UHGV virus genome: UHGV-0072939
Strand: one strand, 5' to 3'
Length of the DNA stretch: 55,033 nucleotides
Source: a virus
Part shown: one piece after another, positions 1 through 55,033 of the stretch
Numbering within the stretch: position 1 is the stretch's first letter
Layout of the letters: every line of letters begins with the position of its first letter
The notes under the pieces: model-generated
Seen by the model: the letters and a program-made list of their open reading frames with translations, nothing else
What the model was told of the DNA's origin: nothing
The model's database searches: none
Program-made: the position numbers and the translations under genes

Positions 1-49
1 AATAAACAGTATTTCATGTACCGTTTTTACCCATTAAAAGGAGTTCACC

Positions 50-289
50 ATGTTCGTCGAACTGGTTTACGACAAACGCAATGTGGCAGGGTTACCTGGG
101 GCAAAGGAAATCATCCTGAATGAGCTGACCAAGCGAGTGCATCATATCTTCCCTGATGCAGAGGTGAGGGTTAAGCCAATGCAGGCGAACGCATTAAACA
201 GCGACTGTACCAAAACAGAAAAGGAACGGTTAAACCGCATGCTGGAGGAAATGTTCGAAGAATCTGATTTTTGGATGGTAGCCGAATAA
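50..289 (+). CDS. dinI: DinI-like DNA-damage-inducible protein
   Basis: 79-aa ORF with AAGGAG Shine-Dalgarno 8 nt upstream of ATG at 50; size and acidic C-terminal tail (EESDFWMVAE) resemble DinI family as recalled from memory. Confidence 0.75.
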   Translation: MFVELVYDKRNVAGLPGAKEIILNELTKRVHHIFPDAEVRVKPMQANALNSDCTKTEKERLNRMLEEMFEESDFWMVAE

Positions 290-412
290 TAAACTTTGTT
301 TTTGCATTGCTGTTTTATAGAATCCGCCGCCAGCCGGATATTTTCAATACTCGCACTATCGATTAAAACTGGCTGGCCGCAGCCCCTCTATATACGGGGA
401 GCTGCGGTATTT

Positions 413-793
413 TCACATTACCGGGCAGTCATCAAATTCATCAGAACGCGCATCGTTGATAATGTAGATCACGACGCCAAAAACACCACTCTCATCAAGT
501 TCTGACAGGTCGTCACACTTCAACGGGTCATCGAGTCTTTCCAGAACAGTGCTCCGGGAAAATCGAATACGGCGCAGAGTAAACTCGCCAGCAATAGCAC
601 AGATCACGATTGAACCTTCACAGGCTCTGACACCAGAGTCCACCACCAGCAACGCATCTTTCATAATACCAGCACGCCAGTACGACTGGCCGGCACGCAT
701 GAAATACGTCGAAGACGGGCTTCTGATAAGCTGTTCGTCCAGTGAAATTCTTCGCTCAACATAGTCCTGCGCTGGCGACGGAAACGGCCCCAT
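413..793 (-). CDS. UmuD'-like S24 peptidase-fold protein, starting at the position of the UmuD cleavage site, with catalytic Lys replaced by Arg
   Basis: 126 aa from ATG 793..791, which overlaps the upstream stop as TAATG; aligns by eye to E. coli UmuD residues ~25-139 (GPFPSPAQDYVE vs GFPSPAADYVE, STYF, LLVVDS, GEFT, VFGVVI); GDSM appears as GQSY and the KK after GEFT as RR. Confidence 0.7.
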   Translation of the reverse strand: MGPFPSPAQDYVERRISLDEQLIRSPSSTYFMRAGQSYWRAGIMKDALLVVDSGVRACEGSIVICAIAGEFTLRRIRFSRSTVLERLDDPLKCDDLSELDESGVFGVVIYIINDARSDEFDDCPVM

Positions 794-1035
794 TACCACA
801 CCCTCCCCATCGCGCGGAGTATCCAGTATCTGTTCTCCGTCTGCTGGGTTGTCTTGTCTGTAAAATCGCCCTGATATCTCTTGATCCAGGCGTTGGCCTC
901 CTTCTCCGTGAAAAACCATCCACGCGATCGTAATTCGCGGATAAAGTCACAGGTCTGCAGGTACTGGTAACCCTTCGGATTGAGCTGCACGGCAGCCATG
1001 AATGCAAACTGAATGTCATTTTCTCTCGGCATGAT
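793..1035 (-). CDS. hypothetical small protein (80 aa), translationally coupled to the UmuD'-like gene
   Basis: ATG at 1035..1033 preceded by GAGGTG; stop TAA 795..793 overlaps downstream ATG; no family recognised. Confidence 0.5.
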   Translation of the reverse strand: MMPRENDIQFAFMAAVQLNPKGYQYLQTCDFIRELRSRGWFFTEKEANAWIKRYQGDFTDKTTQQTENRYWILRAMGRVW

Positions 1036-1249
1036 ACACCTCTCATCAATACTGATTATACATACAGTAGTTTTAACGAGAGAGCAGATCAACCCCTGAT
1101 TTCTGGCTTTCCTGTAACCCGTTATGGGATGAAGATTTTTAGTTTTCCGGGGCAGCCGCTGGTAAACTGCGCGGCGGTTGCCAACGGCATGAACACCCGT
1201 CAACCAGCCGCAGCCCGCTCTGCATACGGCGGGGCTGCGGCGCCACAGT

Positions 1250-1446
1250 CTACTTCGCTACAGCCTCCTCTGGGTCAGGTTCAGCTGGCGCGATGAAGTT
1301 TTCACCATTCCACGCATAGCCTATAGATACTCCCCGCCCCTCGGCCAGGACAAGCTCAAGACCCTCTCCCGGATCATAATCGGTTATACCATCCCATTCG
1401 ATAACATTGACGACGAGACCATTTTGAACAACTGCGTAAATGCTCA
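1250..1446 (-). CDS. hypothetical small phage protein (65 aa); possibly a tail-fibre-assembly remnant
   Basis: internal ATG at 1446..1444 of the 149-aa ORF; the upstream part of that ORF overlaps the acyltransferase gene in another frame; function not recognised. Confidence 0.4.
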
Positions 1447-1509
1447 TATTTTCTCCATATATTAACGAAAAACCCAGCCGGAGCTGGGTTATAGAGCGTT
1501 TAGTTAACG

Positions 1510-2628
1510 TTATGCTACTGCAGGTTTTCTTTCCAGCATCCCTCTTATTGCTTTCCTTGCTGGCACTTCCACGAAGTGGAAAAGCAGCGCTGAGATTGCT
1601 ATGGTTACCAACCAATACATCACGTACATGGTAGTTGGGTTTTCTTTTAGTATATCCCCATGAAATATACGTAAGTAATTCAATATTACCTGATGACACA
1701 TATACACAGAGAAACTGATCTCACCAAGATAAACAAAGTACTTATTTGATAAAAAATTAGATATCATGCCATTTTGACGTGAAAAGACAAAAACAAGAAA
1801 ACCAATAGTAGGGAAACTACCAGCTACAGCAAGCCAGTAAAAAAACGTTGCCATTGGCGAGTTGCTCCAATATCCATATAGTGAGCTAAATGTACATAAC
1901 GACAAAAAAACAAGAATTATGCTAATTAATTCAGCAGACATAAGCCTGCGATTATTTCCTTCAACATTTACAATCTTGTTTTTCATGCTAAATACATACA
2001 TGCCAAACGCAAATTCAGCAAGCCTTGAAACTGGATTTATATACACTAAGTAATACCCATCAACTGAGTCGTTCCCTGAATGCAAGGGTATTGACATTGC
2101 GGCACAGGCAATAGAGATAACTATCGGGAACGAAATGCAAAACAGCAAAACAGAATTCCCATACTTTCTGCCAAGAACCAATAGGAACGGGAACATCGCA
2201 TAGAAAAACAACTCAGTAGACACACTCCACGAAACTGCATTGTATGAAAAATAAAACTTTTGATAAGGAATCCATGATTGCATCAAAACTGAGTTTACTG
2301 AAAACACATCAGAGTAACTCTTCCCACTCTCATAAAAAATGTTAGGACCAAAAACAAAAAGGCATGTTATCAACATAACCAAGTGCAAAGGCCATATCCT
2401 TGCAATCCTGGCAATTAAAAACCTGAGATAGCCACTTTTAATATCCATATTGTAATACGTGAAAGAAAGTATAAATCCAGACAAAACATAAAAGAAAGAA
2501 ACGGCGTTATTTAGTTGAATCGAACCAATTCTAAACACCTCAAAGCCCGGTGCATTCCCCGCATGCCCTATGACAATCATTGCGGCAGCAAAAAAACGAA
2601 TGGAGGTTAACGAATTAATTTTATTCAT
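1510..2628 (-). CDS. acyltransferase family 3 integral membrane protein (O-antigen acetyltransferase-like, serotype-conversion candidate)
   Basis: 372 aa, multiple hydrophobic helices, N-terminal SIRFFAAAMIVIGHAG motif typical of acyltransferase-3/OafA/Oac family; AT-rich composition; directly downstream of tail fibre gene. Confidence 0.8.
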   Translation of the reverse strand: MNKINSLTSIRFFAAAMIVIGHAGNAPGFEVFRIGSIQLNNAVSFFYVLSGFILSFTYYNMDIKSGYLRFLIARIARIWPLHLVMLITCLFVFGPNIFYESGKSYSDVFSVNSVLMQSWIPYQKFYFSYNAVSWSVSTELFFYAMFPFLLVLGRKYGNSVLLFCISFPIVISIACAAMSIPLHSGNDSVDGYYLVYINPVSRLAEFAFGMYVFSMKNKIVNVEGNNRRLMSAELISIILVFLSLCTFSSLYGYWSNSPMATFFYWLAVAGSFPTIGFLVFVFSRQNGMISNFLSNKYFVYLGEISFSVYMCHQVILNYLRIFHGDILKENPTTMYVMYWLVTIAISALLFHFVEVPARKAIRGMLERKPAVA

Positions 2629-2707
2629 GTTTTATCATAACTTGTCTTTGGGATTTTGATGTAAAGTAGATCATGGCATAAATGATTAGTTTATGCCATG
2701 GCGATCA

Positions 2708-3556
2708 TCATGCGTACTCGCAAACTGTCACAAATCCCTTTCCTCCATTGAAACCAGCCCTTGCGGGCTGGTTAATAAGATTGACCAAACCTCCCGCGCC
2801 AGAGCCATTTTCCCCATCACCACCAGTACCACCCGCAGAATACGGAGATGCCGCACCAGTACCAAGGTTTCCTACGGAACCATTCACCACAGTTGACCCA
2901 GCGCCGGCCTTTCCCTTAGTTGAAATAATGTTACCACCTGTAGGTGCAGTAGTTTCTGTGCTGCCCCCTCTGGAAGTTGGAAAAGAGATTGCTGTGCTTC
3001 CTGTAGATCCACCTCCGTTTCCACCAGGGCAAACAATTAAAGACCCGAAACTTGAAGTGCCACCAGTCCCACCATCGCCCCCGCCTGCCGTCCCTGCGGC
3101 ACCACCCACCCCGATAGTGACGGCTTGGGATGAGCCGATTTGCACTGCTGTAAATATCCCCTTCGCATACGCTCCCGACCCACCGGCTCCTGATGCTCCT
3201 ACACTACTGGAGCCCGTTGCAGGCACACCACCACTTCCTCCACCAGCCCCCTGAACCTCTACAATTGAGAACGTCATTCCAGGAGTAGGCGTAAAGTTTG
3301 CTGAAGATGTGAACGTCCTGACGTTAAGAAGACGCCCTGAAATGGGGAGTAGCTTTTTCAGCGCAGTCAGTACCTGGGTCATATTGTTGGGATCCAGCGT
3401 CATTCCCGCCGATTCGACTATGTTTGCCAGCTCCTCCTGCAAAGCATTAAAGGCCGGTGCGCGAAGACGCGTCGCCGGGGTTCCGCCGGCAACGTTGCCA
3501 TCGGTATATTTGCCATCGGATGTGGCAGTAGGCTCAACTTGCCCGATTCTGAGCAT
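2708..3556 (-). CDS. tail fibre protein (Gly-rich, Mu S / Stf-like)
   Basis: 282 aa, GAGGA SD before ATG 3556; long Gly/Ser/Thr-rich stretches (GGGSGG, GGTGGT) typical of side tail fibres; position after the Mu R-like gene. Confidence 0.7.
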   Translation of the reverse strand: MLRIGQVEPTATSDGKYTDGNVAGGTPATRLRAPAFNALQEELANIVESAGMTLDPNNMTQVLTALKKLLPISGRLLNVRTFTSSANFTPTPGMTFSIVEVQGAGGGSGGVPATGSSSVGASGAGGSGAYAKGIFTAVQIGSSQAVTIGVGGAAGTAGGGDGGTGGTSSFGSLIVCPGGNGGGSTGSTAISFPTSRGGSTETTAPTGGNIISTKGKAGAGSTVVNGSVGNLGTGAASPYSAGGTGGDGENGSGAGGLVNLINQPARAGFNGGKGFVTVCEYA

Positions 3557-3610
3557 GGGTCATCCTCACTTGATTAAGCGATTAAAATGAAAGTCATGAT
3601 GTTGTGTCAG

Positions 3611-4204
3611 TTATGCGTAACTGAAAATAAGACGCAGATGCGAGGGCGCAATTTTAGTGATCGCGCACTCGAGTTGTTTATTTCCCCAGGAGGCCAGAGA
3701 ATCACCGCAGTAAGATGCACCTGACAGTGCGTATTTGATGGTGGTTTGCGGGGCGTTAATCTGCCAGGTAAAAGGCCACTCATCGCCGTTCAGGGCATCG
3801 CCGCACGCCGACATACCGCACATCGCGGGGCGAAACTGTGTGATGGTGATGGTATACCCCAGCTCCGCCGCCACGCGGATGTAGTAATCGCGGTTCAGGC
3901 CGCCGGTACTGATGAGCTTTGCCACCACCAGGCGCTGGCGATCGCTGACTCCATCGATTTCACCGATAGTGCAGTCATCCGGCAGACCAAGCGTCGCTTC
4001 CCATTCCGGAAGCATACTGGTCGCAGTGGGCGGAAATGCCCCGGCAATGAGATTTACCGCATCGTCATCCGAACGCTGGAATGCACTTGCCAGGGCGCGC
4101 AGAACCGCCGCCTGTACTGTTTTTGATGCCCGTGGCCATGCCCTGCCGGTGGGCAGCAGCGCACCCAGCGCGCCGGCGTAATCATCTTTCGAAAAGAGGC
4201 TCAT
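3611..4204 (-). CDS. tail protein, YmfQ/DUF2313-like (Mu gp48 position)
   Basis: 197 aa; gene order and recalled similarity to e14 YmfQ / Mu R family. Confidence 0.65.
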   Translation of the reverse strand: MSLFSKDDYAGALGALLPTGRAWPRASKTVQAAVLRALASAFQRSDDDAVNLIAGAFPPTATSMLPEWEATLGLPDDCTIGEIDGVSDRQRLVVAKLISTGGLNRDYYIRVAAELGYTITITQFRPAMCGMSACGDALNGDEWPFTWQINAPQTTIKYALSGASYCGDSLASWGNKQLECAITKIAPSHLRLIFSYA

Positions 4205-5343
4205 ACAAAATGCACCTCACCCAGCACCGGAATTTCACCCACCGCAAACGTAATATTGGCCGTCGGAGAGTTCAGGATATAGCCCGTGGTGCCGTTAACA
4301 TCACCGATGCTCCCGTTGATATCCGAGAGATACACTTTCCCGGAGCCGTCAGGATTGGCCTCATCAAAAAACAGCGTTGTCAGCGCATCCCTGATGCCCT
4401 GTACCGTGGTGCTGTCGGCATTTTTGATCCCCGCAATTTCGACGTCGATGGTTTTCGGGACTGGAGAGCACACAAACACGATGGCTGTGTCAGTCTGCAG
4501 CGGGTAGATGTGATCGGCGACAGCCAGCTGGTCCCCGGTGGCCCTGAGCGCCCCCCAGTCTTCCAGCTGCGATATTCCGTCGGTACCGACAGGAAACCCG
4601 CCGCTGGCGTTCCGGTCACACATGATGTACACCCCGACGGTCCCGGCCCCGTTCAGGCGACGTTTTACCCACGCCCGGGTCACGCCAGGTACCTCGAGCG
4701 CCCATTTTTTATAATCGGTATCGCTGCCTCCCTGTGGCGGATTCTGCCATGCCAGCAGGCCACGGCTGCGAAACTCGTCTTCACTTTCAATGTCCGCCCC
4801 GCCGGTAGCGGCAGACAGCAGCGTCACCTGCGCATCCACCCCGGCAATATTGGCATCCAGTGTCAGAAGGGTCCCGGCATCCGCATTACCGCGGGCACCG
4901 CCCCCGGTCACATCGCTGGTGATATCCGGCAGTATGGCGGTCACGGCAACAGTACCATAGCCATTCGCCTGAATTTTCAGCTCAGCATCCGTGCGATACT
5001 GGTATCCGTCGCCACGGTTCAGGATCGTACCCGGAGGAATGATGCTGTCAGCGGCACCGGAGGCCTGTGCCGATGGCGATTTCGCGGCCATGGCTGGTTT
5101 ACGAAAAACCTGCTTCATGGCCATCCATCCTGCCTGGAACTCATCGGTAGACGTGAACGGGTTCGTCTGCAGGGCTATATAGTCCAGGTAGGCGTAGTGC
5201 AGATGTCCCATCCCGGCATCCATATCGGCGAGCACTTTCAGGTTAGCGAAGCGCAGCAGCGCGCCGACTCCCTCCAGCTCCGCCTGCATAAACTTCCGGT
5301 TTCCGTCACGCAGCTCGCTGAGCGTCGGTCGTTTAAACGGCAT
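4201..5343 (-). CDS. baseplate J-like protein (Mu gp47 / P2 gpJ family)
   Basis: 380 aa; synteny within Mu-like baseplate block; ATGA overlap with neighbours. Confidence 0.8.
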   Translation of the reverse strand: MPFKRPTLSELRDGNRKFMQAELEGVGALLRFANLKVLADMDAGMGHLHYAYLDYIALQTNPFTSTDEFQAGWMAMKQVFRKPAMAAKSPSAQASGAADSIIPPGTILNRGDGYQYRTDAELKIQANGYGTVAVTAILPDITSDVTGGGARGNADAGTLLTLDANIAGVDAQVTLLSAATGGADIESEDEFRSRGLLAWQNPPQGGSDTDYKKWALEVPGVTRAWVKRRLNGAGTVGVYIMCDRNASGGFPVGTDGISQLEDWGALRATGDQLAVADHIYPLQTDTAIVFVCSPVPKTIDVEIAGIKNADSTTVQGIRDALTTLFFDEANPDGSGKVYLSDINGSIGDVNGTTGYILNSPTANITFAVGEIPVLGEVHFV

Positions 5344-5344
5344 A

Positions 5345-5782
5345 TTAACGTTGCTCCCATATCCAGTAAAACCTGAATTCCTGCCAGTCTTTGCCCGGTG
5401 CCAGATACCGGATGATGAGGTTCAGGCGGTTCGGCATGACGATCTGCGCAACGGGGATAACATCGCTGACCACGCCATCATCCTTAAGCCAGGCAAGAGC
5501 CTCGCGCGCATATTCCTCCGCTCTTTTCGCCACGTCGGTCGTCAGTTTCTGCCTCCGGAGTAACCACAACCTTGACCCGAGCTGCGATTCATCACCAGAA
5601 TCCCCCCACCAGCCACGGCGATCGCTGCCTTCATAATCGTCATCCGCGCGCGCCAGCCGGTCGGTAAACAGGCTGTCCAGTATCGCGGTCTGTAAATCGT
5701 ACCCGGTGGTGAGTGCACCCGGGCCTTCCTGCCAGTCGGCAACCATCTCGTCCACGTTCCAGAAAGAGGCAATGTCGCTCAT
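5345..5782 (-). CDS. baseplate protein, Mu gp46-like
   Basis: 145 aa; position between V-like and J-like genes; recalled GP46 family features. Confidence 0.7.
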   Translation of the reverse strand: MSDIASFWNVDEMVADWQEGPGALTTGYDLQTAILDSLFTDRLARADDDYEGSDRRGWWGDSGDESQLGSRLWLLRRQKLTTDVAKRAEEYAREALAWLKDDGVVSDVIPVAQIVMPNRLNLIIRYLAPGKDWQEFRFYWIWEQR

Positions 5783-6363
5783 GTCACCTGCTCCTCGGGT
5801 TGTTCACTGCGGATATCGTCATTGCCTCTCTGGGCATTTTTAACCAGGTGATCGTGGTCGTTGTGTGCATCCCGCAGGTCTTTCAGCGTTCTGCTGTTGG
5901 TGTCGCAATTGTCCACGATGTCGCCGGTACATCTCAGAAGCGGGGTGTTCGCCAGAATCCCCTTGCTGGCGTTAATGGTCACGCTTGTGGCGTTGTTGAC
6001 TTCCACATCCCTGCCTTTTGCATCGACAAATACCCCCTCTTTGGTCAACAGCACCTCCTGCCCCCACTGGCTGTAGATAACGGTTTCGCCGTCTTTCAGC
6101 CCGGTGCGCCGGTACCCCTGATGATTCGTGGCAATGACCACCGGACTTGAACGGTCACCGCCAATAAAGGCCAGGACCACGTCGGTGCCTTTTGGCAGCC
6201 CGGAAGAAAAGCCAAACTCGGCGAGCCGCGGCGCGCTGGCGACCTCAAGCGGCGTCTGGTACTGAACAGTCTGCACAACACCACTGTCTTTCAGCGCAGT
6301 GATCCGGCCAATGCCCAGCATGCTGGCGATGCGGGTGGCGGCGCGCCTGACTAACTGGTTCAT
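5779..6363 (-). CDS. baseplate assembly protein V-like (Mu gp45)
   Basis: 194 aa; synteny; N-terminal OB-like region typical of gpV spike proteins. Confidence 0.7.
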   Translation of the reverse strand: MNQLVRRAATRIASMLGIGRITALKDSGVVQTVQYQTPLEVASAPRLAEFGFSSGLPKGTDVVLAFIGGDRSSPVVIATNHQGYRRTGLKDGETVIYSQWGQEVLLTKEGVFVDAKGRDVEVNNATSVTINASKGILANTPLLRCTGDIVDNCDTNSRTLKDLRDAHNDHDHLVKNAQRGNDDIRSEQPEEQVT

Positions 6364-7445
6364 GTATTTAACCCCGGTATCTGCTGGTAGAAGGCGTAGG
6401 GCTGAACTTCAAACGCTGCCGGCGGCATCAGTGTCATGCGTGCATGCGTCCCGTTGTCATCACGCATGTAGGTGACATCTGCCAGCAGCAGCTCGGTATC
6501 AGGGAGGCGGAACGTCGGCATATTCACCGGAATAAGGGTATTGGGCTCCCACAGATTCCCCGCCTCATCCCGCCAGGAGTCTGTCGTCACAGTCAGCGGC
6601 TTCGAGCGGCCATACCGGCGGTTCATTTCCCAGTCGATAGCGCGCTGCGCCTGTTGCGATGCCATCAGAGTGCTTTCAATAATGGAAATATGCTTTCGGT
6701 AGCGCATGCGGGCGGCTTCTGGATCCCTCGCCGTCGCCAGCGTCACGGCGTCATAGGCCGAATCCGGCGAATAGCCTGCTATCGGGGAAATACCCATAGA
6801 AACACCGACATAGTCAGAAAACCTGTCAGCCATCGATTTACGGTAATAAGCCTGCTCGACGTTCACACCCTCGGCAATACCGCTGGCGGCACGGCGCGTA
6901 CCTACGCGGGTCAGCAGCAGGTTGCCGTCAGGCTGGTCGTAATAAAGCAGGGCTGACCACCGGGCCACCCGCTCTATAATCTCTTGCGGTGACTCCCCCC
7001 AGTTAAGGGTGAACTGGGGAACCTTAATCAGATCGCTTACATCCGTCGAGACGCTGATGCCGTAATACGACGCCAGCCGCGTGGCGATTTCCAGCGCATT
7101 ACCGCCATTGATGACGTTATTGGGCCACTCAGCGGAGCAATCCACCAGATCCTGGCATTTGCTTCTCCCCGTCGCGCGCACCTCGTGGCGGGAGCGCGAT
7201 ATTGACGGCTCCCAGTCATCCACATAGCCCGTCAGTGTCAGGTCATTCCCGATACGGACGGTACAGGGCATCCCTTCTTCCACAAGCTGGCGGTTATCAC
7301 TGCCGGGGAAATAATCCATCAGGCCAAGATCGAAATCTGAGGGGAAACGTTCAATACCGCGGGTCACCCTGACAGAATCCCAGCCCTCAATAATTTTACC
7401 GCCGACCGTCAGCGAGACGGCTTCCTGCTCGCTGTCTGCACTCAT
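6360..7445 (-). CDS. baseplate hub / tail protein, Mu P (gp44)-like, P2 gpD-like
   Basis: 361 aa; synteny between DNA-circulation-like and V-like genes. Confidence 0.7.
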   Translation of the reverse strand: MSADSEQEAVSLTVGGKIIEGWDSVRVTRGIERFPSDFDLGLMDYFPGSDNRQLVEEGMPCTVRIGNDLTLTGYVDDWEPSISRSRHEVRATGRSKCQDLVDCSAEWPNNVINGGNALEIATRLASYYGISVSTDVSDLIKVPQFTLNWGESPQEIIERVARWSALLYYDQPDGNLLLTRVGTRRAASGIAEGVNVEQAYYRKSMADRFSDYVGVSMGISPIAGYSPDSAYDAVTLATARDPEAARMRYRKHISIIESTLMASQQAQRAIDWEMNRRYGRSKPLTVTTDSWRDEAGNLWEPNTLIPVNMPTFRLPDTELLLADVTYMRDDNGTHARMTLMPPAAFEVQPYAFYQQIPGLNT

Positions 7446-8845
7446 TGTCTCAGTACCTTCATGGTTACCGGCATAAACGCCGGATGCGGAACGCGCGCTT
7501 CCTGCACCAGTTCATCCGCACGGGCGGCATCCTGATACAGCCGGTTAGCCAGTGTCAGCGCCGGAAGGGGCTGCGCCATCGTGACCTGAATCAGTTCGCT
7601 CAGCCCGGATGCGCGATCGCTCATTGTGGCTAAAAAGGAAGATCTGATGGCGAGCAGACTGCCATACATACCGTCCTCCGCCCGGTCACCGGCCAGCACC
7701 AGCGCCTTATCCAGCTGAACAGAAACCCGCTGCGTTATCGCTTCAGCCTCATCGCGGCTGGTCGGGCTGGCATCAGCCGCTGCGCGGGTCATGGCCCCCG
7801 TGCACAACACAACGATCAGCGTGTTCATGGTCGCGGATATCGCCTTGCTGCTGTCGGATTGCTGGTATTCCGTGCTGATGGCATTAGCCAGTTTTTCCAG
7901 TGCTGAGATCCGGTCATTCACGCTGCCGGCACTGTCAAGAATGGCATTCACAACATCGGCGACACCCTGCACAAAGTCATCCGGGTTGGTTGAGTTATTC
8001 AGATGATCCACGGTATCGGTGATGTTTTTCCGGTCCATCACCGACTGCGCGGTCACCTGGTCGGCAAGCGCCTGAGTGTCCTCCACGTCGGCAGTCGGCG
8101 TATTGCCTGAAACAGCGGAAGAGCTACCACCGACTGGCCCCTTGCTGTAACGGCCATATTGCGTATTTCCAAACGTGGAATTCAGGACGTTACTGAGGTT
8201 TGTGACTTCGCTGATGGTGCTGTCCACCATATTCGTCCAGAACGTGACGGTACCTTTAATGGTGTTGATCGCCTGCGTAACACCGCGGATTTCACCCTTT
8301 ATCCTGGCGAGCGTACTGGCGACCGTCGTGCTCACCAGTTTCAGGTAGTTGGTGTTTACCGTATCGCCTGCGGTGGTACTGTCCGTGACCGCAAATACTT
8401 TAAGGCCTGACTCAATCGCCATCAGGGTGAACTCAAACACTCGGCCATTTTCTGTCGATCCGGAAATACGCAGACCGTTTTCAGGAATAGAAACCGTTAA
8501 TTCGCCGAGCGTCGGGTGGATCAGGGTACCGCTTCCCTTTGCTTCACAGGCGGCGATCAGCGACTGACGCTGGGTAATGGCATCGCCGCCGCCGTAGACC
8601 TGGCTGTTCTGGATAAGGAACCCGCGAATAATAAACCGCCGGGTGGCGCGGCCGATATCTTCAATCCACGCGGTATCACGCCAGGGGTACTCATGCACGG
8701 CCTGACGACGGCCGTGGCTGCCCTCTTCTGCCACAACGGCAAACGGCACGCCGCGAAACGAGCTGGCGCGCAGCTGGCTCTGCCAGTCATCGCTGGCACC
8801 ACCACCCATCAGGGACGTTATTACATCCTGGATAACTGGCATCAC
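7442..8845 (-). CDS. DNA circulation protein N-like (Mu gp43)
   Basis: 467 aa; position immediately downstream of tape measure; recalled family resemblance. Confidence 0.65.
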   Translation of the reverse strand: MMPVIQDVITSLMGGGASDDWQSQLRASSFRGVPFAVVAEEGSHGRRQAVHEYPWRDTAWIEDIGRATRRFIIRGFLIQNSQVYGGGDAITQRQSLIAACEAKGSGTLIHPTLGELTVSIPENGLRISGSTENGRVFEFTLMAIESGLKVFAVTDSTTAGDTVNTNYLKLVSTTVASTLARIKGEIRGVTQAINTIKGTVTFWTNMVDSTISEVTNLSNVLNSTFGNTQYGRYSKGPVGGSSSAVSGNTPTADVEDTQALADQVTAQSVMDRKNITDTVDHLNNSTNPDDFVQGVADVVNAILDSAGSVNDRISALEKLANAISTEYQQSDSSKAISATMNTLIVVLCTGAMTRAAADASPTSRDEAEAITQRVSVQLDKALVLAGDRAEDGMYGSLLAIRSSFLATMSDRASGLSELIQVTMAQPLPALTLANRLYQDAARADELVQEARVPHPAFMPVTMKVLRQ

Positions 8846-8911
8846 GCCTCCGGAAATAAAAAACCGCCAGAGCGGCGGTTAACATTGCTGATAGCGACCG
8901 GAATTTCTCGG

Positions 8912-10717
8912 TCAGTAAGACATGGGCAGCGTGATCCTGCCACCATCCCGGGTAATGTATTCCTTCCGTTCCCCTTTCCCGTCCACCATAGTGATTTCAA
9001 GCTTCATCTTTTGCTCTTCCATGGCACTTTTAAATGAGCGGGTGAGGTTTTCGGTCAGCACCTGCCCCGAGGCGCCCCCCTGCGATGCTGGCTGGATAAT
9101 GCCGGTTCCGGCCGTTCGCTCCGTCACCGGGGCGTCAGAAAAAACATTGTCAGGCGGATTTTCTGCATTAATGATCCGCTGGTAATGTCCAAGTACCGCG
9201 CCGGGATAGGCCTGATTTTCCTGCCCCCACCGGCGGGTGTCGTAACCGCCGTTGTAATATCGAAGCGCCAGCGGAACATTACCGCCCGAATTCTTCAGGT
9301 TCTCGGACAGAATTTGCGCACCTGCCATGATGTTTTGCCGCGGGTCGGTCCAGTCGGTAACGCCGGTCGACTGGAAATTTGACGGCATGATCTGCATCAG
9401 CCCTTTAGCCCCGGCTTTGCTGACTGCCTGCGGGTTACCTCCGGACTCCTGGGTCATTATGGCCTTCAGCAAGCGGGGATCCACACCGTATTGCTTGCCG
9501 GCTTCATTGAGTAGAACGTCATACTGTCCGCCCTGGTTATACGGTACATAGTTATTGCCGCCGACAGCAGGTCGGGTAATGGCAGCCATATCATCCTGCA
9601 GCTGGTTCGCCGTATCCGTCGCCCGGTAATTCGCATCGTAGCGTTTGCTCACGGCATCCGTCATAAACCCGGCATCCACCATCCCGCGCTCGCTGCGGGG
9701 CAGGCTGTTATAGAGTTCCTTGTCACCCTGAATACGGCGCAGTTTGGCCGCGTCCGCGCTGCTGATAAACCCCAGCGCATGCGACAGGCCGGTGAAATCG
9801 CCGTTGGTAAACAGGTCTGTCACGCCCTCGAGGCCGTCTTTCACCGACCCGTCGGAAAGCAGGCCTTTGAACAGCTTATTCTGCGATCGCTGCTTCAGTC
9901 CATCCCATGAGGCGCCCAGTTCGTTCATCGTGCCGTTGATATCGGACAGTTGTTTATTAAGTTCGGGATCGACCGTCAGCCCAAACGTATCGGATTTCGC
10001 CAGCAGGGTTTTCATGCGCTCGCCTTCACGCATCAGCGCCAGCATTTCAGGGGTAAAACCCATCGCATCAGCGACAGATTTCTGCTGCTCTGGTCGCAAC
10101 GTCGGGAACACGCGCGCGATCTCTTCCATGGTTTTGAGCGTATCGACTGAACCATCCTTGTTTTTCTGGATCTGCACACCAATTTGCGACAACGCGCCAA
10201 GGACCTGACCGTTTGCACCGCTGGCCGCTTCCTTCAGCGTTTTTGCCATCCCTTCAATCGATGCATTTGCGCTTTCGCTGTCAGCCCCCAGAATACGCAT
10301 GGCGCCCGCGAGCCGGGTAAAATCATCAACCCGCATACCGGCGTTTTTCGACGCTGTATCCAGGTTATACGCCTCCCGGGAGGCCTCCCGAAAACCGTAG
10401 GCAACCTGCTGAAGGCCATATCCTGCCGCCCCAACAGCACCGAGCGCACCCAGCTTGCCGGAGATTTCCCCCACCATTTTTAGCGGGGGAACCATATCAC
10501 CGATGAACTGCACGTTATCCCGCGCGCTCTTCGACATATTCTCCAGGCGTGAAATAAAACCGTTCAGCCCGTCGACCGTCTCCTGGCCGCCTAACTGGAG
10601 CCCTTCTTTGGTTTTATTCAGTTTCGGTTCCAGATCGCGGATAGCTTCGTCAATCCGGGTTATCGCGTCACTGACCTGATCGCTGGCCACCAGCTCAAAA
10701 TCAAAAGAATTACTCAT
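8912..10717 (-). CDS. tail tape measure protein with C-terminal lytic transglycosylase (SLT) domain
   Basis: 601 aa; C-terminal LLKAIMTQESGGNPQAVSKAGAKGLMQIMPSNF matches the SLT catalytic motif (ES...GLMQ); position after chaperone pair. Confidence 0.8.
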   Translation of the reverse strand: MSNSFDFELVASDQVSDAITRIDEAIRDLEPKLNKTKEGLQLGGQETVDGLNGFISRLENMSKSARDNVQFIGDMVPPLKMVGEISGKLGALGAVGAAGYGLQQVAYGFREASREAYNLDTASKNAGMRVDDFTRLAGAMRILGADSESANASIEGMAKTLKEAASGANGQVLGALSQIGVQIQKNKDGSVDTLKTMEEIARVFPTLRPEQQKSVADAMGFTPEMLALMREGERMKTLLAKSDTFGLTVDPELNKQLSDINGTMNELGASWDGLKQRSQNKLFKGLLSDGSVKDGLEGVTDLFTNGDFTGLSHALGFISSADAAKLRRIQGDKELYNSLPRSERGMVDAGFMTDAVSKRYDANYRATDTANQLQDDMAAITRPAVGGNNYVPYNQGGQYDVLLNEAGKQYGVDPRLLKAIMTQESGGNPQAVSKAGAKGLMQIMPSNFQSTGVTDWTDPRQNIMAGAQILSENLKNSGGNVPLALRYYNGGYDTRRWGQENQAYPGAVLGHYQRIINAENPPDNVFSDAPVTERTAGTGIIQPASQGGASGQVLTENLTRSFKSAMEEQKMKLEITMVDGKGERKEYITRDGGRITLPMSY

Positions 10718-10901
10718 CGTTGTCAGGGTTCCTGAGTTTGTTAATCCGGGAGGCCTGTGTCACCCACCAGGTCAGCCGGGCGCGGGTCATTCCCCACGCC
10801 CGGTCCTCAGACCAGCGGAAATAGAAGGTGATATCAGCGGCGGCTTCCTGCCAGACGGTCAGGGCTTCCAGGTCAAAAAACCGAGCAGGTACTCCTCGCA
10901 T
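10710..10901 (-). CDS. -1 frame extension of tail assembly chaperone (GT-like frameshift product segment)
   Basis: 63-aa ORF in the -1 frame overlapping the chaperone 3' end by 43 nt; no independent RBS; reading FFDLEALTVWQE directly after slippery TTTTTTG. Confidence 0.55.
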   Translation of the reverse strand: MRGVPARFFDLEALTVWQEAAADITFYFRWSEDRAWGMTRARLTWWVTQASRINKLRNPDNDE

Positions 10902-11137
10902 TTTCGAAAATCGATGAAGTCCATCGGCTGCAGCACGGATTCACGCGTGCCGGACACCAGCGCGATAAGCAGGCGCATCGCCGCCAGTGAGGTGGATGCG
11001 GCCTGTTTTTCATAAAACTGCTCTGCCTGGCTGAGCGTCGGGGCTTTCAGCTCCAGCTGCTCATAGCGGGTTTTCTGCGGCGCATCTTCAAGCGGTACCG
11101 CCAGCGAAATGATTTTTACACGTTCAATTTCTGCCAT
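10859..11137 (-). CDS. tail assembly chaperone (lambda G-like role), zero-frame product
   Basis: 92 aa, GGAG SD before ATG 11137; lies between tail tube and tape measure; ends just after a slippery heptamer. Confidence 0.6.
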   Translation of the reverse strand: MAEIERVKIISLAVPLEDAPQKTRYEQLELKAPTLSQAEQFYEKQAASTSLAAMRLLIALVSGTRESVLQPMDFIDFRKCEEYLLGFLTWKP

Positions 11138-11138
11138 C

Positions 11139-11510
11139 TTAGTTCTCCGTTACTTCACGGCCTTCCCAGCGAACATCAAATACAGCATCTTCGCTTTCCA
11201 CTTCCTGAACATTTACCGTCCAGAGCCCTTCACCAATAATCGTTTTACCATTTGCCAGCTCCGCAACGATGTTGACGTTGGTTTGCTCGTTAAAGCCCAG
11301 AACATTAGTCCCACCGCTATCACGTAAGCGGGCTGAGATGTACGGGGCTACAGGCTTTTCTTTATACCCGTGAACACCATCCATCCCCGTTAATGTCGTC
11401 CGATTAACCTTAGAGGGCTGATATTTAAAAGACCCTTCAACCATCACCGTCACACCGTTAACGGTGACGTACGCGGTCCCCGCCAAGCGGTTAGAAGTAT
11501 CACCTGCCAT
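11139..11510 (-). CDS. tail tube protein (Mu gp40-like)
   Basis: 123 aa; directly downstream of sheath gene. Confidence 0.75.
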   Translation of the reverse strand: MAGDTSNRLAGTAYVTVNGVTVMVEGSFKYQPSKVNRTTLTGMDGVHGYKEKPVAPYISARLRDSGGTNVLGFNEQTNVNIVAELANGKTIIGEGLWTVNVQEVESEDAVFDVRWEGREVTEN

Positions 11511-11513
11511 CGT

Positions 11514-13016
11514 TTACGCTCCTGTTGATTCTGCCCGCGTACGGAACTGGTTGAGTAACGCGAAAACGCGCAGCTGGTTAATAAGAGTTCCCGGCCACAG
11601 CACATCAACGCGGTTAGGGTTTTTGGCGTTCTGCTCAACAATGATGTTTTTGGCAAAGGCCGCCTTGTCCTGGGCATATCCGTTCCACACCAGCTTTCCG
11701 TATTCGGCGATCTGATCTGCTTTGATAATGTTCGGGGTGACAATCGCGGCGCCAGGCGCAAAACGGGTACCGTCAGCCGCCAGCTTCATCCGGCCAAACT
11801 TACTGGTCACCGCCGTGCGCAGGTAACGGGTCACAAACATCAGACTGAAGAGCGTTTCCACCTCGAGGTAGCTGTCATCTTCGTCGCCGTAGCTGTTCTT
11901 CTGGTAAGTGGTGATCAGGTTCTCAATACGCACCGTGCCGTCATCATCCACCGTAAACGTCGAAATGCCGCTGTATAGCAGGTTGTTACGCTCGGTCAGT
12001 TCAAAGCGGTCCTGCAACTCCGGCGCAAGAACCCCCAGGATAGCCAGCGACTGCACCGGGCGCCCCGGATCATTGCGCAGGCTGACCGCCGCCGCGCCGG
12101 TGTACCCGGCAGACCACACCCAGGAGGGCGACGGTGATTTATTCACGCCCATCAGCGTTTCATGCTGGTTGTTTCGCACCTCGCCTTTCGTTCCGAGCTG
12201 CGCATAGGTTCCGGTAGTCGTACCAAAGGAATGACCGTACAACTGCTTATCCCACGCCCAGCGACCGCCGACATCTGAAAGGAACGCCTTCATCGCATCC
12301 AGTGATGCGGTGTCGTCATAGGGGTTAACGATAAAGTCGAACGTCCGGTCCTGCAGGTTGGCCAGCGCGCCGGTGATATCCGGCGCACTGGCACCACCGC
12401 TCATGGCTGTAATGGTCAGTTCCAGGCCTGCAGGTGTCACCTCCCCACCAGGTGATCGGAGGTAGTTCAGGCGAACATCGATACCATTGCCAATGGCGCC
12501 AAGGTTTTTCGCTGTCAGGGTTACTGTATCAGTGGCCGCACTGGCGGTTACCGGCAGCGTGGTTTTTGCGTTAATCGCCGCCGCCAGTGAGGTGGCAATC
12601 GCGGCCGCCGTATCCGTTGCCACAACGGTCAGCTGAATTCGTTCTCCGGCGATGTACAGCGAAATGACCCCGGTTGCTGTGGGCGCGCTGGTCACTTTGA
12701 TAGTGCCGGTTGCGGCAACCATGGAAGCAGGGTCTTCCTCCAGCGGCAGGATCCAGACTTCGGCGGCGGTATCATTGTTCTGATACGCCGTCATCATGGC
12801 CTGCAGGATACTGCCCTTTCCGGCAAGATCGCCGACAGTATCAGCAGAAGAGACGCGTTCAGGAATACCGGCGGTTGCCGAACCGGAAGTCAGCATCCCA
12901 CCGATAAGCAGGGTGCGCTGCGTGGCCGTGGCGTTATTCGCCATCGAGTTATCAAACTCGACGAAGAACAGCCCCACCCGCAGGTTATCGGGGACTCGTG
13001 CGAAGGGTACGGTCAT
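11514..13016 (-). CDS. contractile tail sheath protein (Mu gp39-like)
   Basis: 500 aa; size and position upstream of tube gene; recalled sheath family resemblance. Confidence 0.8.
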   Translation of the reverse strand: MTVPFARVPDNLRVGLFFVEFDNSMANNATATQRTLLIGGMLTSGSATAGIPERVSSADTVGDLAGKGSILQAMMTAYQNNDTAAEVWILPLEEDPASMVAATGTIKVTSAPTATGVISLYIAGERIQLTVVATDTAAAIATSLAAAINAKTTLPVTASAATDTVTLTAKNLGAIGNGIDVRLNYLRSPGGEVTPAGLELTITAMSGGASAPDITGALANLQDRTFDFIVNPYDDTASLDAMKAFLSDVGGRWAWDKQLYGHSFGTTTGTYAQLGTKGEVRNNQHETLMGVNKSPSPSWVWSAGYTGAAAVSLRNDPGRPVQSLAILGVLAPELQDRFELTERNNLLYSGISTFTVDDDGTVRIENLITTYQKNSYGDEDDSYLEVETLFSLMFVTRYLRTAVTSKFGRMKLAADGTRFAPGAAIVTPNIIKADQIAEYGKLVWNGYAQDKAAFAKNIIVEQNAKNPNRVDVLWPGTLINQLRVFALLNQFRTRAESTGA

Positions 13017-13210
13017 TCAGTCTCTCCCTCTTTTTTCAGTGAAACACCTTTCGCTGGCGCGATCGTCTGCAGAGTGGCCGGAACCACATCACCGTCACTC
13101 AGCCGGCGGCGCCAGAAAATATTGGCAGGAACCTCTGCGCCGTCTGGCGGCAAAGGGCTGCCCTTGACGGGACAGCGAACGCTGAGCCCGTCTTTCGGTT
13201 TTACAAACAT
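13013..13210 (-). CDS. small phage protein (Mu gp38 position)
   Basis: 65 aa, ATGA-type overlap with sheath gene. Confidence 0.4.
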   Translation of the reverse strand: MFVKPKDGLSVRCPVKGSPLPPDGAEVPANIFWRRRLSDGDVVPATLQTIAPAKGVSLKKEGETE

Positions 13211-13213
13211 GAT

Positions 13214-13759
13214 TTACTCCTGGAGGTTGAGGCTGATACCAGGCTGTGGCGTACCGTCGGGTACGACAATCGCGATATCCACGCCTTCAAGGGGAACCGC
13301 CTGAACGGGATAAAAGTCTTCCGGCCCCTGATAATGTTCGATGTCGATTTCAAGCAGCAGCTGGCCCATATGCGCTTCACCGTCGGCATCGACATTGATG
13401 GTTGAGCGCACCTCGGCGTATTTCTGGATCTTCCGGGTCAGCTCATAGCTGTTGATGACCGCGCGCTCCACCTGATCCCGCAGCGCTTCCAGCGCCAGCT
13501 CTGCTTTCATCGCGCCATCATCTGTCGTATCGCCGTCGTACTCCTGTACCCGGCCAGTAATTCTGACGGTGGTGATGGTAGTAAACGCCGGGGTGTTCCG
13601 CCCCTGCGACTTTTTTTGCTCAAACGGCGTCTGAACCAGCAGCGCCGGATACAAGTCCACCGATGTTGACCAGTCGCGGGGGGAATACACGCTGCTGCCG
13701 GCGTCCGTGGCGCCGGTCAGCGCCGTGACCACCATCTGTCGTACTGCTGCTGCATTCAT
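13214..13759 (-). CDS. tail completion / neck protein (Mu gp37 position)
   Basis: 181 aa; synteny only. Confidence 0.45.
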   Translation of the reverse strand: MNAAAVRQMVVTALTGATDAGSSVYSPRDWSTSVDLYPALLVQTPFEQKKSQGRNTPAFTTITTVRITGRVQEYDGDTTDDGAMKAELALEALRDQVERAVINSYELTRKIQKYAEVRSTINVDADGEAHMGQLLLEIDIEHYQGPEDFYPVQAVPLEGVDIAIVVPDGTPQPGISLNLQE

Positions 13760-14115
13760 CGTTGTTTCACCACGTTAAGAACGAGTTTTGAGCCGCCATG
13801 GCTGTCCGGTTCGACGTTTGATACCACGAACAACTGATTCACAGGCTTTCCGCCGGCGGTTTTGATAAAGACACGATCGGACACCGCCGGGAGCGGTCTG
13901 CCGGAGTCTGTAAACTCTGCATCGCGCACCCCCAGTACCGGGCTCGTGGTATTTATCGCTGAATCACCGTCCAGATTTTCGGTTACCTGGGCGTAACCGC
14001 GGTCGAAAATGCCGTTTATCAGAAAGGGAGTACCGTTTCGGGGGCGGTACTCTTGCTCGTCGCCGAAGACACCATGCAGCGGACTCAGGAGGTGTAAATC
14101 CCAGTCCACGCCCAT
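13756..14115 (-). CDS. head-tail joining protein (putative)
   Basis: 120 aa from internal ATG 14115..14113 (the upstream part of the 174-aa ORF overlaps the neighbouring gene); synteny. Confidence 0.45.
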   Translation of the reverse strand: MGVDWDLHLLSPLHGVFGDEQEYRPRNGTPFLINGIFDRGYAQVTENLDGDSAINTTSPVLGVRDAEFTDSGRPLPAVSDRVFIKTAGGKPVNQLFVVSNVEPDSHGGSKLVLNVVKQR

Positions 14116-14119
14116 GGCA

Positions 14120-14473
14120 TTACCCCGAAGTGACTGTGACGGAGGGCTGGGCCGCCAGCACGCGCTGACGCAGTACACTGACATCGGCAATAATGCCCGC
14201 CTGCAGCAGGCGCTCTGCATCCTGGCCAGTGACCGGAATGACACTGTTTTCCCGGTAGACTTCGCCGTTGTGGCGGACACTGTTGCCCTTCAGGACAACG
14301 AATTCCGGCCCTTCCCTCTCATCATCGGCCTGAACTTCAGGATCACCTGCCATATTCAAATCATCAACGGATGGTTCTGTGACCAGGTCGGTTCCCCCGG
14401 CATTCAGGTTATCAATCCCAGGGTCTGCATTCAGATCGGCTGCAGGTGCCGGACTGTTTGTTGCTTTCGCCAT
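14120..14473 (-). CDS. hypothetical head-associated protein
   Basis: about 117 aa from ATG 14473..14471; immediately downstream of major capsid gene. Confidence 0.4.
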   Translation of the reverse strand: MAKATNSPAPAADLNADPGIDNLNAGGTDLVTEPSVDDLNMAGDPEVQADDEREGPEFVVLKGNSVRHNGEVYRENSVIPVTGQDAERLLQAGIIADVSVLRQRVLAAQPSVTVTSG

Positions 14474-14474
14474 A

Positions 14475-15524
14475 TCACACCACCGTTGCACAGAGGGACG
14501 CGTTTACCCTGCTCGGGATCACCAGCGGCGCAGACTGCATCATCAGCAGGCGCTGCGCCGGGTCTTCTTTCACCCAGGTTTTCGGGGCAAATGCCAGCGG
14601 GCCATAGTTGAACGCCGGATCCAGAATCACGCCGAATGCGCGGGTTCCCATCAGGTCTGCACCACACATAATCACCGCACCGTCCGGGATTAATGGTTTT
14701 TCCACACCGTCCACCGGATCAATGAACCAGTCGTTGTAGAGCCAGAGGTCGAAGTTACCCCAGCGTCCTTTATAAACGGCCCCCTTCTGAACCTGCGGAT
14801 CGGCGTTAATCTGGTTACCAAACGGGCTCAGCGCCGGGAAAGTGATGGCGTTATCCTTGATGGTGGTATCGAGACGGAACGCTTTCCACGATTTATTGGT
14901 GAACACCAGATCCGTCGGCACCCCACCGGACTCCTTCAGATAGAGGGTCTGCCAGTCTTCGATATCGTCGGAAGGCTGGGTATTGGTGGTACCGGCTGGT
15001 AAGGTCAGAGGCCATTTATCTGACCCACTCAGGGTGATGGTCAAATCCGGAGAACGGCCGAAATCCACCACCTGGGTTTCATAGCCGTCCCCCTGGACTT
15101 TCACCGTCCCGCTGACCAGCGCACTGGCCGCCATCCACTCCAGACGGCGGTTAATCATGTCAATCTGATCAGCCATCTCAAACTGCAGATTCAGCATTTC
15201 ACGCTCAGCAGCGGTGTACTCACCGCCGATACGCTCACCAATCTGGCGGCGAATCGGTTTACGAAGATCCGGCGCGCGCTTGTCCTTGATGTACGCAGGT
15301 TTGAAGGTGTTGGTCTGGTACTTACGGGACTCCACCAGCTTACCTTCCACCAGTGGGGAAACAAACGGCGACATACGACGCAGACCCACGTCAACATCGA
15401 TAGCCACCTCTTCCGTCTCGTAGGTCACCACATTCGGGAAGAAACGGTCCAGAAGCCAGTTCTGGCTGAGCTTCAGATTAGGAACCACCTGTACCAGCAC
15501 ACTGGTATCAAAAATATTATCCAT
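14475..15524 (-). CDS. major capsid protein, lambda gpE-like
   Basis: 349 aa; recalled matches to lambda E (MSPFVSPLVEGKLV vs MALYVSPIVSGEVI; SDDIEDW vs TDDIEAY; MMQSAPLVI vs MIQSAPLML). Confidence 0.8.
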   Translation of the reverse strand: MDNIFDTSVLVQVVPNLKLSQNWLLDRFFPNVVTYETEEVAIDVDVGLRRMSPFVSPLVEGKLVESRKYQTNTFKPAYIKDKRAPDLRKPIRRQIGERIGGEYTAAEREMLNLQFEMADQIDMINRRLEWMAASALVSGTVKVQGDGYETQVVDFGRSPDLTITLSGSDKWPLTLPAGTTNTQPSDDIEDWQTLYLKESGGVPTDLVFTNKSWKAFRLDTTIKDNAITFPALSPFGNQINADPQVQKGAVYKGRWGNFDLWLYNDWFIDPVDGVEKPLIPDGAVIMCGADLMGTRAFGVILDPAFNYGPLAFAPKTWVKEDPAQRLLMMQSAPLVIPSRVNASLCATVV

Positions 15525-15629
15525 AGTCAGTCTCTTGATGATGCCGGACGGTGGCCCGGCAGGAATTTGAAATACGCGATCCCCTGCCGGTTAAAGCACG
15601 GAGAAGGAAATATCCGGGGAAGCGTTAAA

Positions 15630-16031
15630 TCAGGAAACGGGTGCCTGAATGCTGTCGCGCAGGAAAATCGCCAGCGGGCGCAAGGCTGTCTTCAGGTCCG
15701 CAACAGTCCAGGAGGCATCAATAATGATACGGTTCTGGTTGAACTCACCCATCAGGTAAACACCGCCGGACTGATCGCCGTGCGTGGTGGCATCCACATC
15801 ATCCACCAGAATGGCGCAGGGCTTTTCGCTGCCATCGGTGGCAGTTTTCACGCAGGCCGTGTACTTCATGGAAGCCGTAATCTGCCCCAGCACAGTACCG
15901 CGCTTATAAATACCGCCGGTAATGGTGCCGGTATCAGTCACCAGCTGCAGATTACCAGCAACAAGCTGATCCGGCACAAACAGCGAACTTTTCATACCCG
16001 GCGCAAACGGACTTTGACCAAACTGATCCAT
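15630..16031 (-). CDS. head decoration protein, lambda gpD-like
   Basis: 133 aa; lies between scaffold and major capsid genes as in lambda C-Nu3-D-E. Confidence 0.6.
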   Translation of the reverse strand: MDQFGQSPFAPGMKSSLFVPDQLVAGNLQLVTDTGTITGGIYKRGTVLGQITASMKYTACVKTATDGSEKPCAILVDDVDATTHGDQSGGVYLMGEFNQNRIIIDASWTVADLKTALRPLAIFLRDSIQAPVS

Positions 16032-16609
16032 TATTTTTCCCCTTTCACAGAGTTGTAGAGGCTGGTCATCTTGCCCACCAGCGCAGATTTACCAGTCTGT
16101 TTTTCACCGTCCGGGTTCAGGCGCGCCTGGTGACTGGCCTGCATACGTTCATCCAGAGAACGACCGCGCTTAGGCTGCGATGCCGGCGCCTGCGAAGCCA
16201 TGACGTTGATGGCTGCAGCAGAGCTCATGCCGGTATTAAAAGCGAGCGATGCGGCAAGCGCTGGGTTGGCGGCAGCATGCGGGCTACCGAAGATACGGGC
16301 GCAGCGCTTACGCTCTGAAATACGCGCCTGGCGGCCAGACTTACTTTCTTTTCGGTCATCGCCATCATCGTCTTCAGCGTCCGGATCGTCTTCATCATCC
16401 TCTGCATCCGGATCGTCATCTTCGGCGCTTTTATCACGGTCATCGTCTTCCGCATCATCATCGCGCTCATCGTCTTCAGCATCGTCCTCGCGGTCATCTT
16501 CTTCCGCTTTACGTGCCTTCGATTTTTTGGTTTTTTTATCTTCATCTTCTTCTGATGCCGATTTTCCAAAACCCAGCAGGTGAGCAAAACTCGTCGTTTT
16601 CTTTGCCAT
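16031..16609 (-). CDS. scaffold-like protein with long acidic Asp/Glu repeat tract
   Basis: 192 aa; between protease and decoration genes; contains EDDREDDAEDDERDDDAEDDDRD... encoded by short DNA repeats. Confidence 0.5.
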   Translation of the reverse strand: MAKKTTSFAHLLGFGKSASEEDEDKKTKKSKARKAEEDDREDDAEDDERDDDAEDDDRDKSAEDDDPDAEDDEDDPDAEDDDGDDRKESKSGRQARISERKRCARIFGSPHAAANPALAASLAFNTGMSSAAAINVMASQAPASQPKRGRSLDERMQASHQARLNPDGEKQTGKSALVGKMTSLYNSVKGEK

Positions 16610-16610
16610 A

Positions 16611-17480
16611 TCAGGCTCCTGTTACTTGAAGTAAATGTCTGAACGCAGCATCAGGAGGGCATACCTCATCCGCCAGTCCAAGCTCCACACCATCAGCCGC
16701 CATAAAACAGGCCGCCCGCGTATTTTTGATAATCTTTGCGCTGATCCCGCGGTTGCGGGCAACGGTATTCACGAACAGCTCCCCCATGGTGTTGATGTCA
16801 TGCTGTATGGCCGCCAGCGCCTCTTCTGACAACTCACGATACGGAGAGCCCTCCGCCTTCCGGCTGCCGAAAGTAATGATGGTGACCTTCAGACCGTCCT
16901 CTTTAATGCGCTGCGTCCAGTCAAGGTGCATGGTGATGACGCCCACCGACCCCACACCGCCGGTGCGGGGAACAGAAATCCGGTCAGCCGCGCTGGCGAT
17001 GGCGTACGCAGCTGAATACGCGCTTTCCGTCAGAATGGCGTGGACAGGCTTTTCGCCGCGGGCGTTGTAGATTTCGTCCACCAGGTCGAAACATCCCGCC
17101 ACTTCCCCGCCCGGTGAATCGATATCCAGACAGATACCCTTCACATCAGGGTCGGCCAGCGCGGACAAAAACGCCTGGCGGATACCGTCATAGCCCGTCA
17201 TGCCACTGTACGGCCGCAGGCTGCCGAGCTTTTGAACCAGGGTTCCGCAGATGGAGATGACCGCAACACCCGCCACATTGTCATAGCCGGGGTCGCGCCG
17301 GGTTTCCCGCCCGCGGTTGTCGTCGTAGCCGTACCCGTCGTCATCGTCCATCGCCAGTGAGGTTTCAATTCTGGAGATACCGAACCGATCCATGACGGCC
17401 GCCATGATGACTTCGGCTTTGTTCGGGTGGATGGCCAGCGGCGTGTTAAACAGGCGCTGGGCCAGATGAGGTAGATTCAC
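16611..17480 (-). CDS. head maturation protease, S49 family (lambda gpC-like)
   Basis: 289 aa; ClpP/S49-like core; position after portal. Confidence 0.8.
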   Translation of the reverse strand: MNLPHLAQRLFNTPLAIHPNKAEVIMAAVMDRFGISRIETSLAMDDDDGYGYDDNRGRETRRDPGYDNVAGVAVISICGTLVQKLGSLRPYSGMTGYDGIRQAFLSALADPDVKGICLDIDSPGGEVAGCFDLVDEIYNARGEKPVHAILTESAYSAAYAIASAADRISVPRTGGVGSVGVITMHLDWTQRIKEDGLKVTIITFGSRKAEGSPYRELSEEALAAIQHDINTMGELFVNTVARNRGISAKIIKNTRAACFMAADGVELGLADEVCPPDAAFRHLLQVTGA

Positions 17481-19114
17481 TTTTCCTCCGGGTCTTTAAT
17501 CGTTTCGGGGGCGAATACATCCGCCTGCGCCCAGCTGGGTAGCGGCAGCCCGCGTTTCTTACAGGCATCAATTTCACGCTGGCGCTGATCGAGCACTTCT
17601 TCCCAGTCTTCACCGACGTTCTCACCCACCTCAATTTCGAGGGTGGAAAGCCCGGCATCCAGGCCAAGAATGGCGCCTTTCTTCTCTGCAACCGGATCCA
17701 CCCAGCCGCGGCCCGGCCCCATCCAGCGCGCGCGGGAATAGGCTGCTCTGGCGTCAACGAAGTCCGGTGCGCCGGCAGGCAGGGGTAAATCCTCGTTGTC
17801 GTGCACTTCCTCAGCAAAAGCGGTCACCACAGGTTGTGCGGTTCCCATGGCGAAATCGTCGCGGCGCCGGGTCAGCGTCTTCCAGGCCTCCAGCAGCGAA
17901 GAGCGCGCGGAGCTGTAGTTAACGTCAGACCAGTCCTGGGTGACCTGCTGCGGCGATAAGCCGGTACCGGAGGAGAAATTGCGCAGCACGGCAGATTCGA
18001 ACACCTCGAAGTTGCTGTAGGGCCTAGCCGCATTGACCGTGGTGATTTTTTCCCCGGGGTAAAGAATGGGCATACGGGCACCGTTCTGTAGGGTAAGCCG
18101 CCTGTCGTTGTGGAACTCAACACGTCCATCCTGATAAACACCCAGCTCGGATTCGTCATAGGTTTCCCCCATCGCTGCCTGTACCGCTGCCGGGTCATAG
18201 GGTGACTCGATATAGGCTGCAAAAATGGCGTTGAGAATGGCGGCCTCGAGCTCACTCTGGTCGTACTTCACCAGCATTTTCAGGCGCTGGACCACCGGCG
18301 TCAGGATGCCGTTTCCGCGATGCTGCGCACCGCGCTCATGGTCAAAGTCATGTACCACATGCGGGCGTCCCCAGGCCGTCTCGCGCGGGATACGCTGCCA
18401 GGTCATGGTTCTGGCCCCGCTCCACCAGTCACCGATATGGGCCTCCCGGATGTGGTAGGCCACCGGCGCACCGTCGGCGTCAATCTCCACACCGCCACGA
18501 ATATGCGGCATATCGAAATTCTGCTGCGGATTGCTGAGGCGATCAGGATCTACAACCTGCACCGTGGTGGCATAGCGCCCCCGTCCTCGTCCCAGCCGGT
18601 CCGTCCGGTACTGGAGCACCAGCAGCGCATCACCATCGATTAACTTATGGCGAAATGCCAGCCGTAGCATCTGGGGAACCGTCAGCTTGCGCTCGGCATC
18701 GCAGTAGCGCCCGGGGTCATATGCCCAGGTTCGCCAGTGCGCCTCCAGTGCCTTGCCATACTCTTCAGCCCACGTGGCATCGAATGACGGGTTCCCGGTC
18801 ATCATCATGAGTACCCGGTGATCCGGTTTCATAATGGGACGGAAGTTTGCACCGACAGCATTGTCCAGCAGACGGGTCACCGCACCGTTAGCCCAGCCAT
18901 CGTTACGGACCAGGTCCCGCGCGCGGGAGACAATCCGGTCCCGGTAGATGTTGATTTCGTTATCCGGCGACCAGAGCGCCGGTTGCCAGTTCGCCAGCTG
19001 GTCACTGAACGAATCCGCCGCGTCATAGGGCACGCGACTGCCGCCCACAAGCATCGAGGGCCGCGCCGGGCGTACCGGCTGACCGTCCGGCCCCAGTATC
19101 TGTACTTTATTCAT
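17477..19114 (-). CDS. portal protein, lambda gpB family
   Basis: 545 aa; position between gpW-like and protease genes; recalled lambda-type portal features. Confidence 0.85.
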   Translation of the reverse strand: MNKVQILGPDGQPVRPARPSMLVGGSRVPYDAADSFSDQLANWQPALWSPDNEINIYRDRIVSRARDLVRNDGWANGAVTRLLDNAVGANFRPIMKPDHRVLMMMTGNPSFDATWAEEYGKALEAHWRTWAYDPGRYCDAERKLTVPQMLRLAFRHKLIDGDALLVLQYRTDRLGRGRGRYATTVQVVDPDRLSNPQQNFDMPHIRGGVEIDADGAPVAYHIREAHIGDWWSGARTMTWQRIPRETAWGRPHVVHDFDHERGAQHRGNGILTPVVQRLKMLVKYDQSELEAAILNAIFAAYIESPYDPAAVQAAMGETYDESELGVYQDGRVEFHNDRRLTLQNGARMPILYPGEKITTVNAARPYSNFEVFESAVLRNFSSGTGLSPQQVTQDWSDVNYSSARSSLLEAWKTLTRRRDDFAMGTAQPVVTAFAEEVHDNEDLPLPAGAPDFVDARAAYSRARWMGPGRGWVDPVAEKKGAILGLDAGLSTLEIEVGENVGEDWEEVLDQRQREIDACKKRGLPLPSWAQADVFAPETIKDPEEK

Positions 19115-19374
19115 CAGAATCGAAACCTCACTGGTTTCCGTGGACGCACGACGATTCCCAGTTGCGCCTGCAGGAGCTGGATCAGCGCCAGCAGGTCTGC
19201 CAGGGTGCTTTGCTGGTAGGACACGGAGCGGGTGCCGTCTCCCTGGGAATAGGAAAACGAAACACCGTGGCTGCCGGTCGCTAAATCAATGTAGGCCTGC
19301 TGAGCTTTGGCGAGCGCAGCCCTGAGCTGTTCGTCGCTCATGCCAGCCAGCAGGCTGGTGTTCCGGTTAAACAT
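19114..19374 (-). CDS. head-tail joining protein gpW-like
   Basis: 86 aa between terminase large subunit and portal, as in lambda A-W-B. Confidence 0.7.
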   Translation of the reverse strand: MFNRNTSLLAGMSDEQLRAALAKAQQAYIDLATGSHGVSFSYSQGDGTRSVSYQQSTLADLLALIQLLQAQLGIVVRPRKPVRFRF

Positions 19375-19382
19375 ACTTTTCC

Positions 19383-21512
19383 TTATTGCGGCAGGAGTTT
19401 TGACAGTCGCTTACGTTTGACGGGTGCAGGCTCTTCAATAACGGCCCCCGGTAATTCGTAGCTGATGGTTTCTTCCGGTACGGCCGGCGCCAGCAGGAAT
19501 TTATCCGGATTGGCTTCCAGATTCGCGGCGCGCACGTTCAGCTTGAGCCCCATGTGCATCAGGCCACACAGCGCGGCGTAGCTATACACCCGGCAGTCGA
19601 GCGCTTCGTTTGCCCTGCCGGGAATGGCTTCCCAGACGCTGAAGCGCTGCCCGGCAATGACTTTGTACACAAGGCGCTCAGCCAGCAGCTGGTTGAAATA
19701 GCCGATATCCCGATCGTCAGGGAAATGCATATACCCCGGCGCGGCCATACCCGGCGCAGGTGGCTCGATATGCAGCCGCCCGCGGATCACATCCTTCGCG
19801 GAGTTGACCCCCAGAATGATCGGCCGGAACTGCGCCTTGCTCTTCGATGAAGGACGTTTGGTTGGCCAGACCGGATTTCGCTTGCCTCCTTGTGCCGATT
19901 CACCTTTGACAGCCCAGATTCGGCGGTTGAGCCGCTCTTTCGCAAACTCGTAGACCTTCTGGGTATGGTGACCGCCGGAGTCATGGCAGGCCGCCATAAT
20001 GGTCAGTCCCCTGCCATCGTTCCGGCGCCATATCTGCTTCAGGTACGCATCCAGACGCCGCCAGGGTTCATCCGTTTCCAGATCGCCGTAGATGACATCA
20101 TGGGAGACAGACCAGGACTCTTCGTTTTTACCCCAGCCCGTCACTTCGATTTCGAAGCGATCGTCCTGGGTATCAATCCCGGCCGTCAGCAGGGCAACAC
20201 CATCCGGCACTTTCGCCGGAAAGACCTCCCTGCGGGCCAGCAGGATATCCACCGGCAGCTGCTTGCCGTGGTTTGGTCGGTGCGGCAGTCCCATCTGGGT
20301 ATTCCACCAGGCCTGCTCTTTATCCGGGTCTCCCTTCGCTTTGATGTATTTTTCAGCGATGTCAGCGGGTTTATCCTTCTGCCAGGGGCTGAACAACTTG
20401 GACGCCTGGTACCCGGCATGGTGGTTATCGACCGCTTCACGCCCACAGTCAGGACAGATGGCGCGGTAAACCGCATGGCGTTCAGATTCCGACCATCGCC
20501 ATACTTTTTCAATGCTGCCGTCATCCTCTGCCCGCCAGGCCAGATCATAATCCATCAGCGGTGAATGCCTTTCTCCGCAGCACTCGAACGGCCGGGTCTG
20601 ATGCCAGCGAATGGTCTGCAGAGCCCTTAGCCGCTCCCCCTCCGACCAGCCGGCACCACAGCACTCACAGTGGAGCATCGCTGATTTGGTCATGTGTTTA
20701 TCCCCGTCCTTCGGCCACTGGACGTGTTTAAAAAAGTCAGGAAACTGTCGGTGACCACAGTGCGGACACACCACCGAGGCCCGGCGCTGGTCAGATTCGG
20801 CATAGCTGTCGGCAATCCGGCTTTCGTCTTCCACCGTCGGCGAGCAGGCACGAACCGACAGCCAGGTGAGACCAAACGTCGCCGTGCGCTCTTCCGCCAG
20901 CGCAATGGGGTCGCCTTCGCGGGTGATCGGGTATTTATCCACCTCATCCGCCAGCAGGACACGAATCGGACGGCGCGCGAGGTTATCGGGACTACCGGCA
21001 CCCGCCAGCGCCAGAAAGCCGCCGGTGAACGCCTTATAGAGAATGGTTTCTTTCGAGCTCTTCTGCTTTGAGTCGCCGATGATTCTGCGCAGTGCCGGCG
21101 TCACCCTCACCAGCGGGCTGATGCGTTCCTTCGAGAACTGCTCGGCCGCTTCCTCTTTCGGCTGCAGCAGCAGTATCGGGCAGGGATCGAGATGCGCGAA
21201 ATAACCAAACAGGTTTTCCAGCAGCGCGGTTTTCATCAGCTGCGTGCAGCACATCACCGTAATGATGTGAACGCCTGATTCTGTCGCCGCCAGCATCGGG
21301 CCGCGGGCGATCTCCACGGTGGACGTCTCCCAGTTGCCCGACGTACTCCCGGCTTCCTTCGCCAGTTTGCGATAATCATCAGCCCACTGCGGAACGCTGA
21401 TCCTCGGCGGCGGCGTCCAGCCTTTTCGGACGCTCAGCTCAAGACGCTCAATCTTCTGCCGGGGTAAATTCTGGCTCTCCGAGGACTGAGATATGTTTGT
21501 GGACATGTTCAA
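19383..21512 (-). CDS. terminase large subunit, lambda gpA family
   Basis: 709 aa; size, position and recalled GpA family resemblance. Confidence 0.9.
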   Translation of the reverse strand: MNMSTNISQSSESQNLPRQKIERLELSVRKGWTPPPRISVPQWADDYRKLAKEAGSTSGNWETSTVEIARGPMLAATESGVHIITVMCCTQLMKTALLENLFGYFAHLDPCPILLLQPKEEAAEQFSKERISPLVRVTPALRRIIGDSKQKSSKETILYKAFTGGFLALAGAGSPDNLARRPIRVLLADEVDKYPITREGDPIALAEERTATFGLTWLSVRACSPTVEDESRIADSYAESDQRRASVVCPHCGHRQFPDFFKHVQWPKDGDKHMTKSAMLHCECCGAGWSEGERLRALQTIRWHQTRPFECCGERHSPLMDYDLAWRAEDDGSIEKVWRWSESERHAVYRAICPDCGREAVDNHHAGYQASKLFSPWQKDKPADIAEKYIKAKGDPDKEQAWWNTQMGLPHRPNHGKQLPVDILLARREVFPAKVPDGVALLTAGIDTQDDRFEIEVTGWGKNEESWSVSHDVIYGDLETDEPWRRLDAYLKQIWRRNDGRGLTIMAACHDSGGHHTQKVYEFAKERLNRRIWAVKGESAQGGKRNPVWPTKRPSSKSKAQFRPIILGVNSAKDVIRGRLHIEPPAPGMAAPGYMHFPDDRDIGYFNQLLAERLVYKVIAGQRFSVWEAIPGRANEALDCRVYSYAALCGLMHMGLKLNVRAANLEANPDKFLLAPAVPEETISYELPGAVIEEPAPVKRKRLSKLLPQ

Positions 21513-22011
21513 TCAGCACCTCTGTCATCCTGTCCGCCGGTACATCCAGATCAGCGGCCATCAGCGGCGCCACCCTGGACGGCCAGTTGAGCCAGGCATC
21601 ACGCTGCTGGCGAAAGGCGTTGAAAAGAACCTCCTCGGCAACCACCAGCTCAACGAGCTGGCCACTGTCTTTTTCGTACTGCAGTTTGGCCTGCAGGGCC
21701 ATATAGTTTTCGCGGATACGCGCCGCCTCCTCCCGCGAAAGGCCTGCGCCTTCGGTGAGCATTATCTGGCGTACGGTATTCCCGATGTCATCCCCGTCAT
21801 CATCGCTGGCAACAGGGGCTTTCTTTTTCTTCGCGTTCGAAGCGCGCGGGTCTTTGCCATCGCGGTTTTTCTTCAGTGCGGCATCGCTGGCCTGAACATC
21901 AATCAGGTCCCCATCCATCACAATGAAGCGACCCGCTTTAATCCAGCGTCCGATGGTCTTGCGATCGACACCCGAATGTTGTGCGTACTGACTCTGGTTC
22001 ATCGTGGTCAT
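21448..22011 (-). CDS. terminase small subunit, Nu1-like
   Basis: 187 aa; N-terminal HTH-like region (QYAQHSGVDRKTIGRWIKAG); overlaps start of the large subunit; adjacent to a repeat array. Confidence 0.7.
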   Translation of the reverse strand: MTTMNQSQYAQHSGVDRKTIGRWIKAGRFIVMDGDLIDVQASDAALKKNRDGKDPRASNAKKKKAPVASDDDGDDIGNTVRQIMLTEGAGLSREEAARIRENYMALQAKLQYEKDSGQLVELVVAEEVLFNAFRQQRDAWLNWPSRVAPLMAADLDVPADRMTEVLIEHVHKHISVLGEPEFTPAED

Positions 22012-22158
22012 GGGACATCACCTGGGACATTTTCAGGGGTGGGACATTTACCTGGGACATTTTTGCGATGTCCCACCGGAATGTCCCACTGGAATAAACA
22101 GGAATAGCCAGCACTGGTGCGGTGTCAGGCGCGATCGCCCCGGGTGGGACATGGGACA
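22011..22158. repeat. array of 7-8 copies of TGGGACA(T) in both orientations upstream of the terminase small subunit gene; candidate cosB/terminase-binding region
   Basis: copies read directly at 22011, 22023, 22040, 22053, 22145, 22152 (direct) and 22068, 22081 (inverted). Confidence 0.55.
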
Positions 22159-22252
22159 CAAATCTGAAACCTGTAGCTAGGAAAACACCGCGGCGCGCAA
22201 TGCCCGTGCAATATGATCCCCTCAGGAAGGACCCAAACCCACCGGGGTGGGG

Positions 22253-22606
22253 TCACAAGGCATGCTGGAAAAGAAAAATACGCGTGATGCTATCCTGACG
22301 GAAATGGAAACGATCGCGGGCAATGTTTAACAATCCACCCTCCCCGAACCGCTCAAACTCTTCGGCGCAGCGTATGGCGTCATCAAAAACATAAATATCG
22401 GGCGGCGGTAATGTGAGGCTTCTCACGTTGTCTGCGGGGAGAATACGGCCACCAAAGAGACCTGGGCGGATATTATTCACATCACGCATCGTAGGTACGA
22501 TTAATTGCACATGCAGACCAGCTGCTTCAAATCCACTCGCTAATGCCAGTGCGGCGCTTGTCATTCCACTATGGCGCTTAATAAGAATTGTTGCTGTGTT
22601 GCTCAT
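22253..22606 (-). CDS. hypothetical protein (117 aa)
   Basis: GAGGA SD before ATG 22606; no family recognised. Confidence 0.4.
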   Translation of the reverse strand: MSNTATILIKRHSGMTSAALALASGFEAAGLHVQLIVPTMRDVNNIRPGLFGGRILPADNVRSLTLPPPDIYVFDDAIRCAEEFERFGEGGLLNIARDRFHFRQDSITRIFLFQHAL

Positions 22607-22613
22607 GATGTCC

Positions 22614-23255
22614 TCATTTCGCTGTTCGGAGCGCCTCCGCTATAGCCTGATTCAATGCAGACGGTAGCAGCGCGTTGGCCATGGAGTTTGCCCGGTCCAT
22701 ATAGCCCAGCGTGGGTTTTACTGGCAACGCGTCACCAAAGCGGATAAGCAGTTTTGGCGTGCGTTGTTTAACCTTCTCCCGACGCGTTCCATTCGGCGAG
22801 CGTTTCGCCCGCTTCTTCCCTTTCCTGGTCCTGGCCTTTCTGCGCTGCCAGACGGCGTTAACACCACCGACATCACCGATGAAAACATTTGGCTTCGCCT
22901 TAAGCTGAGAAAGCTTGTTACGCGGCAGGTTGCCGAATTTATTCAGCTTAATGTCTTTGGGATTTAGCAGCGCGCTGCCATTGAGCTTATGTTCGCCGCC
23001 AAACTCAAACGGCTCGAGGTAATCCGCGGCAGTATCGCGAACGAACACTTTCGCGCGCAGACTGTTTTTTCGGGCAGCCACAGAGCCGACCGACTTCACG
23101 GTGAAAGGTGTGGGATTGTCCAGATGACGTTCGAACGCCGTTTTCTGAGCCGTTTCTATCTGCCGAACGACCTTTGTCATCGCCTGCGCAGTTGCGAATG
23201 GGATTTGTTTTTGCAGCTGCTGGAGCTGGCGGGATAAATCCTTCAGTGCCGCCAT
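22614..23255 (-). CDS. hypothetical basic protein (213 aa, Lys/Arg-rich centre)
   Basis: ORF with start at 23255..23253; no family recognised. Confidence 0.4.
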   Translation of the reverse strand: MAALKDLSRQLQQLQKQIPFATAQAMTKVVRQIETAQKTAFERHLDNPTPFTVKSVGSVAARKNSLRAKVFVRDTAADYLEPFEFGGEHKLNGSALLNPKDIKLNKFGNLPRNKLSQLKAKPNVFIGDVGGVNAVWQRRKARTRKGKKRAKRSPNGTRREKVKQRTPKLLIRFGDALPVKPTLGYMDRANSMANALLPSALNQAIAEALRTAK

Positions 23256-23256
23256 A

Positions 23257-23685
23257 TCAGATGTCCGGTTTTACAGATAACCCTTCTACCTTGTCGCGGG
23301 CAATGGCGACGCACAGTCGCATCAGAAGTACCACCAGCACATAACACACGGCGGTGAATACCCAGCCGGAGAATGAGAGCAAAGAGGCGATGGCCGCATC
23401 TTCAACCCAGCGCAGCACCCGGAAGAAAATCCCTTTTTTCTTCGTTGCGTCACTGATGGACTCAATCGCTTTTTGTCTGGCGTCTTTGCCCTCAATGCCA
23501 GACGCCCCATAGCTAACAATAAGAATGATGGCGCTGGCAAATAAACCGGCGAACATAATTACCCAATAGGCGGCAGCAGATACACCGATCAGCGACTTAG
23601 CCCCGGTAAATGTCGCATAGCCGAGCAACAATAGAATCCCGTATGAAAAGATGCCGATGATAACCTTGATAAAAAACTTACTCAT
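23257..23685 (-). CDS. hypothetical multi-pass membrane protein (142 aa)
   Basis: several hydrophobic helices; lies just downstream of Rz. Confidence 0.45.
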   Translation of the reverse strand: MSKFFIKVIIGIFSYGILLLLGYATFTGAKSLIGVSAAAYWVIMFAGLFASAIILIVSYGASGIEGKDARQKAIESISDATKKKGIFFRVLRWVEDAAIASLLSFSGWVFTAVCYVLVVLLMRLCVAIARDKVEGLSVKPDI

Positions 23686-23821
23686 GGTATTTCCTTTTAG
23701 GCGTGAGCCTGTCGCATGGCAAAGCCGCCAAGAGCAAACGACTCACCCAGGCTCACCACTGAAAGTCTCTTTTAGGGAATGCGCATGCGAAGCGCATGAA
23801 AAAGCCCCGCATGAGCGAGGC

Positions 23822-24352
23822 TTAATGGTTTTGCAGGGCAGCGTATGCCCTTTGACATGCATCTCCCCTTATTCGGGATTCGTCAGCAATTTCTGCCAGT
23901 CTCTGCGCGCGTTCGTCAGCGCGAGCGTACAACTCGGCGAGCACTCCGGCACCAGGGGTTGTTGCACGGCTTCCGGTGGCAGTGCCGGTATTGCCGGAGG
24001 CGCGACTTTGCTGCAGCTGGCGGGCGTAATCGGCGACCTGCTGGCGCAGGCTGTCAGCGTCAGTACGAGCGTGAGCAGCATCAGCCTGAGCGCGGGTGAG
24101 TTGCTGAGATGCCTGCGCGGCGGCTTTGGCAATACCATTCTGTCTCTCCTGTTCGGTTTGTCTGTTTTTAGCCTGCAGGTCAGCTACCGCCTGTACGTCA
24201 GCAGCATCGCGGGCAGTCCATTTTTCCTGCCAGGCGTTATCAGTGGCTGTAACACCCGCGACATATCGCCAGTGACCAAAGGCCCATAACGACAAAGCCA
24301 CCAGCACGATTAGCGCCAGTGGCTTCCAGTACTTCCCCAGGAGAAGCGTCAC
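23822..24352 (-). CDS. i-spanin Rz-like lysis protein
   Basis: 176 aa; N-terminal TM helix then long Ala/Gln/Arg-rich coiled-coil; ATGA overlap with lysozyme gene. Confidence 0.7.
   Translation of the reverse strand: MTLLLGKYWKPLALIVLVALSLWAFGHWRYVAGVTATDNAWQEKWTARDAADVQAVADLQAKNRQTEQERQNGIAKAAAQASQQLTRAQADAAHARTDADSLRQQVADYARQLQQSRASGNTGTATGSRATTPGAGVLAELYARADERAQRLAEIADESRIRGDACQRAYAALQNH
23869..24081 (-). CDS. o-spanin Rz1-like lipoprotein embedded in Rz in the +1 frame
   Basis: 70 aa from ATG 24081; lipobox LTAC, Pro-rich mature region. Confidence 0.6.
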   Translation of the reverse strand: MLLTLVLTLTACASRSPITPASCSKVAPPAIPALPPEAVQQPLVPECSPSCTLALTNARRDWQKLLTNPE

Positions 24353-24789
24353 GACAAGAACAGAGCGCGCTCTGCCTCACGCCGTTTGACCAGGCCATTA
24401 AGCACTTTACCGCCGGCTTTATTCCATTTCGGAAACTCATCAGCTGCGCCGCGGTAATCGCCAGCGTTCAGCTTCTTCAGCAGCGTGGAGCTTTCAAGTG
24501 CCCCGACGCCGATGTTATATGCGAAGCCCACCAGCGCATCGAACTGGTTCTGGTTCAGCACCACCCTGACCAGACGATTCACGCCGTTTACGTACTGCAC
24601 TACACCGCTCACCAGCAGGTTATCGGCAGTAGCCTGTGTAATAATCATTCCACTACCGACCGGAACACCACCTACAGGCTGCGTCCATCCATAGCCGATG
24701 GTCCATACGCCTACACTGTCCTGATAGGCCGACAGGCGACAGTCCTCGAATTGCTTGATAAGGGAGAGACCCTTTCCACTGATTTGCAT
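24349..24789 (-). CDS. endolysin, glycoside hydrolase family 24 lysozyme
   Basis: 146 aa from ATG 24789 (TAATG overlap with upstream gene); MQISGKGLSLIKQFEDCRLSAYQD and GYGWT motifs typical of T4/P22-type lysozymes. Confidence 0.85.
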   Translation of the reverse strand: MQISGKGLSLIKQFEDCRLSAYQDSVGVWTIGYGWTQPVGGVPVGSGMIITQATADNLLVSGVVQYVNGVNRLVRVVLNQNQFDALVGFAYNIGVGALESSTLLKKLNAGDYRGAADEFPKWNKAGGKVLNGLVKRREAERALFLS

Positions 24790-25064
24790 TACGTTGCCCT
24801 CACAAATTTTGCCAGATTGCCGCCAGCAAGCCACACGGCAATGCATACCGTCACATTGATCATGAATTCGCCGGGGTCAACCTGCATATAATCGCCGTGG
24901 ATGATCCGGAACGCGGTATACCCGGCGGAAAGAATAATCAGGTAGGCAAACACCGAGACGCCCAAGCGGTGAGCTTTTCCGGCTTTATTGAAAAACAGCA
25001 GCCGGAACATAATCAGCAGGCATATCATCGCGTTTGCATGAAGCATCAGGTATTGCCATGTCAT
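24789..25064 (-). CDS. small membrane protein, holin/antiholin-like
   Basis: 91 aa with 2-3 hydrophobic helices, between holin candidate and endolysin. Confidence 0.5.
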   Translation of the reverse strand: MTWQYLMLHANAMICLLIMFRLLFFNKAGKAHRLGVSVFAYLIILSAGYTAFRIIHGDYMQVDPGEFMINVTVCIAVWLAGGNLAKFVRAT

Positions 25065-25459
25065 TCATCACCTCCATCCAGCCCAGGGAGTTTCCCTTTT
25101 TTGGATCTGGCCAGAATGCGAAGCAGAATAGCGACAGAAATGGAGGCAGCAACCAATGCACCGATATTCGGAGATACCTCAATAGTCACCGGCGGTGTTA
25201 ATACGCTCAATGCGGCATTGATCACGGCAGCCAGAATCTTCGCCATCGGTCCTGAGAAGGAAACCCCACCCAGGAACGAGATAACAGCGAATATTGCCTG
25301 TTTCCATATCTGGTGGGGATCAGAGGTCAACACATACAGTGCTGCACCACTCAGAGAGAAAACCATGACTCCTGGTGTCGCCTCCGGAAACCAGGTTGCT
25401 AGCGTCGCACCTACAAACCCGGCAGTTACGCCACCAGCTACAGTTACAGGATCGGACAT
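25061..25459 (-). CDS. putative holin (membrane protein)
   Basis: 132 aa, hydrophobic helices, charged C-terminus (RSKKGKLPGLDGGDE); first gene of lysis cassette. Confidence 0.55.
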   Translation of the reverse strand: MSDPVTVAGGVTAGFVGATLATWFPEATPGVMVFSLSGAALYVLTSDPHQIWKQAIFAVISFLGGVSFSGPMAKILAAVINAALSVLTPPVTIEVSPNIGALVAASISVAILLRILARSKKGKLPGLDGGDE

Positions 25460-25607
25460 TAAGCCCCCTCGTTATTGCTGTGAGTCCTCTCAGAATTGAG
25501 GGGATAAGGAATCAGGCTCGCGGGCTCTTATGTAAAAATGAAGGTAAGGGTGATTCCCGGAGCCTGAAGTGGTTGGTCACCACAGCTACAGGGAGCGTGA
25601 TGATCCG

Positions 25608-26660
25608 TTATGTCTGGTTGAGCGCCTGCAGCTCGCTGACCGTCTGAATAAATCGCTCGGTCTCAAGCTCTACGCCGATCGCCCGGCGCCCAAGCTCCAT
25701 TGCCGCTTTCACGGTGGAACCCGAGCCCATAAAAAAATCGGCTACCGTGTCGCCCGGCCTGCTGCTGGCGCTGATAATCTGCCTGAGCATGTCAGCAGGT
25801 TTTTCGCAGGGATGCTTCCCCGGGTAAAACTGCACAGGCTTGTGGGTCCATACGTCGGTATACGGAACCGAGACGGATACAGAGAAACAGCGCCGGAGAG
25901 TTTTGTATTCCTCCAACAGCGCTGAATATTTCCGGTTGAGCGACTGGTATGTGCCCACCAGCTGGTGGTGTGGATGTTCAAGTTCCTGCCGCTGGTGCTT
26001 TTCTGCCGCGATGCGGGTGAACAGCTGCTGCAGCGTCAGGTAATCATTCTCGTTCGGTAACTGCCACTGGCTGGCGCTAAACCAGTGCGAGACCATATTC
26101 TTTTTGCCCGTGGCGTCGGCGATAGCTTTGCTCGTTACGCCAAGTGCCTCGCGGGCGTTGCGGAAATAGTCAATCAGCGGCGTCATGACATGCTGCTTGA
26201 GCTCGTTGCTTTTGCGGTCGTAACCGTCATCCTTCTCTTTGTATGGTCCCGTGTGATGTTCAGCAAAAAGAATACGCTCGGTTGCCGGGAAGTAAGCGCG
26301 AAGGCTTTCTTTATTACAGCCATTCCAGCGGCCAGAGGGCTTTGCCCAGATAATATGATTCAGGACGTTGAACCGCGCCCGCATCATGATTTCAATATCA
26401 GATGCCAGTCGATGCCCGGAGAACAGATACAGGCAGCCGGCTGGTTTAAGCACTCGCCAGAATTCCGCCAGACATCCGTCAAGCCAGAGCAGGTAGTCCT
26501 CATCCCCTTTCCACTGGTTGTCCCATCCGTCCGGTTTCACTTTGAAGTAAGGCGGATCGGTAACAATCAGGTCAATGGAGTTGTCCGGGAGAGAAGCGAT
26601 GAAATGCAGACAGTCAGCGTTGATTAACTCAACACTGTTTATTTTTACAGTATTTTTCAT
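25608..26660 (-). CDS. orphan DNA methyltransferase, amino-methyltransferase (N6-adenine or N4-cytosine) with DPPY motif
   Basis: 350 aa; DPPY near N-terminus and FFMGSGST (AdoMet-binding) near C-terminus, i.e. beta-class motif order; no adjacent restriction endonuclease gene. Confidence 0.8.
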   Translation of the reverse strand: MKNTVKINSVELINADCLHFIASLPDNSIDLIVTDPPYFKVKPDGWDNQWKGDEDYLLWLDGCLAEFWRVLKPAGCLYLFSGHRLASDIEIMMRARFNVLNHIIWAKPSGRWNGCNKESLRAYFPATERILFAEHHTGPYKEKDDGYDRKSNELKQHVMTPLIDYFRNAREALGVTSKAIADATGKKNMVSHWFSASQWQLPNENDYLTLQQLFTRIAAEKHQRQELEHPHHQLVGTYQSLNRKYSALLEEYKTLRRCFSVSVSVPYTDVWTHKPVQFYPGKHPCEKPADMLRQIISASSRPGDTVADFFMGSGSTVKAAMELGRRAIGVELETERFIQTVSELQALNQT

Positions 26661-27054
26661 AGATCAGTAAGCGTAACTTTGATAGGCTCACTTCGCTTTT
26701 GCGCTAAAGCAATGGGCCCTGGTTAGCTTGTGACCTGAAAGCATGAGCTGATGGCTGGCCGGGTGCGCTAACACCCACCAGCCGCCCATTTTCACAGCAT
26801 CTGAAATCCCACCAATGCAGGATCTGTAATTGTTGCCGCTATAGGTCGTGCGGCGCACCATCTCATTTTTAGGCTACTTACGCGTTAAACCGGGCGCCAA
26901 CCGTAACTCAGTGATGCATTACGCCACCTTTCCCTCACTACGTCGCCGTGGGAACCCGACCGGATTAACACCGTCGTCACGCAGCCTGAACCCAATCAGG
27001 CATCCAATATGAGGTCTGTCCGTTTAGCGGATCATAGTTGCATCCTCCAGAAAG

Positions 27055-27077
27055 CAAAAAACCCCGCCGGGGCGAGG
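27055..27077 (-). terminator. hairpin flanked by A6 on the plus strand (T6 on the minus strand); candidate intrinsic terminator for leftward transcripts (tR'-like)
   Basis: sequence AAAAAACCCCGCCGGGGCGAGGTTT read directly; short GC stem with one mismatch. Confidence 0.35.
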
Positions 27078-27211
27078 TTTAGAAATCGTTTAAGTCCGTG
27101 ACGTAGTAACCACTCTTAACACGTTACTACACTTTTTGCGGACCGCATTAATGTTTTTTATCATTAAAACAGGTATTTTATGGAAAAAAATCAAACCATA
27201 GTGAGCAAATA

Positions 27212-28081
27212 GTGACCAATACTACTTCTTTTCAGATCTTCTATGATGCAGAAGATACTGAATTGGCACAGCATAAAATTGATGCAAAAACACTTAGCAT
27301 TTCCATAGGTTCTATGGCTGATTTGATTTCAGCCGCTGATAAACGGCTTAACGACGGTCAACAAACTGTGAAGTTGATGGTTACAAACCCGGCGGAGGCT
27401 GGCTCTCTCGGCGTATCCTATACGATGATGGAGCTTGTTCCGCATGCAATCAATGTTGCGAAAGTGATCGGATTGACAGGGTTAGCTGGCGCCGCAATTG
27501 GTGCACCTGCATTATCATTAATTCGACAGTTGGGAAGTAAGAAAGTCATTTCCATCACGAAACGAGCTGGTACAGACCAATCCGTTCTTGAGCTCGAAGG
27601 TGAAGAAATTGTTTGTCATGATTCTGTAGCCAAGCTAGTGACTGATCCAGAGATTAGGAATGCTTTAGTGAACGTAGTGCGAGCACCTTTAGACGGGAAA
27701 GAAGGCGCAGTGTTCAAAGTTCTGAATGAAGACGGTGTTGAAGTCGTGCGCTTGGAAGGTGAAGAAACTGAGGAAATAAAACCGCTTCCTAGGGGCACTT
27801 TGCTGGAAAAAGAAGAATCAGTGGAAGAAGTAAACGTAAGATTCGTCCAAATAAACTTCGAAGGAACAAAAGGTTGGAGGATTGAGTACCTCGGAGAGGA
27901 ACACGCTGTTTCGTTTGAGGATCAACTTTTTATACATCAAGTCCAAAATGGGATTGTTAGTTTCACCAAAGAAGATTTGTTTGTAGTTGACCTCAAAACA
28001 ACAAAAACTTTCACTGCACGTAATGCTTCAACCAAGTATGCTATAACCAGAGTTAAGCGAAAACGCCCTGCTGAGGCTTGA
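27212..28081 (+). CDS. hypothetical protein (289 aa), first gene of AT-rich three-gene operon
   Basis: long ORF; GTG at 27212 is the first in-frame start after a stop; a 10-codon upstream ORF (ATG 27180) ends TAG overlapping this GTG; no family recognised. Confidence 0.5.
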   Translation: MTNTTSFQIFYDAEDTELAQHKIDAKTLSISIGSMADLISAADKRLNDGQQTVKLMVTNPAEAGSLGVSYTMMELVPHAINVAKVIGLTGLAGAAIGAPALSLIRQLGSKKVISITKRAGTDQSVLELEGEEIVCHDSVAKLVTDPEIRNALVNVVRAPLDGKEGAVFKVLNEDGVEVVRLEGEETEEIKPLPRGTLLEKEESVEEVNVRFVQINFEGTKGWRIEYLGEEHAVSFEDQLFIHQVQNGIVSFTKEDLFVVDLKTTKTFTARNASTKYAITRVKRKRPAEA

Positions 28082-28137
28082 TTAACGTGGCATTAAACTT
28101 GCAAATAGCGCAACTGATCTTCTGGATAGGAGTGGTT

Positions 28138-28347
28138 ATGATCATTCCTACCTTTAGTCGTTTCTGCTATTCGGCATCTGCTTTGCTATGGCGTCGATTG
28201 TTTCCTACCAGGACCTTTGAGTTCCGGTATCACGATGAAGATACTGGTACAACTAAAACACTCATTGTTAAGGTACCAAGAAAAAACGGGAAAATGCTTA
28301 CCAGTCTTATTGATGAGGCTATTTCGGAGAATTCAAAACAAAAATGA
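28138..28347 (+). CDS. hypothetical small protein (69 aa)
   Basis: ATG 28138 with GGAG SD 7 nt upstream; stop TGA overlaps next ATG (ATGA). Confidence 0.45.
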   Translation: MIIPTFSRFCYSASALLWRRLFPTRTFEFRYHDEDTGTTKTLIVKVPRKNGKMLTSLIDEAISENSKQK

Positions 28348-28766
28348 GTTCTCAAAGTAAAGGGTTAAGTACTGGAAAAGCGACACTTTCCACTGGAGGT
28401 TGGGGAGCAATACTCAGCGTTTTAGTTGGTGCTGTTCTTACCGACCCCAACAGTGTGTGGAGGACGGTTGCTTATGCCCTAGTGCCAGGTGTTGCTGCTG
28501 TCCTTACCTACGTGATGAATTGGTTCATTTCTCGGCATGGGTTTGAATCACCAGAAGATGCAGCTAAACGAGCGAAGTGTAAACGCGATTTAGCAGAGAT
28601 CGAAAAACAGCTACGTTCAGAGCATTTAACCTCTGAAATTGAATCTAGGCTGATGCAGGCAAAGGCCAAGACAATTGAAATACTCGTTTCTATTGGCAGC
28701 GACTCAATCCTTGAGGCCTCATCACGTTCGAGCCAACTACCAGATACTGCCGGGCCCAAAGGCTGA
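28344..28766 (+). CDS. hypothetical membrane protein (140 aa, two predicted TM helices, charged C-terminal half)
   Basis: hydrophobic segments GGWGAILSVLVGAVL and VAYALVPGVAAVLTYVMNWFI; translationally coupled to upstream gene. Confidence 0.55.
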   Translation: MSSQSKGLSTGKATLSTGGWGAILSVLVGAVLTDPNSVWRTVAYALVPGVAAVLTYVMNWFISRHGFESPEDAAKRAKCKRDLAEIEKQLRSEHLTSEIESRLMQAKAKTIEILVSIGSDSILEASSRSSQLPDTAGPKG

Positions 28767-28788
28767 CCGGCAGTCTTGAACTTAACAA

Positions 28789-29154
28789 TCAATTATCCAT
28801 TTCAAGTCGAATATCAAGCATAGCCAAACATCCGTCTATAAATCCTTCTGCCATCTGCATCTCAATTCGGATCAATTTTTCGTCTTTTTTGCGCATCTTT
28901 GCAATCTTGCGTTTTGAAATGCCATAAAGGTAATGAGCTACCAGAAGAGAATGCTCATATGGCTTTCTTTTCTTTAATTGAGCCAAACACCCTTCAATGA
29001 TGAGAGCATCATCATCGGTACAGGACAATCGCGATTTACTACTCTGTGGCAAGAGCCCCTTAAACCCTGCCGCAATTGGTGAATAATCAACGCCAGAGTT
29101 GTCACTGGCCGCCCATCCTCCCCAGCATTCCAGGACTTTTTGCATATCACGCAT
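28789..29154 (-). CDS. late-gene antitermination protein Q-like
   Basis: 121 aa; position upstream of lysis genes; recalled Q-family resemblance. Confidence 0.6.
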   Translation of the reverse strand: MRDMQKVLECWGGWAASDNSGVDYSPIAAGFKGLLPQSSKSRLSCTDDDALIIEGCLAQLKKRKPYEHSLLVAHYLYGISKRKIAKMRKKDEKLIRIEMQMAEGFIDGCLAMLDIRLEMDN

Positions 29155-29169
29155 TTATGTTCTCCATAC

Positions 29170-30231
29170 TTACACTTTAACAATTACGCCGATCGCCAGC
29201 GCCCGATCCAGAACGCGAAACAGCAGCTCCAGCTGCGTGCCGTGCTTCTTCTCGAACGCCGCTACATCGGCATGCAACTCGTCGTGGCACTCTCTGCACA
29301 GAGGGATCACGAAGAGGTCGTGGGCTTTTGTAGCTGTACCGCCCATACCATGCCCGATGATATGGTGCGGGTCGTCTGCCGGACGGCGGCAACCTTCGCA
29401 GGGCTGAACCTTTACCCAGCGGGTGTATTTCTCGTTCTCCCAGCGGCGGCGCTTCGGTCGCAGCATGAATGATTCCGGCGATTCCGGATCGATCCTCAGC
29501 GCCAGCACCGCGGGCTGCTCCTGCACCTCCTGCGGGTTTGTGCTGCTCCTGCACTGTTTTACTGCTCCTGCGGTTGCAGCCTTCTCCTGCAGGATGCTGG
29601 TGGCCGGCGGCATTGGGACAATGTCGCTTTCCCGGTAAAACGGCAGAAACGGCTCATCGGGCATCTGCAGCGCGCGGCGGGCCATCGTTTCAGGGATTGC
29701 ACCGGCGATACCTGCACAGACCGCCCACCAGCACAGCTCACCCAGCGACAGCTCCCGCTCTTTGTTGAAACCCAGCGCCGCGAGCACAGTATCAATCACC
29801 CAGGCGACAACGTTACGGCGCGCCAGCTCCGCCAGCTGCTCTGTCGTCTGCTGGCGCAACTCGTTATCGCAGTGCCAGCACAGCACCATCGCACCGGGCG
29901 GGTGGCGCATAGCAACCAGCTCCTTATGGTGGTAGCCGGAGTGCTGATACTGGCACTGATGCACACGGTGCAGCAGCCAGAACTCGAGACCGGGCAATCC
30001 GCCGGCGGCACGCATAACCCGCTCGTCGGTGAAGAAGGAAACAAGAAGCGGATCATCGGCCAGAGGCTGCCGGGCATCGGGAACACGGCCTGACGGAAGC
30101 GCGGCCATGCTCCTGGGCTCGGATTCCACCAGCACACGGCCGTCACTGAACAGGCGCATCAGGTCTTTACCCGGCTTCAGCAGCACCAGGCCGAGGCGCG
30201 GTACCGTTTCGGCTGTCAACAATGCTCTCAC
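29170..30231 (-). CDS. DUF968-like phage protein with Cys/His-rich C-terminal region
   Basis: 353 aa; C-terminal CEGCRRPADDPHHIIGHGMGGTATKAHDLFVIPLCRECHDELH resembles DUF968 of lambdoid nin regions. Confidence 0.55.
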   Translation of the reverse strand: MRALLTAETVPRLGLVLLKPGKDLMRLFSDGRVLVESEPRSMAALPSGRVPDARQPLADDPLLVSFFTDERVMRAAGGLPGLEFWLLHRVHQCQYQHSGYHHKELVAMRHPPGAMVLCWHCDNELRQQTTEQLAELARRNVVAWVIDTVLAALGFNKERELSLGELCWWAVCAGIAGAIPETMARRALQMPDEPFLPFYRESDIVPMPPATSILQEKAATAGAVKQCRSSTNPQEVQEQPAVLALRIDPESPESFMLRPKRRRWENEKYTRWVKVQPCEGCRRPADDPHHIIGHGMGGTATKAHDLFVIPLCRECHDELHADVAAFEKKHGTQLELLFRVLDRALAIGVIVKV

Positions 30232-30929
30232 GCTGCATGCCCCTTAGCGATATGCGCCGTCCACAGTCCGCCGATCCACTCAACACCTTTTGCGGTAAAG
30301 CGCGCCTGGCTGAATGCATAGTTCGATTCACTGGTGGTCCCGGTTTTTACCTCAAACCGCCCGGCGTTAATGTGCTGGTGCCGCGGAGTCAGTACGCCCC
30401 CGAGGCGGTACATGATGTCGCTGTCGATGAGGAACAGGCGGAAGTCGGTCTCTTTGGCGTTCAGGAGCTTTGCCACCTGGCGAAATGACATTGACCCTTT
30501 CGCGGTACAGTAGCGATCGACAAACTCGACCTTTGGCGCCGCGGCGGCCAGCTGCTGTGTCAGTTGCTCTTTCTGCTCAGCGAGGTCTGCCGCCAGGCGA
30601 AGCGCTTCCGGGAGTGACTGCGGCACACTGACCTGCTGACCGTTCTCCAGCTCAAGCCAGCGATCGATAATGCGTTTACGCAGCACCACGTTGTACCCGG
30701 AGACCAGCGTAAGGCATAAGTCTTTTGGCAGGTGGTAAAGCGGATAGCTGCGCCCGCGGTCGTCCCGGTAATCTCCTAAAAATTCAGGAGATGAAATATT
30801 GAGCTGTTCGAACATATTGCGGATATCGGCCATGACGTTGTCGTGCCGCTTATCACACAGACCTGCAATCTCCAGGCTGCTCATCGCCGGGAAGCCTGGG
30901 ACACTTTTAACGTTAGTTAACTGGGTCAT
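30228..30929 (-). CDS. antirepressor-like protein (Rha-type N-terminal domain plus KilAC/Ant-type C-terminal domain)
   Basis: 233 aa; recalled domain resemblance. Confidence 0.65.
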   Translation of the reverse strand: MTQLTNVKSVPGFPAMSSLEIAGLCDKRHDNVMADIRNMFEQLNISSPEFLGDYRDDRGRSYPLYHLPKDLCLTLVSGYNVVLRKRIIDRWLELENGQQVSVPQSLPEALRLAADLAEQKEQLTQQLAAAAPKVEFVDRYCTAKGSMSFRQVAKLLNAKETDFRLFLIDSDIMYRLGGVLTPRHQHINAGRFEVKTGTTSESNYAFSQARFTAKGVEWIGGLWTAHIAKGHAA

Positions 30930-30943
30930 GCTTTTTCTCCATA

Positions 30944-31330
30944 TCAGGCGGCTGCACCCGCCGGTTCGTATTGGCTGATCGTTATCTCAACCCTGCCTTT
31001 CGTCACCACTGGCCCCCACTCCACCAGCATGCGTTTTACCTGGCTGTCATCCTCCCACACGCCAGCATGTGTCAGCGCGTCAAACAGCGCTTTGTTGTAG
31101 TTGTCCAGATCCCGGCGGCGCGCGTCCGGCGGATACAGGGTGATTTCGACTGCAGCAGGCGCTGTTGATGGCTTCGGCAGCCTGCGCAGCTGCTCAATGA
31201 TCGCCGCGCAGGCCGCGCTCTGGTATTTGCGGCCGTCAGCACTGATAAGATGGCGCCCGGCCAGCGGCCCCTTGTTAGGGGCGCGCCAGTAGGTGTTAAC
31301 GCTCGGAGGAAACGGCAGCACCAGCTTCAT
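30944..31330 (-). CDS. rusA: Holliday junction resolvase RusA-like
   Basis: about 128 aa from ATG 31330 (MKLVLPFPPSVN...), characteristic RusA N-terminus and DxDN-containing core. Confidence 0.8.
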   Translation of the reverse strand: MKLVLPFPPSVNTYWRAPNKGPLAGRHLISADGRKYQSAACAAIIEQLRRLPKPSTAPAAVEITLYPPDARRRDLDNYNKALFDALTHAGVWEDDSQVKRMLVEWGPVVTKGRVEITISQYEPAGAAA

Positions 31331-33366
31331 GCCACCTCCCGCTGCGGATCCGCGCACATCTCAGGTAAGTTTGCCTCCACCAGCGCGCGGGCGAATGGTG
31401 GCGGGACGGCGTTGCCGCAGCGCGCGACCTGCTTATCCTTCGCGTAGCGGTTGCCCCGGTAGTCCTGATCGATAACGTAGCCATCCGGGAAGCCCTGGGC
31501 TTTGTACAACTCATGGGGCTGCAACATACGCATGCCGATATCAACAATCTGGTACTTAACACCCTCGATCGTCACCAGCCATTCGTCTTCGCTTTCCCCG
31601 CAGTAGGTTTCCAGGAATGTCCGAACCTCCCCTACATGCTGGCCGCCGGCGGTGATGGTTGGCATCGGTTCGTCCAGGCGCTGCCCGTCGCGGCATGTTC
31701 CCCTTAATTTGATTAGATGCGACGTCACCATCGCGCTATCAGCTTTTGTAGTCAGGGTTTGAATAGGCTCACTTACATCCCTAGGACGGCTCTGCCCGGC
31801 ACGACCGCCTACACCTACGACCTGTGCACTTACAAGTGCGTGGTGATCGACCGTCGTCACGGAGTGTGCTGGCTCATCCAGACCCACGCCCGGGCCCGTA
31901 TAATTCCCGCCGTAGTGCTTCGCCAGGAATGCGCTCACCGTTGCAAACTTATTGCCACCAGCGGTAACTGTGCCCAACGGGGTATCGATTTTCAGCACGT
32001 GCGGCTGCTGCCCCGGACGCTCACCGTAGCCCATCTGTATCAGGGTTGGTGTAACCAACTGGGATTTACCGCCACCACCCGCTGTGATGGTCGCACTCGG
32101 CTCATCCGCCCGGTGGCCGATACTGGCGCCGAACTGGCGGGCAATCACTGGCGTAACCAGGCAGGCGCGGGATTGCTTCAGGATAGTGTGGGCAGGCTTA
32201 TTCAGCGCGCGCGGCTTCGCCTGGTATTCGCTGCCGCCGTTGCCAGCCAGGAATGGTGTCAGCGCCGCCTCAACAACGCCTAGGGCATGACCATTCCCGC
32301 CCGGACGCGCCGATGTGCCAGCGGTCACCGTAGGAACCGGTTCGGTAACGGGTTGCCCGGTTGCGCCGGTGCGGAATTTAGTCAGGTGCGGTACCGCTAT
32401 CGCGTAGCCGTGGGTTTTGGTGATGGTCTGCAGCGGCGCGCCCAGCTCCTGACCACGAAAACAGTCATAGCTACCTTTCGTCGTGGTGTGGTTACATTTC
32501 ACGATGAACGGCGAGGCGCTCTCGATGACAAACCGCTGGATACCGCGCGCAATACGCTTCAGGGTATTTTCTGCCAGGGGCTTTTTGCGATCGAAGATAG
32601 AAAGCGCCGGGATATTCCAGTCGATACACTCCGCCGCGGTGCGCCACGGCGCCAGCCTGCCGCTCTGCACTTCCAGTGATTTCGGATCCCCGTGGGTCGG
32701 TTCAGGCCAGTGAATGGCTTTACCATCGCAGCGCATGACCATAAAGAAACGGCGACGGATTGTCGGCGCGCCATAGTCGCACGCGCGCAGCTCGCGATAA
32801 TCGACGTCATAGCCGAGCCCGGCAACCAGCTGTTGCGCCTGCCCGCTGCCAGGTTCAATAGAGAGAAATTCGCAGACCTCAGCCAGCGCCGGATGATCTG
32901 CCGGGATCCCCGTTGACAGCATAGCGACAAACGCCGTGAACGTTTCGCCAGCACGCGCAGGATCCGGGCGCATTTCGTCAGCCAGCAGCGGCCCCCACGT
33001 TTTAAACTCTTCGACGTTCTCCAGCATCATTACGCGTGGTCGCTTCGCCAGCGCCCAGCGGATAACTACCCACGCCAGCCCGCGGATTTCCTTCTTCACC
33101 GGCTTCGCGCCTTTCGCCTTTGAAAAATGGCGGCAGTCGGGGCTGAACCATGCCAGGCCAACAGGATGCGCGCCAGTGGCAGCAACCGGATCCACATCAA
33201 ACACCGATTCGCAGTAATGCAGCGTGTCGGGGTGGTTGGTCTTGTGCATGGCGATGGCGTTTTCGTCGTGGTTGATGGCAATATCCACGCTGCGCCCTAT
33301 GGCGAGTTCGATCCCGGTAGAGGCACCGCCGCCGCCGGCGAAGTTATCAACGATAATTTCACGCAC
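31327..33366 (-). CDS. DNA cytosine-5 methyltransferase with long C-terminal extension
   Basis: 679 aa; motif I FAGGGG, motif IV-like SPDCRHFS, motif VI ENV (MLENVEEF). Confidence 0.8.
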   Translation of the reverse strand: MREIIVDNFAGGGGASTGIELAIGRSVDIAINHDENAIAMHKTNHPDTLHYCESVFDVDPVAATGAHPVGLAWFSPDCRHFSKAKGAKPVKKEIRGLAWVVIRWALAKRPRVMMLENVEEFKTWGPLLADEMRPDPARAGETFTAFVAMLSTGIPADHPALAEVCEFLSIEPGSGQAQQLVAGLGYDVDYRELRACDYGAPTIRRRFFMVMRCDGKAIHWPEPTHGDPKSLEVQSGRLAPWRTAAECIDWNIPALSIFDRKKPLAENTLKRIARGIQRFVIESASPFIVKCNHTTTKGSYDCFRGQELGAPLQTITKTHGYAIAVPHLTKFRTGATGQPVTEPVPTVTAGTSARPGGNGHALGVVEAALTPFLAGNGGSEYQAKPRALNKPAHTILKQSRACLVTPVIARQFGASIGHRADEPSATITAGGGGKSQLVTPTLIQMGYGERPGQQPHVLKIDTPLGTVTAGGNKFATVSAFLAKHYGGNYTGPGVGLDEPAHSVTTVDHHALVSAQVVGVGGRAGQSRPRDVSEPIQTLTTKADSAMVTSHLIKLRGTCRDGQRLDEPMPTITAGGQHVGEVRTFLETYCGESEDEWLVTIEGVKYQIVDIGMRMLQPHELYKAQGFPDGYVIDQDYRGNRYAKDKQVARCGNAVPPPFARALVEANLPEMCADPQREVA

Positions 33367-34258
33367 TGGTCACCCCCTGTATGCTGCTGACCAGTCCACC
33401 AGCAACCGTTATGATTTCGCTGGTTGGCATACGCTCGAGCCACAGCTGGTTAATGTTCGCTTTCAGCTTGTTCTGCTGCGATGCATCCAGAGAATCCGCC
33501 CCCTCAACCTGGTTGAACACCAGACCAACCTCAAGCGGCCAGATACGCGAATCCACATCAGGTAATGCTGCTGGCGCTACAATGGGTTCTTCTTGCTCTG
33601 GCGCCGTGGTGGCTGGTGGCTGAACCTTACCCGCGGCAAATTCGACAAGCGCCATGAAAGCCTGGCCTTTAGCCTCCAGCTCTGTGCGGTGGATATAGCT
33701 GAAGCGCTCGCCGCGCCAGGTCTTGTCAAACACAGCGATGGCGCCCGCAAAAAATGCGCTGGTGGGCTGCTGCTTGTCGTCTACAGGTACAAACCATTCC
33801 GGAAGGTCAAAACCGATGCGACCGCGGATGAAAACAATGTGGTCTGCATCTTCCGGCCACCATGTTTCGCTTGGTGCTGCTTTGACCAGAAACACATAGC
33901 GACCGCCCTTCTCTCGCATGGCCATCGTGTGGTTAATGATGTGGGTCATCCCGGTGATTGCCTGCTTTTCGTGGTACTGCGATCGGCTGTATGGCGGGTT
34001 AGCAAACGCGGCGCCGCCGAGTTCCGCCAGGCGCTCAGACCAGTCCTGCGTCAGCGCGTTGTCTTCTGCGGTATACCAGGCAGGGCATTTAGCGTTGCTG
34101 TCGTCGGCAAAGAGGTCCAGCACCAGCGGGCCAAACATCGCATTAATCCCCCAGAACAGCAGCTCCGGCGTGCGCCACTGATCGCCAACTTCTTTCAGCT
34201 TGTGAGCGTTCCTGCTGCGCATTTCCGCCAGCGCCTGGCAGTATTTATTTTCATTCAT
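33359..34258 (-). CDS. phage Dam-type N6-adenine DNA methyltransferase with extra C-terminal domain
   Basis: 299 aa; FANPPYS motif and N-terminal WRTP...DLFA pattern of phage N6A-MTases. Confidence 0.75.
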   Translation of the reverse strand: MNENKYCQALAEMRSRNAHKLKEVGDQWRTPELLFWGINAMFGPLVLDLFADDSNAKCPAWYTAEDNALTQDWSERLAELGGAAFANPPYSRSQYHEKQAITGMTHIINHTMAMREKGGRYVFLVKAAPSETWWPEDADHIVFIRGRIGFDLPEWFVPVDDKQQPTSAFFAGAIAVFDKTWRGERFSYIHRTELEAKGQAFMALVEFAAGKVQPPATTAPEQEEPIVAPAALPDVDSRIWPLEVGLVFNQVEGADSLDASQQNKLKANINQLWLERMPTSEIITVAGGLVSSIQGVTSA

Positions 34259-35115
34259 CCCCTGAACCCCTCAGGAATCTTGGTATCAACTGGCCCGAAC
34301 TTCACAGGATCATGCTTACGAGCTGCATCCCAGTACTGGCGCTCCGGGCGGCCTTTGCTATCCCAGCGGGTAGCGCTGGACAGGTACCCTTCGAACTTTT
34401 TCGGCCCAAACAGGGTTTCAGGACGCATGTACTGGTACTGCTCATCGTTGCCGTTCCAGTGCTCGTGCTTCAGGTCAATAACCAGCTTCAGGTCATTGAC
34501 GCTGTAACCTTCCCGCAGACGGGCGCGGATGTTTTCCAGCGAGGTCCTTGATTTCTGGTAGCGCGATCCGCTGACCTGGTTCAGATGGAGCAAAACTTCA
34601 ATCGCATGGTCAGTAATCACCACTTCCGGGTCGGGTTGCGCAGCAACCGGACAAGAAGGTTTTTTATTTACTGATGGATCAGTAGTTGTATTTACTGACG
34701 GATCCCCGCCAGATCCTGACGGGTGAAAACGCCCCTTTTTGCCGGATTCTGATGCATCAGATTTTGACGGGTCAGATTTTGATGCGTCAGAATTTGACGT
34801 GTCAGAATCTGACAGGTGAGAAAAGGCCGCAGCCTGAAGCTTTGCCACATTCAGCTGGTAAACGTTTGAAGCATTGCGGTTACCGTTGCGGCGTTGTTTG
34901 CGTGACAACCAGCCCTCCTGCTCAAGCTTACCGATGGCGGTACGTACGGTGCTTTCCCCCGCCCCTATCTGCCGGGCAATGGTCCCGATAGACGGCCAGC
35001 ACACGCCCTCGTCACTGCTGAAGTCGGCCAGGCGCGCCATGATGGCAACGCTGGACAGCTTCATGCCAGAAGCGGCGCAAGCGTCCCATACGTAGCCGGT
35101 TAATTTAGTGCTCAT
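34255..35115 (-). CDS. replication initiation protein (lambda O-like role), ori iterons inside the gene
   Basis: 286 aa; N-terminal winged-helix-like region, low-complexity SD-rich linker encoded by iteron-like repeats, conserved C-terminal phage replication domain. Confidence 0.7.
   Translation of the reverse strand: MSTKLTGYVWDACAASGMKLSSVAIMARLADFSSDEGVCWPSIGTIARQIGAGESTVRTAIGKLEQEGWLSRKQRRNGNRNASNVYQLNVAKLQAAAFSHLSDSDTSNSDASKSDPSKSDASESGKKGRFHPSGSGGDPSVNTTTDPSVNKKPSCPVAAQPDPEVVITDHAIEVLLHLNQVSGSRYQKSRTSLENIRARLREGYSVNDLKLVIDLKHEHWNGNDEQYQYMRPETLFGPKKFEGYLSSATRWDSKGRPERQYWDAARKHDPVKFGPVDTKIPEGFRG
34667..34818. repeat. iteron-like direct repeats (about eight copies of a 15-bp unit with core CTGA(C/T)G); candidate replication origin
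   Basis: tandem units TCAGATTTTGACGGG / TCAGATTTTGATGCG / TCAGAATTTGACGTG / TCAGAATCTGACAGG read directly at 34758-34818, with further copies upstream to 34667. Confidence 0.55.
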
Positions 35116-35287
35116 GGTCGTTCTTTATCTCCCTGAACTTGCGCTGAAACTGCTCGAGCGGGCTGAAACATTCACCGTGTTCATAGTCCTCGCGCAGGTA
35201 GATAACGCGCCTCGTTTCTGGCTCCCAGCGAATAACACGGACGGGCACGCCGTGGTGGTCTTTGAACCTTCGGTTAACTTCGCGCAT
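35105..35287 (-). CDS. hypothetical small protein (60 aa)
   Basis: ORF only; overlaps replication gene start. Confidence 0.35.
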   Translation of the reverse strand: MREVNRRFKDHHGVPVRVIRWEPETRRVIYLREDYEHGECFSPLEQFQRKFREIKNDHEH

Positions 35288-35459
35288 AAGCGTTTCGCCT
35301 TCCTGTAGTAAACACCCACAATTGCGGCCGCCCGACTGTGGTTACATGGCACCCAGCGGTTTGATATTCTGCGTTCATACCGAAACAGCGGAGTTCCCTG
35401 CACCGGGATCATCCTCAGTTGCGGTAAACGGTTAAAAGCCGTTAAACTGGTCATGCGGA

Positions 35460-36026
35460 TTATTTCTCCATACACGAAGAGTTGTTCGCCAAGGCGCCCG
35501 GAGCTGCACACTCGCGGGCGTCACTTTTTTCCGGCGCACAAAACACACGAAACAGCAGCGTCAGATGCTCCTGCCACTTCGCCATCACCTGGTAACTGTT
35601 CTCTTCGATTTGCTCACGTTCTGCCGGGTCAATAACGCCGTCAGCGGTCGCCTTGCGCAGGTACTGTGAGTGTCTGCCGATCCATTCGATTGACTCCATC
35701 AGGCGCTGGTTGATGTCACCGTTGTCGACGTCATCAATGTCCACCAGCGGCACAAACACACCACCGCTACGGCGGGCTATCGCATCGGTGACGTACTTAG
35801 TGCCGCTGGCATCCTGCAGCACCATCGCCCACTCAAGCGGGAAAATCTGGTCGCCTTCGCTGCGCAGCCGGTTATAGAGCGCATCGGTTGAAACTTTTCC
35901 GGCGCGATACAGGCCAAGCCATTCAGCAGCTTCGGCATATCCGCCAGGCATTTCGGCGATAGTCCGTTTAATGGCAGCCACCAGCCAGGCGGGCTGTCGT
36001 TCGACTTTCCAGTGTTGTTTATCCAC
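35460..36026 (-). CDS. regulatory protein in the CII position (possibly YdaT-like); start uncertain
   Basis: ORF 35460-36128; GTG at 36026 with AAGGGG SD is the favoured start, to limit overlap with the cro-like gene. Confidence 0.4.
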   Translation of the reverse strand: MDKQHWKVERQPAWLVAAIKRTIAEMPGGYAEAAEWLGLYRAGKVSTDALYNRLRSEGDQIFPLEWAMVLQDASGTKYVTDAIARRSGGVFVPLVDIDDVDNGDINQRLMESIEWIGRHSQYLRKATADGVIDPAEREQIEENSYQVMAKWQEHLTLLFRVFCAPEKSDARECAAPGALANNSSCMEK

Positions 36027-36054
36027 GGTTGTCCCCTTGTTTCTGTGGTATTCG

Positions 36055-36252
36055 TTAAGCGACTGTCTGATTAGACTTTTGATAAAGAACGGAGCTGTAC
36101 TTGAGCTTTCCTTTCGTGATCCGCTCAATCACAAAAGCTTGCTTCTCGGGGATGATCTCCCCCCATCGACAAACTGCTGGATGGGAAATACCTAATGCAT
36201 TAGCAGTTTTGGCTACTCCGCCGAAGTGCTCTATGACTTCAGATTTGCGCAT
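36055..36252 (-). CDS. Cro-like HTH repressor
   Basis: 65 aa, AGGAGG SD, HTH (VAKTANALGISHPAVCRW); divergent from the cI-like gene. Confidence 0.7.
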   Translation of the reverse strand: MRKSEVIEHFGGVAKTANALGISHPAVCRWGEIIPEKQAFVIERITKGKLKYSSVLYQKSNQTVA

Positions 36253-36277
36253 GATTCCTCCTGGTTACCTTACGCAC

Positions 36278-36348
36278 CACAAGGTAACAAAAGGTACATT
36301 AAATAGCAAACAACAGTTACCATCAAAAGAGGTAACATTGGTTACATG
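36278..36348. promoter_or_regulatory. operator-like AGGTA direct-repeat pairs in the cro/cI intergenic region (OR-like)
   Basis: AAGGTAACAAAAGGTACATT and GAGGTAACATTGGTTACATG read directly; same unit recurs downstream of cI. Confidence 0.45.
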
Positions 36349-37005
36349 AAAACAGAGATGAAAGACCGTATTCGTTCGCGTCGAGTCCAGCTCGATATGA
36401 CTCAGCTTACCCTTGCCAAAAAGCTTGGGGTCAGTCGCGTGTCTGTAACGAAATGGGAGAATGGAACAACGAAGCCGGATGGTGAGAATTTACACCAACT
36501 TGCTGGTGTACTTCAGGTAACCCCGGAATGGATTCTCTATGGCAAAGGAGATGCTGACGTTGATGATATCAAATTAGTCCCCTTCCTTAAGCCGCCAACA
36601 GCAGTGCCTATTATATCAGCCGTTCAGGCTGGTTTATGGACAGAAACCTACGCCAGTTCAAGGCTTACAGACGTGATTGCATGGACACAAACTACAGCTA
36701 ATGTATCTGATGAGGTTTTCGGGTTAGTGGTCCGCGGAGAGTCAATGACTAACCCTCATGGATTGCCATCAATTCCAGAAGGTTCCATTGTTATCGTTGA
36801 ACCACATTTCGGGCAAATTGATGATCTTTACGGGAAAATAGTCGTTGCCACACTGGAAGGCTCTACCGAAGCGACTGTAAAAAAATTAGTGTGGGATAGC
36901 CCATTCGCCTATCTCATGCCACTTAACCCAGCTTTCAAGCCTATCCAAATTGACGGAAACTGCCGAATTGTCGGCAAAGTCGTCCAAATAACCCAGAACA
37001 TTTAA
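36346..37005 (+). CDS. CI-like prophage repressor (HTH plus S24 peptidase domain)
   Basis: 219 aa; N-terminal HTH (LTQLTLAKKLGVSRVSVTKWENG), C-terminal GESM...K (VVRGESMTNP, KKL) LexA-type autocleavage domain. Confidence 0.85.
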   Translation: MKTEMKDRIRSRRVQLDMTQLTLAKKLGVSRVSVTKWENGTTKPDGENLHQLAGVLQVTPEWILYGKGDADVDDIKLVPFLKPPTAVPIISAVQAGLWTETYASSRLTDVIAWTQTTANVSDEVFGLVVRGESMTNPHGLPSIPEGSIVIVEPHFGQIDDLYGKIVVATLEGSTEATVKKLVWDSPFAYLMPLNPAFKPIQIDGNCRIVGKVVQITQNI

Positions 37006-37020
37006 CCCCCCAGATATGTA

Positions 37021-37047
37021 GCCAAAGTTACCTTTGGCTATTTTTTT
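37021..37047 (+). terminator. intrinsic terminator downstream of the cI-like gene
   Basis: GCCAAAG-TTAC-CTTTGGC hairpin followed by TATTTTTTT. Confidence 0.7.
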
Positions 37048-37053
37048 ACCCCT

Positions 37054-37109
37054 AAAGGTAACATTAGGTACATTTCACGCTTGACCATCAAGGTAACTAA
37101 AGGTACATT
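37054..37109 (+). promoter_or_regulatory. candidate early rightward promoter with overlapping operator repeats (PL-like)
   Basis: two AGGTAAC-N-AGGTACATT repeat pairs; TTGACC (37081) 17 bp upstream of TACATT (37104). Confidence 0.4.
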
Positions 37110-37847
37110 CAATCCATCAACAGCGAACAGGCAGGACGCCCACGAAGTAGCCGCCGGTGGCATACGAAAAACCGGATGATTCGCTGACAGGTGTCTTCGG
37201 GAGGGGTAACAGGGTCGCGGCCTGATTAACCGCTACTCGTAGTCAAATTCCTACAGCTGGTGGCGATACCCAAGCCAGGAATACCTAAAACCAGCAGGGA
37301 GTGTTAAGGACAAGGGCTAATCATCCCCCTTAGCACCCCGCCCGAAGATCCCTGTTATTGCCAACGACCCTTTCTGGCGGCCCGTGTTTTCCCTTATGTC
37401 CGCGGTCACCGCCAGCTTTTTCAGGGCACAACATGCAAGCGCATTCTATCTAACATCGGTCGTGGGGACTGGTTTGTAACTGAAAGAGTGCGCTTCCAGT
37501 TGTGATGTGCTCAAGCGAGCTGCAGCGCCGGCCGACGCAAAGACCTGTGAATCGGCTTAGCCGCAGTTTCTGGCGGCCAATACCAAAACAGAGCGGCAGG
37601 AAGTAAGCGGGTTAGCGACCCGGTGTCACAACGTTCAATCCCGATAAGCACCCTTGCGAGGATGTTTATCGGGACTGGAAGAGTTACCACTTGGAGACGG
37701 TCCTTATAAATGTCCTGGGAAGTGGCGCTTTGGTCGCGATAACAACCACTCCAGTTGATCCTGGGAGTTATCAGGTCAGTGAGCTGCCAGCACTCTCGAC
37801 GGCAGTGACGGCGGGAAGTAGACCGCTGACAGCTGGGAAAGACCAGC

Positions 37848-37936
37848 ACACAACAGATAAGAGCATCGCCGGGCGACGGGCTCATAACCCAACCCACCCG
37901 GGCGGTTGCAGCCGCAGGTGCTCTTATCTGTTGTGT
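37848..37936 (+). other. perfect 18-bp inverted repeat (ACACAACAGATAAGAGCA / TGCTCTTATCTGTTGTGT) with 53-bp GC-rich spacer in a long untranslated leader
   Basis: read directly; right arm contains boxA-like TGCTCTTA; lies ~50 nt upstream of the first early ORF. Confidence 0.6.
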
Positions 37937-37985
37937 ATGGAGATAACTTACTGGCGGTGGCAGCCGCCGTTACGAGGGTAAACCG

Positions 37986-38357
37986 ATGAGCAATGATCGC
38001 ATGACCATAGTGCCCGATTTCCTGGGCGAACTGGATGCCGGGGTGTTCATGAACAAAATCGCGGCAGCTTTAAACACCACCGCGCTTGGTGTTCTGAATA
38101 ACGGCAGCAAAGGCAAAGTAGTCCTCACCTTTGACTTTGAGCGTATGGGTAACTCCGTCGAGGAGAAGCGCGTCAAGATCAAGCACAAGCTGAACTACAG
38201 CACCCCAACTCCGCGCGGTAAAGCCTCCGAAGAAGACACCACCGAAACACCTATGTGGGTTAACAAAGGTGGCAAGCTGACCATCCTGCAGGAAGATCAG
38301 GGGCAGTTGTTCGGGATCAACGGCGGCGTTGACGGAAAGCTTAAAGCGGCACAGTGA
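37986..38357 (+). CDS. hypothetical early protein (123 aa)
   Basis: GAGGGT SD before ATG 37986; first gene of rightward early operon. Confidence 0.4.
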   Translation: MSNDRMTIVPDFLGELDAGVFMNKIAAALNTTALGVLNNGSKGKVVLTFDFERMGNSVEEKRVKIKHKLNYSTPTPRGKASEEDTTETPMWVNKGGKLTILQEDQGQLFGINGGVDGKLKAAQ

Positions 38358-38410
38358 TCCGCAGCAGACAAATCACTGACATCACTTTGACCACATATTA
38401 AGGAAATTTT

Positions 38411-39241
38411 ATGTCCCAGATTTTAGACGGCAATGCCCTGCAGCAGGTGAAAGACCTGGTTCTTTCCGGTTACCACCTGACTGCTGTTAAAGAAACGGCA
38501 TGCCCTACCGCCCTTCTCCCTGAAGGCGTAAACGTTGAAAGCCTCGAGCGTTTCGACCTGGAGCGTTTTCGTTTCCGCGGCGCCATGACCACAACCAGCA
38601 TTCCTGATTTTGTGCGTTATGCGGCTGGCTACGCCAACGAGGCCGAACCAGCGCGCTGCTTTATCGATGCTGACAACATGACCGCACGCTCCGTCTTTAA
38701 TATCGGTACGCTGGCTAACCCAGGCCATGCTGATAACGTCGCCTCTATCACCCTCAAAAAGACAGCACCATACCGAGCCCTGCTCCAGATTAACGGTGAT
38801 CGTCTGGGTCAGAAAGAAATAGCTGAGTGGCTGGAAGACTGGGCCGACTACCTCACCGCATTTGATGCCGACGGGAATGTATTGTCCATCGCGCAAGCAG
38901 CTGGTGCTGTTCGCCGCGTCAACATTAAACAAGTCTCAGAAGCAGCTCATGAAGACGAAGACTTTGGCGGCAGAAAGTCCCTGATGCAGAGCGTTGAAGC
39001 CAGCAGCAAAGACGTCATGCCGGTGGCCTTTGAGTTCAAATGCGTGCCATATGAAGGCCTGGGCGAACGCCGCTTTAGTCTGCGCAATAGCCTGCTCAAA
39101 AGTGGGGAACCGATATTTGTGCTGCGCATTGTTCAACTGGAAGCCCAGGAAGAAGCTATCGCCAATGAGTTCCGAGATCTGCTGATCGAGAAATTCACCG
39201 ATAAGCCGGTAGAAACCTTCATCGGTAATTTCAAAGCGTAA
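38411..39241 (+). CDS. YfdQ/DUF2303-like early protein
   Basis: 276 aa; recalled resemblance to CPS-53 prophage YfdQ; followed by HD-domain gene as in that prophage. Confidence 0.45.
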   Translation: MSQILDGNALQQVKDLVLSGYHLTAVKETACPTALLPEGVNVESLERFDLERFRFRGAMTTTSIPDFVRYAAGYANEAEPARCFIDADNMTARSVFNIGTLANPGHADNVASITLKKTAPYRALLQINGDRLGQKEIAEWLEDWADYLTAFDADGNVLSIAQAAGAVRRVNIKQVSEAAHEDEDFGGRKSLMQSVEASSKDVMPVAFEFKCVPYEGLGERRFSLRNSLLKSGEPIFVLRIVQLEAQEEAIANEFRDLLIEKFTDKPVETFIGNFKA

Positions 39242-39377
39242 TTGCATTGCCTTAATTGCCCTGCGCGCCGGGGCAATTAGTGAAGCGTAATTCCGTTAAT
39301 TATCGCCACCTGGCGAGGGATTCGCATACCCAAAAACAGCCGCAGGTGCAGCTGCGAAAATATGGAGAAGTACAGCG

Positions 39378-39917
39378 ATGAGCTATATCCAGACACTTTC
39401 TGGCAAGCATTTTGACTACATCAACGCCACCACTGACGATATTGATATCGAAGATATCGCCAACGCGCTTTCTAATATCTGTCGCTTCGCCGGCCACCTG
39501 CCGGAGTTCTACAGCGTCGCCCAGCACTCTGTGCTAGCCAGCCAGATTGTACCGCCTGAGCTTGCCCTGGAAGCGCTGCTGCACGATGCGGCGGAAGCCT
39601 ACTGCCAGGACATTCCGGCGCCGCTGAAAGCCCTGCTGCCGGATTACCGCCGCATTGAAACGGAGGTGGATGACTTGATCCGCAGCAAGTTCAACCTCCC
39701 GATGCACCAGACGGACGTGGTGAAGTATGCCGACCTGATGATGCTGGCCACTGAGCGGCGCGACCTCGAGATCGATGACGGGTCAGTGTGGCCCTGCCTC
39801 GAGGGTATCCCCTGCTCCGATATCGTGCAGATTGTCCCGCTGCGACCGGGCCAGGCGTTTGGTCTTTTCATGAATCGCTTTAACGAGCTGATGGAGATCC
39901 GCAAATGCGCCGCCTGA
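39378..39917 (+). CDS. HD-domain phosphohydrolase (YfdR-like 5'-deoxynucleotidase)
   Basis: 179 aa; H...HD...D metal-binding pattern (AQHSV, LLHDAAEAY). Confidence 0.6.
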   Translation: MSYIQTLSGKHFDYINATTDDIDIEDIANALSNICRFAGHLPEFYSVAQHSVLASQIVPPELALEALLHDAAEAYCQDIPAPLKALLPDYRRIETEVDDLIRSKFNLPMHQTDVVKYADLMMLATERRDLEIDDGSVWPCLEGIPCSDIVQIVPLRPGQAFGLFMNRFNELMEIRKCAA

Positions 39918-40120
39918 AGGTGAAAGAACTTGTCACAGAGGCGCATGCCGCTGTGCCGGGACTACCACCAGCTACAGCAGCGCTGATGCGCGAGATGGCG
40001 ACCAGACTCGATGTCACCTTTACAGCATTGACCGAGTTGATGGATCAGCGGGTGGCGCTTATGGCTGAAATCGAATGTCTGCGTGACAGCAGCAGCGTTA
40101 GTAAGGAGCGTGCAGCGTGA
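39905..40120 (+). CDS. hypothetical small protein (71 aa)
   Basis: ORF overlapping neighbours by a few nt; no family recognised. Confidence 0.35.
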   Translation: MRRLKVKELVTEAHAAVPGLPPATAALMREMATRLDVTFTALTELMDQRVALMAEIECLRDSSSVSKERAA

Positions 40121-40944
40121 CAGTTCATACATTAAGACAATGTCGTCCAGACCAGGAAGAGACAGAGTATTTCTGGAAACTTTTTCATGCTGCGCAGCGT
40201 AATGATGCTCGTTGGCACGGCAGTGAAATCGGCTTTATTGCTGAAGAACTTTCCCGCACGGATTTGGACCGCAACCAGAAGCTCTTTCTCCTGCGCGCCT
40301 GGCAGGTGCTCGTCGATGATAAAGGCGGGTTTGGGCGCTTTATGGGGGCGTTCGATACCTATGTGTTCAATATGCAGGATCCTGATGATGACTGCGTAGC
40401 GTGGAAACCTGAACTGAGCAAGCTGCTACAGGACGGTGATCTGCTGGATGTTGTGCTGGAGGCATATACCGAAGCGCAACGGCGCATCGCCGAGTTGGAA
40501 GCCAGAACGCTGGCAGTGAAGCTGCTAGATGAGTTTTACACCATCGCCGAAAATATCCACACTCAGGACAACCGGATCACTTCAGACCCGATGTTTTGCG
40601 TATACCAAAAGCGTGAAATTGTTGTCGATGCAGACTACGACTATGACCGCATTGTATGGGTTGATGAAGAAGGCAATGAAGCCAGCCCGCACCAGAGCGC
40701 GCGTCTTGAATTACTCCATGAAAACTTTCGCGAGCCGCCTGAAAAATGGCGCAGAATTGCGGTGAAAGAGATTGATGATTTCGTTACCTGCTGCTTTACC
40801 GAGCAGGGTTGCAAAGACTACTTGGCGTGCAATGGCCATAATCTTCGCCTGCCATTTATCTACGTAAAAAGCGGATTCAGGAATGCTGAATACATCGGCC
40901 TTCGAAACTGGTTAGCTGGCATCACTGTAAGCGAGGGAGAGTGA
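40117..40944 (+). CDS. hypothetical early protein (275 aa)
   Basis: ORF with ATGA-type coupling; no family recognised. Confidence 0.4.
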   Translation: MTVHTLRQCRPDQEETEYFWKLFHAAQRNDARWHGSEIGFIAEELSRTDLDRNQKLFLLRAWQVLVDDKGGFGRFMGAFDTYVFNMQDPDDDCVAWKPELSKLLQDGDLLDVVLEAYTEAQRRIAELEARTLAVKLLDEFYTIAENIHTQDNRITSDPMFCVYQKREIVVDADYDYDRIVWVDEEGNEASPHQSARLELLHENFREPPEKWRRIAVKEIDDFVTCCFTEQGCKDYLACNGHNLRLPFIYVKSGFRNAEYIGLRNWLAGITVSEGE

Positions 40945-40945
40945 T

Positions 40946-41365
40946 ATGGCTCTGACCAAAAAACAGCGTGCAGAATTGCGAATGAAGTTCGGCGGTCGCT
41001 GCGCTTATTGTGGTTGCGAATTGCCGGAAAAGGGCTGGCACGCCGATCACGTAGAAGCTGCGTTACGGAAATGGGAATTTGGGGACCGCCAGGCCAATGG
41101 AACACGCCGCACAGTTGCCACTGGAGAATTCTGGAAGCCTGAGAACGATTCTCTAGAAAACCTTTTCCCGGCCTGCGCCCCCTGCAATTTGTTTAAGGCT
41201 ACTTTCAGCATCGCACTATTCCGCCATGAGATAGCGCAGCAGGCGGAGCGTGCCCGCGCATACAGCGTCAATTTCCGCACAGCTGAACGTTTTGGCCTGG
41301 TTGAAGTGATAGAAAAGCCAGTTGTGTTCTGGTTCGAACGGTATCAGGAAGGAGTGCCAGCATGA
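40946..41365 (+). CDS. HNH endonuclease
   Basis: 139 aa; CxxC ... HADH ... CAPCN zinc/HNH motif arrangement. Confidence 0.7.
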   Translation: MALTKKQRAELRMKFGGRCAYCGCELPEKGWHADHVEAALRKWEFGDRQANGTRRTVATGEFWKPENDSLENLFPACAPCNLFKATFSIALFRHEIAQQAERARAYSVNFRTAERFGLVEVIEKPVVFWFERYQEGVPA

Positions 41366-41859
41366 CCAATAACAACCTGACAGAAGAAGAGTTGAACGGC
41401 CTCGCCGAAGAAATGCAGCTGTGCGCCAACCGCTGCCGACACCAGGGCTTGGAGGGTAACGCGCGGGAGTATGACCAAATTATTTGTGCCCTGCGCGAGC
41501 TTCAGCAGCGCCGGAAAGCTGATGAGCTGTCGATCCAGACAGCGCCAGCGCTGTATTCTTTATCAAAAACAGGCGAAGTGCGCTGTAGCAACTATCCGGT
41601 AATTCCGGATGGATACTGCATCATGCCTGTAACGCTGACTGCGGAGAATGGCGCGAAACGTGCTTTATCTGGTGAGTTCAGCATACCCCGTTCCGTTACT
41701 TGTCCTGAGTGTGGCGGCGACGGTTGCAGTGATTGTGATGGGCGCGGCGACTGGAATGAGGATCAGATCATTGACTGGCCGACAATAAAACTCATCTACC
41801 AAAAAGCAGTAGAAGCATGCGCAATAGCCGCAACACAGAAACAGGATAAATCAGCATGA
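41362..41859 (+). CDS. hypothetical Cys-rich protein (CPECGGDGCSDCDGRG zinc-ribbon-like)
   Basis: 165 aa; CxxCxGxG repeats. Confidence 0.4.
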   Translation: MTNNNLTEEELNGLAEEMQLCANRCRHQGLEGNAREYDQIICALRELQQRRKADELSIQTAPALYSLSKTGEVRCSNYPVIPDGYCIMPVTLTAENGAKRALSGEFSIPRSVTCPECGGDGCSDCDGRGDWNEDQIIDWPTIKLIYQKAVEACAIAATQKQDKSA

Positions 41860-42425
41860 ACCACTTAATGATCGACCTCGAAACCATGGGTAACAAGCCA
41901 AAGGCGCCAATTGTCTCCATCGGTGCCGTGTTGTTTGACCCGCAGAGCGGCGCGCTGGGCGAAGAGTTTTACACGGCCGTGCAGCTCGAAAGTGCAATGG
42001 TACAAGGCGCGGTTCCTGACGGTGACACCATCATCTGGTGGATGAAGCAAAGCCCGGAAGCCAGAGCAGCGATTTGCGCTGATGATGCTATGCCTGTAGA
42101 TGCAGCGCTTTCCGAGTTGAGCCACTTCATCAACCGTCACGCGGACAACCCGAAATATTTGAAGGTGTGGGGCAATGGCGCAAACTTCGACAACGTCATT
42201 ATTCGAGGCGCGTACGAGCGTGCCGGCCATATTTGCCCCTGGCAATTCTGGAACGATCAGGACGTGCGCACGATGGTGACCCTCGGTCGCGCTATTGGCT
42301 TCGACCCGAAGCGGGATATGCCGTTTGATGGTGAGGTGCATAACGCGCTGGCCGACGCCCGCCACCAGGCCAAATATGTTTCTGCTATCTGGCAGCGACT
42401 GGTGCCCACCAGCACCGAAGAGTAA
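41856..42425 (+). CDS. DEDDh-type 3'-5' exonuclease
   Basis: 189 aa; IDLETMG (exo I) and HNALADA (exo III) motifs. Confidence 0.75.
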   Translation: MNHLMIDLETMGNKPKAPIVSIGAVLFDPQSGALGEEFYTAVQLESAMVQGAVPDGDTIIWWMKQSPEARAAICADDAMPVDAALSELSHFINRHADNPKYLKVWGNGANFDNVIIRGAYERAGHICPWQFWNDQDVRTMVTLGRAIGFDPKRDMPFDGEVHNALADARHQAKYVSAIWQRLVPTSTEE

Positions 42426-42467
42426 AGGTAAATGCCCGGGTGCAGCCGGGCTGTGTGGAGAAACTAC

Positions 42468-42839
42468 ATGACCAAGTTGATCAACAAAAAAGTATGCGCC
42501 CTTACCGGACGACAGCGACAAGTTCTGGACTTTGTTACCCAGTACATCGCCAGTCACGGTATGCCACCCACTAAATCTGAAATCGCTGTCGGGATGGGAT
42601 TTTGCTCGACAAATGCAGCTGTTGAACACTTACGCGCATTGGAGAAGAAAGGCTTCATAGAGATACGTACTGGTGTTTCGCGCGGGATCATGCCTGTAGC
42701 AAAGCGAGAAATATCGCTACCATCCACCAGCAATGAAGATTACTGGTTTGATGGCACTTTTCAGCATCGGCGCTATGAGCGTGATATATGCAAAGCAGTT
42801 GAAGCGATGGGATTAAAGGTTTTGGGGGGTGGATCATGA
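42468..42839 (+). CDS. LexA N-terminal DNA-binding-domain homologue lacking the peptidase domain
   Basis: about 123 aa from ATG 42468 (GGAG SD); LTGRQRQVLDFVTQYIASHGMPPTKSEIAVGMGFCSTNAAVEHLRALEKKGFIEIRTGVSRGI closely parallels the LexA winged-helix domain; no GDSM/KR domain follows. Confidence 0.7.
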   Translation: MTKLINKKVCALTGRQRQVLDFVTQYIASHGMPPTKSEIAVGMGFCSTNAAVEHLRALEKKGFIEIRTGVSRGIMPVAKREISLPSTSNEDYWFDGTFQHRRYERDICKAVEAMGLKVLGGGS

Positions 42840-43045
42840 ATCTTGAATGCGTACCCATATCAACTTACTGCCGTGACTCCGGCGAGACCGTAGAAGCTGT
42901 TAATAAACGGATACAAAGGGGATTATGGCAGGAAGGGGTCCATATATTAAAGATCGATGGCGTAAAAGAGCGCTGGATTGATTTAACTGAGGTCACGAAA
43001 TGGGCGAGAAAAAACAAGGATCCTTACAGCTCCCACGCGGTATAA
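42836..43045 (+). CDS. excisionase-like protein
   Basis: 69 aa immediately upstream of and overlapping the integrase gene. Confidence 0.5.
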   Translation: MNLECVPISTYCRDSGETVEAVNKRIQRGLWQEGVHILKIDGVKERWIDLTEVTKWARKNKDPYSSHAV

Positions 43046-44175
43046 CCGCGCGCCATCATAAGAACGGCTCAACACTTATTATCACGTTCACATATAAAGG
43101 GGTTCTATGCCGGGAACCCCTTTCCCGTATCGAGCTGAATCCAAAGGGTATAAAATATGCAGAACGCCTCCTGGGAGAGGTTCAGAACAGAATTGCGGAG
43201 GGTGATTTCGATTATGCCAAATACTTCCCAAAATCTAAGAAGTTGGATATTTTTGGGAAAGTTAACCGGACAAAAAACATCAAGTCTTATCTCGATGAAT
43301 ATCTGGAGATCTGCGCAAATCGAAACTTATCGCCATCGACAATTGGAGGGTATGAAAAATGCCTCTCAGCTCTGTCTGATTTACATAAACTACACGTCGC
43401 CGAGCTTACACCGGCAGTATTGAAAAACTGGATCGCCAGCCGGAAAACAAAGCTTAAAACGATACGAAACAACCTCTCATTTTTGCGTAGCGCAATCGAT
43501 GAGGCAGTGACTGATGGGCTGTTGACGATAAACCCGGTTACGCTTGTCAGCGCCAGCCGGTACCACGTGATCGACAGCACGCCGAACCCCGACGATTACG
43601 AGGTGGATCCGTTCACACCTGCAGAGGCCAGCGCCATTTACATGCACTGCAGGTTTCAGGAATGGGAAAACCTGTTCCGCTTTGCATTTAACACCGGGAT
43701 GCGTAGTTCTGAACTGTGCGCGTTGCGCTGGCCTGATATCGACTTTATCGAGAATACTGCTCACGTTCAGGCAGCCAGCGTTGTCGGTGTGCTGAAGGGT
43801 ACCAAGACAAAAGCTGGTACCCGTAAAGTCGAGCTGAATAGCGATGCGCTGTCGGCGCTGCAGGCGCAAAAGCCATTCACCTTTATGAAGAGCGATTTCA
43901 TCTTCAGCGATCCTAAAACAGAGAAACCATGGGCAAACGCTGATGCGATTCGAAAAAAGGCCTGGGTCCCCACGTTGAAGAAAGCAGGAGTTCGGTACCG
44001 AAACCCATATCAAACACGCCATACGTTCGCTACGCGCCACATCAGCCAAGGCGTTAACCTTTTCTGGTTGGCCGGGCAAATGGGGCACAAAGGACCGGAA
44101 ATGTTGTTCCGTCACTATGGTTCCTACCTGGCTGCTTATGATGGGAAAACGGCAATTGAAGCGAGGAAATTTTGA
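43000..44175 (+). CDS. tyrosine integrase (lambda Int family)
   Basis: 391 aa; C-terminal catalytic region with R...HTFATRH...Y pattern (RHTFATRH, HYGSY). Confidence 0.9.
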   Translation: MGEKKQGSLQLPRGITARHHKNGSTLIITFTYKGVLCREPLSRIELNPKGIKYAERLLGEVQNRIAEGDFDYAKYFPKSKKLDIFGKVNRTKNIKSYLDEYLEICANRNLSPSTIGGYEKCLSALSDLHKLHVAELTPAVLKNWIASRKTKLKTIRNNLSFLRSAIDEAVTDGLLTINPVTLVSASRYHVIDSTPNPDDYEVDPFTPAEASAIYMHCRFQEWENLFRFAFNTGMRSSELCALRWPDIDFIENTAHVQAASVVGVLKGTKTKAGTRKVELNSDALSALQAQKPFTFMKSDFIFSDPKTEKPWANADAIRKKAWVPTLKKAGVRYRNPYQTRHTFATRHISQGVNLFWLAGQMGHKGPEMLFRHYGSYLAAYDGKTAIEARKF

Positions 44176-44283
44176 GTCCTTCCTGACGGAGGGAGGACAT
44201 CGCAAGGACATGAAAATGCACGTAAAATGCACTCACAGAGTTTTTAAAAGTTAATTTTGTTATATATCAATACATTAAGATAG

Positions 44284-44319
44284 TTTCGGACACGGGTTCA
44301 ACTCCCGCCAGCTCCACCA
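44284..44319 (+). other. prophage attachment site: partial copy of the tmRNA (ssrA) 3' end
   Basis: TTTCGGACACGGGTTCAACTCCCGCCAGCTCCACCA matches the recalled 3' end of E. coli tmRNA with one mismatch; upstream sequence is not tmRNA, so this is a partial att copy. Confidence 0.7.
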
Positions 44320-44448
44320 ATCATGATTGGACGGTGTAAGGACAACACCAACAAAAACAGGAAGTTAGAAGTCTCAGCAAAACACCGACCAGACGGTGAG
44401 GAGACATAAAAGGATACGCAAAGGAGCCGCGGCTCCTGGTAACATGAA

Positions 44449-44470
44449 AGCCCACAGATGTGGGCTTTTT
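44449..44470 (+). terminator. intrinsic terminator hairpin (bidirectional context)
   Basis: AGCCCAC-AGAT-GTGGGCT followed by TTTTT; lies just past the 3' end of the minus-strand autotransporter gene. Confidence 0.6.
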
Positions 44471-44479
44471 CGTTGATGG

Positions 44480-47400
44480 TCAGAACGACCAGTTCACACC
44501 AGCTACCGCGTTCCACGGGGATTCCACACCGGCACTATGGCTATACCCCACCCCAAGATGCCCGCTTAACGTACTGCTGAATGAGGCTTTAATACCTGCC
44601 TGGTATATTCCACGTCTGCCCGACAAATAATTGACGAAATTACCGTCACTATTCACTTTCACCCGGTTATCATCGACAAATTCTTTGCGCACAGCCGCCT
44701 TCAGCCACGGCTCAACTTCCATACCGTTCCCCAGACGCATGTTGTAACTCAGCGTTGCGCCCAGTTCACGATATATACTGCGGGTATCGACTGATTTCGA
44801 TTTCATGCCATTGGATAAATGATATTCGGGGTTATCAGCGGTGAACCCCGTTAACGATGCATACGGCGTCAGGTTCCAGTTACCATCGGTAAATCGCATC
44901 CCGGTTTCAATGTGACCGCCCAGCCCGTTGCTGTGGTAACTGCCATTGGCGGCTCCACCGCTGCTCATTTTACCTGCTACGTTACTTTTAAAACGGTTCA
45001 GCTTCACGACACCGTCCAGATAGAAACCACTTTCATGTTCCCAACTGGCATAGCCGCCCAGAGAATAACTGCCCACACTGCCATGTCCTCCGCGATCAAA
45101 ACCGATATGTGAATGGGAATAGCCCATAAAAGCGCCTAGCGTGGTAATTCCTTCAGGAATATCATTACGGCTGTCGATCCCCACTGTCATTCCGGTCAGC
45201 GTCTGCTCAAACCCGGCACCCGCATCGGTGGTGACATTATTACGGGTGTTATACGTCGCCCCCCAGACATTATTGTTGTGTGGACTCGCTTTCATTATGT
45301 TCAACCGCTCGCGAATACTGTTTAGCTCAGCATCAAATACCAACGGTAATGTTGCTGCCATATTGAGTACGGCTGCCGTAGAAGGCGTAATGCGTTTCTC
45401 CGGAACGGGTGTCGGCGTTGGATCGGGAGTAGGGTCTGGTTTTGGATTTGGGTCTGGCTTTGGATCGGGTTTTGGGTCTGGCTTTGGATTTGGGATGGGG
45501 TCCGGGTTGGGTTTGACATCATTGGTCAGGTTCCAGTTGCTGTTGCCGTCACTTTTCAGGACATACTCATAGGTCCCAAGATCAACGAAACCGCCGGTAT
45601 TGCCCAGCGTAAACGAAGCATCCCCTCCCCCTGTTTTCACCAGCGTCATCGCGTCGTCAGACTGTGGGCTGACGCCGGTATCCTGAACAAAGATTTTAAA
45701 ATTACCAGTGGCGTTGTTGTTGACGACCAGTTGATCGCCCCGGGAGCCTGCAACGTTGGTATGCAGGTAGAAATTACCGCTACCGGAAAGTTCATTGGTT
45801 GTCAGCGTATTGTAGATACCGTTAGTTGTGGCAGGCGCTGCTGTTTGTGCTGACAAATAAACATCACCGTCGTTGAGTAGCAAACTGTTTACTCTATATT
45901 CGCAGTTGCTGGTACCTGCACAGGAATTATTGCTGTTAAGCCAGACACTGCCCCGGCTGGCAGCCGTCAGGTCGGCAAGCGTGGTATCGACGCCATTTCC
46001 CAGAGTCAATGTCGCGCTATCGGTAATCCGGACCGCCCCTTCGAGTTTAACTGGCGTAACATTATCCCGTGGCGTCATTAACGACAGGCTTCCTGTCGCG
46101 CCACTGACCGATGCATCCGCCAGCGTACCTGCGTAGACGATTGCCGTACCGCCAGCGACCTGGAGATCTTCTGCCCGGGCCAGAGCCTGAAACTCATCTT
46201 TTGACCGCCCAAGGGTATATTGCCCGCCAGAGTTAACCTTTGTGGCGGAGTCCTGACCCAGGTTTTGCATTGCCCCACCCTTGCCAACCGTGGAGTCGCG
46301 AGCTTCGGTACCTGCTAATACCAATAAATTACCGCCATTTTCCAGCAACATATTAGTCGCTAAATTGCCGGAAATGGAAAAAGTACCGTACTGGTGAGTA
46401 CCGCTGATTTCAATACCGTTAGCCGTGCTCGTCTGGAGAGCGGCACCGCTGTTCTGGACGATATCTGTCGCTTTGCCATTATCGTTGACTGTCAGCGTAC
46501 CGCCTTCATTGATCTTTGTTTTTATTGCCTCTCCGTTAGCTGAAACTGTTTGTATTCCGCCGTCGTTAATTGTTGTCTCATTCGCCACACCCTCGACAAT
46601 TTGTTCACCGCCGGTGAGCGTCGTGCCTGTCGCAGTGGCTTTTGTTTTGACGATCTCCCGTCCGCCCATATTGACCTGTGTTTTGTCAGAAGAGGTGTCT
46701 GACTCCACGGTTAACACGCCGCCATTTGCCAGCAGGATATTGTTCGCCGCACCCTGCTCGATGCTGAACGCGACGCCATCCGCGCGTGTTCCTGTGACCC
46801 GCGTCGCCCTGGTGGTTGCAACCAAAGCGCCCTGGCTACTCTGCTGTATCCCCGTTGCGCTGCCTTTCTCCCGCACATCGAGTGTGCCGCCGTCATTAAG
46901 CACCGAGTTTTCAGCCAGACCGCCCTCATTAACTACCTGTGAACCCCCATTAATAATGGAACCTTCCGCTGTCCCGTTTGCCATAATTTGTTGTAGGCCA
47001 GAGACGATATCGGTATTGATTGCCTTACCATAATTCTGAACGGTTTGCGTGCCACCATTGATGTGTGTTTTCTCTGTTGACCCACCATCAACAATTTGTT
47101 CACCACTTTCGATATTTGCTTCAGTGGCTAAACCATATACCGTTTGCTTGCCACCTTTGATATTTGCTTTATCAGAAGTGGCACTGGCATATATTGTTTG
47201 GGTGCCAGCACTATTGAGTACAGTGCCAACATCTTTTCCATAAACATCCATTTTGCCGTTGGCATTAATAATCGTGTCAACTGCGCGGGAACCAGTGACG
47301 ACTGTTAATGAGCCAGCGTTTTCCAGCACTACATTTTTAGCTTCTGAATTCCTGATGTAGAAAGCATCACCATAACTGTTGGTTCCTTCGATAAGTGTTC

Positions 47401-49060
47401 CGGAGGTCGTGGAAGCAATTAATGCGCCGCCGGATTGTTGCTCAACATGCTTAGCCTCACCACCGTCCTGAACCTCCAGAACGCCGCCATTATTAAGTCT
47501 GGTGCTATCTGTTTTAGCCTCCTTCTGGACAATCAGCTTACCGCCAGTATCAATGGTAGTATTTTTCGCCGAGGTTTTAGCCACTACCGTCAGTTCGCCG
47601 GTATTTTCCAGCACAACATAATTAGCCTCCCCTCCGGTAATAGTGAAGTGAGAGAGCTTGTTGTATCCTTCGATATCAGTCCCTGCACCCGTGTTGGCAA
47701 CTAAAGCACTGCCCGTCTCCTGGTTAACCCCATGTGCAATACCGCCGGTATAGACAATCAGCGAGCCTCCGGCGCTAATATTGCTGCCAATTGCCGTACC
47801 ATCTTTCTCAACAACCTGCCGGCTCCCGGAGGATATAATTGTTGTGTCAGCTTTCCCGCCGCTTTTGATATTTTGCGTTCCGCTGTTGATATTGGTGCCT
47901 GTGGCTATGCCATAATTATTAATATTCTGTGTGCCACCATTAATTATGGTATTTGTCGCGTTTCCTGCAACATCCATAACCCCGCCATTATCTATTCGGG
48001 TCGCATCAGCTTTAGCATTGGTTAAAACTGACATTGTTCCTTTATCTTTAATAATCGTCTTGTTTGCCGAACCATATGCGTTTATGTCTAAATGACCACC
48101 GTTTTCCAGCAACACATTGTCTGCCACGTGATTGTGGATGGAGAATGCACCTTCACTATTCGTACCGCTCACCGTCGTACCGTTAGTGTTAGTTTTTAAA
48201 ATTGCACCATCGTGCTGGGTAACATTTGTTGCCGTACCACCACTAACATCAAGCACGCCACCAGAATAAACTTCAATAACATCCGAGGTGCTGGTGTTAT
48301 CAACAATTTGCGTGCCACCAGAATAGATATGCGTATTTTTTGCCGTTGACTTACTATTCAGAGACTGAGTTCCGCCTTCAATCGTCGTGTCCAGCGCACG
48401 GCTCTCATATACTCTTTGCTCACCGCCATTTTTAATGGTTGTTGTTTCTACTGTGCTCTGTTCAACATACTGTCGACCACCATTTATGGTTGTGTTCGTT
48501 GCCAGACTTCCTTGTACTACGTCCTGAGAGCCAGACTTATTTATCGTTGTACCATCAGCATGCCCTTGAACTTTTACTATCTGGCTACCACCATCAATGA
48601 GTATTCCATTCGCACTCCCTCCCTCTACGCGTGAAGCACCGCCCTTAATTGTCGTTCCATTGCTGATACCCCCTTTATAAACGTCCTGATTGCCACTCTC
48701 GATTGTCGTACCTGTGGAAATACCCCCGTCATGAATTGACTGTCTGCCACCGTTAATGGTTGTATTATTAGCCTGCCCCACAAAATTGTTATGACTTCCT
48801 ATATCTTGATATCCACCAGATTCAATAAGACTTCCATTAGATACCCCGCCATGAACATTCTGCTGGCCATGGTTGATAATATGAGTGTTATTTGTTGTAC
48901 CTCGTTCATCCACTTTTTGGTTGCCATCTACAGTCTCATCGTTTACCACACCAATAACATTAGTAGTGAAGGCAGCCATCCCGGGCGGGGCATATATCAA
49001 GGCAGATATCAATAAGGAAAGTACTGAGCGGCGACAATAATAGGGACTGGTCCTGTTCAT
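44480..49060 (-). CDS. ypjA: AIDA-I type autotransporter adhesin (type Va secretion)
   Basis: ORF 44480-49189; favoured start ATG 49060 (GAGG 9 nt upstream) giving MNRTSPYY... signal region; repetitive GG.Q.V passenger repeats, PKPDPKPDP linker, C-terminal beta-barrel ending NWSF; ypjA assignment from memory. Confidence 0.85.
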   Translation of the reverse strand: MNRTSPYYCRRSVLSLLISALIYAPPGMAAFTTNVIGVVNDETVDGNQKVDERGTTNNTHIINHGQQNVHGGVSNGSLIESGGYQDIGSHNNFVGQANNTTINGGRQSIHDGGISTGTTIESGNQDVYKGGISNGTTIKGGASRVEGGSANGILIDGGSQIVKVQGHADGTTINKSGSQDVVQGSLATNTTINGGRQYVEQSTVETTTIKNGGEQRVYESRALDTTIEGGTQSLNSKSTAKNTHIYSGGTQIVDNTSTSDVIEVYSGGVLDVSGGTATNVTQHDGAILKTNTNGTTVSGTNSEGAFSIHNHVADNVLLENGGHLDINAYGSANKTIIKDKGTMSVLTNAKADATRIDNGGVMDVAGNATNTIINGGTQNINNYGIATGTNINSGTQNIKSGGKADTTIISSGSRQVVEKDGTAIGSNISAGGSLIVYTGGIAHGVNQETGSALVANTGAGTDIEGYNKLSHFTITGGEANYVVLENTGELTVVAKTSAKNTTIDTGGKLIVQKEAKTDSTRLNNGGVLEVQDGGEAKHVEQQSGGALIASTTSGTLIEGTNSYGDAFYIRNSEAKNVVLENAGSLTVVTGSRAVDTIINANGKMDVYGKDVGTVLNSAGTQTIYASATSDKANIKGGKQTVYGLATEANIESGEQIVDGGSTEKTHINGGTQTVQNYGKAINTDIVSGLQQIMANGTAEGSIINGGSQVVNEGGLAENSVLNDGGTLDVREKGSATGIQQSSQGALVATTRATRVTGTRADGVAFSIEQGAANNILLANGGVLTVESDTSSDKTQVNMGGREIVKTKATATGTTLTGGEQIVEGVANETTINDGGIQTVSANGEAIKTKINEGGTLTVNDNGKATDIVQNSGAALQTSTANGIEISGTHQYGTFSISGNLATNMLLENGGNLLVLAGTEARDSTVGKGGAMQNLGQDSATKVNSGGQYTLGRSKDEFQALARAEDLQVAGGTAIVYAGTLADASVSGATGSLSLMTPRDNVTPVKLEGAVRITDSATLTLGNGVDTTLADLTAASRGSVWLNSNNSCAGTSNCEYRVNSLLLNDGDVYLSAQTAAPATTNGIYNTLTTNELSGSGNFYLHTNVAGSRGDQLVVNNNATGNFKIFVQDTGVSPQSDDAMTLVKTGGGDASFTLGNTGGFVDLGTYEYVLKSDGNSNWNLTNDVKPNPDPIPNPKPDPKPDPKPDPNPKPDPTPDPTPTPVPEKRITPSTAAVLNMAATLPLVFDAELNSIRERLNIMKASPHNNNVWGATYNTRNNVTTDAGAGFEQTLTGMTVGIDSRNDIPEGITTLGAFMGYSHSHIGFDRGGHGSVGSYSLGGYASWEHESGFYLDGVVKLNRFKSNVAGKMSSGGAANGSYHSNGLGGHIETGMRFTDGNWNLTPYASLTGFTADNPEYHLSNGMKSKSVDTRSIYRELGATLSYNMRLGNGMEVEPWLKAAVRKEFVDDNRVKVNSDGNFVNYLSGRRGIYQAGIKASFSSTLSGHLGVGYSHSAGVESPWNAVAGVNWSF

Positions 49061-49429
49061 AAATTTCATCCTCTGAAAAGTGAATACTGAGTAGCGTTTA
49101 AGCGACCTTAGCTTTGCTGCAACATCAGCCCACAGGCACCAGACCAGGGGATTCATCCTGAAGAGACAGCGCAAGTGTATTGTGTTCACCGCTCATCAAA
49201 GACATCATGATGAAATGATGATATTCCGCATAAGAATGAGGCATTTTTTAAACGCAGTGCGCTGAAGTGTGGTTGGATAAAAAAGTCAATCCATTCAGGA
49301 AATACGGGCGTATTCTTTTCTTTCGACAATGAGGCCGTTGGCAAAATAAAATGATTTACATAATCGTTTCTGATGAATATCTTCTGCTCACATAAAAATC
49401 ACACAATAACTTTGAGATCGCAGATTGTT

Positions 49430-49700
49430 TTACTTTTACAGCATTCGTCCCCCCATTGTTGGGCAAATATAGATTGGGCCAGAGCACGAAAGTTAATACC
49501 ACGTTCGCACAGCTCCTCCAACAGCACGACAAGATGCCACATACTGCGCCCCAGTCGGTTCAGTTTACAGACTAGCAGTGCGTTCCCTGCCGATGATGTC
49601 CTGACCAGTTTTTTCAGTCCGGACCTCCTGCCACGGTTTTACGTTGAAGTGGTAACCCTGAGCACGCAGTTCTTCAGTCAGGCGTGGTGCACCGTAACGC
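49430..49700 (-). pseudogene. remnants of a serine recombinase (invertase/resolvase) and possibly an IS3-family transposase fragment
   Basis: minus-strand translation gives KLNRLGRSMWHLVVLLEELCERGINFRAL (resolvase-like core without N-terminal catalytic Ser) and [15 protein letters not shown] in another frame; no intact ORF. Confidence 0.4.
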
Positions 49701-49971
49701 TGTTATTGCTGGGTAAGATCAAAAAACTTTCAGGCAGCTAAGGAAAGTTGAACCAGACATTAGATGAAATATTTCAACCAATTACAGCACCAATTCAGTC
49801 ACTGCCAGCCCACCAAATAAATCAAGGGGTTACATGAAAACGTAGCCCCTTTTTCTTTGGTAGTGACACTAAAATGGATGTAGTGTGAAGAATAATCCCG
49901 TTTACTCAATCAATAATACATATTGTTTCAATCTACGTTATTATCTCTTTGTAAAAATTGCCATTTATTAA

Positions 49972-50763
49972 TCATTGAAAACTGCTTTTAGAACTTGATA
50001 CAACGGGACTAGTCACAACAGGACTATTCTCAACGGGATCATCCTCAGAGGAACTATCATCAAAGTCATCATCCATAAATAAAATATCATCGAATGGTGC
50101 CACGCCCGTGATGAGTTTTATTTTATTATTACGATCAGTCAATACTCCACTTAAACCGTTTTCGCTCACAGGTTTTAATGATTTTTCATTACTCTTGTTG
50201 TAAGCAGGCGCATTAAAAATACACGGAATATCAACATCAAACAATGACGTTCCCCAGTTCACATATTGAATATCATAGTTACTGAAGTTCTGTCCAGAAA
50301 AGAAGCACCCCTTAAAATCCAATCCACGTAAATTATATAAACCACCCTCTTCTTTTTGGAGAGTAATGTTAATTTTGGCTATCTCCCGGACATCATCGCC
50401 ATTTTTGTATTTGAATACCGTTTCAAGATGTTCTCCAGACAGCTTGACTTCAGGAAATAATTTGAAATCAAAGCCTATATTATTATGTGTCAACGTAGAT
50501 GAACAAAAAATGGAAAAAGCTTGCAGTGCTGAATTATAGCTATCGATTTTATCTTGAGGCTGAGCTCTTGGTAAAAACTTATAGCAACACTCATAAAAAT
50601 TAAACAGAAGCTCTGAAGACCTTGTATTTTTATCAAATAATACCCCCTTGAACTCATTCACAAACGCATCTTTTTTTTCTTGAATATCTATGGGGTGTTC
50701 CTTTGACTCTGACAAAGATGAAATCTCATCTATTTTGTTTTCATATGAATTACGTGATTCCAT
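49972..50763 (-). CDS. hypothetical protein (263 aa), AT-rich
   Basis: long ORF in strongly AT-rich DNA; no family recognised. Confidence 0.5.
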   Translation of the reverse strand: MESRNSYENKIDEISSLSESKEHPIDIQEKKDAFVNEFKGVLFDKNTRSSELLFNFYECCYKFLPRAQPQDKIDSYNSALQAFSIFCSSTLTHNNIGFDFKLFPEVKLSGEHLETVFKYKNGDDVREIAKINITLQKEEGGLYNLRGLDFKGCFFSGQNFSNYDIQYVNWGTSLFDVDIPCIFNAPAYNKSNEKSLKPVSENGLSGVLTDRNNKIKLITGVAPFDDILFMDDDFDDSSSEDDPVENSPVVTSPVVSSSKSSFQ

Positions 50764-50862
50764 ACAGACATTTGGCGGCGTTTCTAAAATAACACTACGC
50801 GTACTACTTGGCTTAAGTAAACCAACATGAAAATCACTTTTTCTTATATTATCGAAAAGGTT

Positions 50863-51345
50863 CTATTCATTTCTTTTAGCGCATTCAAAAAACTGATCGG
50901 CATTATTTTTATTCGATAATTTTTTAGTTTCAGAAAACACATTTTCATTGTTTTCCAGCTTTAGTTTAATGAGAAGATTTTCCCAGACCTGCTTGCTTAA
51001 ACATATTACGTCAGGCTCACCAGAACTAACTAACTCGTGATTATTATTAAAGTGTACGTTGAATACCTTTAAGTTATTTTCACCAACTTCATATTTAATA
51101 CGTTTTAATTGTTCTCCAGTTCCCATAATGACAAAGGCGTTGCCTTCTTGATATATACATTCAGACATCATTTTTTGTAAAGTTTCAAGAGCACCGCGAT
51201 ACGTCTCTGATGCAGCTTCCTTACAAATTAATTTTAAAATACTATGAGCTAGTAGCTCCATGTGTTTAGAAGATTTATTTTCATTATAACTTCCACTACC
51301 CAAAACTGCGCTAGCGTTAAATCCGTTGCTTTTACTAACTAACAT
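50863..51345 (-). CDS. hypothetical protein (160 aa), AT-rich
   Basis: ORF in AT-rich DNA; no family recognised. Confidence 0.45.
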   Translation of the reverse strand: MLVSKSNGFNASAVLGSGSYNENKSSKHMELLAHSILKLICKEAASETYRGALETLQKMMSECIYQEGNAFVIMGTGEQLKRIKYEVGENNLKVFNVHFNNNHELVSSGEPDVICLSKQVWENLLIKLKLENNENVFSETKKLSNKNNADQFFECAKRNE

Positions 51346-52095
51346 TGTCTATTCCTCAATTAATGTCTACATGGCTATTTTTAATGTTATTACTGTTTGT
51401 CACTATAAAAAAACGCTCATTTGAGACAATTACTGACATTAACTGCTTCACTTGCTACGCATGGAACTTTTAATTAAATTAGCACAGGAATGTTAAATTT
51501 AATAAACAAAAGGTTATTTCGCTGTATGATAAAAAAAACCGTTATAATTTATTAGTGAAAATCGTTTTTCAAGTGTTAGAAATTTATATCTCAATAGCGT
51601 TGGTTAATGAGCATAGCCACGCTCCTGTAACGCTCACAAAACTCATCTGCCTGCGGCGGGTGTTCTGGTCAGTAGTAGATGTTTAAGGCGTGGCAGAGAC
51701 ATTTCATCCTTACTCTACGGCATTGTTCTACATACATTGGTTGTGGTACTCACTTATCATCAGTGAGCGAACAGAGAATAGTTCAGTGATTTGAGTAATT
51801 AACCTGATTAAATGAAGGGGTATAATAAATGATAATACTCTGGCTTTATCGTTAATTACTTAATTCCACATGTAAGCAATTTGCCCGCTTGGCATAGCAG
51901 GCATTTTTTCCAGGTACTTTTGAATGAGTACTGATGGATAAATACATTGCAGTGGCGTGCCACGTACCAAAACACCAGCCCTCATTCGAAACCACCCACC
52001 GCACTTCTTCCTTGAAATGGCGTTAGTCATGAAATATAGACCGCCATCGAGTACCCCTTGTACCCTTAACTCTTCCTGATACGTAAATAATGATT

Positions 52096-52171
52096 TGGTG
52101 GCCCTTGCTGGACTTGAACCAGCGACCAAGCGATTATGAGTCGCCTGCTCTAACCACTGAGCTAAAGGGCC
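52096..52171 (-). tRNA. ileY: tRNA with anticodon CAU, tRNA-Ile2 (lysidine) type
   Basis: reverse complement GGCCCTTTAGCTCAGTGGTTAGAGCAGGCGACTCATAATCGCTTGGTCGCTGGTTCAAGTCCAGCAAGGGCCACCA folds as a cloverleaf with GGTTCAAGTCC T-arm and CAU anticodon; matches recalled ileX/ileY. Confidence 0.9.
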
Positions 52172-52730
52172 TTGAGTGTGCAATAACAATACTTATAAAC
52201 CACGCAATAAACATGATGATCATATGATGTAAATAACAGATTTTTATGCGTTCCCATTCACCTTGGGTCGTGATTACACGCGACATAAAACCCGACACCG
52301 CCTCCATTCGCAAAGTCGATACTCGCAGTCAACAAGCAAATGTTAATAATTAGCACTATCTATAGTTATCATCGATTCAATGATACTTTGTAATGATTTT
52401 GTATCTAATAATATAACTTTATTACATTAGCTGAAGAGTTTTCGCATCATTATGATATCTGTTACTTTTCACTCCATAAAAATAAACTTCGTATAGCAAT
52501 ATATTCTTTCATAGATCTTATTCTGCTAATCATTAGTTTCGTATGAGCGATTTTTGACAGTTGCCTCTCCAGACCACATCGATAATTAATAAAACAGATT
52601 TAAGCATTATCCTTTTCCATATAAATATTGGATAAAAGTAGGACATCTGTTTGCAATTACTTTCACAACAATTAAACATTTTTATGTTTCCGTATACATC
52701 ATATTACTCTACCATTAGAGGAACTTTATT

Positions 52731-54983
52731 ATGTTTTCTATAAAACCAGGACCCAGAAATTTACCTATCGACAACCCCACATTGTTATCATGGAACATTA
52801 CTGACGGGGATCTAAATTCCAAATTAAATACATTAGAATATCTAAACTGTATAACAAATATTATTAATTCTTGTGGAGTTTACCCTCAAGGATTAAAAGA
52901 CAGAGAAATTATATCAACTTTTCACGCAGAAAAATTTATTAATGATCTGTTAAAAAACGATTATAAAATTTCCCTTTCTCCAGATACAACTTACCGAGAG
53001 TTGAATAAAGCAGCACAGCGTAGCATTACAGCGCCAGACAGGATAGGAGAAAGAAAAACATAGGTTTATCAACGAGATACAATGATTGAAAGAGGTGATA
53101 ACAGCGGTGTTTATCAGTATGGTCGTGCTGAACATTTCACCCACATTATATCTGACAAACCTTCCCCAAAAGATAAATATGTTGCATATGCTATTAACAT
53201 TCCTGACTATGAGCTGGCAGCCGATGTATATAATATTAACGTGACGTCACCTTCCGGACAGCAAGAAACATTTAAAATATTAATCAATCTAGAACATCTA
53301 CGGCAAACACTTGAGCGTAAATCTCTTACTGCTGTTCAGAAATCACAATGTGAAATCATCACCCCCAAAAAACCTGGCGAAGCGATTCTTCATGCTTTTA
53401 ATGCCACCTACCAGCAGATCAGAGAAAATATGTCTGAATTTGCACGTTGCCATTATGGGTATATACAAATCCCTCCAGTGACAACTTTCCGCGCCGACGG
53501 ACCAGAAACTCCCGAAGAAGAAAAGGGTTACTGGTTTCATGCTTATCAACCCGAAGATCTTTGTACCATCCATAATCCAATGGGAGATTTGCAGGATTTT
53601 ATTGCATTGGTTAAAGATGCTAAAAAATTTGGTATCGATATCATTCCTGATTATACCTTTAACTTTATGGGAATTGGGGGTAGTGGTAAAAATGACCTGG
53701 ATTATCCCTCTGCTGATATACGAGCGAAGATCAGTAAAGATATAGAAGGTGGTATCCCTGGCTATTAGCAAGGTCAGGTTTTGATTCCATTCATTAAAGA
53801 TCCAGTAACAAAAGAACGTAAACAAATCCATCCAGAAGATATACATCTCACTGCAAAAGACTTCGAAGCAAGTAAAGATAACATCTCTAAGGATGAATGG
53901 GAAAACCTCCATGCATTAAAAGAAAAGCGTTTAAATGGAATGCCTAAAACAACACCCAAAAGTGACCAGGTTATTATGTTGCAAAATCAATACGTTCGTG
54001 AAATGCGAAAATATGGCGTACGAGGTTTACGTTATGATGCGGCAAAACACTCAAAACATGAACAAATAGAAAGATCAATAACCCCACCGCTTAAAAATTA
54101 TAATGAGCGGTTACACAATACTAACTTATTTAACCCAAAATATCATAAAAAAGCCGTTATGAATTACATGGAATATCTGGTAACTTGTCAGTTGGATGAA
54201 CAACAAATGTCATCACTGCTTTATGAAAGAGATGATTTAAGCGCCATTGATTTTTCATTGCTCATGAAAACGATAAAAGCCTTTTCATTTGGTGGAGATC
54301 TTCAAACCCTTGCATCAAAACCGGGTTCCACAATCTCAAGTATCCCATCAGAAAGACGGATATTGATTAACATTAACCACGATTTTCCTAACAATGGTAA
54401 TCTTTTCAATGACTTTCTATTTAACCATCAACAAGATGAACAATTAGCAATGGCATATATAGCCGCTCTGCCGTTCAGCAGGCCTTTAGTTTACTGGGAT
54501 GGCCAAGTATTAAAATCAACGACTGAAATTAAAAATTATGATGGGTCCACGCGTGTCGGCGGTGAGGCGTAGCTTAATAAAGGTTGCTCTACCTATCAGC
54601 AGCTCTACAATGAATTCCACGCATTATATATAGATAAAGCAGGAATATGGAGCGCATTTGAGGGTGTATCTGCAACTAAAAACGTTCTGGCCTTTAGTCG
54701 TGGGGATTCTGTGAACATTAATCACTCTCCTCATGATGGACTAGTTATAATAAATAAAGGAAACGAAGAAGTTGAAGGTACCTGGCCTAACAAATTGCAA
54801 CCTGGAATATACAAAAACATGGGGAGTAATAGCGTTAACATTATTATTAATAATACCCGAAAAATTATCCCCCCTGGTAAAGTATTTACGCTTAGAGGCG
54901 GAACTCTAAATATCAATATTCCTGGGCGTAGCGCTCTTCTTTTAGGGAAAACAGGAGAACCGCCGAACTATCTCTATTTATAA
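52731..54983 (+). pseudogene. alpha-amylase-family (GH13-like) reading frame interrupted by three in-frame TAG codons
   Basis: four ORF-track segments (52731-53063, 53082-53768, 53781-54572, 54711-54983) share one frame; separated by TAG at 53061, 53766 and 54570; GLRYDAAKH matches alpha-amylase conserved region II. Confidence 0.6.
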
Positions 54984-55033
54984 TTTAATGTTATATCTGC
55001 CCCGATAAAACGGGGCAGATAATATGTTTAGTT

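Follow-up and report, generated by a model that had tools for sequence, protein, structure and literature searches.

A probable Q-dependent late control module displaced from its phage 21-family Q gene, and a structured leader before an M.EcoGII-type methyltransferase, in a lambdoid prophage

Genes and features between Q and the lysis genes

The window, a stretch of 55,033 nt of UHGV virus genome UHGV-0072939, holds on its minus strand the gene of an antiterminator Q, a conserved module of about 100 nt (27159-27056), a non-coding spacer, an orphan methyltransferase (MTase) gene and the lysis genes, with three plus-strand genes between Q and the module (Table 1). As a whole the locus is an unremarkable lambdoid late region, a few details of which are unexplored. 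The Pfam family to which Q belongs has been assigned to the Q of phage 21 (PMC9388147), and the protein also matches phrog_79 and, weakly but specifically, the Q21 structures 6P18 and 6JNX (E = 2.4e-4).

Table 1. Coordinates of the genes and sequence features discussed, as positions in the window.
Feature	Position	Strand	Evidence or remark
Lysis genes, two holins and endolysin	24349-25459	-	PF16931 and PF05449 (holins), PF00959
Orphan beta-class adenine MTase, M.EcoGII family, 350 aa	25608-26660	-	PF01555, E = 2.7e-42
Structured leader RNA, 139 nt, directly 5' of the MTase AUG	26796-26658	-	three-way junction P1-P3 and hairpins P4, P5
Non-coding spacer	26797-27055	-	neither the 64-76-aa ORF nor the second terminator of relatives intact
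tR'-like intrinsic terminator	27056-27080	-	stem 27080-27059, T6 27061-27056
5' hairpin GTTAAG...CTTAA around inner GTGG/C(A/C)AC helix	27090-27120	-	RNA fold
Core GTTAAGAGTGG, with TAAGAG/AAGAGT	27110-27120	-	invariant in BLAST-derived set
TAACGT, a TAnnnT hexamer, candidate -10 element	27121-27126	-	invariant A and last T
Palindrome GCGGTCCGC, candidate Q-binding element	27138-27146	-	single copy in window
A-tract, UP-element-like	27154-27159	-	left edge of conserved module; no conservation further upstream
Cassette gene 1, 289 aa, LAPAL-motif protein / PADLOC defence candidate PDC-S42	27212-28081	+	profile matches
Cassette gene 2, 89 aa, N-terminal stretch hydrophobic by eye	28078-28347	+	ORF list
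Cassette gene 3, 140 aa, hydrophobic stretches by eye	28344-28766	+	ORF list; no family match
Hairpin CTGCCGG/CCGGCAG, between Q stop and reverse cassette end	28747-28773		sequence reading
Q antiterminator gene, 121 aa, phage 21 Q family	28789-29154	-	PF06530, E = 2.2e-53, full length

The three reverse-oriented genes form an accessory cassette, probably an anti-phage one. The product of the first matches PADLOC PDLC05015 (E = 2e-31), phrog_3243 and NCBIfam NF053583 (E = 6e-60, 203 bits against a cut-off of 60), whereas the second gave no family match in Pfam, PADLOC, PHROGs or NCBIfam, and the counterpart of the third in an E. coli relative (L007) is annotated as a hypothetical CDS. The hairpin at the Q-proximal end of the cassette has a T-run on neither strand; a bidirectional terminator is annotated at the equivalent place in mEp390.

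A reading of the sequence alone had proposed that an inserted operon separates Q from its target promoter, and this was borne out, with 1643 nt and the three plus-strand ORFs between the end of Q and the palindrome. Such displacement is common rather than a peculiarity of this phage: at least 21 E. coli genomes show the whole arrangement again, and among 107 viral contigs the Q/late-promoter junction carries an insert in 71, the module adjoining Q in the other 36. The inserts fall into at least 16 cassette types and lie mostly in reverse orientation, and other cassettes at the junction match PDC-S20/PifA-like, HNH and NYN models. The junction is a busy and recurrent insertion hotspot for accessory and candidate defence genes in reverse orientation, so that new ones may usefully be sought there.

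The MTase is of a known kind, because it is identical to M.EcoGII at 280 of 348 positions, that is, 80% over the full length; the M.EcoGII sequence used was machine-read from the supplement of PMC11551740, so that the true identity is at least 80%. Identity to the MTases of 1720a-02 and mEp460 is 80-82%, and the best matches, in Kluyvera, Pseudocitrobacter and Citrobacter, reach 85%; E. coli DNA matches stand at about 78%. The beta-class motif order noted earlier was confirmed, with DPPY at residues 35-38 and FMGSG (FxGxG) at 310-314, as was the lack of a partner endonuclease: the upstream neighbour is non-coding, holins and endolysin lie downstream, and the best PADLOC hit, to a type II MTase model, stands without a partner gene, the adjacent endonuclease of a type II restriction-modification system being absent. 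M.EcoGII, from a prophage of E. coli O104:H4 (Murray et al. 2018, PMC5778455), is likewise a prophage-borne orphan with beta-class motif order; it methylates adenine non-specifically, is toxic when expressed and is silent in the lysogen (PMC5778455). The MTase studied here probably shares this non-specific, M.EcoGII-type action on adenine; the 20% divergence between the two includes the central target-recognition region.

A conserved module homologous to Q-adjacent DNA

In relatives, the module starts a few bases past the stop codon of a Q gene of the same type (PF06530). In Stx2_14040, PhiR49_2 and 1720a-02, DNA homologous to a block of about 73-105 nt (27159-27058) sets in at the final base of Q, and the same block is found in cdtI, mEp390 and SfIV, which have the same type of Q, behind one or two reverse-strand genes and just 5' of the late genes. 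The cargo genes of these three phages differ from those described here, and mEp390 and SfIV have no MTase, their module standing directly 5' of the holin. The layout of the K-12 prophage DLP12 is also alike, namely, quuD, a reversed nmpC disrupted by IS5, a related module just before the holin (TATGCT, GTTAAGAGTGGTTACTTCG and a terminator) and essD. The DLP12 Q, of PF06530 type, is 51% identical to Q here; however, the DLP12 palindrome is different (TTTACGTACGTAAA), a porin takes the place of the PDC-S42 cassette, and MTase and leader are lacking. This homology supports the proposal that the late promoter and qut site lie in 27080-27211, with the hairpin as tR'.

Since Q belongs to PF06530, the phage 21 family, and not to the lambda family, phage 21 pR' is the right analogue, in place of the lambda pR'/6S/tR' drawn on earlier. 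In phage 21 (OL657228; Yin et al. 2019; Shi et al. 2019), whose Q is of the same Pfam family, the curated order within about 90 nt after Q is -35, Q-binding element, -10, start site, TAAGCT pause element and terminator. The roughly 100 nt analysed here likewise present a candidate Q site, downstream of it a candidate sigma-70 -10-type hexamer, an early core containing TAAG and, shortly downstream, an intrinsic terminator, beyond which late genes continue on that strand. There are differences as well: Q has 121 aa here as against 162 aa in phage 21, with only remote similarity; where Q21 binds two 8-bp direct repeats, the module has a palindrome of 9 bp as its candidate Q site; a TTGACA -35 is lacking; and the module lies 1.6 kb from Q. 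Moreover, unlike in phage 21 and the Stx phages, no tRNA genes follow the terminator, none having been found by ARAGORN in 24000-30000, so that there is no cluster downstream of tR'. Lambda pR'/6S/tR' and the StxS locus of Stx phages (PMC7547250) share with the proposed module a constitutive late promoter, a near terminator, a short RNA in the lysogen and read-through by Q, but work with a different Q family; the short RNA predicted here has about 55-65 nt.

The terminator reported on first reading, a minus-strand hairpin followed by T6, was recovered by a terminator scan (nine pairs, five of them G-C, and a loop of 4), and RNA folding gave the same hairpin. Terminator-like hits in the whole region number 8, against 4.2 +/- 2.2 expected, and a single hairpin is therefore weak evidence by itself. 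It becomes significant because its position is kept with compensated stems: a terminator-like hairpin stands at the equivalent place in 81 of 85 unique homologous modules, where stems differ and arms remain mutually complementary. The interval 26661-27211 is indeed free of ORFs of 60 aa or more, the longest having 57 aa (minus strand) and 54 aa (plus strand). The spacer of relatives holds an ORF of 64-76 aa and, in most of them, a second terminator before the leader; homology of 27055-26797 to this ORF was considered and rejected, as tblastn gave no match. The spacer does match Buttiauxella L270 (2816-3053), at 74% over 239 nt.

Upstream of the terminator, the centre of the palindrome keeps a fixed distance from the core, and palindrome type follows the Q clade. 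Q proteins that share a palindrome type are about 75-100% identical in the rarer types, with a median of 78% in the type found in the window, as against 39-60% between unrelated types; meanwhile, the core downstream stays constant. Other palindromes are TTTACGTACGTAAA (DLP12) and GCGTACGC. Because palindrome type tracks Q clade, we consider GCGGTCCGC a candidate Q-binding site. Modules with other palindromes have in common both the core GTTAAGAGTGG and the TAnnnT hexamer, the latter also present in DLP12 as TATGCT. The A and the last T of this hexamer, which the search pattern did not force, occur in 83 of 83 unique variants and the first T in 80%, and in the A-tract A is found at relative positions -38 to -34 in 92-96% of them.

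A strict sigma-70 consensus scan of 25000-29500 returned no promoter, and no -35 element is recognisable in the module, where TAnnnT is universal and the A-tract is present. The evidence points to more than one start site, since TAnnnT taken as -10 would put the start near A27114 and leave the covarying arm GTTAAG (27120-27115) outside the RNA; the start is placed tentatively at about 27120-27113. Two other placements were tried. Spacing like that of phage 21 would make TGTAGT (27131-27126) the -10 element, which lacks the key A here and has it in only 55% of variants, and this was rejected as the sole answer. TAnnnT as a pause element with a promoter further upstream was also rejected: nothing is conserved beyond the A-tract, so that such a promoter would have no room. 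Our literature search found no published 5'-end data for the region upstream of DLP12 essD. No sigma-dependent pause element stands out clearly. The invariant TAAGAG/AAGAGT of the core resembles the phage 21 element TAAGCT and the lambda element AACGAT, but the last base of TAAGAG is a G, and it lies too close to TAnnnT for the geometry of either phage. The 5' hairpin shows compensatory change, GATAAG co-occurring with CTTAT(C/T) in L253, L270 and L274, a comparison in which the spacing of its arms varies by 20-22 nt. Searched against Rfam 15, the pR' RNA had no correct-strand match at E <= 1 apart from a chance-level istR hit (E = 0.99).

We conclude that 27159-27056 (minus strand) is probably the pR'/qut/tR' Q-dependent late control module of a lambdoid prophage with a phage 21-family Q, and the earlier view of this late-control region was largely right. 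Short RNAs made from pR' to tR' can function as Hfq-binding sRNAs (PMC7547250), and the conserved 5' hairpin with its compensatory change, as well as the weak istR resemblance (E = 0.99, terminator region only), would suit a module that is mainly a constitutive sRNA gene, its product acting in trans like StxS and Q read-through being secondary or absent. This we regard as unlikely, because the module always lies between the Q gene and the late genes, on the same strand, and a stand-alone sRNA gene would not need an upstream palindrome that tracks the Q clade; an sRNA role and a late-control role do not exclude each other. Another explanation would make the hairpin at 27080-27056 the terminator of some other unit and put the true late promoter directly 5' of the holin (25460-25607), in the 148-nt MTase-holin gap, which has a leader also found before the mEp390 holin. 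That leader, however, directly follows the same module and terminators in mEp390, so that the module would still be the upstream control element, and the scan showed no promoter-like site in the gap; we give this explanation next to no credence.

A structured leader before the methyltransferase gene

The interval 26661-27211 includes a structured leader that the sequence-only reading did not see. Its covariance model matches the window with 156 bits, and 90-93% of cells are paired, compared with 30-49% in slid controls; 17-18 pairs are changed on both sides, and none of 500 shuffles reaches the observed values. The leader is always linked to the M.EcoGII-type MTase family, and in phage 1720a-02 a near relative of M.EcoGII lies behind the same Q type, module and leader. 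Rfam 15, searched with lax filters and 211 nt, gave no credible match, a wrong-strand Streptomyces-metK hit (E = 0.34) being chance-level. No SD is visible before the MTase AUG, and the P3 loop GGUCA could form a putative pseudoknot with UGAUC before the AUG, the columns concerned being almost invariant. An identity with the AgvB/AsxR anti-sRNAs was rejected, as those have 51-60 nt and lie 3' of moron genes. The 57-aa ORF (26688-26861) was also dismissed as a gene: it has no match in Pfam, PADLOC, PHROGs or NCBIfam, and RNA structure explains its conserved part.

The 139 conserved nucleotides might instead be promoter or operator DNA, the MTase being not a late gene but one with its own promoter in the lysogen and an epigenetic or lysogenic-conversion role. 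It is general knowledge, mentioned also in PMC5778455, that some orphan MTases serve as regulators, and TGTGAAAAT at 26796-26788 resembles an extended -10. However, relatives have TGTGGAAAT or TGTGGTAAAT at this place, so that the resemblance is not conserved; P1, upstream of such a start site, still pairs through two-sided change, and the two-sided changes in P2, P3 and P5 are those expected of RNA pairing and not of a DNA site. Given also the toxicity and lysogen silence of M.EcoGII (PMC5778455), and the terminator directly 5' of the leader in most relatives, we find this very unlikely. It is highly improbable, too, that the stretch is the gene of a small peptide (33 aa, starting MGGWWVLAHPAS) and not a structured RNA: the ATG-initiated ORF (26789-26688) is readable in many close relatives, but only 16 aa of it are left in Acerihabitans and only 3 aa in Gilliamella, and a frameshift interrupts it in the E. 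albertii/Stx type, the helices staying compensated all the while.

With the leader taken as a structured RNA, it is tempting to suggest, as a tentative possibility, that it is an undescribed cis-regulatory RNA dedicated to M.EcoGII-type MTases, and that the palindromes reflect a second DNA-recognition mode of the Q21 family. The three-way junction would serve as binding site of a ligand or protein, such as SAM/SAH, the MTase or a late factor of the phage, and so gate translation of a toxic gene that has no SD, whereas the second recognition mode would be that of a dimer on an inverted repeat, at palindromes upstream of a shared core.

Proposed late-gene control and its implications

The proposal that the MTase is the first late gene fits the synteny of many phages, in which module, MTase and holin follow one another, and the silence of M.EcoGII in the lysogen (PMC5778455). 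In the mechanism that we propose, host sigma-70 RNA polymerase would start constitutively at about 27120-27113 and, as long as Q is absent, stop at the terminator (27080-27056) to yield a short RNA of about 55-65 nt. Q, expressed by the early operon at 1.6 kb distance, would diffuse to the module, bind the palindrome GCGGTCCGC and load onto the promoter-proximal polymerase, which would become terminator-resistant and read through the spacer and leader into the MTase, holins, endolysin and the rest of the late operon. The MTase may then methylate replicating phage DNA before packaging, and the progeny would escape many restriction systems. Being toxic, the MTase must stay off in the lysogen; the terminator would see to this, probably aided at the translational level by the structured leader, which has no SD.

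On this reading, a late-gene switch is assigned for a widespread, uncharacterised subgroup of phage 21-type Q proteins, which includes the K-12 prophage DLP12 and several Stx2 phages, in which toxin expression would be driven by the module. The correspondence between palindrome types and Q clades offers ready-made pairs for tests of Q specificity. Finally, the natural expression control of the M.EcoGII family, a widely used tool enzyme, would include a conserved and apparently unstudied structured RNA.

Gene order and the orphan methylase

The region around the methyltransferase gene (MTase) is laid out in the table below. The 350-aa MTase noticed in the sequence-only reading is indeed present; its residues 35-38 read DPPY and its residues 310-314 FMGSG. 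With non-coding DNA on its upstream side and two holins and an endolysin downstream, it is an orphan, lacking a partner endonuclease, as had been proposed. The absence of ORFs of 60 aa or more from the upstream interval was also confirmed, and the minus-strand hairpin with its T6 was recovered by a terminator scan (stem 27080-27059; T6 27061-27056), with folding in agreement. No tRNA genes were found in the region, and a strict sigma-70 consensus promoter scan of 25000-29500 gave no match.

Features of the Q-to-holin region of the window
Feature	Position	Strand	Remarks
DUF968/HNH-like gene	29170-30231	-	first in minus-strand order, ahead of Q
Q (antiterminator)	28789-29154	-	PF06530, E = 2.2e-53
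Insertion hotspot	27160-28788		loci L009-L128
Cassette, three ORFs	27212-28766	+	between Q and non-coding interval
Non-coding interval	26661-27211		all ORFs under 60 aa
A-tract	27159-27154	-	left edge of module; conservation ends upstream
TTA	27151-27149	-	
Palindrome GCGGTCCGC	27146-27138	-	followed by A/T tract
TAACGT hexamer	27126-27121	-	
Invariant GTTAAGAGTGG	27120-27110	-	
Hairpin	27090-27120	-	arms GTTAAG (27120-27115) and CTTAA (27094-27090)
Terminator	27080-27056	-	last part of module
MTase	25608-26660	-	350 aa; PF01555, E = 2.7e-42
Two holins	25061-25459; 24789-25064	-	followed by endolysin

Judging by its sequence, the enzyme is of a known kind, a relative of M.EcoGII, with which it shares 80% identity over 348 residues (comparison sequence machine-read from the supplement of PMC11551740); identity to the MTases of phages 1720a-02 and mEp460 is 80-82%. 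M.EcoGII is a prophage-borne, non-specific adenine MTase, toxic on expression and silent in the lysogen (Murray et al., PMC5778455), and phage 1720a-02 encodes a very similar enzyme (PMC5778455). Homologues of the window MTase were found across Enterobacterales, and its closest solved structures are other beta-class MTases. A second orphan MTase, of 679 aa, lies in the early region (31327-33366, minus strand); it has a C5-cytosine methylase domain at its N-terminus (PF00145, E = 1.3e-20) and a long C-terminal part without assignment.

A probable late-control module separated from Q

PF06530 is the Q family of phage 21, not that of lambda or phage 82 (PMC9388147), which makes phage 21 pR' the proper analogue; against Q21 structures the window protein gave a weak match (E = 2.4e-4). 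BLAST against phage records divides the region into blocks, one of which, 27159-27088 (extending to 27058 in mEp390), is found again in phages that carry a homologous Q (70-74% DNA identity). In Stx2_14040, PhiR49_2 and 1720a-02, the final base of the Q gene is also the first base of this block. It stands behind two reverse-strand genes in cdtI, behind one reverse-strand gene, flanked by an annotated bidirectional terminator, in mEp390, and behind two genes plus IS1 in SfIV; in all these phages the late genes follow downstream on the same strand.

Scanning viral contigs with an exact pattern gave at least 120 loci of the module, for 107 of which the retrieved DNA included Q. Among the matches listed, 36 of the 107 have the module at a distance of 31-41 nt from the Q end, and in the other 71 it is 0.8-1.8 kb away; the inserts are of at least 16 unrelated types, and nearly all their main ORFs run in the reverse direction. 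At least 21 complete E. coli genomes share the full layout of the window (Q, three reverse genes, module, MTase), with an identity of about 78%, and K-12 DLP12 is comparable, with quuD followed by a reversed nmpC with IS5, a related module and essD. The suggested displacement from Q is thus real, and such a layout is common.

The inserts themselves vary. In the window, gene 1 of the cassette (289 aa) matches the PADLOC candidate PDC-S42 (E = 2e-31), as well as NCBIfam LAPAL_fam and phrog_3243, whereas genes 2 and 3 (89 and 140 aa) matched no family in Pfam, PADLOC, PHROGs or NCBIfam; hydrophobic stretches in the latter two were seen by eye only. Other cassettes at this junction encode a PDC-S20/PifA-like NTPase, an NYN-like protein, and an HNH nuclease similar to PDC-M68A and CBASS effectors. 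The best reading is that the Q/late-promoter junction is a predicted defence or accessory hotspot. The small ORFs at 28078-28766 (plus strand) have start and stop codons overlapping those of their neighbours, and the E. coli relative L007 has no annotation for the 89-aa ORF. The 140-aa ORF ends inside a GC-rich hairpin, CTGCCGG/CCGGCAG (28747-28773), about 15 nt past the Q stop; the hairpin has a T-run on neither strand, and mEp390 has its annotated bidirectional terminator in the corresponding position.

Transcription start and candidate Q site

The curated phage 21 record served as calibrated model. There, the Q stop (1932) is followed by a -35 TTGACA (1939-1944), a Q-binding element of two 8-bp direct repeats (1947-1962), a -10 (1962-1967), the start site (1974), the pause element TAAGCT (1975-1981) and the terminator (1976-2023). 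The window module has its parts in the same order and about the same length, but no -35 consensus. The hexamer preceding its core, whose positions were left free by the pattern used to collect the variants, reads T(80%)-A(100%)-n-Y-n-T(100%) over 83 unique variants, and is kept in DLP12 (TATGCT) and in modules with other palindromes. Hexamers of this type are the signature read by sigma-70 region 2.

The evidence on the start site conflicts. If TAACGT is the -10, transcription would start near A27114, and the A-tract would fall at -45 to -41, the place of a proximal UP subsite. The GTTAAG arm, however, covaries with its partner: in L253, L270 and L274, three of the loci compared, GATAAG pairs with CTTAT(C/T), and the spacing between the arms varies by 20-22 nt. 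Such covariation points to RNA pairing and hence to a start no later than about 27119; the compensatory change thus implies an RNA start upstream of the one that the invariant TAnnnT would give. TAAGAG lies 28 nt from the start of the palindrome, equal to the distance from Q-binding element to pause element in phage 21. Phage 21-like spacing would make TGTAGT the -10, an option we rejected as the sole answer, its key A being missing here and in 45% of variants. We therefore place the predicted start at 27120-27113, no narrower, and assign no pause element; both conflicting readings keep the promoter within 27080-27211, as originally suggested.

Downstream, 81 of 85 unique variants have a GC-rich hairpin with a T-run, the stem ending 42-59 nt past the equivalent of A27114. 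More than 40 distinct stem sequences were found, each still complementary (for example, AAACCCGC/GCGGGTTT, AAACCTCGC/GCGGGGTTT and GCCCTGCCA/TGGTGGGGC). Many variants carry a tandem second terminator; the window has one.

The same downstream core is preceded, at the same position, by different palindromes: GCGGTCCGC, GCGTACGC, TTTACGTACGTAAA (DLP12), TACAATCGTA, TGTTATAACA and TTCGTTACGAA. The Q proteins encoded upstream are 75-100% identical among modules with GCGTACGC, 85-99% within the DLP12 type and 86-100% within the TGTTATAACA type; for the window type the median is 78%, with a few low pairs that are possibly spurious. Between unrelated types, identity is 39-60%, while the look-alike palindromes TACAATCGTA and TACGTACGTA accompany similar Q proteins (77-88%). 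The correspondence is the same with or without an insert between Q and module. Because Q proteins are similar within types and dissimilar between them, the pattern expected of a binding site, the palindrome is a candidate Q-binding element. Its symmetry would imply a symmetric Q dimer, in contrast with Q21, which binds direct repeats.

A structured leader and the late operon

The 139 nt directly 5' of the MTase AUG (26796-26658, minus strand) are better conserved than the MTase gene itself (about 90% versus 78% identity). In viral contigs, the motif was followed by the MTase start in 130 of 130 instances, 128-131 nt after the motif's beginning in 129, and a covariance model placed this leader there in 50 loci, with no further copy in 569 kb. 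The fold has a three-way junction closed by P1 (UGGGC/GCCCA); the 12-bp hairpin P2 shows full compensation in Acerihabitans and Gilliamella; the closing pair of P3 is C-G in 26 sequences, A-U in 10, U-A in 7 and U-G in 4; P4 (GCUUU/AAAGC) and P5 (GUGAGC/GCUUAC) come next, P5 ending 8 nt before the AUG. Of the aligned leader cells, 90-93% are paired, versus 30-49% with slid partners, and 17-18 pairs are changed on both sides, versus 5-10 in controls, values reached by none of 500 shuffles. No Shine-Dalgarno was seen before the AUG, and no Rfam 15 family matched. A coding role is very unlikely, the overlapping 33-aa ORF not being conserved, and the leader is not a prophage sRNA of AgvB/AsxR type. 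Translational control of a toxic gene would be the most economical guess.

Directly upstream of the leader, most relatives have a terminator-like hairpin with a U-tract, degenerate in the window. The spacer at 27055-26797 sits where relatives have a 64-76-aa ORF, to which it shows no homology. This minus-strand stretch of about 260 nt, also without an ORF of 60 aa or more, has a single match among the loci compared: an apparently non-coding part of a Buttiauxella gaviniae prophage (L270, 2816-3053), likewise placed after tR', with 74% identity across 239 nt. The stretch 5' of the first holin (25460-25607, minus strand) shares CCCTCAAT..GAGAGGACTCAC..AATAA with mEp390 (L003, about 3920-4000), where it comes directly after the module's terminators; this suggests that MTase and leader were themselves inserted in line into an older layout in which the module led straight to the holin.

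Lambda Q acts in trans, so the 1.6 kb between Q and the module would be no obstacle. The module probably works as a pR'/qut/tR' unit, and MTase and leader would head the late operon as its first coding unit. The initial observation is thus confirmed and its interpretation supported, with three corrections, in the Q family, the commonness of the layout and the kind of methylase. Beyond the textbook picture, we infer from sequence comparison that the candidate Q sites are palindromes whose type follows the Q clade, that insertions crowd a hotspot between Q and pR', and that the MTase has a leader RNA.

Follow-up and report, generated by a model that had tools for sequence, protein, structure and literature searches.

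What is the role of two DNA methyltransferases (MTases) encoded side by side in the replication region of a prophage, and what do the roughly 300 extra residues in one of them stand for? Both questions arise from virus genome UHGV-0072939, the 55,033-nt stretch of DNA analyzed here as the window, and all features described below are located on its minus strand unless stated otherwise. The first gene (31327..33366) encodes a C5-cytosine DNA methyltransferase of 679 aa with a GTG start, which was assigned from the ORF list, Pfam, and PHROG. The protein matched Pfam PF00145 (E = 1.3e-20; 74.5 bits at a cutoff of 22), with the match split over three stretches, as well as PHROG 116 and 23072 ("DNA methyltransferase"). 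Its ORF is full length, with same-length homologues at 92% identity, and prophages of Klebsiella, Enterobacter, Salmonella, and E. coli contain close homologues. The second gene (33359..34258) encodes a phage N6-adenine DNA methyltransferase of 299 aa, assigned by Pfam PF05869 and TIGR01712. HMM scores, motifs, and the fold of the C5 core support the identity of the two proteins as orphan phage MTases, i.e., a C5-cytosine enzyme and an N6-adenine enzyme of the phage "Dam" Pfam family. The initial annotation had described a 679-aa C5-MTase with FAGGGG, PDC, and ENV motifs and an overlapping 299-aa N6A-MTase with NPPY; ORFs, motifs, and the matches to PF00145 and to PF05869/TIGR01712 agree with this description.

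The catalytic core of the C5 MTase is divided into two parts. The N-terminal part (aa 1-290; 32497..33366), delimited by AlphaFold2 (AF2), Foldseek, and family conservation, carries motif I (FAGGGG, aa 9-14; 33325-33342), motif IV (SPDC with Cys78, PDC at aa 76-78; 33133-33141), motif VI (ENV, aa 116-118; 33013-33021), and motif VIII (PTIRRRFF, aa 201-208; 32743-32766). The C-terminal part (aa 598-676; 31339..31575), placed by PDB sequence alignments to DNMT1/MET1 and 3g7u, carries motif IX (RMLQPHE, aa 613-619; 31510-31530) and motif X (GNAV, aa 651-654; 31405-31416). The canonical order of VI (ENV), VIII (RxR), IX, and X (GNxV) is kept. As motifs IX and X are located at aa 613-654, the extra ~300 aa are internal, between motifs VIII and IX, and do not form the long C-terminal extension that had been proposed. 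AF2 yielded pLDDT values of >90 over most of aa 1-290 and of 84-97 in the C-terminal part, and a Foldseek search with the core retrieved 3g7u, DNMT1, M.HaeIII, and M.HhaI with a probability of 1.00. Within motif I, residues F9, G11, and G13 were at least 90% conserved among 149 homologues. Judged by motifs and fold, the catalytic core of the C5 enzyme is complete and of the usual C5-MTase type, and the enzyme is probably active. The initial annotation had raised degenerate catalytic motifs as a point against its reading; motif analysis found the catalytic motifs intact in both MTases.

The adenine MTase comprises a methyltransferase domain (aa 16-200; 33659-34213), which includes NPPY (aa 87-90; 33989-34000), and a C-terminal 64-aa domain (33362-33553) that is conserved across a 155-aa indel in an E. 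coli homologue. With scores of 149.9 bits against Pfam Dam PF05869 (7e-44; cutoff 28.1) and 202.7 bits against the NCBIfam equivalog TIGR01712 (cutoff 97), it is an ordinary PF05869 phage "Dam" family member. Like other enzymes of this family (T1, HP1, and VT2 enzymes), it shows motif I followed by NPPY, and it shares with VT2-Sakai the nin-region position beside replication genes. The VT2-Sakai enzyme, at the position of M.EcoVT2Dam, has only 175 aa and lacks the variable linker and the conserved 64-aa C-terminal domain of the 299-aa MTase; identity between the two was 42% over 66 aa only. The stated target of M.EcoVT2Dam is GATC (PMC6602927), and a transfer of this specificity was dropped, as the VT2-Sakai gene is only a distant relative. 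The earlier label "Dam-type" is therefore right for the family (PF05869/TIGR01712), whereas GATC as the target is not established by this 42% match.

A third orphan MTase of 350 aa is encoded between Q and the lysis genes (25608..26660). It is a beta-class enzyme of the N6A/N4C type (PF01555, 2.7e-42) with DPPY (26547-26558), as reported before, and FMGSGS (25716-25733). Its best PDB matches were 9c3u/8urk and M.RsrI, and it was 82-84% identical to MTases of phages phiNP, SfV, cdtI, mEp460, and Stx2c phages. The non-specific adenine MTases M.EcoGII and M.EcoGI likewise belong to the beta class, with DPPY near the N-terminus and FxGxG near the C-terminus. M.EcoGII has a length of 349 aa, and both the M.EcoGII type and the third MTase occur in enterobacterial lambdoid prophages and in Stx2c-type phages, so that the likeness is one of class, length, and occurrence (PMC5778455). 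The initial count of three MTases and no recognizable restriction endonuclease was borne out, with no restriction endonuclease family match among the ~25 non-structural prophage ORFs in Pfam or PADLOC scans. Several small prophage ORFs had no family match of any kind, and an unrecognized nuclease among them is possible. Divergent members of the C5 family were likewise located in phage early operons, without a restriction endonuclease family match.

Regarding genomic context, both MTase genes lie within the minus-strand order cro – cII-like – rep – dam – C5 – rusA – ant – DUF968 – Q. This early-right operon starts with cro (36055..36252; Pfam P22_Cro, 3.3e-23) and ends with the antiterminator gene Q (28789..29154; Pfam Phage_antitermQ, 2.2e-53), and a CI-type repressor gene (36346..37005, plus strand; HTH_3 and Peptidase_S24) is divergent from cro. 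The stop codon of the replication-initiation gene (34255..35115; HTH_36/DnaD_N and Phg_2220_C) overlaps the dam start codon (ATGA), the ORFs of the adenine and C5 MTases overlap by 8 nt (GTGCGTGA), and the likely ATG of the Holliday-junction resolvase gene rusA (30944..31330; Pfam RusA, 1.7e-17) at position 31330 overlaps the C5 stop codon (ATGA), as seen in the junction sequence. These overlaps (ATGA, GTGCGTGA, and ATGA) indicate that both MTases are translationally coupled to their neighbors. A promoter scan upstream of the MTase genes revealed no promoter-like site above chance. Being coupled and part of a repressor-controlled operon, both MTases should be silent in the lysogen, and the gene order suggests that their expression should be confined to the lytic cycle. 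It has been reported that M.EcoGII is silent in lysogens and that multispecific C5 MTases serve as a phage anti-restriction device (PMC12707154, PMC5778455, PMC7653180).

The extra ~300 aa of the C5 MTase occupy the variable region between motifs VIII and IX, which in C5 MTases is the place of the target-recognition domain (TRD), usually a single one. In the C5 MTase, eight TRD-like units follow one another in this region as a tandem array (aa 303-588; 31603..32460); they measure ~30-45 aa apiece, each with P..T[ILV][TL] at its start (sites at aa 311, 343, 391, 423, 463, 499, 534, and 567). A unit HMM from which the query had been excluded scored 11.5-31.3 bits per unit for all eight units, whereas none of 500 shuffles exceeded 6.0 bits, and a hydrophobic pattern (..aLV.aFL.KYYG..) is common to the units. 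Units 1 (aa 303-333, with APLQTITKTHGY; 32368..32460), 4 (aa 415-443, with EPSATITAGGGGKSQLV; 32038..32124), 6 (aa 492-520, with EPAHSVTTVDHHALV; 31807..31893), and 8 (aa 560-588, with EPMPTITAGGQHVGEV; 31603..31689) were delimited by the unit HMM. The remaining units are also marked by natural variants: unit 2 (aa 336-369, with EPVPTVTAGTSARPGGNGH; 32260..32361) is missing in the phage phiNP homologue, unit 3 (aa 385-413, with KPAHTILKQSRACLV; 32128..32214) is followed by one additional 37-aa unit in homologue P0066, unit 5 (aa 460-486, with TPLGTVTAGGNKFATV; 31909..31989) is missing in P0015, P0108, and phiNP, and unit 7 (aa 526-556, with EPIQTLTTKADSAMV; 31699..31791) is missing in P0009, P0014, P0074, phiNP, and E. 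coli L001. The array of TRD-like modules had been overlooked in the initial annotation and is the real point of interest of this locus.

Close homologues of the C5 MTase differ by the clean gain or loss of whole units (35-45 aa). Units 1-8 were present in 90 of 120 close homologues, while 16 of the 120 lacked unit 6/7 and seven lacked unit 5; the order of units was partly shuffled between homologues. Across all 150 representatives at 50% identity, proteins contained 1-12 units with a mode of 6-7. Units were compared by best match and average linkage; single linkage at 50% identity lumped nearly all of them into one cluster. The median best identity was 0.27 among units within one protein, compared to 0.59 to a unit in another, distant representative, and 99% of units had a closer counterpart in another, distant representative. 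Units have therefore not been homogenized within proteins, and distinct unit types are conserved. The DNA of the array contained only weak repeats, located at motif-coding sites, with 36-nt matches of 61-72% identity, and TRF found no repeat at the unit period but only two short repeats (periods 11 and 8; ~2 copies each). As repeats at the DNA level are weak, the array is old. A recent tandem DNA duplication as the origin of the array was ruled out by the 61-72% identity and the TRF result.

We further asked whether the units are recognizable as TRDs by structure or homology. AF2 gave no support for a fold or a docking mode of the array, with pLDDT values of 30-60 in the window protein (149-sequence alignment) and again of 30-60 in the repeat region of a shorter, 478-aa homologue (96 sequences), the core of which was predicted with confidence. 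When applied to proven enzymes, the unit HMM yielded 0.5 bits for SPbeta MtbP and no match in E. coli Dcm, and the C5 variable region had no match to PDB sequences even at E ≤ 10. We accordingly make no claim of homology between the units and proven TRDs. In unit 6, EPAHSVTTVDHHAL resembles EPAFTVNTIDRHGV of SPbeta MtbP, a short and non-significant likeness (BLASTP E = 0.074); a specificity prediction from it was dropped, as this E-value is too weak. The low pLDDT of the array, the lack of TRD homology, and a shared hydrophobic pattern that fits a purely structural repeat are points against multispecificity.

The best explanation we can offer for the locus is that the two orphan MTases are translated together from the early-right (nin-type) operon, which is under repressor control in this lambdoid prophage, and would be made only after induction or infection. 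Replicating phage DNA would then be methylated before packaging and would survive restriction in the next host. We consider such a role as orphan, lytic-cycle anti-restriction MTases probable (about 0.85). In the C5 enzyme, eight different modules of ~30-45 aa, each opening with the TRD-core P..T[ILV]T, would take the place of a single TRD. Individual modules, or small groups of them, may dock to the single catalytic core and each offer it a different DNA sequence, and this docking would result in a multispecific C5 enzyme, as in M.SPRI, M.Phi3TI, and M.SPbetaI. We give this interpretation of the array roughly even odds (about 0.5). A broader view is more tentative, and we would sooner doubt than assert it: the C5 enzyme might belong to a very large clade that counts at least 2,559 clusters (50% identity) and extends from Proteobacteria to actinobacteriophages, and whose members would form combinatorial arrays with 1-12 interchangeable ~35-aa modules of dozens of conserved types. 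In this case, the eight-module enzyme might be the most multispecific DNA methyltransferase known, a master key to Type II restriction in one protein, and the family might be a natural library of minimal portable DNA-recognition modules.

The array could also belong to a C5 enzyme with a single or a short, relaxed site. All eight units together would then make up one elongated repeat domain of structural or DNA-binding function, for instance a clamp or spacer, and the unit nearest to motif IX alone would serve as the TRD core. The common hydrophobic pattern and the fairly uniform unit length would fit such a domain, as would the tolerated loss of units in natural variants, the absence of detectable homology to proven TRDs, and AF2 models without independent domain folds. 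Structural repeats usually homogenize within a protein or drift freely, whereas the units studied here are more alike between distant proteins (0.59) than within one protein (0.27), a pattern that indicates selection on type-specific residues. Moreover, the position of the array is precisely that of the TRD, and none of its units lacks the T[ILV] signature of the TRD core. We regard such a single-site enzyme as rather unlikely, albeit worth serious consideration.

A further suspicion, i.e., that the C5 product is catalytically dead or acts on a substrate other than the C5 of cytosine, could be derived from motif IV, which reads PDC instead of PC(Q). In the sequence alignment to 3g7u, its context SPDCRHFS has Asp in place of the Pro of the Pro-Cys dipeptide and His in place of Gln. 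The initial annotation had called PDC unusual; the motif is indeed present, but it is the family norm. Among 149 diverse homologues, P76 and C78 were invariant and D77, H80, and S82 were at least 90% conserved, and PDC as a degenerate motif was rejected on these grounds. The family marked by SPDCxHFS comprises at least 2,559 clusters at 50% identity (E ≤ 1e-30). This conservation points to purifying selection on a working site. With Cys78, the Glu of ENV, the arginines of motif VIII, and motif I for AdoMet binding intact, and with a full-length ORF at 92% identity to homologues, loss of C5 activity is very improbable; the Asp-Cys in place of the canonical Pro-Cys still counts as a point against the best explanation. 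Expression in the lysogen, with both MTases acting as epigenetic regulators of host genes, likewise appears improbable. There is precedent for prophage MTases that alter host phenotypes, e.g., a CA-MRSA prophage MTase (PMC12435837), but the genes studied here belong to the early operon that runs from cro to Q, their translation is coupled to that of rep and rusA, and promoter-like sites upstream of them do not exceed chance. From the two roles that had been suggested at first, anti-restriction is favored by the position in the early-right operon and by the coupling, while the expected silence in the lysogen argues against host epigenetic regulation.

If the units of the array do function as TRDs, phages would make wide use of multispecific cytosine methylation as a counter-defense, with examples in Klebsiella, Enterobacter, Salmonella, and E. 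coli prophages, and it would not be a curiosity of Bacillus phages. One enzyme may then protect phage DNA against many host restriction systems. The main reason why such methylation escaped notice would be that 5mC was difficult to read with PacBio (PMC8936443). This would affect how phage host range and restriction barriers are predicted in clinical Enterobacteriaceae, how 5mC motifs are read when induced cultures are studied by nanopore methylomes, and what 5mC-dependent (Type IV) restriction targets. The ~35-aa modules would also offer candidate parts for the engineering of MTase specificity. Should the array prove structural, the locus would represent an ordinary pair of phage orphan MTases.

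When the literature was searched for C5 MTases of enterobacterial prophages with several specificities or TRDs, only Bacillus examples came up, and we found no paper describing a multi-unit array architecture outside Bacillus in the literature searched. The multispecific C5-MTases of Bacillus phages and prophages (M.SPRI, M.Phi3TI, M.Rho11sI, M.H2I, M.SPbetaI/MtbP, M.BssHII, and M.BceSV) are, like the C5 MTase described here, orphan, phage-borne enzymes with a single C5 core. Their short T[LIV] modules are arranged in tandem between motifs VIII and IX, their module content varies between related phages like the unit content of the C5 family, and the variable region of SPbeta MtbP contains spaced xPxxT[LV]T sites ~45 aa apart, which are of the same kind as those of the C5 array. 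Bacillus multispecific enzymes carry 2-5 TRDs; the arrays of the C5 family are much longer, with eight units in the window's enzyme and a maximum of 12. Further differences concern the hosts (Bacillus for the known enzymes; Enterobacteriaceae here, and Proteobacteria and actinobacteriophages for the wider family), the motif IV SPDCxH, and the similarity to SPbeta MtbP, which is confined to the core (BLASTP E = 0.001 over motif VIII; 0.5 bits with the unit HMM). Multispecificity is proven for the Bacillus enzymes and is a proposal in our case; the role described for the Bacillus enzymes is to protect phage DNA against many restriction–modification systems by means of a single polypeptide (PMC12707154). 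Among solved structures, the best match in both sequence and fold is the DNA methyltransferase of E. coli O157 prophage CP-933R (3g7u). It is likewise a prophage-encoded orphan C5-MTase; however, with 376 aa, a variable region of conventional length, and PPCQ as motif IV, it differs from the C5 MTase and its array of eight units.

The C5-cytosine methyltransferase (MTase) of the prophage is encoded by a 679-aa ORF with a GTG start (31327–33366, minus strand), which matched Pfam DNA_methylase (PF00145) at E = 1.3e-20, split over three stretches. Both this ORF and the 299-aa ORF of the adenine MTase are in the ORF list where the initial annotation had placed them, and the C5 motifs named there were all found, i.e., FAGGGG (aa 9–14), PDC (aa 76–78), and ENV (aa 116–118). 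That account stood for the ORFs, the motifs, and the set of MTases, but not for where the extra sequence lies, which had been described as a long C-terminal extension. Alignments to solved structures placed motif VIII (GAPTIRRRFF) at about aa 200, and motifs IX (RMLQPHELYKAQGFPDGY) and X (GNAVPPP) at aa 613–663; a C-terminal extension is therefore absent, and the additional ~300 aa are internal, between motifs VIII and IX. The variable region between these two motifs is where C5-MTases carry their target-recognition domain (TRD). The term "variable region" is used in the same sense in PMC12707154. AlphaFold2 modeled aa 1–290 and 600–676 mostly with pLDDT > 90, and a Foldseek search with this core matched the CP-933R prophage MTase 3g7u, DNMT1/MET1, M.HaeIII, and M.HhaI. 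In an alignment of 149 diverse homologues, P76 and C78 were invariant, and D77, H80, and S82 were at least 90% conserved. Given this conservation, the PDC motif is very probably no mark of decay, and SPDCxHFS is, judged from the alignment, the family's own form of motif IV.

The internal region contains eight tandem modules (units 1–8; aa 303–588). Within the insert there are eight occurrences of the motif P..T[ILV][TL] (aa 311, 343, 391, 423, 463, 499, 534, and 567), spaced 32–48 aa apart. A unit HMM, trained on 757 units from other family members with the query left out, detected eight domains scoring 11.5–31.3 bits, while shuffling the region 500 times gave 6.0 bits at most. Apart from this motif, the units are mutually unrelated (BLOSUM self-scores of 106–120, cross-scores of −34 to +39). 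On the DNA level, similarity was restricted to 36-nt matches of just 61–72% identity at motif-coding sites, and TRF found no tandem repeat of the unit period in the array DNA. These weak matches and the TRF result rule out a recent duplication as the origin of the array, which is old. AlphaFold2 yielded no fold for the array, neither for the window protein nor for a shorter relative of 478 aa, and no sequence match to the variable region was found in the PDB. In most family members (e.g., that of Citrobacter phage phiNP, L002:2238-3965), a conserved terminal unit, EPLxT[IV]xxKDRFGLVT, closes the array directly before motif IX; the window protein lacks it and carries ESEDEWLVTIEG at this place.

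The C5 MTase belongs to a very large family, with 8,000 word-sharing matches in the 90%-clustered database and at least 2,559 clusters at 50% identity (E ≤ 1e-30); protein length ranged from 403 to 1113 aa among the 150 clusters listed. The listed matches with a named source (77–92% identity) came from Klebsiella, Raoultella, Enterobacter, Kluyvera, Citrobacter, Trabulsiella, Salmonella, and E. coli. Furthermore, 351 phage-collection records matched, from enterobacterial phages to phages of Pseudomonas, Vibrio, Ralstonia, Myxococcus, Gordonia, and Mycobacterium. Compared to the window protein, close homologues have cleanly gained or lost single units. Unit 2, a 45-aa block, is missing from the phiNP homologue, unit 5 (39 aa) from P0015, P0108, and phiNP, and unit 7 (35 aa) from P0009, P0014, P0074, phiNP, and the chromosomal copy of E. 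coli MSB1_9D; the homologue P0066 has an extra 37-aa unit after unit 3. All eight units were present in 90 of 120 close homologues, while 16 lacked unit 6/7 and seven lacked unit 5. Every one of the 150 representatives at 50% identity has at least one unit (range 1–12, mode 6–7). Counted over 22 non-motif positions, the best match of a unit within its own protein had a median identity of 0.27, compared to 0.59 for the best match in another representative, with 99% of 933 units matching better between proteins than within. Unit types are thus conserved across distant proteins rather than homogenized within one. About 35 types recur at least five times, and the eight types of the window protein account for just 181 of 927 units. 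The units are mostly arranged collinearly, but types 4, 5, and 6 were found in both orders. The family member P0176 (835 aa, 12 units) is encoded on a phage-like contig (L008:1697-7508), directly downstream of genes for a DUF4942 protein and a UvrD-type helicase, a context unlike the lambdoid nin region.

The adenine MTase (33359–34258, minus strand, ATG start) is an ordinary enzyme. It matched Pfam Dam (PF05869) at 7e-44 and the NCBIfam equivalog TIGR01712, "phage N-6-adenine-methyltransferase", with 202.7 bits (cutoff 97), and the NPPY motif reported initially is at aa 87–90. Matches were obtained with 443 phage-collection records, including ST64B at 87% identity as well as SfII "dam", mEp460, and Stx2c phages at ~70% identity over aa 1–212. 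The protein comprises an N-terminal MTase domain (aa 16–200), a variable linker, and a conserved C-terminal domain of 64 aa; in the 444-aa homologue of E. coli MSB1_9D (L001:4522-5856), the linker carries a 155-aa insertion before this C-terminal domain. Among related phage genes, annotation as "phosphoadenosine phosphosulfate reductase" (phrog_33262), or fusion to it, is frequent. The MTase from the nin region of VT2-Sakai shares just 42% identity over 66 aa with the adenine MTase; it is presumably M.EcoVT2Dam, for which GATC is given as the target in PMC6602927. The third MTase (350 aa, 25608–26660, minus strand; PF01555 at 2.7e-42) is, in agreement with the DPPY motif noted earlier, a beta-class enzyme, with DPPY near the N-terminus and FMGSGS near the C-terminus. 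It is 82–84% identical to MTases of phiNP, SfV, cdtI, mEp460, and Stx2c phages. It resembles M.EcoGII, a 349-aa beta-class enzyme of enterobacterial prophages (PMC5778455), in class, length, and genomic setting.

On the minus strand, cro (36252–36055) is followed by a cII-like gene (36128–35460), a small ORF, the replication-initiator gene rep (35115–34255), the adenine MTase gene (dam), the C5 MTase gene, rusA (31330–30944), an Ant/Rha antirepressor gene, a DUF968 gene, and Q (29154–28789); a CI-type repressor gene (36346–37005) is divergent from cro, and the integrase gene is located at 43000–44175. Stop and start codons overlap at three gene junctions, rep to dam (dam ATG, in ATGA), dam to C5 (C5 GTG, in GTGCGTGA), and C5 to rusA (likely rusA ATG, in ATGA). 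In the mechanical ORF list, rusA (30944–31357) begins within the C5 gene, with a GTG at 31357; the ATG at 31330, overlapping the C5 stop codon and giving MKLVLPFPPS, is the likelier start. A promoter scan revealed no promoter-like site above chance upstream of the MTase genes. Relatives of the prophage include phiNP and the Escherichia phages LLS, Eeyore, and Flotzy, and the dam–C5 pair recurs with the same kind of overlap in phiNP and an E. coli chromosome. Given this gene arrangement, both enzymes should be made during lytic growth only. M.EcoGII and M.BatI are likewise reported to be silent in lysogens, and to be harmful if expressed (PMC5778455, PMC8936443). Such timing, as deduced from gene order, would favor anti-restriction over a role in host epigenetic regulation. 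No match to a restriction endonuclease family was found in the scanned prophage ORFs, and two divergent members of the C5 MTase's family that were looked up also lie in phage early regions with no recognizable restriction endonuclease. The initial view of orphan phage MTases that probably serve anti-restriction is supported in general.

Several other genes of the window caught our attention. Between Q and the third MTase, a three-gene block (27212–28766, plus strand; ~43% GC) looks like a moron because of its low GC content, opposite strand, and position. Its first gene (27212–28081, 289 aa) matched the PADLOC candidate defense family PDC-S42 at 2e-31 and had no Pfam match. A small early-left ORF (40946–41365, plus strand) weakly matched PtuB, the Septu HNH nuclease component, in PADLOC (E = 1.4e-4); several neighboring ORFs (37511–42629) had no family match at all. 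Immediately outside the integrase gene lies a gene for an AIDA/pertactin-type autotransporter adhesin (44480–49189, minus strand, 1569 aa), followed by a low-GC region (34–44%) with a tRNA-Met (52096–52171). The other window end (413–2628, minus strand) is also low-GC DNA, with genes for an S24-peptidase (UmuD/LexA-like; 413–919) and an Acyl_transf_3 acyltransferase (1510–2628).

We found no description of such unit arrays outside Bacillus in the literature searched, and no experimentally characterized member of the large family to which the C5 MTase belongs. We consider the eight-module array a new finding, which marks the C5 enzyme as a candidate for multispecificity; that it works like a multispecific MTase has, from its sequence, a probability of roughly one half. 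The enzyme shares several features with the multispecific C5-MTases described from temperate Bacillus phages, alongside which M.BssHII and the B. cereus prophage enzyme M.BceSV are mentioned (PMC7653180, PMC11347163, PMC3592412). These are the location of the units where the TRD lies, the T[ILV] core signature that each of them carries, types that are mutually different yet individually conserved, and the gain, loss, and shuffling of whole modules. The unit HMM did not match E. coli Dcm. As HMM, PDB, and AlphaFold2 results give a likeness in layout only, we do not assign the enzyme to the Bacillus family. The unit HMM scored 0.5 bits on SPbeta MtbP, and the likeness to this enzyme is confined to a layout of the same kind, its variable region carrying SPTLTTMGGG, AVLTPE, and EPAFTVNTIDRHG roughly 25–45 aa apart.

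Follow-up and report, generated by a model that had tools for sequence, protein, structure and literature searches.

Within the 55,033-nt stretch of viral DNA analysed here (UHGV-0072939; hereafter the window), a segment of about 190 bp at 34630-34821 is probably the replication origin of an E. coli-type lambdoid prophage, lying where its own initiator gene encodes a linker. Its synonymous sites are conserved across Enterobacterales. The preliminary description of this DNA had proposed an iteron origin inside the initiator gene, and the candidate is strengthened by a trough in synonymous diversity, by co-variation of the repeats with the N-terminal domain of the initiator, and by the ordered arrangement of an AT-rich stretch and a palindrome after the repeats. 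The architecture is that of textbook lambda, so the result adds a case to an established principle without upsetting it. The kind of origin element is ordinary; the phage class that carries it lacks a helicase loader.

Replication modules of this class hold an O homologue only, and were counted in 34 of 314 Enterobacteriales lambdoid phages by a 2025 study, according to which none of the O-only phages has been studied and their replication ‘is not yet understood’ (PMC12315714). Roughly a tenth of the enterobacterial lambdoid phages sequenced thus carry an O-only initiator; they include the phages that convert serotype in Shigella and a prophage present on at least 1,000 contigs, one of these being from E. 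coli Nissle 1917. The same study gives no description of an origin or iterons for the class, the literature on ‘initiator-solo’, Phg_2220_C and the SfV/SfII/SfIV origins yielded no description of the present origin, and no experimental report on origin activity or initiator binding for any family member was found in the searchable literature. What is new here for the O-only class, as read from sequence, is the anatomy of the origin and the boundaries of its modules. The parts provide defined substrates (six dyad sites, a GATC-boxed AT-rich stretch and a C-module palindrome), and with origin and module boundaries marked, DnaB loading without P or DnaC becomes directly testable.

Anatomy of the candidate origin

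The initiator gene (34255-35115, minus strand) is an open reading frame (ORF) of 286 aa, encoding an N-terminal winged helix (aa 1-97), a linker (aa ~99-160), a Phg_2220_C domain (aa 174-245) and a C-terminal tail, IPEGFRG. Five tandem 15-bp iterons at 34740-34814 were located by Tandem Repeats Finder (TRF), a repeat search, a core count and a weight matrix; on the sense strand the units read TGTCAGATTCTGACA, CGTCAAATTCTGACG, CATCAAAATCTGACC, CGTCAAAATCTGATG and CATCAGAATCCGGCA. TRF calls the array at period 15 over 34757-34822 (4.4 copies, 82% matches, score 76) and again at period 30 over 34745-34812 (score 101), and the repeat search places phased copies at 34745, 34760, 34775 and 34790, all 15 bp apart. 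The phased 15-bp tandem units noticed earlier are thus borne out, with five units in all. Also as described earlier, all copies are coding within the initiator gene, where they specify S-D-x-S-K units (aa 99-153) of a Ser/Asp linker.

Every tandem iteron is dyad-symmetric about CA(R)A-W-T(Y)TG, the core palindrome being CAGAATCTG (CAGA-A-TCTG), with GTCAGATTCTGAC and CCGTCAGGATCTGGCGG as symmetric examples. The core YCARAWTYTGR occurs four times in the window, always within the array, against a mean of 0.56 in shuffled windows, none of which would cluster core copies within 56 bp. A weight matrix derived from homologues alone, to which the window contributed nothing, picks out six sites in the window, confined to 34705-34816 and scoring 13.8-27.1 bits, compared with 9.6 bits for the best site elsewhere. 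The functional unit appears to be the dyad-symmetric core rather than the 15-mer as such.

The sixth iteron is an isolated 17-bp near-palindrome at 34706-34722 (16.8 bits in the weight matrix), 34 bp beyond the head-to-tail five-site array. Nearly all homologues carry it as [TC]CAGAATCTGG; the Proteus locus L071 has three sites of this type, 33 bp apart, and locus L074 has two. Between it and the array lies a spacer (34723-34739, sense AAAAGGGGCGTTTTCAC) composed of an A-tract, a G-rich stretch and a T-tract, of which homologues retain the A-run/T-run pattern while the spacer sequence itself varies. An antisense terminator-like hairpin at 34721-34734 was rejected as unlikely, judged by eye, in homologues with a variable spacer.

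An AT-rich stretch at 34660-34699 (27.5% G+C) is a candidate DNA-unwinding element. It is the lowest-G+C 40-bp window of the gene and of the operon (33359-36252), and only 3% of 40-bp windows across the 55 kb are equally AT-rich. Two half-site boxes of the form GATCCRTCAGTAA (two copies, 0.06 expected) accompany it on the minus strand: box A, GATCCGTCAGTAA, at 34692-34704, which joins the left half-site of the iteron to GATC within the AT-rich stretch, and box B, GATCCATCAGTAA, at 34668-34680, 24 bp from box A and recovered by repeat search and codon conservation. About four further copies of the core had been described upstream of the phased units; extra copies do exist, but they number three, namely the full dyad site at 34706-34722 and the two half-site boxes. 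The codons of box A are invariant among homologues (GAT 76/76, TCA 63/63, GTA 75/75), as is its GATC, and the GATC of box B is retained in 67 of 76. As a separate observation, three GATC sites fall within 39 bp here, which is not significant against 205 in the window (about 1 per 268 bp); GATC near the origin is notable for its conservation only and not for clustering. The last element is a palindrome, CCGGTTGC-TGC-GCAACCCG, at 34632-34650, at the start of the C-terminal module, with partly constrained synonymous sites.

DnaA boxes (TTWTNCACA) occur twice in the window, against 4.2 expected, and both are far from the origin; with no DnaA box near it, a DnaA-dependent reading is unsupported.

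Selection on the repeat DNA and exchange of modules

Among 56 full-length homologues ranging from Escherichia to Proteus, Yersinia and Pantoea, synonymous-codon diversity is 0.02-0.23 over aa 101-160 (34636-34815), compared with 0.36-0.69 in both folded domains. Per-codon data place the constrained stretch at about aa 99-162, and a 26-codon block has a synonymous diversity of 0.12, against 0.58 for the N-domain (Mann-Whitney p=2.6e-7). Because this trough lies over the repeats, purifying selection appears to act on the repeat DNA itself, although part of this conservation at synonymous sites could stem from recombination recurring at a mosaic joint and not from selection for binding. Across 341 units from 76 genes, the unit consensus is TCT GAC nCn TCA AAA, with Lys encoded by AAA in 227/227 cases and Ser by TCA in 288/321 and TCT in 233/260. 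TCA, TCT and GTA are not known to be the favoured synonyms in E. coli. The absence of repeats from homologous initiators had been named beforehand as an outcome that would speak against an origin; every one of the 76 usable homologues has repeats. Copies of the strict core number 0-7 per gene (4-6 in 58 of the 76), and in none of these genes does one lie outside the linker.

These data bear on a reading in which the repeats are merely a low-complexity Ser/Asp linker that arose by replication slippage of a five-codon unit, the DNA being functionless. The 15-bp period is in frame, the copy number among homologues ranges from 2 to 9, and the linker is predicted to be disordered (residues 103-158 have pLDDT <50 in the AlphaFold model of the initiator, with 10-residue block means of 31-46), all of which would suit slippage. 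We nevertheless consider this explanation scarcely credible, given that synonymous sites show far stronger conservation than those of the folded domains, that codons are fixed across genera on the non-favoured TCA, TCT and GTA, that the core has dyad symmetry, and that related modules carry 22- and 23-bp repeats at the same position. As the core copies of the window's own initiator type all lie in one reading frame, frame cannot separate a peptide from a DNA reading within that type; the two are separated by synonymous-site conservation and by the other initiator types.

Initiators with a different N-domain on the same C-domain (~80% identity) carry different repeats at the same position. The type A N-domain, that of the window, goes with the 15-bp period, type B with GAGGTCAAARTG at a 23-bp period and type C with CGCAGAATCGCGGAAC at a 22-bp period. 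Since neither 23 nor 22 is a multiple of three, the latter are DNA repeats and not peptide repeats. In all three types the repeats are followed by an AT-rich stretch and then by a common palindrome, the AT-rich stretch of type B being free of GATC. Conversely, the type A N-domain and its iterons are found on three types of C-domain: Phg_2220_C, as in the window; a lambda-O-C type, as in SfIV and others; and a third type with DnaC-like and DnaB-like genes downstream. The N-domain and iterons thus appear to form one specificity module to which exchangeable C-domains are joined, and the palindrome at 34632-34650 appears to belong with the C-module. As repeat type follows the N-domain, this domain is the likely reader of the repeats.

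The conserved DNA might instead act through another agent: mRNA or single-strand structure, SeqA on hemimethylated GATC, a host nucleoid protein, or a recombinase at the mosaic joint. Consistent with such agents, the sense RNA folds far better than shuffles (z=-7.7), the GATC of the boxes is conserved next to a Dam-family gene, and the region coincides with the joint of C-domain exchange. An RNA structure was rejected, however, because the proven lambda origin gives a similar z-score (-7.25; type B, -5.2), so that the fold signal is a by-product of palindromic binding sites, and because copy number and spacing vary among homologues, so that no single fold is conserved. Moreover, Rfam gives no credible match in 33000-37500, promoter-like sites in 34200-36400 show no excess (2 against 1.4 expected), the type B stretch dispenses with GATC, and repeat type tracks the initiator's own N-domain, making an agent other than the initiator very unlikely. 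Two overlapping ORFs, at 34686-34991 (plus strand) and 34692-34850 (minus strand, other frame), were rejected as conserved genes because both reach N-domain codons with freely varying synonymous sites.

The initiator, its neighbours and a possible route to helicase

Pfam assigns the N-domain of the initiator to HTH_36 (E=1.7e-10) and the C-domain to Phg_2220_C (E=2.6e-23), the latter match being above the curated threshold (PF09524, 82.3 bits, cut-off 27) and joined by TIGR02220 (70.7 bits, cut-off 66.65). The N-domain has no match to Phage_rep_O (PF04492) or TIGR01610 at E<=0.01, whereas lambda O, as a positive control in the same libraries, matches them at 5.7e-36 and 5.4e-39. The label ‘O-like’ given earlier thus seems apt for the architecture and not for the N-domain, which is of the HTH_36 kind. 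PHROGs families matched by the initiator are annotated as replication initiation protein, O-like and primosomal protein, and families of ‘DnaD-like helicase loader’ match both its C-domain and N-domain weakly, all below family thresholds. No Rep_3 or other plasmid Rep family is among its Pfam matches apart from a sub-threshold RP-C (E=0.0046), and a search of solved structures by sequence returned only weak MarR/PaaX winged-helix matches. The exact protein is present on 19 contigs, with one source named, E. coli; the identical prophage was not found among complete E. coli genomes, the best having 84% identity. A search for a natural mini-replicon among plasmids led only to megaplasmid prophages and to whole phage genomes deposited as ~40-kb ‘plasmids’, which hints at autonomy but is no proof of it.

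The next gene, as described earlier, encodes a methyltransferase: a Dam-family N6-adenine enzyme (33359-34258, minus strand; Pfam Dam E=7e-44) whose gene overlaps the stop codon of the initiator gene and occupies the position of P in lambda. It is followed by a C5 methyltransferase (31327-33366) and then by RusA, Rha/Ant, DUF968 and Q. At 40 of 76 homologous loci, the first ORFs in the 3 kb downstream from the initiator gene include a methyltransferase, which abuts that gene directly in about half of these loci. The reported absence of a P/DnaC-like loader gene downstream holds: when 27 further ORFs, which span the early, regulatory and integration regions but include only a few late or structural ones, were scanned with Pfam and PHROGs, no helicase, loader or primase turned up. 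The early-left ORFs gave no match to a recombinase, exonuclease or SSB, and several ORFs (for example 40117-40944 and 41865-42629) are without functional assignment. Chi sites number 29 in the window against 2.07 expected, all inside the prophage and 24 of them on the minus strand.

The steps that we infer, namely initiator binding, DNA opening, helicase recruitment and any role of Dam methylation, may run as follows. The initiator would be expressed from the Cro/CII operon, so that transcription would cross the origin, as in lambda. Initiator dimers would bind the six CAGAATCTG-core sites through the N-terminal winged helix, and the resulting nucleoprotein complex would strain and open the adjoining 40-bp AT-rich stretch with its two GATC half-site boxes. 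As the phage has no P, DnaC or DnaB of its own among the ORFs scanned, host DnaB would have to be recruited by the C-terminal Phg_2220_C domain (DnaD-like and remotely lambda-O-C-like), possibly helped by the conserved IPEGFRG tail, with the C-module-specific palindrome adjoining the opened DNA. Later replication would probably proceed through RecBCD and Chi recombination, as in phage LLS.

Plasmid iterons have control roles as well as origin roles, and the repeats might likewise bind the initiator for regulation only, through transcriptional-roadblock autoregulation, titration and copy control, or exclusion of related phages, with the origin elsewhere or replication wholly dependent on recombination. 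The excess of Chi sites, the lack of a helicase loader among the scanned ORFs and the better growth of LLS with RecBCD (PMC12315714) all accord with this, the last because a large share of replication may be driven by recombination. Nonetheless, no further motif copy marks a second origin in the window, and the order of iterons, AT-rich stretch and palindrome mirrors the proven lambda origin. In addition, it is hard to see what a site serving purely as a roadblock or for titration would gain from an AT-rich stretch conserved as DNA, and clade members with DnaC-like and DnaB-like genes show the same arrangement. A purely regulatory role is, on balance, unlikely.

Building on the origin reading, a more ambitious proposal, rather doubtful when its four parts are taken jointly, is that of a loader-free lambdoid replicon. 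Here the DnaD-like/Phg_2220_C domain and IPEGFRG tail would capture DnaB-DnaC or a primosome protein directly, and helicase would be loaded at the C-module palindrome. Through the conserved GATC half-site boxes, firing would be tied to methylation by the Dam enzyme that the phage encodes next door, and the phage YfdQ/YfdR-like proteins would free DnaB from oriC. If true, this would be a third lambdoid route to helicase, besides lambda P and P22 gp12.

Comparison with known replication systems

The weak, sub-threshold PHROGs matches of the initiator recall the DnaD-type initiators and co-loaders of Firmicutes and their phages. To our knowledge, enterobacteria have no DnaD/DnaB(Bsu)/DnaI pathway, so any partner of a DnaD-like domain in an enterobacterial host must differ. 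Iteron plasmids (pSC101, F, P1, RK2; Rep_3/TrfA) combine a winged-helix initiator with site arrays beside an AT-rich unwinding element and depend on host DnaB, and the P1 origin contains GATC-rich repeats. The candidate origin shares with them a winged-helix initiator, repeated sites beside an AT-rich element and, presumably, the dependence on host DnaB. Plasmid iterons, however, are as a rule direct repeats of 17-22 bp, set some two helical turns from one another and located outside the rep gene, whereas the sites here lie inside the initiator gene at 15-bp spacing, and the initiator has no Rep_3 match.

Likeness to lambda is closer. In both, the initiator gene houses the origin between the parts for its DNA-binding N-terminal and its C-terminal domain: the six sites and two half-sites occupy nt ~302-448 of 861 here, and the four lambda iterons nt 349-433 of the 900-nt O gene. 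In both, the order along the direction of transcription is dyad-symmetric sites, AT-rich stretch, palindrome, and cro and cII precede the initiator gene in the rightward early operon. As among lambdoid O-type initiators at large (lambda, 434, 21, phi80, P22 gene 18), N-domain and iterons travel together while the C-domain swaps. The differences are that the N-domain is HTH_36 and not Phage_rep_O or TIGR01610, that six sites at 15-bp spacing, which turns each site about 154 degrees around the helix from the next, replace four 18-bp sites at 20-24 bp, and that the AT-rich stretch contains two conserved GATC-containing half-sites. Downstream, methyltransferases stand in place of the P, DnaC or DnaB of an O-P module. 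The C-domains are remotely related (hhalign probability 79%, E=1.6e-5), in agreement with a published HHpred assignment (PMC5509034).

The closest phage match is the O gene of LLS, with 80% nucleotide identity over its full length and the same gene order of a cII-like gene, a small ORF, O and a methyltransferase. Like the window, the LLS class, to which SfV, SfII, SfIV and the CPS-53 type also belong, has an O homologue as the sole replication gene found, together with many co-oriented Chi sites.

The repeat array, its flanking elements and the initiator

The initiator is encoded by a 286-aa open reading frame on the minus strand (34255-35115), and ORF and repeat analysis agreed with the preliminary description in placing the repeats inside it, with the sites at about nt 302-448 of the 861-nt gene. 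On the coding strand, five 15-bp units (TGTCAGATTCTGACA, CGTCAAATTCTGACG, CATCAAAATCTGACC, CGTCAAAATCTGATG and CATCAGAATCCGGCA) run from 34814 down to 34740 on the minus strand, followed by a 17-bp spacer, an isolated near-palindrome, CCGTCAGGATCTGGCGG (34722-34706), and two boxes, GATCCGTCAGTAA and GATCCATCAGTAA (34704-34692 and 34680-34668). The phased 15-bp array described earlier holds, with five units, but the ‘about four’ further copies upstream come down to three. Tandem Repeats Finder reported the array with a period of 15 at 34757-34822 (4.4 copies) and again with a period of 30 at 34745-34812, while a repeat search recovered copies exactly 15 bp apart in phase, numerous internal inverted repeats and, at 34662-34704, another repeat pair 24 bp apart. 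The encoded peptide reads SDSDTSNSDASKSDPSKSDASES...FHPSGSGGDPSVNTTTDPSVNKK.

These elements are confined to this region. There are four copies of the palindromic core YCARAWTYTGR in the 55 kb, every one in the array, against 0.56 expected, and two of the box motif in the window against 0.06 expected; a weight matrix derived from homologues only found six window sites, all in 34705-34816, at 13.8-27.1 bits, compared with 9.6 bits for the best match elsewhere. After the sites comes an AT-rich stretch (34660-34699; 27.5% G+C) unmatched by any other 40 bp of the operon; just 3% of 40-bp windows across the 55 kb are that AT-rich. Then comes a palindrome (34632-34650). A regulatory array bound by the initiator, with the origin lying elsewhere, seems improbable, as the motif has no further copy in the window and an origin better accounts for the conserved AT-rich stretch and palindrome.

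Pfam places HTH_36 at aa 23-70 and Phg_2220_C at aa 174-245 of the initiator, with weaker matches to GntR, MarR and DnaD_N, and TIGR02220 is its sole NCBIfam match. Its PHROGs families are ‘replication initiation protein’, ‘replication initiation O-like’ and ‘primosomal protein’, with weak matches to ‘DnaD-like helicase loader’ families. An AlphaFold model from 41 sequences (mean pLDDT 59) gives a winged-helix domain (aa 1-97; pLDDT 63-84) and a helical C-domain, the linker between them (aa 103-158; pLDDT 31-46) being predicted as disordered. A C-terminal tail, D-x-x-[IV]P-x-GFR[GS] (34255-34290), is conserved across two C-domain types, as seen at loci L005, L013, L022, L029, L032, L046, L059, L072 and L080. 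In the form D-x-x-IPEGFR[GS], it occurs on the Phg_2220_C type without a C-terminal extension and on several proteins with a lambda-O-type C-domain; the clade that encodes DnaC-like and DnaB-like proteins of its own lacks the tail. A possible role for the tail is to dock a host factor.

Selection on linker DNA and exchange of domains

A scan with one genome per species yielded 80 loci with N-domain relatives (58-94% identity) in Escherichia/Shigella, Enterobacter, Citrobacter, Kluyvera, Pantoea, Erwinia, Yersinia, Rahnella, Providencia and Proteus. The preliminary description had held that absence of the repeats from homologues would count against an origin; they are kept, within the linker, in all 76 usable homologous genes. 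Selection was gauged by synonymous-codon diversity at conserved amino-acid columns, the mean of which is 0.58 over 63 N-domain columns versus 0.12 over 14 columns of the FHPSESGGDPSVNSKxDPS block (Mann-Whitney p=2.6e-7). Across the whole gene in 56 full-length homologues, values range from 0.36 to 0.69 in both folded domains, compared with 0.02-0.23 at aa 101-160 (34636-34815). The 341 pentapeptide units share the DNA consensus TCT GAC nCn TCA AAA, with nearly fixed codons for Lys (AAA, 227/227), the second Ser (TCA, 288/321) and the first Ser (TCT, 233/260), and the boxes likewise use GAT for Asp (76/76), TCA for Ser (63/63) and GTA for Val (75/75).

The strict core is present 0-7 times per gene (4-6 times in 58 of 76) and outside the linker in none of the 76, at spacings of 15 bp (163 cases), 48, 30 and 33 bp. 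The isolated site, CCAGAATCTGG, appears in three copies at a 33-bp period in the Proteus locus L071, twice in L074, and with one degenerate copy in the Providencia relative L073. Since the Proteus copies encode GFHPPESGVQG, the DNA core rather than the peptide is the constant feature. Taken together, codon usage and site conservation indicate selection on the DNA, beyond the peptide alone.

A profile search with the C-domain further revealed proteins with C-domains about 80% identical and unrelated N-termini, so that the window's N-domain (type A) can be set beside two other classes. In type B (protein P0130, locus L085), GAGGTCAAARTG is repeated five or six times with a period of 23 bp, and the AT-rich stretch after it has TACAGAGAATAMAA twice; in type C (16 viral contigs, e.g. 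L092 and L095), CGCAGAATCGCGGAAC is repeated five times with a period of 22 bp, and the AT-rich stretch after it has CAGATCATYA three times. As 22 and 23 are not multiples of three, these are DNA repeats, and a purely peptide-level repeat is contradicted both by them and by the synonymous-site data. All three types join at CCTTCTTGTCCGGTTGC-N3-GCAACC(C/A)GACCC, which opens the common C-domain and holds the palindrome found at 34632-34650 in the window.

Conversely, the type-A N-domain and its iterons occur on three C-domains: on Phg_2220_C in the window, LLS and phiNP; on a lambda-O-type C-domain, whose WANDIRLM and NVLSPxKLRxKW stretches clearly resemble lambda O, in SfIV, SfII and Providencia relatives; and on a third type in Proteus and Providencia, with IstB/DnaC-like and DnaB-like genes downstream. 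This last clade (L071, L073-L077) is divergent, with the core sites kept; both downstream genes were called in L071, L074 and L075, and the DnaB-like helicase alone in L073, L076 and L077. Lambdoid O genes are modular, the N-terminal part and origin setting specificity and the C-terminal part matching the helicase-delivery partner, as known from lambdoid hybrids. The exchange of N- and C-domains seen here is this modular pattern.

The tetranucleotide GATC lies at 34677, 34701 and 34712, in the AT-rich part of the candidate origin. It is invariant or nearly so in type A homologues (L004-L083), Asp always being GAT before CC, occurs three times in type C (L092 and L095, ~1441-1478) and is lacking in type B. 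The conserved GATC and the adjacent phage Dam-family methyltransferase gene hint at methylation-sensitive origin control, the clustering of GATC alone being not significant.

Prophage setting and the LLS class

The initiator gene belongs to a lambdoid early-right operon, within a prophage reaching from about an O-antigen acyltransferase gene (1510-2628) to the integrase (43000-44175). Upstream lie genes for an S24 repressor (36346-37005, plus strand), Cro (36055-36252), a CII/CP76-like protein (35460-36128) and DUF4222 (35105-35287). The earlier reading that a methyltransferase, and not a P/DnaC-like gene, follows the initiator proved correct: a Dam-family methyltransferase (33359-34258) comes next, then a 679-aa C5 methyltransferase with a long insert between its motifs (31327-33366), with RusA, Rha/Ant, DUF968 and Q farther downstream. 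With an N6_N4-type gene (25608-26660), this one prophage holds three DNA methyltransferase genes: Dam, C5 and N6_N4 types. Two adjoining 27-bp tandem-repeat arrays (ATCGTCATCATCGTCCTC...; 16358-16507), which would encode an acidic repeat, lie within an ORF of the head-gene region (16031-16609, minus strand). Adjoining the integrase end is a gene for a 1569-aa AIDA/pertactin-type autotransporter (44480-49189, minus strand) with tandem repeats at 45414-45514 (periods 12, 18, 24 and 42 bp).

No helicase, loader or primase turned up when 27 other ORFs, drawn mainly from the early, regulatory and integration regions, were scanned against Pfam and PHROGs, and scans of the early, regulatory and integration ORFs recognised no recombination module. 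Among the 76 homologous loci, loader and helicase genes occur only in the divergent Proteus/Providencia clade; in 40, the ORFs first called in the 3 kb after the initiator include a methyltransferase, which abuts the initiator directly in about half of those. The closest sequenced phage, E. coli phage LLS, has 80% nucleotide identity over the full gene and the same gene order, and its replication module is described as an O homologue alone; neither the LLS paper (PMC12315714) nor the SfIV genome paper mentions an origin or iterons. The window contains 29 Chi sites (GCTGGTGG) versus 2.07 expected, 24 of them on the minus strand and all inside the prophage (643-42731), with none in flanking host DNA. 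Chi richness is shared with LLS and is a hallmark of the ‘no Rec module, Chi-rich’ lambdoid class (PMC12315714). A Klebsiella quasipneumoniae sequence deposited as a circular plasmid (NZ_CP084811.1; 44,270 bp) is the complete genome of a lambdoid phage, with an integrase, the same module of DUF4222, initiator, Dam and C5 methyltransferase genes as in the window, and no other replication gene.

Proposed initiation and comparison with lambda

Using the winged helix, initiator dimers would occupy the six dyad sites, neighbouring sites 15 bp apart being placed about 154 degrees around the helix, and the tightly packed array would form a complex opening the AT-rich stretch. Recruitment of host DnaB would then fall to the C-domain, presumably with DnaB arriving in complex with DnaC or by way of a primosome protein, and transcription from the Cro-side promoter would cross the candidate origin, as in lambda. 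The early-left operon carries YfdQ-like (DUF2303; 38411-39241, plus strand) and YfdR-like (5'-deoxynucleotidase/HD; 39378-39917, plus strand) genes. The YfdR of E. coli CPS-53 is a DnaA-binding protein that inhibits interaction between DnaA and DnaB (PMC4776307), which could be relevant to a phage needing host DnaB without a loader. As to DnaB recruitment, the weak DnaD-like loader matches, the conserved tail and these genes are relevant and prove nothing.

The fold z-score of the region, -7.7, was considered as a sign of an RNA element and is attributed to the dyad-symmetric sites, the genuine lambda origin giving -7.25. That the conserved DNA acts as a folded RNA or as a binding site of some other protein is unlikely on this control; moreover, copy number and spacing vary, Rfam and promoter signals are lacking, and the repeat type follows the initiator's own N-domain. 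The candidate-origin reading is instead supported, as far as sequence analysis goes, by DNA-level selection, N-domain-linked repeats and a lambda-like layout. The element is probably a well-delimited new case of a lambda-type origin within an initiator gene, in an unstudied O-only class, and supplies defined substrates for asking how DnaB is loaded when the phage has no loader of its own.

The lambda O gene (900 nt) has its four annotated iterons at nt 349-433, with spacings of 20, 24 and 23 bp, and in both phages iterons are followed by an AT-rich stretch and then a palindrome. The origin-proximal palindrome of lambda (locus L084, ~655-685) is ATTCGTCAGA-GAAT-TCTGGCGAAT. Its half-site CG[TC]CAGA recurs in the isolated iteron CCGTCAGgATCTGGCGG (34706-34722), with a spacer of 4 nt in lambda versus 1 nt here, a likeness that may be chance or a remnant of the linker regions' common descent. 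Between the two C-domains there is a remote relationship (hhalign probability 79%, E=1.6e-5), and a published HHpred analysis assigned HTH_36 and Phg_2220_C to lambda O (PMC5509034). However, lambda O strongly matches Phage_rep_O and TIGR01610, whereas the window initiator matches neither; the earlier label ‘O-like’ thus suits its architecture and not its N-domain, which falls outside the O family. With layout and fold score as in lambda and the family match absent, we regard this as a lambda-like candidate origin, textbook in its architecture, served by a protein with the architecture of lambda O.

Follow-up and report, generated by a model that had tools for sequence, protein, structure and literature searches.

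AGGTA repeats on both sides of a cI-like gene as probable operators of a P22-type cI/Cro switch of uncharacterised specificity

The DNA discussed here is the virus genome UHGV-0072939, a stretch of 55,033 nucleotides, which we call the window. Its immunity region contains the following genes and a terminator:

35460-36128: CII/CP76-family gene (Pfam), next to cro
36055-36252, minus strand: cro-like gene, 65 amino acids, divergent from cI
36346-37005, plus strand: gene of a cI-like repressor, 219 amino acids, with an N-terminal helix-turn-helix (HTH) and a C-terminal self-cleaving S24 domain
37018-37048, plus strand: intrinsic terminator of cI, 10-pair hairpin plus T run

The two domains of the repressor are assigned by Pfam to HTH_3 (2e-16) and Peptidase_S24 (3.8e-23). 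Over its full length the protein is homologous to lambda CI (structure 3bdn, E 1.5e-22, alignment of residues 10-213), and this includes the Ala-Gly cleavage site and the region of the Ser/Lys dyad: its QAG (Ala95-Gly96), GESM (Ser133) and KK (179-180) align with VQAG, GNSM and FKKL of lambda. The N-terminal domain is closer to P22 c2 and 434 repressor than to lambda; it matches the P22 c2 structures 1adr and 2r1j with E about 1e-13, and also 434 repressor. In tblastn the repressor is 45-47% identical to P22 c2, and Cro is 48% identical to its P22 counterpart. The cro-like product falls into the Pfam family P22_Cro (E 3.3e-23) and is homologous to the P22 Cro structure 1rzs (E 4e-13). Two traits that define P22-type immunity are present: an HTH plus S24 repressor with Ala-Gly site and Ser/Lys dyad, and, beside it, a divergent cro of the helical P22 Cro family. 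The ATG of cI at 36346 is not preceded by a Shine-Dalgarno sequence.

A reading made from the sequence only had described AGGTA repeat units flanking cI, with half-sites 4 or 5 nt apart. The units are indeed there. In the 55-kb window AGGTAAC-N3-AGGTACATT occurs three times as an exact 19-mer, at 36282-36300, 37056-37074 and 37091-37109. A version with three mismatches is found on the plus strand at 36330-36348, where it overlaps the cI ATG, and another one on the minus strand at 37015-37033, within the terminator hairpin of cI. The spacing, however, has to be corrected: AAGGTAAC and AGGTACATT are separated by 3 nt in every copy, which is why the AGGTA pentamers lie 10 bp apart. With up to three mismatches the 19-mer is matched six times (0.21 expected; six were reached in none of 100 shuffles), and all of these matches save one, at 5771, are in the immunity region. 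An independent repeat search united the four plus-strand copies in one family. Written as A(G/T)GTAAC-N4-G(G/T)TACAT, with up to two mismatches, the motif occurs at five places in the 55 kb, all of them within 36282-37108, where 0.65 would be expected by chance; all five match on both strands. The candidate operators and promoters are these:

36281-36309, minus strand: putative PR, -35 TTGCTA (36309-36304), 17-nt spacer, -10 TACCTT (36286-36281)
36282-36299: OR1, AGGTAAC-AAAA-GGTACAT, 18-bp pseudo-palindrome, 5/7 symmetric pairs
36305-36322: OR2, putative and weak, AGCAAAC-AACA-GTTACCA, 4/7 symmetric pairs
36330-36347: OR3, AGGTAAC-ATTG-GTTACAT, 6/7 symmetric pairs
36333-36338, plus strand: putative -10 of PRM, TAACAT, operator positions 4-9 of OR3
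37016-37033, minus strand: operator-like AGGTAACTTTGGCTACAT, one mismatch to the degenerate consensus, inside the terminator hairpin
37056-37073: OL2, AGGTAAC-ATTA-GGTACAT, followed after 7 bp by the PL -35
37081-37109, plus strand: PL, -35 TTGACC, 17-nt spacer, -10 TACATT (promoter scan, 9/12 matches)
37091-37108: OL1, AGGTAAC-TAAA-GGTACAT, covering the PL spacer and all but one of the six -10 bases

The overlap of the last repeat copy with a TTGACC-17-TACATT arrangement, also pointed out before, is confirmed at 37081-37109. PL is the sole sigma-70-like match of the scan in 35900-38100; its predicted start is near 37116, and its -35 is essentially invariant in relatives. The putative PR, whose start is predicted near 36274, was not picked up by the scan of 35900-38100. 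It is conserved in all relatives, the -10 reading TACATT in phages AH07 and ZF40, and OR1 occupies its spacer and -10. Another candidate, TTGATG-17-TTTAAT (36326-36298), would correspond to P22 by position; it was rejected, its -10 being devoid of the second-position A and its -35 falling into a variable stretch. We favour TTGCTA-17-TACCTT as the candidate PR because it is conserved and gives OR1 the register that OL1 has at PL. On the other side, OR3 extends over the putative -10 of PRM into the start codon of cI. The cI message is likely almost leaderless, with a predicted start near 36344, since the RM transcript of P22 is annotated as starting 4 nt before the c2 ATG.

Of OR the sequence-only reading had listed the two outer copies, which stand, and had overlooked a conserved half-site between them, GTTAC at 36316-36320. 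The right half of OR2 corresponds to the consensus; the left one is degenerate and doubles as the -35 of PR. The block 36300-36320, which contains most of OR2, is invariant in relatives, a conservation that could stem from promoter elements alone. The centre of OR2 is 23 bp away from that of OR1 and 25 bp from that of OR3; OL1 and OL2 are 35 bp apart. The operator-like AGGTAACTTTGGCTACAT at 37016-37033 is doubtful as an operator because it is shared by the closest relatives only, the terminators of most relatives are unrelated, and it is off the position of P22 OL3. That position, 37027-37044, bears no operator-like sequence. GGTTACCTT at 36263-36270 was dismissed as a possible further half-site because relatives do not conserve it.

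For comparison, 97 loci that carry this cI allele were collected (N-terminal domain identity 62-100%). The relatives are five annotated phages (Pantoea AH07, Klebsiella ST101-KPC2phi6.3 and ST13-OXA48phi12.2, Escherichia 733R5 and Pectobacterium ZF40), 80 viral contigs and 11 bacterial genomes; they provided 62 different sequences of OR and 87 of OL, 85 of the latter being anchored. These related loci are non-independent samples, most of them being 87-90% identical in cI. Among the 62 OR sequences the columns 36280-36320 and 36331-36348 are almost invariant, OR1 nearly so in its entirety, and the DNA from cro to 36280 and the stretch 36321-36330 are close to random. In the OR and in the anchored OL sequences alike, the promoter hexamers are near invariant too, and the spacers and flanks beside the operators are almost random. 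On the OL side, terminators and downstream leaders differ among relatives. OL1 is near invariant in the 85 anchored sequences; OL2 is moderately conserved, its majority form being AGGTAAC-AAAA-AGTACAT.

The motif search across related prophages that the sequence-only reading had proposed thus finds the sites conserved together with the cI/cro allele. In 96 same-allele loci, 411 of 413 motif matches are within the OR and OL windows, just upstream or downstream of cI. Eleven other loci, among them ST64B, SfV, mEp237, SPN3UB, Flotzy and HK022, yielded no match at all. Of these, ST64B, SfV, Flotzy and mEp237 carry the same cII-like module or PL leader. Conversely, many relatives retain the operators although their cII-like neighbour is absent, swapped or no more than 26-30% identical. 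The HTH sequence LGVSRVSVTKWE is identical in all relatives but ZF40. The sites co-vary with the cI/cro allele rather than with the flanking genes. The motif tracks this allele amid variable flanks and is missing from heteroimmune phages with the same neighbouring modules, so that the reading of the sites as immunity-specific operators is well supported by strong comparative evidence. The proposal that the repeats belong to an OR-like and an OL/PL-like region is likewise favoured by conservation, by co-segregation with the allele and by promoters in P22 register. A literature search found no paper that describes these operators, their sequences or the immunity type.

The sequence-only reading had also claimed that the half-sites are direct rather than inverted repeats. 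This part is not supported. In the window AAGGTAAC-N4-GGTACATT scores 6/8 as a direct and 6/8 as an inverted repeat; these equal scores result from the self-complementarity of GTAC, so that one site alone cannot settle the orientation. Many sites can. With equal numbers of parameters, a model of 78 distinct sites with the halves tied as inverted repeats reached -1274.6 bits, the best direct tying -1404.6; for the four window sites only, the values are -47.8 and -52.5 bits. Direct-repeat models were tried at offsets of 9, 10 and 11 in all registers, and none of them fitted as well as the dyad model. The OR3 of most relatives, ATGTAAC-ATTG-GTTACAT, has 7-bp arms that are perfectly inverted copies of each other, and OR1 of ZF40 is likewise a perfect ATGTAAC-N4-GTTACAT. 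The window operators match their own reverse complement, with one or two mismatches to A(G/T)GTAAC-N4-G(G/T)TACAT. As in P22-type immunity, several dyad-symmetric operators with a common half-site consensus lie between cI and cro and, downstream of cI, over PL.

The direct-repeat look has two causes, the self-complementary GTAC core and the departure of positions 2 and 13 of the 18-mer from the palindrome. G at these two positions is conserved in OR1, OL1 and OL2, and jointly the two G create the AGGTA/AGGTA identity at 10 bp; the thirteenth position is T in OR2 and OR3. The three operators with G at 2 and 13 lie over or beside lytic promoters. An untied model of the 78 sites (-1092.5 bits) is much better than the dyad-tied one, which means that the half-sites are not equivalent.

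This non-equivalence, the AAGGTA that returns after 10 bp in OR1, OL1 and the OL2 of the window, and the fact that both conserved departures from the palindrome favour direct identity could also be taken to mean that the repressor recognises head-to-tail AGGTA half-sites one helical turn apart, its dimer binding asymmetrically, unlike the repressors of lambda, P22 and 434. We consider this very unlikely. Apart from the poorer fit of all direct-tied models and the perfect inverted repeats of the relatives, the GGTTAC of OR3 breaks the 10-bp register and completes the palindrome, the majority form of OL2 has AGTACA, not GGTACA, and all four G/T combinations are found at the asymmetric positions among the sites. 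Moreover, the N-terminal domain is homologous to P22 c2 and 434 repressor, which have both been solved on operator DNA, and for P22 c2 binding to palindromic half-sites has been described (PMC2995052). Another reading, in which the conserved asymmetry is functional, encoding a preference order of CI versus Cro or orienting an asymmetrically bound dimer, is an unlikely one too, if less so; were it true, the AGGTA-N5-AGGTA direct identity would be a product of selection and not a by-product.

Direct-repeat operators do have a precedent in P2-like phages, and P2 C structurally resembles P22 c2 (PMC2995052). Like the repressor discussed here, P2 C is an HTH immunity repressor with an operator overlapping an early promoter. 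On the P2 model each AGGTA would be bound by a dimer of its own, two dimers cooperating on the direct repeats. In P2-type operators, however, the repeats are two to three helical turns apart; those of P2 itself are 8 bp long, spaced 22 bp centre to centre, and take one dimer each (PMC2995052). In the window the repeats follow each other at 10 bp inside a single 18-bp site, too close for two dimers, and P2 C is a protein of 99 amino acids (PMC2995052) that lacks an S24 domain, in contrast to the 219-residue HTH plus S24 protein encoded here. This mechanism can be given next to no credence. Finally, the repeats might not be protein-binding sites at all. They coincide in part with the TACATT of PL, the TAACAT of PRM and the cI start codon, and might accordingly be conserved promoter elements or else the outcome of chance or of a recent duplication. 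This, too, is highly improbable: all 18 bp are conserved, including bases in the spacer region on which a promoter places no constraint; OL2 is located upstream of the -35; one consensus occurs at five places and nowhere else in 55 kb; and heteroimmune phages with the same TTGACC/TACATT-type frame bear different repeats there.

What remains is the comparison of the palindromic sites with the operators of P22, which in both systems are 18 bp long and composed of 7+4+7 bp. The P22 frames were read from its annotated C2-binding regions in the orientation of the repressor gene:

OR of P22: OR1 (18 bp), 5 bp, OR2 (18 bp), 7 bp, OR3 (18 bp), then the c2 ATG
OR of the window: 36282-36299, 5 bp, 36305-36322, 7 bp, 36330-36347; ATG at 36346
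OL of P22: OL2 (18 bp), 7 bp, TTGACC, 4 bp, OL1 (18 bp); the -10 is made of the last five operator bases plus T
OL of the window: 37056-37073, 7 bp, TTGACC, 4 bp, 37091-37108; -10 TACATT

OR1, OR3, OL2 and OL1 sit in the frames of their P22 namesakes, and the operator spacing and the promoter register are P22-like, OR2 being only a weak match (4/7 pairs). Even the TAAGAT that closes the annotated PRM interval of P22 is made of positions 4-9 of OR3, precisely those of TAACAT in the window. The central 4-bp spacer is A/T-rich according to the column table of the sites, as it is in P22 and 434. The systems differ in detail. The half-sites, ATGTAAC in the window versus ATTTAAG in P22, have five of seven bases in common, and the recognition helices read SRVSVTK and SNVAISQ, respectively; with different half-site bases and a different recognition helix, the immunity specificity differs from that of P22. 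The window operators have 4-6 symmetric pairs out of seven, those of P22 5-7. P22 has an OL3, which the window lacks at that position, and OR3 overlaps the ATG by 2 nt here, whereas it abuts the c2 ATG in P22.

In lambda cI and cro are divergent, OR is tripartite, PL lies downstream of cI, and the cI message made from PRM is nearly leaderless. The window shares these features, the last of them probably. The operators of lambda, in contrast, are 17 bp long with an odd central base, as compared to 18 bp here, and lambda Cro has a different fold (PMC6649833).

The leader of the PL transcript deserves a separate remark. It is without an annotated nutL or the gene-24-type arrangement, unlike that of P22, and bears a different structured RNA: at the 5' end of the transcript we noted a conserved structure of about 75 nt (37115-37192). 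The consensus of 18 diverse copies comprises 13 pairs, and compensatory changes are seen in 10 of these. In 72 copies (67 distinct) 96.8% of the cells are paired versus 72.9% after shuffling, and sliding the partners leaves 20-47% paired. At least 52 phage records contain the element, representing many immunity types and including a T5-like Providencia phage, and its 14-nt core is present in at least 120 viral contigs; in contigs with a good upstream promoter match, the core usually follows the -10 at a distance of about 28-31 nt. A query with 36000-37300 matched 1389 of 5426 E. coli genomes, most of which match the leader stretch only. An Rfam search of 35000-39000 with E up to 1 returned only two chance-level matches to microRNA families and none for the leader RNA. 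A covariance model found no copy in HK022 and no second one in the window, by which the RNA has no detectable relative among HK022 sequences, including the put sites. A search of the window for boxA gave 33 matches versus 23.6 expected, which is not above chance. The whole leader of about 870 nt folds far better than its shuffles (z = -4.64) and contains no plus-strand open reading frame of at least 40 amino acids, except one with a TTG start at 37691-37981. It is a mosaic, the modules of which occur separately in other phages; one of them is a long hairpin, supported by covariation, directly before the first PL gene.

Taken together, the AGGTA repeats are very probably the operators of a P22-type cI/Cro switch, imperfect 18-bp palindromes with a new, uncharacterised specificity. 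The switch looks ordinary apart from this specificity, as the sites fit imperfect 18-bp palindromes better than direct repeats. Each operator would be composed of two inverted 7-bp half-sites, A(G/T)GTAAC, around the A/T-rich spacer, and would bind a single repressor dimer, each half-site taking one helix-turn-helix; a pair of AGGTA pentamers at 10-bp distance would then be the halves of one dimer site. Repressor bound to OR1 and OR2 would occlude the rightward promoter that drives cro. On the other side, dimers at OL1 and OL2 would block PL, the one at OL1 covering the spacer and the -10. OR3 covers the putative -10 of PRM and the cI start codon; its occupation might result in negative autoregulation, and it is the likely target of Cro. 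Self-cleavage of the repressor between Ala95 and Gly96, stimulated by RecA, would lead to induction of the prophage. Binding, the order of occupancy, the transcription starts, the activation of PRM and induction are what we infer from the homologies and the layout.

For a so far uncharacterised immunity group the consensus, the promoter layout and the likely logic of the switch are now defined. Prophages of this group reside in Escherichia, Klebsiella, Pantoea, Pectobacterium (ZF40), Edwardsiella, Buttiauxella and others. The system reveals no new mode of operator recognition; it is a natural specificity variant of the c2/Cro system of P22, and as such it is useful for annotation and for forecasting superinfection immunity between prophages.

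The transcript from PL, the inferred promoter downstream of the repressor gene cI, begins with a conserved structured RNA (window 37115-37192, plus strand). Its parts are an outer stem P1, a GGC/GCC hairpin, the invariant stretch CACGAAGUAGCC and a stem P3. Among 72 copies, 67 of them distinct, pairing is retained in 96.8% of the cells versus 72.9% in shuffles, and 210 cells carry double changes. The window itself contains a single copy, and Rfam offers no match for this RNA. Our guess is that it acts in cis as a leader element, e.g., as an antitermination or stability signal.

The element is by no means confined to one immunity type; many of them carry it directly 3' of PL-type promoters. It is present in phages ST64B, SfV, SfII, mEp237, SPN3UB and ZF40, in an Aeromonas phage and also in a T5-like Providencia phage; no copy was found in HK022. 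When the stretch 36000-37300 was used as query, 1389 of 5426 E. coli genomes were matched, in most of them by the leader RNA stretch alone, which is left without annotation in the matched genomes.

The whole leader is much longer. From PL to the first PL gene, which starts at 37986, it extends over about 870 nt (37116-37985, plus strand), and its plus strand contains no open reading frame of 40 or more amino acids except one with a TTG start at 37691-37981. Its predicted fold of -362 kcal/mol is much better than that of shuffled sequences (z = -4.64). The leader is mosaic: at least four modules make it up, and in the PL leaders of other phages these occur apart from one another.

A second structure lies at the far end of this leader (37848-37990, plus strand). 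Here 37848-37866 pairs with 37918-37936 in a stem of about 20 bp that has two hairpins within it; a further hairpin follows, just ahead of where the first PL gene starts. The arrangement is kept in 19 sequences, with compensatory changes in 11 of its 38 pairs; Rfam yielded nothing here beyond a microRNA-like match at chance level. It could be a structure for RNase III-type processing or for control of translation.

Two short sequences in the cI/cro region may be mentioned. The terminator hairpin of cI contains an operator-like sequence, AGGTAACTTTGGCTACAT (37016-37033, minus strand), which deviates from the degenerate operator consensus by one mismatch and is limited to the closest relatives. 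Either the symmetry of the hairpin may have produced it by chance, or it may be a weak third site of OL, the operator at PL. The rightward transcript contains the boxA-like CGTTCTTTATCAA (36079-36091, minus strand) at the 3' terminus of cro; it differs from YGCTCTTTAACAA by two mismatches, a match statistically indistinguishable from chance. In P22, the boxA of nutR directly follows cro.

The enterobacterial-type immunity region of the window also occurs, with 92% protein identity, in a 420-kb contig (L086, CACSKA010000005.1) of a genome record titled Chryseobacterium sp. This points to an assembly that is mislabelled or contaminated, not to a host among the Bacteroidota.

Five heteroimmune viral contigs (L120, L123, L111, L114 and L119) share the PL frame with the window: a TTGAC-type -35 region is followed by the -10 region and the leader RNA. 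Their operator positions hold other repeated motifs, e.g., GTAAGTTATCC in L120 and L123. These contigs are a natural operator-swap series, in which the scaffold of promoter and leader stays constant.

Follow-up and report, generated by a model that had tools for sequence, protein, structure and literature searches.

In lambdoid phages without an N protein, how does early transcription traverse a leader that is long, untranslated and interrupted by terminators? The question touches many N-less phages of Salmonella, Shigella, E. coli and Klebsiella (among them ST64B, SfV, SfII, SfIV, phiNP and LLS). In a 2025 paper, RNA-mediated antitermination in ST64B-type early-left operons was already speculated on, and a "put-like" RNA was no more than guessed at for N-less phages (PMC12315714). 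Here, we analyzed the window, a stretch of 55,033 nucleotides from virus genome UHGV-0072939, and found that it is an N-less ST64B/SfV-type lambdoid prophage in which positions 37116–37985 are the untranslated, cis-encoded 5′ leader of the early-left operon. The terminators, promoter, operators, leader features and first early gene described below are all on the + strand.

An untranslated leader built of RNA modules

A cI-like repressor ORF (36346–37005) with HTH_3 and Peptidase_S24 domains is followed by its intrinsic terminator (37018–37047; a 10-bp stem at 37018–37041, then a T7 run). A promoter scan returned an early-left (PL-type) promoter, TTGACC-17-TACATT, at 37081–37109, overlapped by two 25-bp operator repeats (direct repeat D1; 37050–37074 and 37085–37109); promoter and cI terminator both lie where a preliminary description of this DNA had implied. 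In Pectobacterium phage ZF40, a comparable promoter (TTGACA ... TACATT) and AAGGTAAC ... GGTACATT repeats lie directly 5′ of its copy of the RNA motif that we call module A. The first early gene (ATG at 37986) is of the Sb37/YfdP type (phrog_204), and the operon continues with DUF2303 and HD phosphatase genes and ends with exonuclease and integrase genes. Pfam and PHROGs returned no N-like gene among the early-left genes and the three early-right-side genes scanned, confirming the earlier remark that none was recognizable.

The absence of a gene from 37110–37985, proposed previously, was borne out by ORF, Pfam/PHROG and codon-phase tests. No + strand ORF longer than 34 aa was present in 37110–37690, and a 96-aa TTG ORF (37691–37981) matched nothing in Pfam or PHROG. 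A 128-aa minus-strand ORF had no Pfam match, and its PHROG match spanned just 18 residues, over a hairpin; we judged this match to be an artefact of mis-annotated ORFs and not real protein homology. In the alignment to the Klebsiella phage homologue (86% identity), mismatches fell 23/20/15 by codon phase, with 34 indel columns, and codon periodicity was absent. That the region consists of one or more decayed protein-coding genes is extremely improbable. In some database records the region is filled with "hypothetical proteins", and relatives do carry small genes, such as SfV orf33, between the 5′ motif (module A) and the 3′ hairpin (module F), ordinary genes at this place having been named earlier as the sign of such decay. 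However, these are non-homologous insertions and not intact versions of the window's sequence, so that the argument for decay does not apply; the lack of an ORF or family match, the lack of codon periodicity, the many indels and the compensatory base-pair changes also speak against it.

The whole leader folded at −364 kcal/mol, compared with −307 ± 6.7 kcal/mol for shuffled sequences (z = −8.5), which supports the earlier suggestion of a structured cis-encoded RNA; the 3′ hairpin region gave z = −5.5. The leader had also been called GC-rich, which holds only mildly (0.54–0.56, versus 0.45 in cI and 0.51–0.63 elsewhere in the prophage). A region scan with Rfam 15 gave only chance-level matches to miRNA models, on palindromes, and nothing relevant was found in the E. 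coli F5 leader. Across the whole window, the only Rfam match at gathering score was a host tRNA (52096–52171), called tRNA-Met with anticodon CAT by ARAGORN and read by us from the sequence as an ileX-like tRNA-Ile2; it lies beyond the integrase gene and has no relation to the leader.

RNA modules A, B, T, C, D, E and F follow one another along the + strand of the leader; each folds independently, and evolution has shuffled them, giving a mosaic in which modules have been exchanged among the leaders of related phages. A gap of 0.7–1 kb separates cI from the first gene in every annotated relative fetched (phiNP, SfV, ST64B, the Klebsiella phage and E. coli F5), and the distance from module A to the first gene ranged from about 390 nt to 1.3 kb over all fetched loci. 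The joints between leader modules coincide with the arms of what we call CACAAC hairpins (modules C and F). The window's leader resembles an ST64B-type leader fused to an rdgC-type leader.

Module A, a three-way-junction motif at the promoter

Module A (37117–37191) is a three-way-junction RNA motif described by covariance model R1, and RNAalifold returned the same helices. These are P1 (37121–37127 with 37180–37186), P1a (37130–37132 with 37138–37140, AGGAC loop) and P2 (37154–37158 with 37171–37175, GGCAUACGAAAA loop); the junction CCACGAAGUAGCCG (37140–37153) is part of the run CACGAAGUAGCCGCC, invariant among the module A loci, although these had been gathered with that run as the search pattern. 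A nearly invariant GGAUGA adjoins the 3′ strand of P1 on its 5′ side, and a GGA is kept in the P1a loop despite changes in loop length (AGGAC, UGGAG, AAGGAAA). The second GGA of the module is base-paired in P2. Among 113 distinct sequences, 92.7% of cells were paired and 257 cells had changed on both sides, a level of covariation reached by none of 500 shuffles, and ZF40 and PR1 contributed extra compensatory variants. Model R1 scored 97.1 bits (E = 1.7e-29) on the single copy in the window and found no second copy on the early-right side.

Phage sequences containing the motif number well over a hundred, and among 5426 complete E. coli genomes it is present in some fraction of a set of 1383. 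The phages that carry it are those of Escherichia, Salmonella, Shigella, Klebsiella, Citrobacter, Yersinia, Pantoea, Pectobacterium and Aeromonas, and it also stands at the pre-early operon of a T5-like Providencia phage. It always lies a few nucleotides 3′ of a sigma-70 promoter; in the window, as in at least 10 immunity types, some 11 nt separate its start from the −10 hexamer. It is followed by unrelated sequence, either small ORFs starting 15–90 nt after it or long leaders. Such independence of context, together with the 5′-terminal position, is as expected of an element acting on the polymerase that made it. Rfam gave no match to module A, and we found no prior description in the literature on the motif sequences and on ST64B/SfV antitermination; the motif is apparently undescribed. 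A hammerhead or other known ribozyme was considered and rejected, as the order of the conserved elements does not fit and Rfam is silent. Module A, which the preliminary description missed, is a stronger candidate for the leader's RNA-polymerase-directed element than the 18-bp repeat on which that description had concentrated, and the strongest overall.

The put RNAs of HK022 and HK639 resemble module A in being cis-encoded structured RNAs of about 70 nt that are transcribed first from the early-left promoter of a lambdoid phage without N protein. Module A lies directly downstream of the early promoter, and putL occupies the same 5′ position (PMC9378689). Only the left put is annotated in HK639, and the window likewise has a single copy of module A. 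However, sequence and model similarity was lacking: R1 matched neither HK022 putL or putR nor HK639 putL, and searches with a put HMM and blast for the put consensus and its two-stem architecture (CGAACGGC..UAAACCAUGCGUCGG.. stem II) returned nothing in the window or related loci. The short strings CGAAC and GGAUGA, common to both, occupy covarying or unrelated positions and were treated as chance. The earlier idea of a put-site-like leader thus failed as far as sequence is concerned (covariance model, HMM and blast). In addition, the two stacked stem-loops of put contrast with the three-way junction and 12-nt P2 loop of module A; module A, unlike put, is also found in a T5-like virulent phage; and the activity of put, which binds the zinc-binding domain of the RNA polymerase β′ subunit and suppresses terminators downstream of it with no phage protein, has been demonstrated, whereas the role of module A is proposed from sequence and position.

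Modules B to E

Module B (37187–37355; inverted repeat I3) is a closed multi-branch RNA domain of about 170 nt, with three or four hairpins inside a closing stem of 18–19 bp (37189–37207 with 37335–37353). For 17 homologues, the consensus fold was at −69 kcal/mol, with compensatory changes in 5 pairs, and the module was present in about 24 of the about 150 fetched loci carrying module A. Next comes hairpin T (37374–37421), which is intrinsic-terminator-like: CUGGCGG (37374–37380) faces CCGCCAG (37409–37415), giving a 7-bp plus 5-bp stem with a 14-nt loop (−21 kcal/mol, z = −2.7), followed by C-UUUUU (37417–37421). It was flagged by a purpose-written terminator scanner and is missed by a consensus terminator scan, its loop being long. 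Hairpin T is conserved in 40–60 loci, always with a CACAAC hairpin directly 3′. Neither this internal terminator-like hairpin nor the modular mosaic make-up of the leader had been noticed in the preliminary description.

Module C (37427–37504; direct repeat D3, inverted repeat I6) is the first of the two long CACAAC hairpins (CACAACAUGCAAGCGCA ... UGCGCUUCCAGUUGUG), folds at −34.8 kcal/mol (z = −4.35) and is paralogous to the module F stem; the arm pattern matches only at C and F, and in two loci (L032 and L068) a hairpin of the C type stands directly before the first gene. Modules D and E (37505–37847) are structured segments common to the leaders of rdgC-first early operons and are shared by just 3–10 fetched loci. 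They are 86% identical to the leaders of Klebsiella phage ST147-VIM1phi7.2 and E. coli F5, comparison with which showed compensatory changes and no codon periodicity, and the segment 37632–37770 folded with z = −3.5.

Module F and the 3′ end of the leader

The 18-bp perfect inverted repeat reported earlier (37848–37865 / 37919–37936, 53-nt spacer) is present, extends to 20 pairs through one U·G and one C–G pair, and is the basal stem of module F (37848–37936), the second CACAAC hairpin. Folding and pair counts gave P1, the 20-bp stem (37848–37867 with 37917–37936), P2 (37869–37873 with 37897–37901), an inner hairpin (37878–37890) and P4 (37902–37906 with 37911–37915). The repeat is perfect in the window but usually not in relatives, where stem position 11 was mismatched in 23 of 29 distinct homologous arm pairs. 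Compensatory changes occurred at stem positions 4, 9, 10 and 15, and the sense strand had G·U rather than A·C by 46 to 3 (position 11 excluded); since G·U is tolerated over A·C to this degree, the helix appears to be one of + strand RNA. Judging from this bias, the compensatory changes and the fixed orientation, module F is an RNA hairpin on the + strand. Its arm sequence is more conserved than pairing alone requires.

The 20-bp stem ends 50 nt before the start codon. Between them lie the second palindrome described previously, GGCGG-TGGCAG-CCGCC, found at 37953–37968 and forming a short G+C hairpin (GGCGG-UGGCAG-CCGCC) in the RNA, and a Shine-Dalgarno sequence (GAGGG, 37974–37978) before the ATG at 37986; both are nearly invariant among 69 distinct homologues. 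Module F has the layout of RNase III hairpins, which sit in leaders or between cistrons and have double-stranded RNA of roughly two helical turns. In shape, the earlier RNase III-site suggestion fits, with a 20-bp covarying stem just 5′ of the first ribosome-binding site.

It is very unlikely that the inverted repeats are instead a DNA-level element (recombination or protein-binding sites, an invertible switch or module boundaries) without RNA function. The inner segment of one hairpin type is an exact reverse complement in loci L072 and L073 relative to L030, which would suit such an element, as would the CACAAC arms at the module joints, the apparent fusion of an ST64B-type with an rdgC-type leader, and arms conserved beyond pairing needs. 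However, in a comparison among genomes for both orientations, as of an invertible switch, the main type was found 50:0 and the second type 4:1, with one inversion among 5 sequences; the loop sequences are conserved strand-specifically, G·U prevails over A·C on the + strand (46 to 3), and a 53-bp spacer is very short for enzymatic inversion.

The boxA-like motif noted previously in the right arm, TGCTCTTA (UGCUCUUA), is indeed at 37919–37926; its interpretation as boxA did not hold up. On that interpretation, UGCUCUUA would recruit NusB and NusE, with or without a boxB-like hairpin, into an antitermination complex of rrn or lambda type. The hairpin GCUGG-GAAAGA-CCAGC (37832–37847), 72 nt upstream, gives the boxB-then-boxA order of rrn leaders, and the G/U-rich UGUUGUGUAUGG follows the motif. 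However, the motif is base-paired as the 3′ strand of the 20-bp helix, whose partner strand is transcribed earlier, and most homologues have GCCCUUCU, GUCCUUCU or GCGCUUCC at this position. The boxB-like hairpin is present only in the window and one near-identical locus (L006), a terminator standing in its place elsewhere, and its 6-nt loop is not the conserved GNRA-like pentaloop of lambda-type boxB. A lambda-type nut site would further have a single-stranded boxA (CGCUCUUA) just 5′ of boxB, whereas UGCUCUUA is paired and 3′ of the only boxB-like hairpin, and an N-family protein as the first operon gene, which was not found; the N gene is absent. Conservation already largely refutes the nut/boxA reading, which we regard as highly improbable.

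tRNA-like segments in the CACAAC hairpins

The inner hairpin of module F, GGGCUCAUAACCC (37878–37890), is identical to the core of the anticodon stem-loop of the initiator tRNA gene metY, with three G–C pairs and a CUCAUAA loop, and the wider match to E. coli metY was 17/19. This copy inside the repeat had not been noticed in the preliminary description. Of 56 distinct hairpins, 50 retain the CUCAU loop, in each case in sense orientation and never inverted; the other 6 have different loops. A sister hairpin class carries two canonical T-arms, each with a 5-bp stem and a UUCGAUU or UUCAAUU loop, the stems of which covary, and both classes stand in tandem in phiNP. The initiator-tRNA mimicry in module F is likely functional. 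A genome-wide scan for the pattern CACGAAGTAGCCGCC gave mostly chance matches in high-GC genomes and was uninformative.

The resemblance is confined to parts of tRNA. Only a 13–19-nt core of the initiator tRNA is copied in module F, module C carries no tRNA-like cargo, and ARAGORN and Rfam detected no cloverleaf tRNA (acceptor, D and T arms) in the leader or its relatives. No other 7-nt anticodon-like loop occurs in the window's leader, and an array of anticodon-loop decoys was rejected on this count. The operator of E. coli thrS is similar to module F in being a leader hairpin that mimics the anticodon loop and distinctive stem pairs of one tRNA just 5′ of a start codon, but the genes downstream of module F are not a tRNA synthetase.

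How the leader may act

The best overall explanation, which we put forward tentatively, is that module A acts in cis on the polymerase and that the CACAAC hairpins are processing or tRNA-mimic sites. Upon derepression, RNA polymerase would start at about 37116, and module A would fold first, as a three-way junction, and, in the manner of HK022 put RNA, make the polymerase transcribing it more processive by acting in cis. The polymerase would then read through the terminator-like hairpin T and traverse some 870 nt that are not translated. The 20-bp hairpins C and F would serve as RNase III-type double-stranded RNA sites for processing or stability, like the lambda N leader hairpin, and cleavage would detach the leader to yield an mRNA starting shortly before the small G+C hairpin and Shine-Dalgarno sequence. 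The copy of the initiator-tRNA anticodon loop in module F might offer a surface for a tRNA-binding factor that tunes processing or translation of the first gene.

The layout recalls the lambda N leader, where a promoter is also followed by a polymerase-directed RNA element, a long double-stranded hairpin with a stem of about 20 bp, the size that RNase III cuts, and the Shine-Dalgarno sequence of the first early-left gene. The window differs in lacking N, conserved boxA and boxB, and homology, and module F in its sequence-conserved arms, its usual central mismatch in relatives and its tRNA-like cargo.

Within this explanation, a put-like processivity element in module A is possible though doubtful. 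Terminator-like hairpins do lie between promoter and first gene, and the purpose-written scanner gave one or more sense-strand hits in the 1.5 kb 3′ of module A at 66 of 109 loci. However, a crude scan showed no terminator enrichment 3′ of module A (0.79 sense versus 1.20 antisense per 1.5 kb), module A is unlike put in sequence and architecture, and the single copy has no counterpart on the early-right side. Leaders without module A (L032, L005, Klebsiella L330 and E. coli F5 L331) keep units of a terminator plus a CACAAC hairpin, so that module A is not generally required for reading through them, and the put-like model loses strength accordingly. A protein-binding site or an aptamer would account just as well for the GGA motifs and the 27-nt conserved junction. 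The assignment of hairpins C and F as RNase III-type processing or stability sites is tentative, a slightly better prospect than the put-like role; against it, the conserved arms and tRNA-like cargo of module F exceed what a plain RNase III site needs.

Two other accounts place the function in the RNA itself. Most PL transcripts may stop at hairpin T, leaving a stable RNA of about 305 nt (modules A and B, 37116–37421) that acts in trans or as a protein sponge; CsrA or a different RNA-binding protein could recognize the GGA motifs of module A, or module A could be a ligand-binding aptamer. We consider this account unlikely. The terminator-like hairpin closes the A–B unit, module B is compact and closed, GGA persists across P1a loop lengths alongside the nearly invariant GGAUGA, and the junction is conserved in an aptamer-like manner. 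Lambdoid phages are also known to produce regulatory RNAs through early termination (PMC7547250); in Stx phages, the sRNA StxS arises in this way from the short PR′ transcript. As with lambda PR′ 6S RNA and StxS, a promoter-proximal terminator in a phage operon could release a structured RNA, but the window's operon is the early-left one and the RNA would be much larger and more structured. The Pas sRNAs, also considered, belong to the late region and are unrelated to the leader. Against early termination, many phages have a protein gene 15–90 nt after module A without a terminator between them, so that module A need not be part of a short RNA that ends at a terminator. In addition, the second GGA is paired in P2, no conserved expression platform follows P1, and module B is present in only about 24 of about 150 loci with module A.

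The other account, somewhat less improbable than early termination and still rather unlikely, makes the leader a tRNA-mimic RNA that titrates or recruits a tRNA-recognizing factor early in infection or induction, its CACAAC hairpins displaying the initiator-tRNA anticodon stem-loop in the window and one or two T-arms in relatives. At the same low likelihood, the leader would then serve anti-defence or translation takeover at the level of RNA, and not the control of transcription. Candidate partners are a VapC/MvpT-type nuclease cutting initiator tRNA, another defence anticodon nuclease, the 30S P site with IF3, MetRS and RNase P. Lambdoid phages keep anti-host functions in the early-left operon, of which the leader is the first RNA, and Winther and Gerdes reportedly found in 2011 that the VapC toxins of Shigella and Salmonella cut initiator tRNA in its anticodon stem-loop. 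The tRNA-fMet core with its hallmark three G–C pairs and 17/19 wider match, the loop retained in sense orientation in 50 of 56 hairpins, and the sister class with covarying T-arms, in tandem with the first in phiNP, are in line with such a device. Conversely, the window's leader has a single tRNA-like loop, one copy per transcript is a weak sponge, module C lacks such cargo, the loop differs in 6 of 56 hairpins, no tRNA is recognized by ARAGORN or Rfam, and a literature search on tRNA-like phage decoys turned up no description of one of this kind. More speculatively, and with a probability below that of either account, the early-left leaders of N-less enterobacterial phages in general could be arrays of functional RNA modules open to exchange, in which module A represents a new class of polymerase-binding processive antiterminator unrelated to put, spanning lambdoid and T5-like phages, with CACAAC hairpins that mimic parts of tRNA and neutralize or exploit a tRNA-recognizing host factor such as a VapC-type toxin that cleaves initiator tRNA.

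Implications

Annotation pipelines now leave such leaders empty or place spurious "hypothetical proteins" there. For the question of early transcription in N-less phages, module A supplies a sharply defined, covariation-supported object of 70 nt, and CACAAC hairpins with copies of the initiator-tRNA anticodon loop and T-arms are an unexpected cargo for a phage leader. If this cargo does bind a host factor, it would constitute a new RNA-level phage–host interaction. Should RNA polymerase be the target of module A, then put, otherwise the only phage class of protein-independent antiterminator RNA, would be joined by a second; and if module A were a new antiterminator class joined to mimics of tRNA parts, these phages would carry out anti-defence and takeover by RNA only, ahead of the first protein gene.

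The window contains a lambdoid prophage, in which a cI-like repressor gene with HTH and S24 peptidase domains (36346-37005) runs rightwards and P22-Cro-like, CII-like, and O-like replication genes run leftwards. The repressor gene is followed by its terminator (37018-37041) and then by a promoter, TTGACC-17-TACATT (37081-37109), that lies within two 25-bp operator repeats. The first real gene after this promoter starts at 37986 and encodes an Sb37/YfdP-type protein (phrog_204), followed in order by genes for DUF2303, an HD-type deoxynucleotide phosphatase, an HNH protein, an exonuclease, an Xis-like protein, and the integrase (43000-44172). The genes from 37986 onwards make up the early-left operon of a phage of the ST64B/SfV/phiNP type. 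According to published genome papers, this group lacks N (PMC3851460), and a put-like mechanism has been raised for it only as a suggestion in a recent paper (PMC12315714). No N-like protein was found among the prophage genes scanned, as had been noted from the sequence. In Pectobacterium phage ZF40 (L208:2960-3075), a similar promoter (TTGACA ... TACATT) precedes module A, the first block of the leader described here, and operator-like repeats (AAGGTAAC ... GGTACATT) also resemble those of the window, suggesting that the two may have a common immunity specificity.

We found that the leader between promoter and first gene (37116-37985) is a non-coding, strand-specific, modular RNA, with structural selection acting on its modules. 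The preliminary description saw no convincing ORF here, and ORF family searches and a codon-phase test were likewise negative: the only family match of leader ORFs was one of 18 residues to a PHROG, overlying a hairpin. Compared with a Klebsiella phage homologue (86% identity), substitutions were distributed 23/20/15 by codon phase with 34 indel columns, which is not gene-like. The whole leader folds far more stably than shuffled controls (z −8.5), and the 3' hairpin region, for which a fold check had been proposed, is also more stable than shuffles (z −5.5). The G+C content, described as rich, is raised only mildly. The 18-residue match, to phrog_3651, belongs to a minus-strand 128-aa GTG ORF (37514-37897) and lies exactly over the conserved hairpin; this family probably includes mis-annotated ORFs called across that RNA element.

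We retrieved 80 related viral loci through the protein of the first gene and mapped the leader onto them. Among the related loci, the promoter-to-first-gene distance ranges from ~240 nt to ~1.8 kb, and the leader of the window splits into blocks, each with its own distribution: A (37117-37191) in ~150 fetched loci, B (37187-37355) in ~24, a terminator-like hairpin (T) with C (37366-37505) in 40-64, D with E (37505-37847) in 3-10, and F (37848-37990) in ~110. Blocks C-D-E recur contiguously, at 86% identity, before another first gene, rdgC, in Klebsiella phages and E. coli F5; the leader therefore looks recombinant, of ST64B type (A-B-T...F) with a recombined-in rdgC-type segment. The mosaic joints fall at conserved hairpin arms. 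Of 5426 complete E. coli genomes, 1383 contain some part of the leader. Annotated relatives either leave the region empty or place doubtful "hypothetical proteins" on it.

No block is more widespread or better defined than module A, which directly follows the promoter. Further viral loci were retrieved with its 15-nt invariant core, and 113 distinct copies were aligned. Fold and covariation favor a three-way junction of P1 (5-7 bp), P1a (a 3-bp hairpin whose loop contains GGA), and P2 (5 bp with a 12-nt loop, GGCAUAYGAAnn). Long stretches between the helices show little or no variation (AGGCAGGAYGCC CACGAAGUAGCCGCC ... GGAUGA), although many loci were retrieved by the 15-nt run CACGAAGUAGCCGCC itself, which makes its invariance in them partly a product of the search. 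P1 alternates wholesale (AGCGAA/UUCGCU, CCACC/GGUGG, UCAUC/GAUGA, GGAAC/GUUCC), and P2 occurs in at least eight complementary versions. Across the alignment, 92.7% of cells are paired and both sides have changed in 257 cells; neither shuffles nor slid registers come close, and RNAalifold recovers the same helices.

A covariance model found exactly one module A in the window (97 bits) and none in HK022 or HK639. A profile of put, the polymerase-utilization antiterminator RNA of HK022 type, had no match in the window or any related locus. HK639 carries an annotated "putL-like antiterminator RNA" and "M3-like RNA" (L085:34187-34312, 37910-37969), and the window resembles neither. Module A matched nothing in Rfam 15, and a full-text literature search on motif strings found no paper on it. 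It starts ~11 nt past the −10 hexamer irrespective of operator type, a spacing shared with ZF40 and a T5-like Providencia phage, where it lies in the terminal repeat and heads the pre-early operon with the A1 and A2 genes. In that Providencia phage, the virulent PR1 (L209:2985-3067), module A directly follows a TTGCTT-17-TATACT promoter, and a boxA-like CGCTCTTTAA stands 8 nt past it. No conservation extends 3' of module A: many phages have a small ORF beginning 15-90 nt later, and in the window 800 nt more of non-coding RNA follow. The leader of the window has three copies of CTGGCGG and its flanks, one each in the 5' arm of the terminator (37370-37380), in module D (37566-37576), and in the final short hairpin (37947-37957). 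Module A's invariant GCCGCC is complementary to this sequence, a candidate pairing only, with no conserved long-range pairing established.

The inverted repeat reported earlier (18 bp, 37848-37865 / 37919-37936, 53-nt spacer) is present, as are a short palindrome (37953-37968) and a boxA-like TGCTCTTA in the right arm; the repeat is perfect here, which comparison with homologues shows to be peculiar to the window. Comparison of 69 distinct homologues shows the repeat to be the basal stem (20 bp) of a branched hairpin, module F, with compensatory changes at four positions and a mostly mismatched position 11 (A.C or C.C). With that position excluded, G.U outnumbers A.C by 46 to 3 on the + strand, which shows that the stem is a + strand RNA helix rather than a DNA site or antisense RNA. 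A small G+C hairpin and a Shine-Dalgarno sequence 3' of F are almost invariant. In most relatives an intrinsic terminator directly precedes F, its U tract abutting the CACAAC arm; its counterpart in the window, a terminator-like hairpin (37374-37421), stands directly before module C.

Within the stem are a conserved CCGGG/CCCGG helix, a variable hairpin, and a 3-bp hairpin, GGG-CUCAUAA-CCC. This 13-mer matches the anticodon stem-loop of E. coli initiator tRNA (metY) at every position, with 17/19 nt matching over a wider stretch, and includes the three G-C pairs that set the initiator apart from elongator tRNAs. Of 56 distinct hairpins, 50 retain the loop, without exception in sense orientation. 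The arms, CACAAC-N-AAG-N-GCA..., are common to a wider family including module C, and a sister class (L007:2509-2650, L022:2433-2570, L331:1884-2030, and phiNP, L001:2868-3000) carries two canonical T-arm hairpins with 5-bp covarying stems and UUCGAUU or UUCAAUU loops. The pair lies ~55 nt apart (e.g., GCAGG-UUCAAUU-CCUGC and CUCCG-UUCGAUU-CGGAG); the window has no such module. Cargo of tRNA-like form thus recurs among the CACAAC hairpins, and no full tRNA was predicted in the leader or its relatives. A host tRNA with anticodon CAU (52096-52171, minus strand), ~8 kb past the integrase gene, also has a CUCAUAA anticodon loop, unrelated to that of the leader; ARAGORN calls it tRNA-Met, and by sequence it reads as an ileX-like tRNA-Ile2.

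The proposal of a cis-acting or structured RNA held as regards a structured non-coding leader, but its nut/boxA part was not supported. The boxA-like octamer belongs to the 3' strand in the module F helix, the partner of which is made first, and most homologues have GCCCUUCU or other variants at its position; the sole boxB-like hairpin (37832-37847) is limited to the window and one near-identical locus. DNA inversion is an unlikely function of the repeat. In L072 and L073, compared with L030:2840-2950, the inter-arm segment is the exact reverse complement at the same site upstream of the first gene; this flip is rare and seen in one hairpin type, and the main type has a single orientation (50/50 hairpins).

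Beyond this structure, the mechanism is what we infer. The extreme 5' position of module A, its indifference to downstream sequence, and its presence in both temperate lambdoid and virulent T5-like phages suggest a host-supplied partner met at transcription start. The analogy with putL, a 5' element directed at RNA polymerase (PMC9378689), makes that enzyme the obvious candidate; module A would act on the polymerase as transcription starts, and the terminator-like hairpins and leader length would provide a task for such an element. That module A is an antiterminator is nevertheless a tentative reading, since terminator-plus-hairpin units persist in leaders without it and the terminator count shows no sense-strand excess. 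Such leaders (L032:2763-2815, L005:2420-2520) open with different, unrelated 5' segments ahead of the first unit; these segments may be alternative 5' modules.

The 20-bp stems would fit RNase III sites, being comparable to the RNase III-type hairpin of the lambda N leader. The conservation of their sequence and the tRNA-like cargo point, however, to a further, sequence-specific partner. Among rival readings, a tRNA-mimic decoy or recruiter is less likely, and an early-terminated A-B RNA acting in trans and a CsrA-type protein site or aptamer are somewhat less likely again. The feature is real and exceeds the preliminary description in interest, and its interesting parts differ from those stressed there. 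Phage early-operon leaders with cis-acting RNA elements are a known type, to which this leader belongs, whereas module A, the CACAAC hairpins, and the initiator-tRNA loop copy appear to be undescribed elements.
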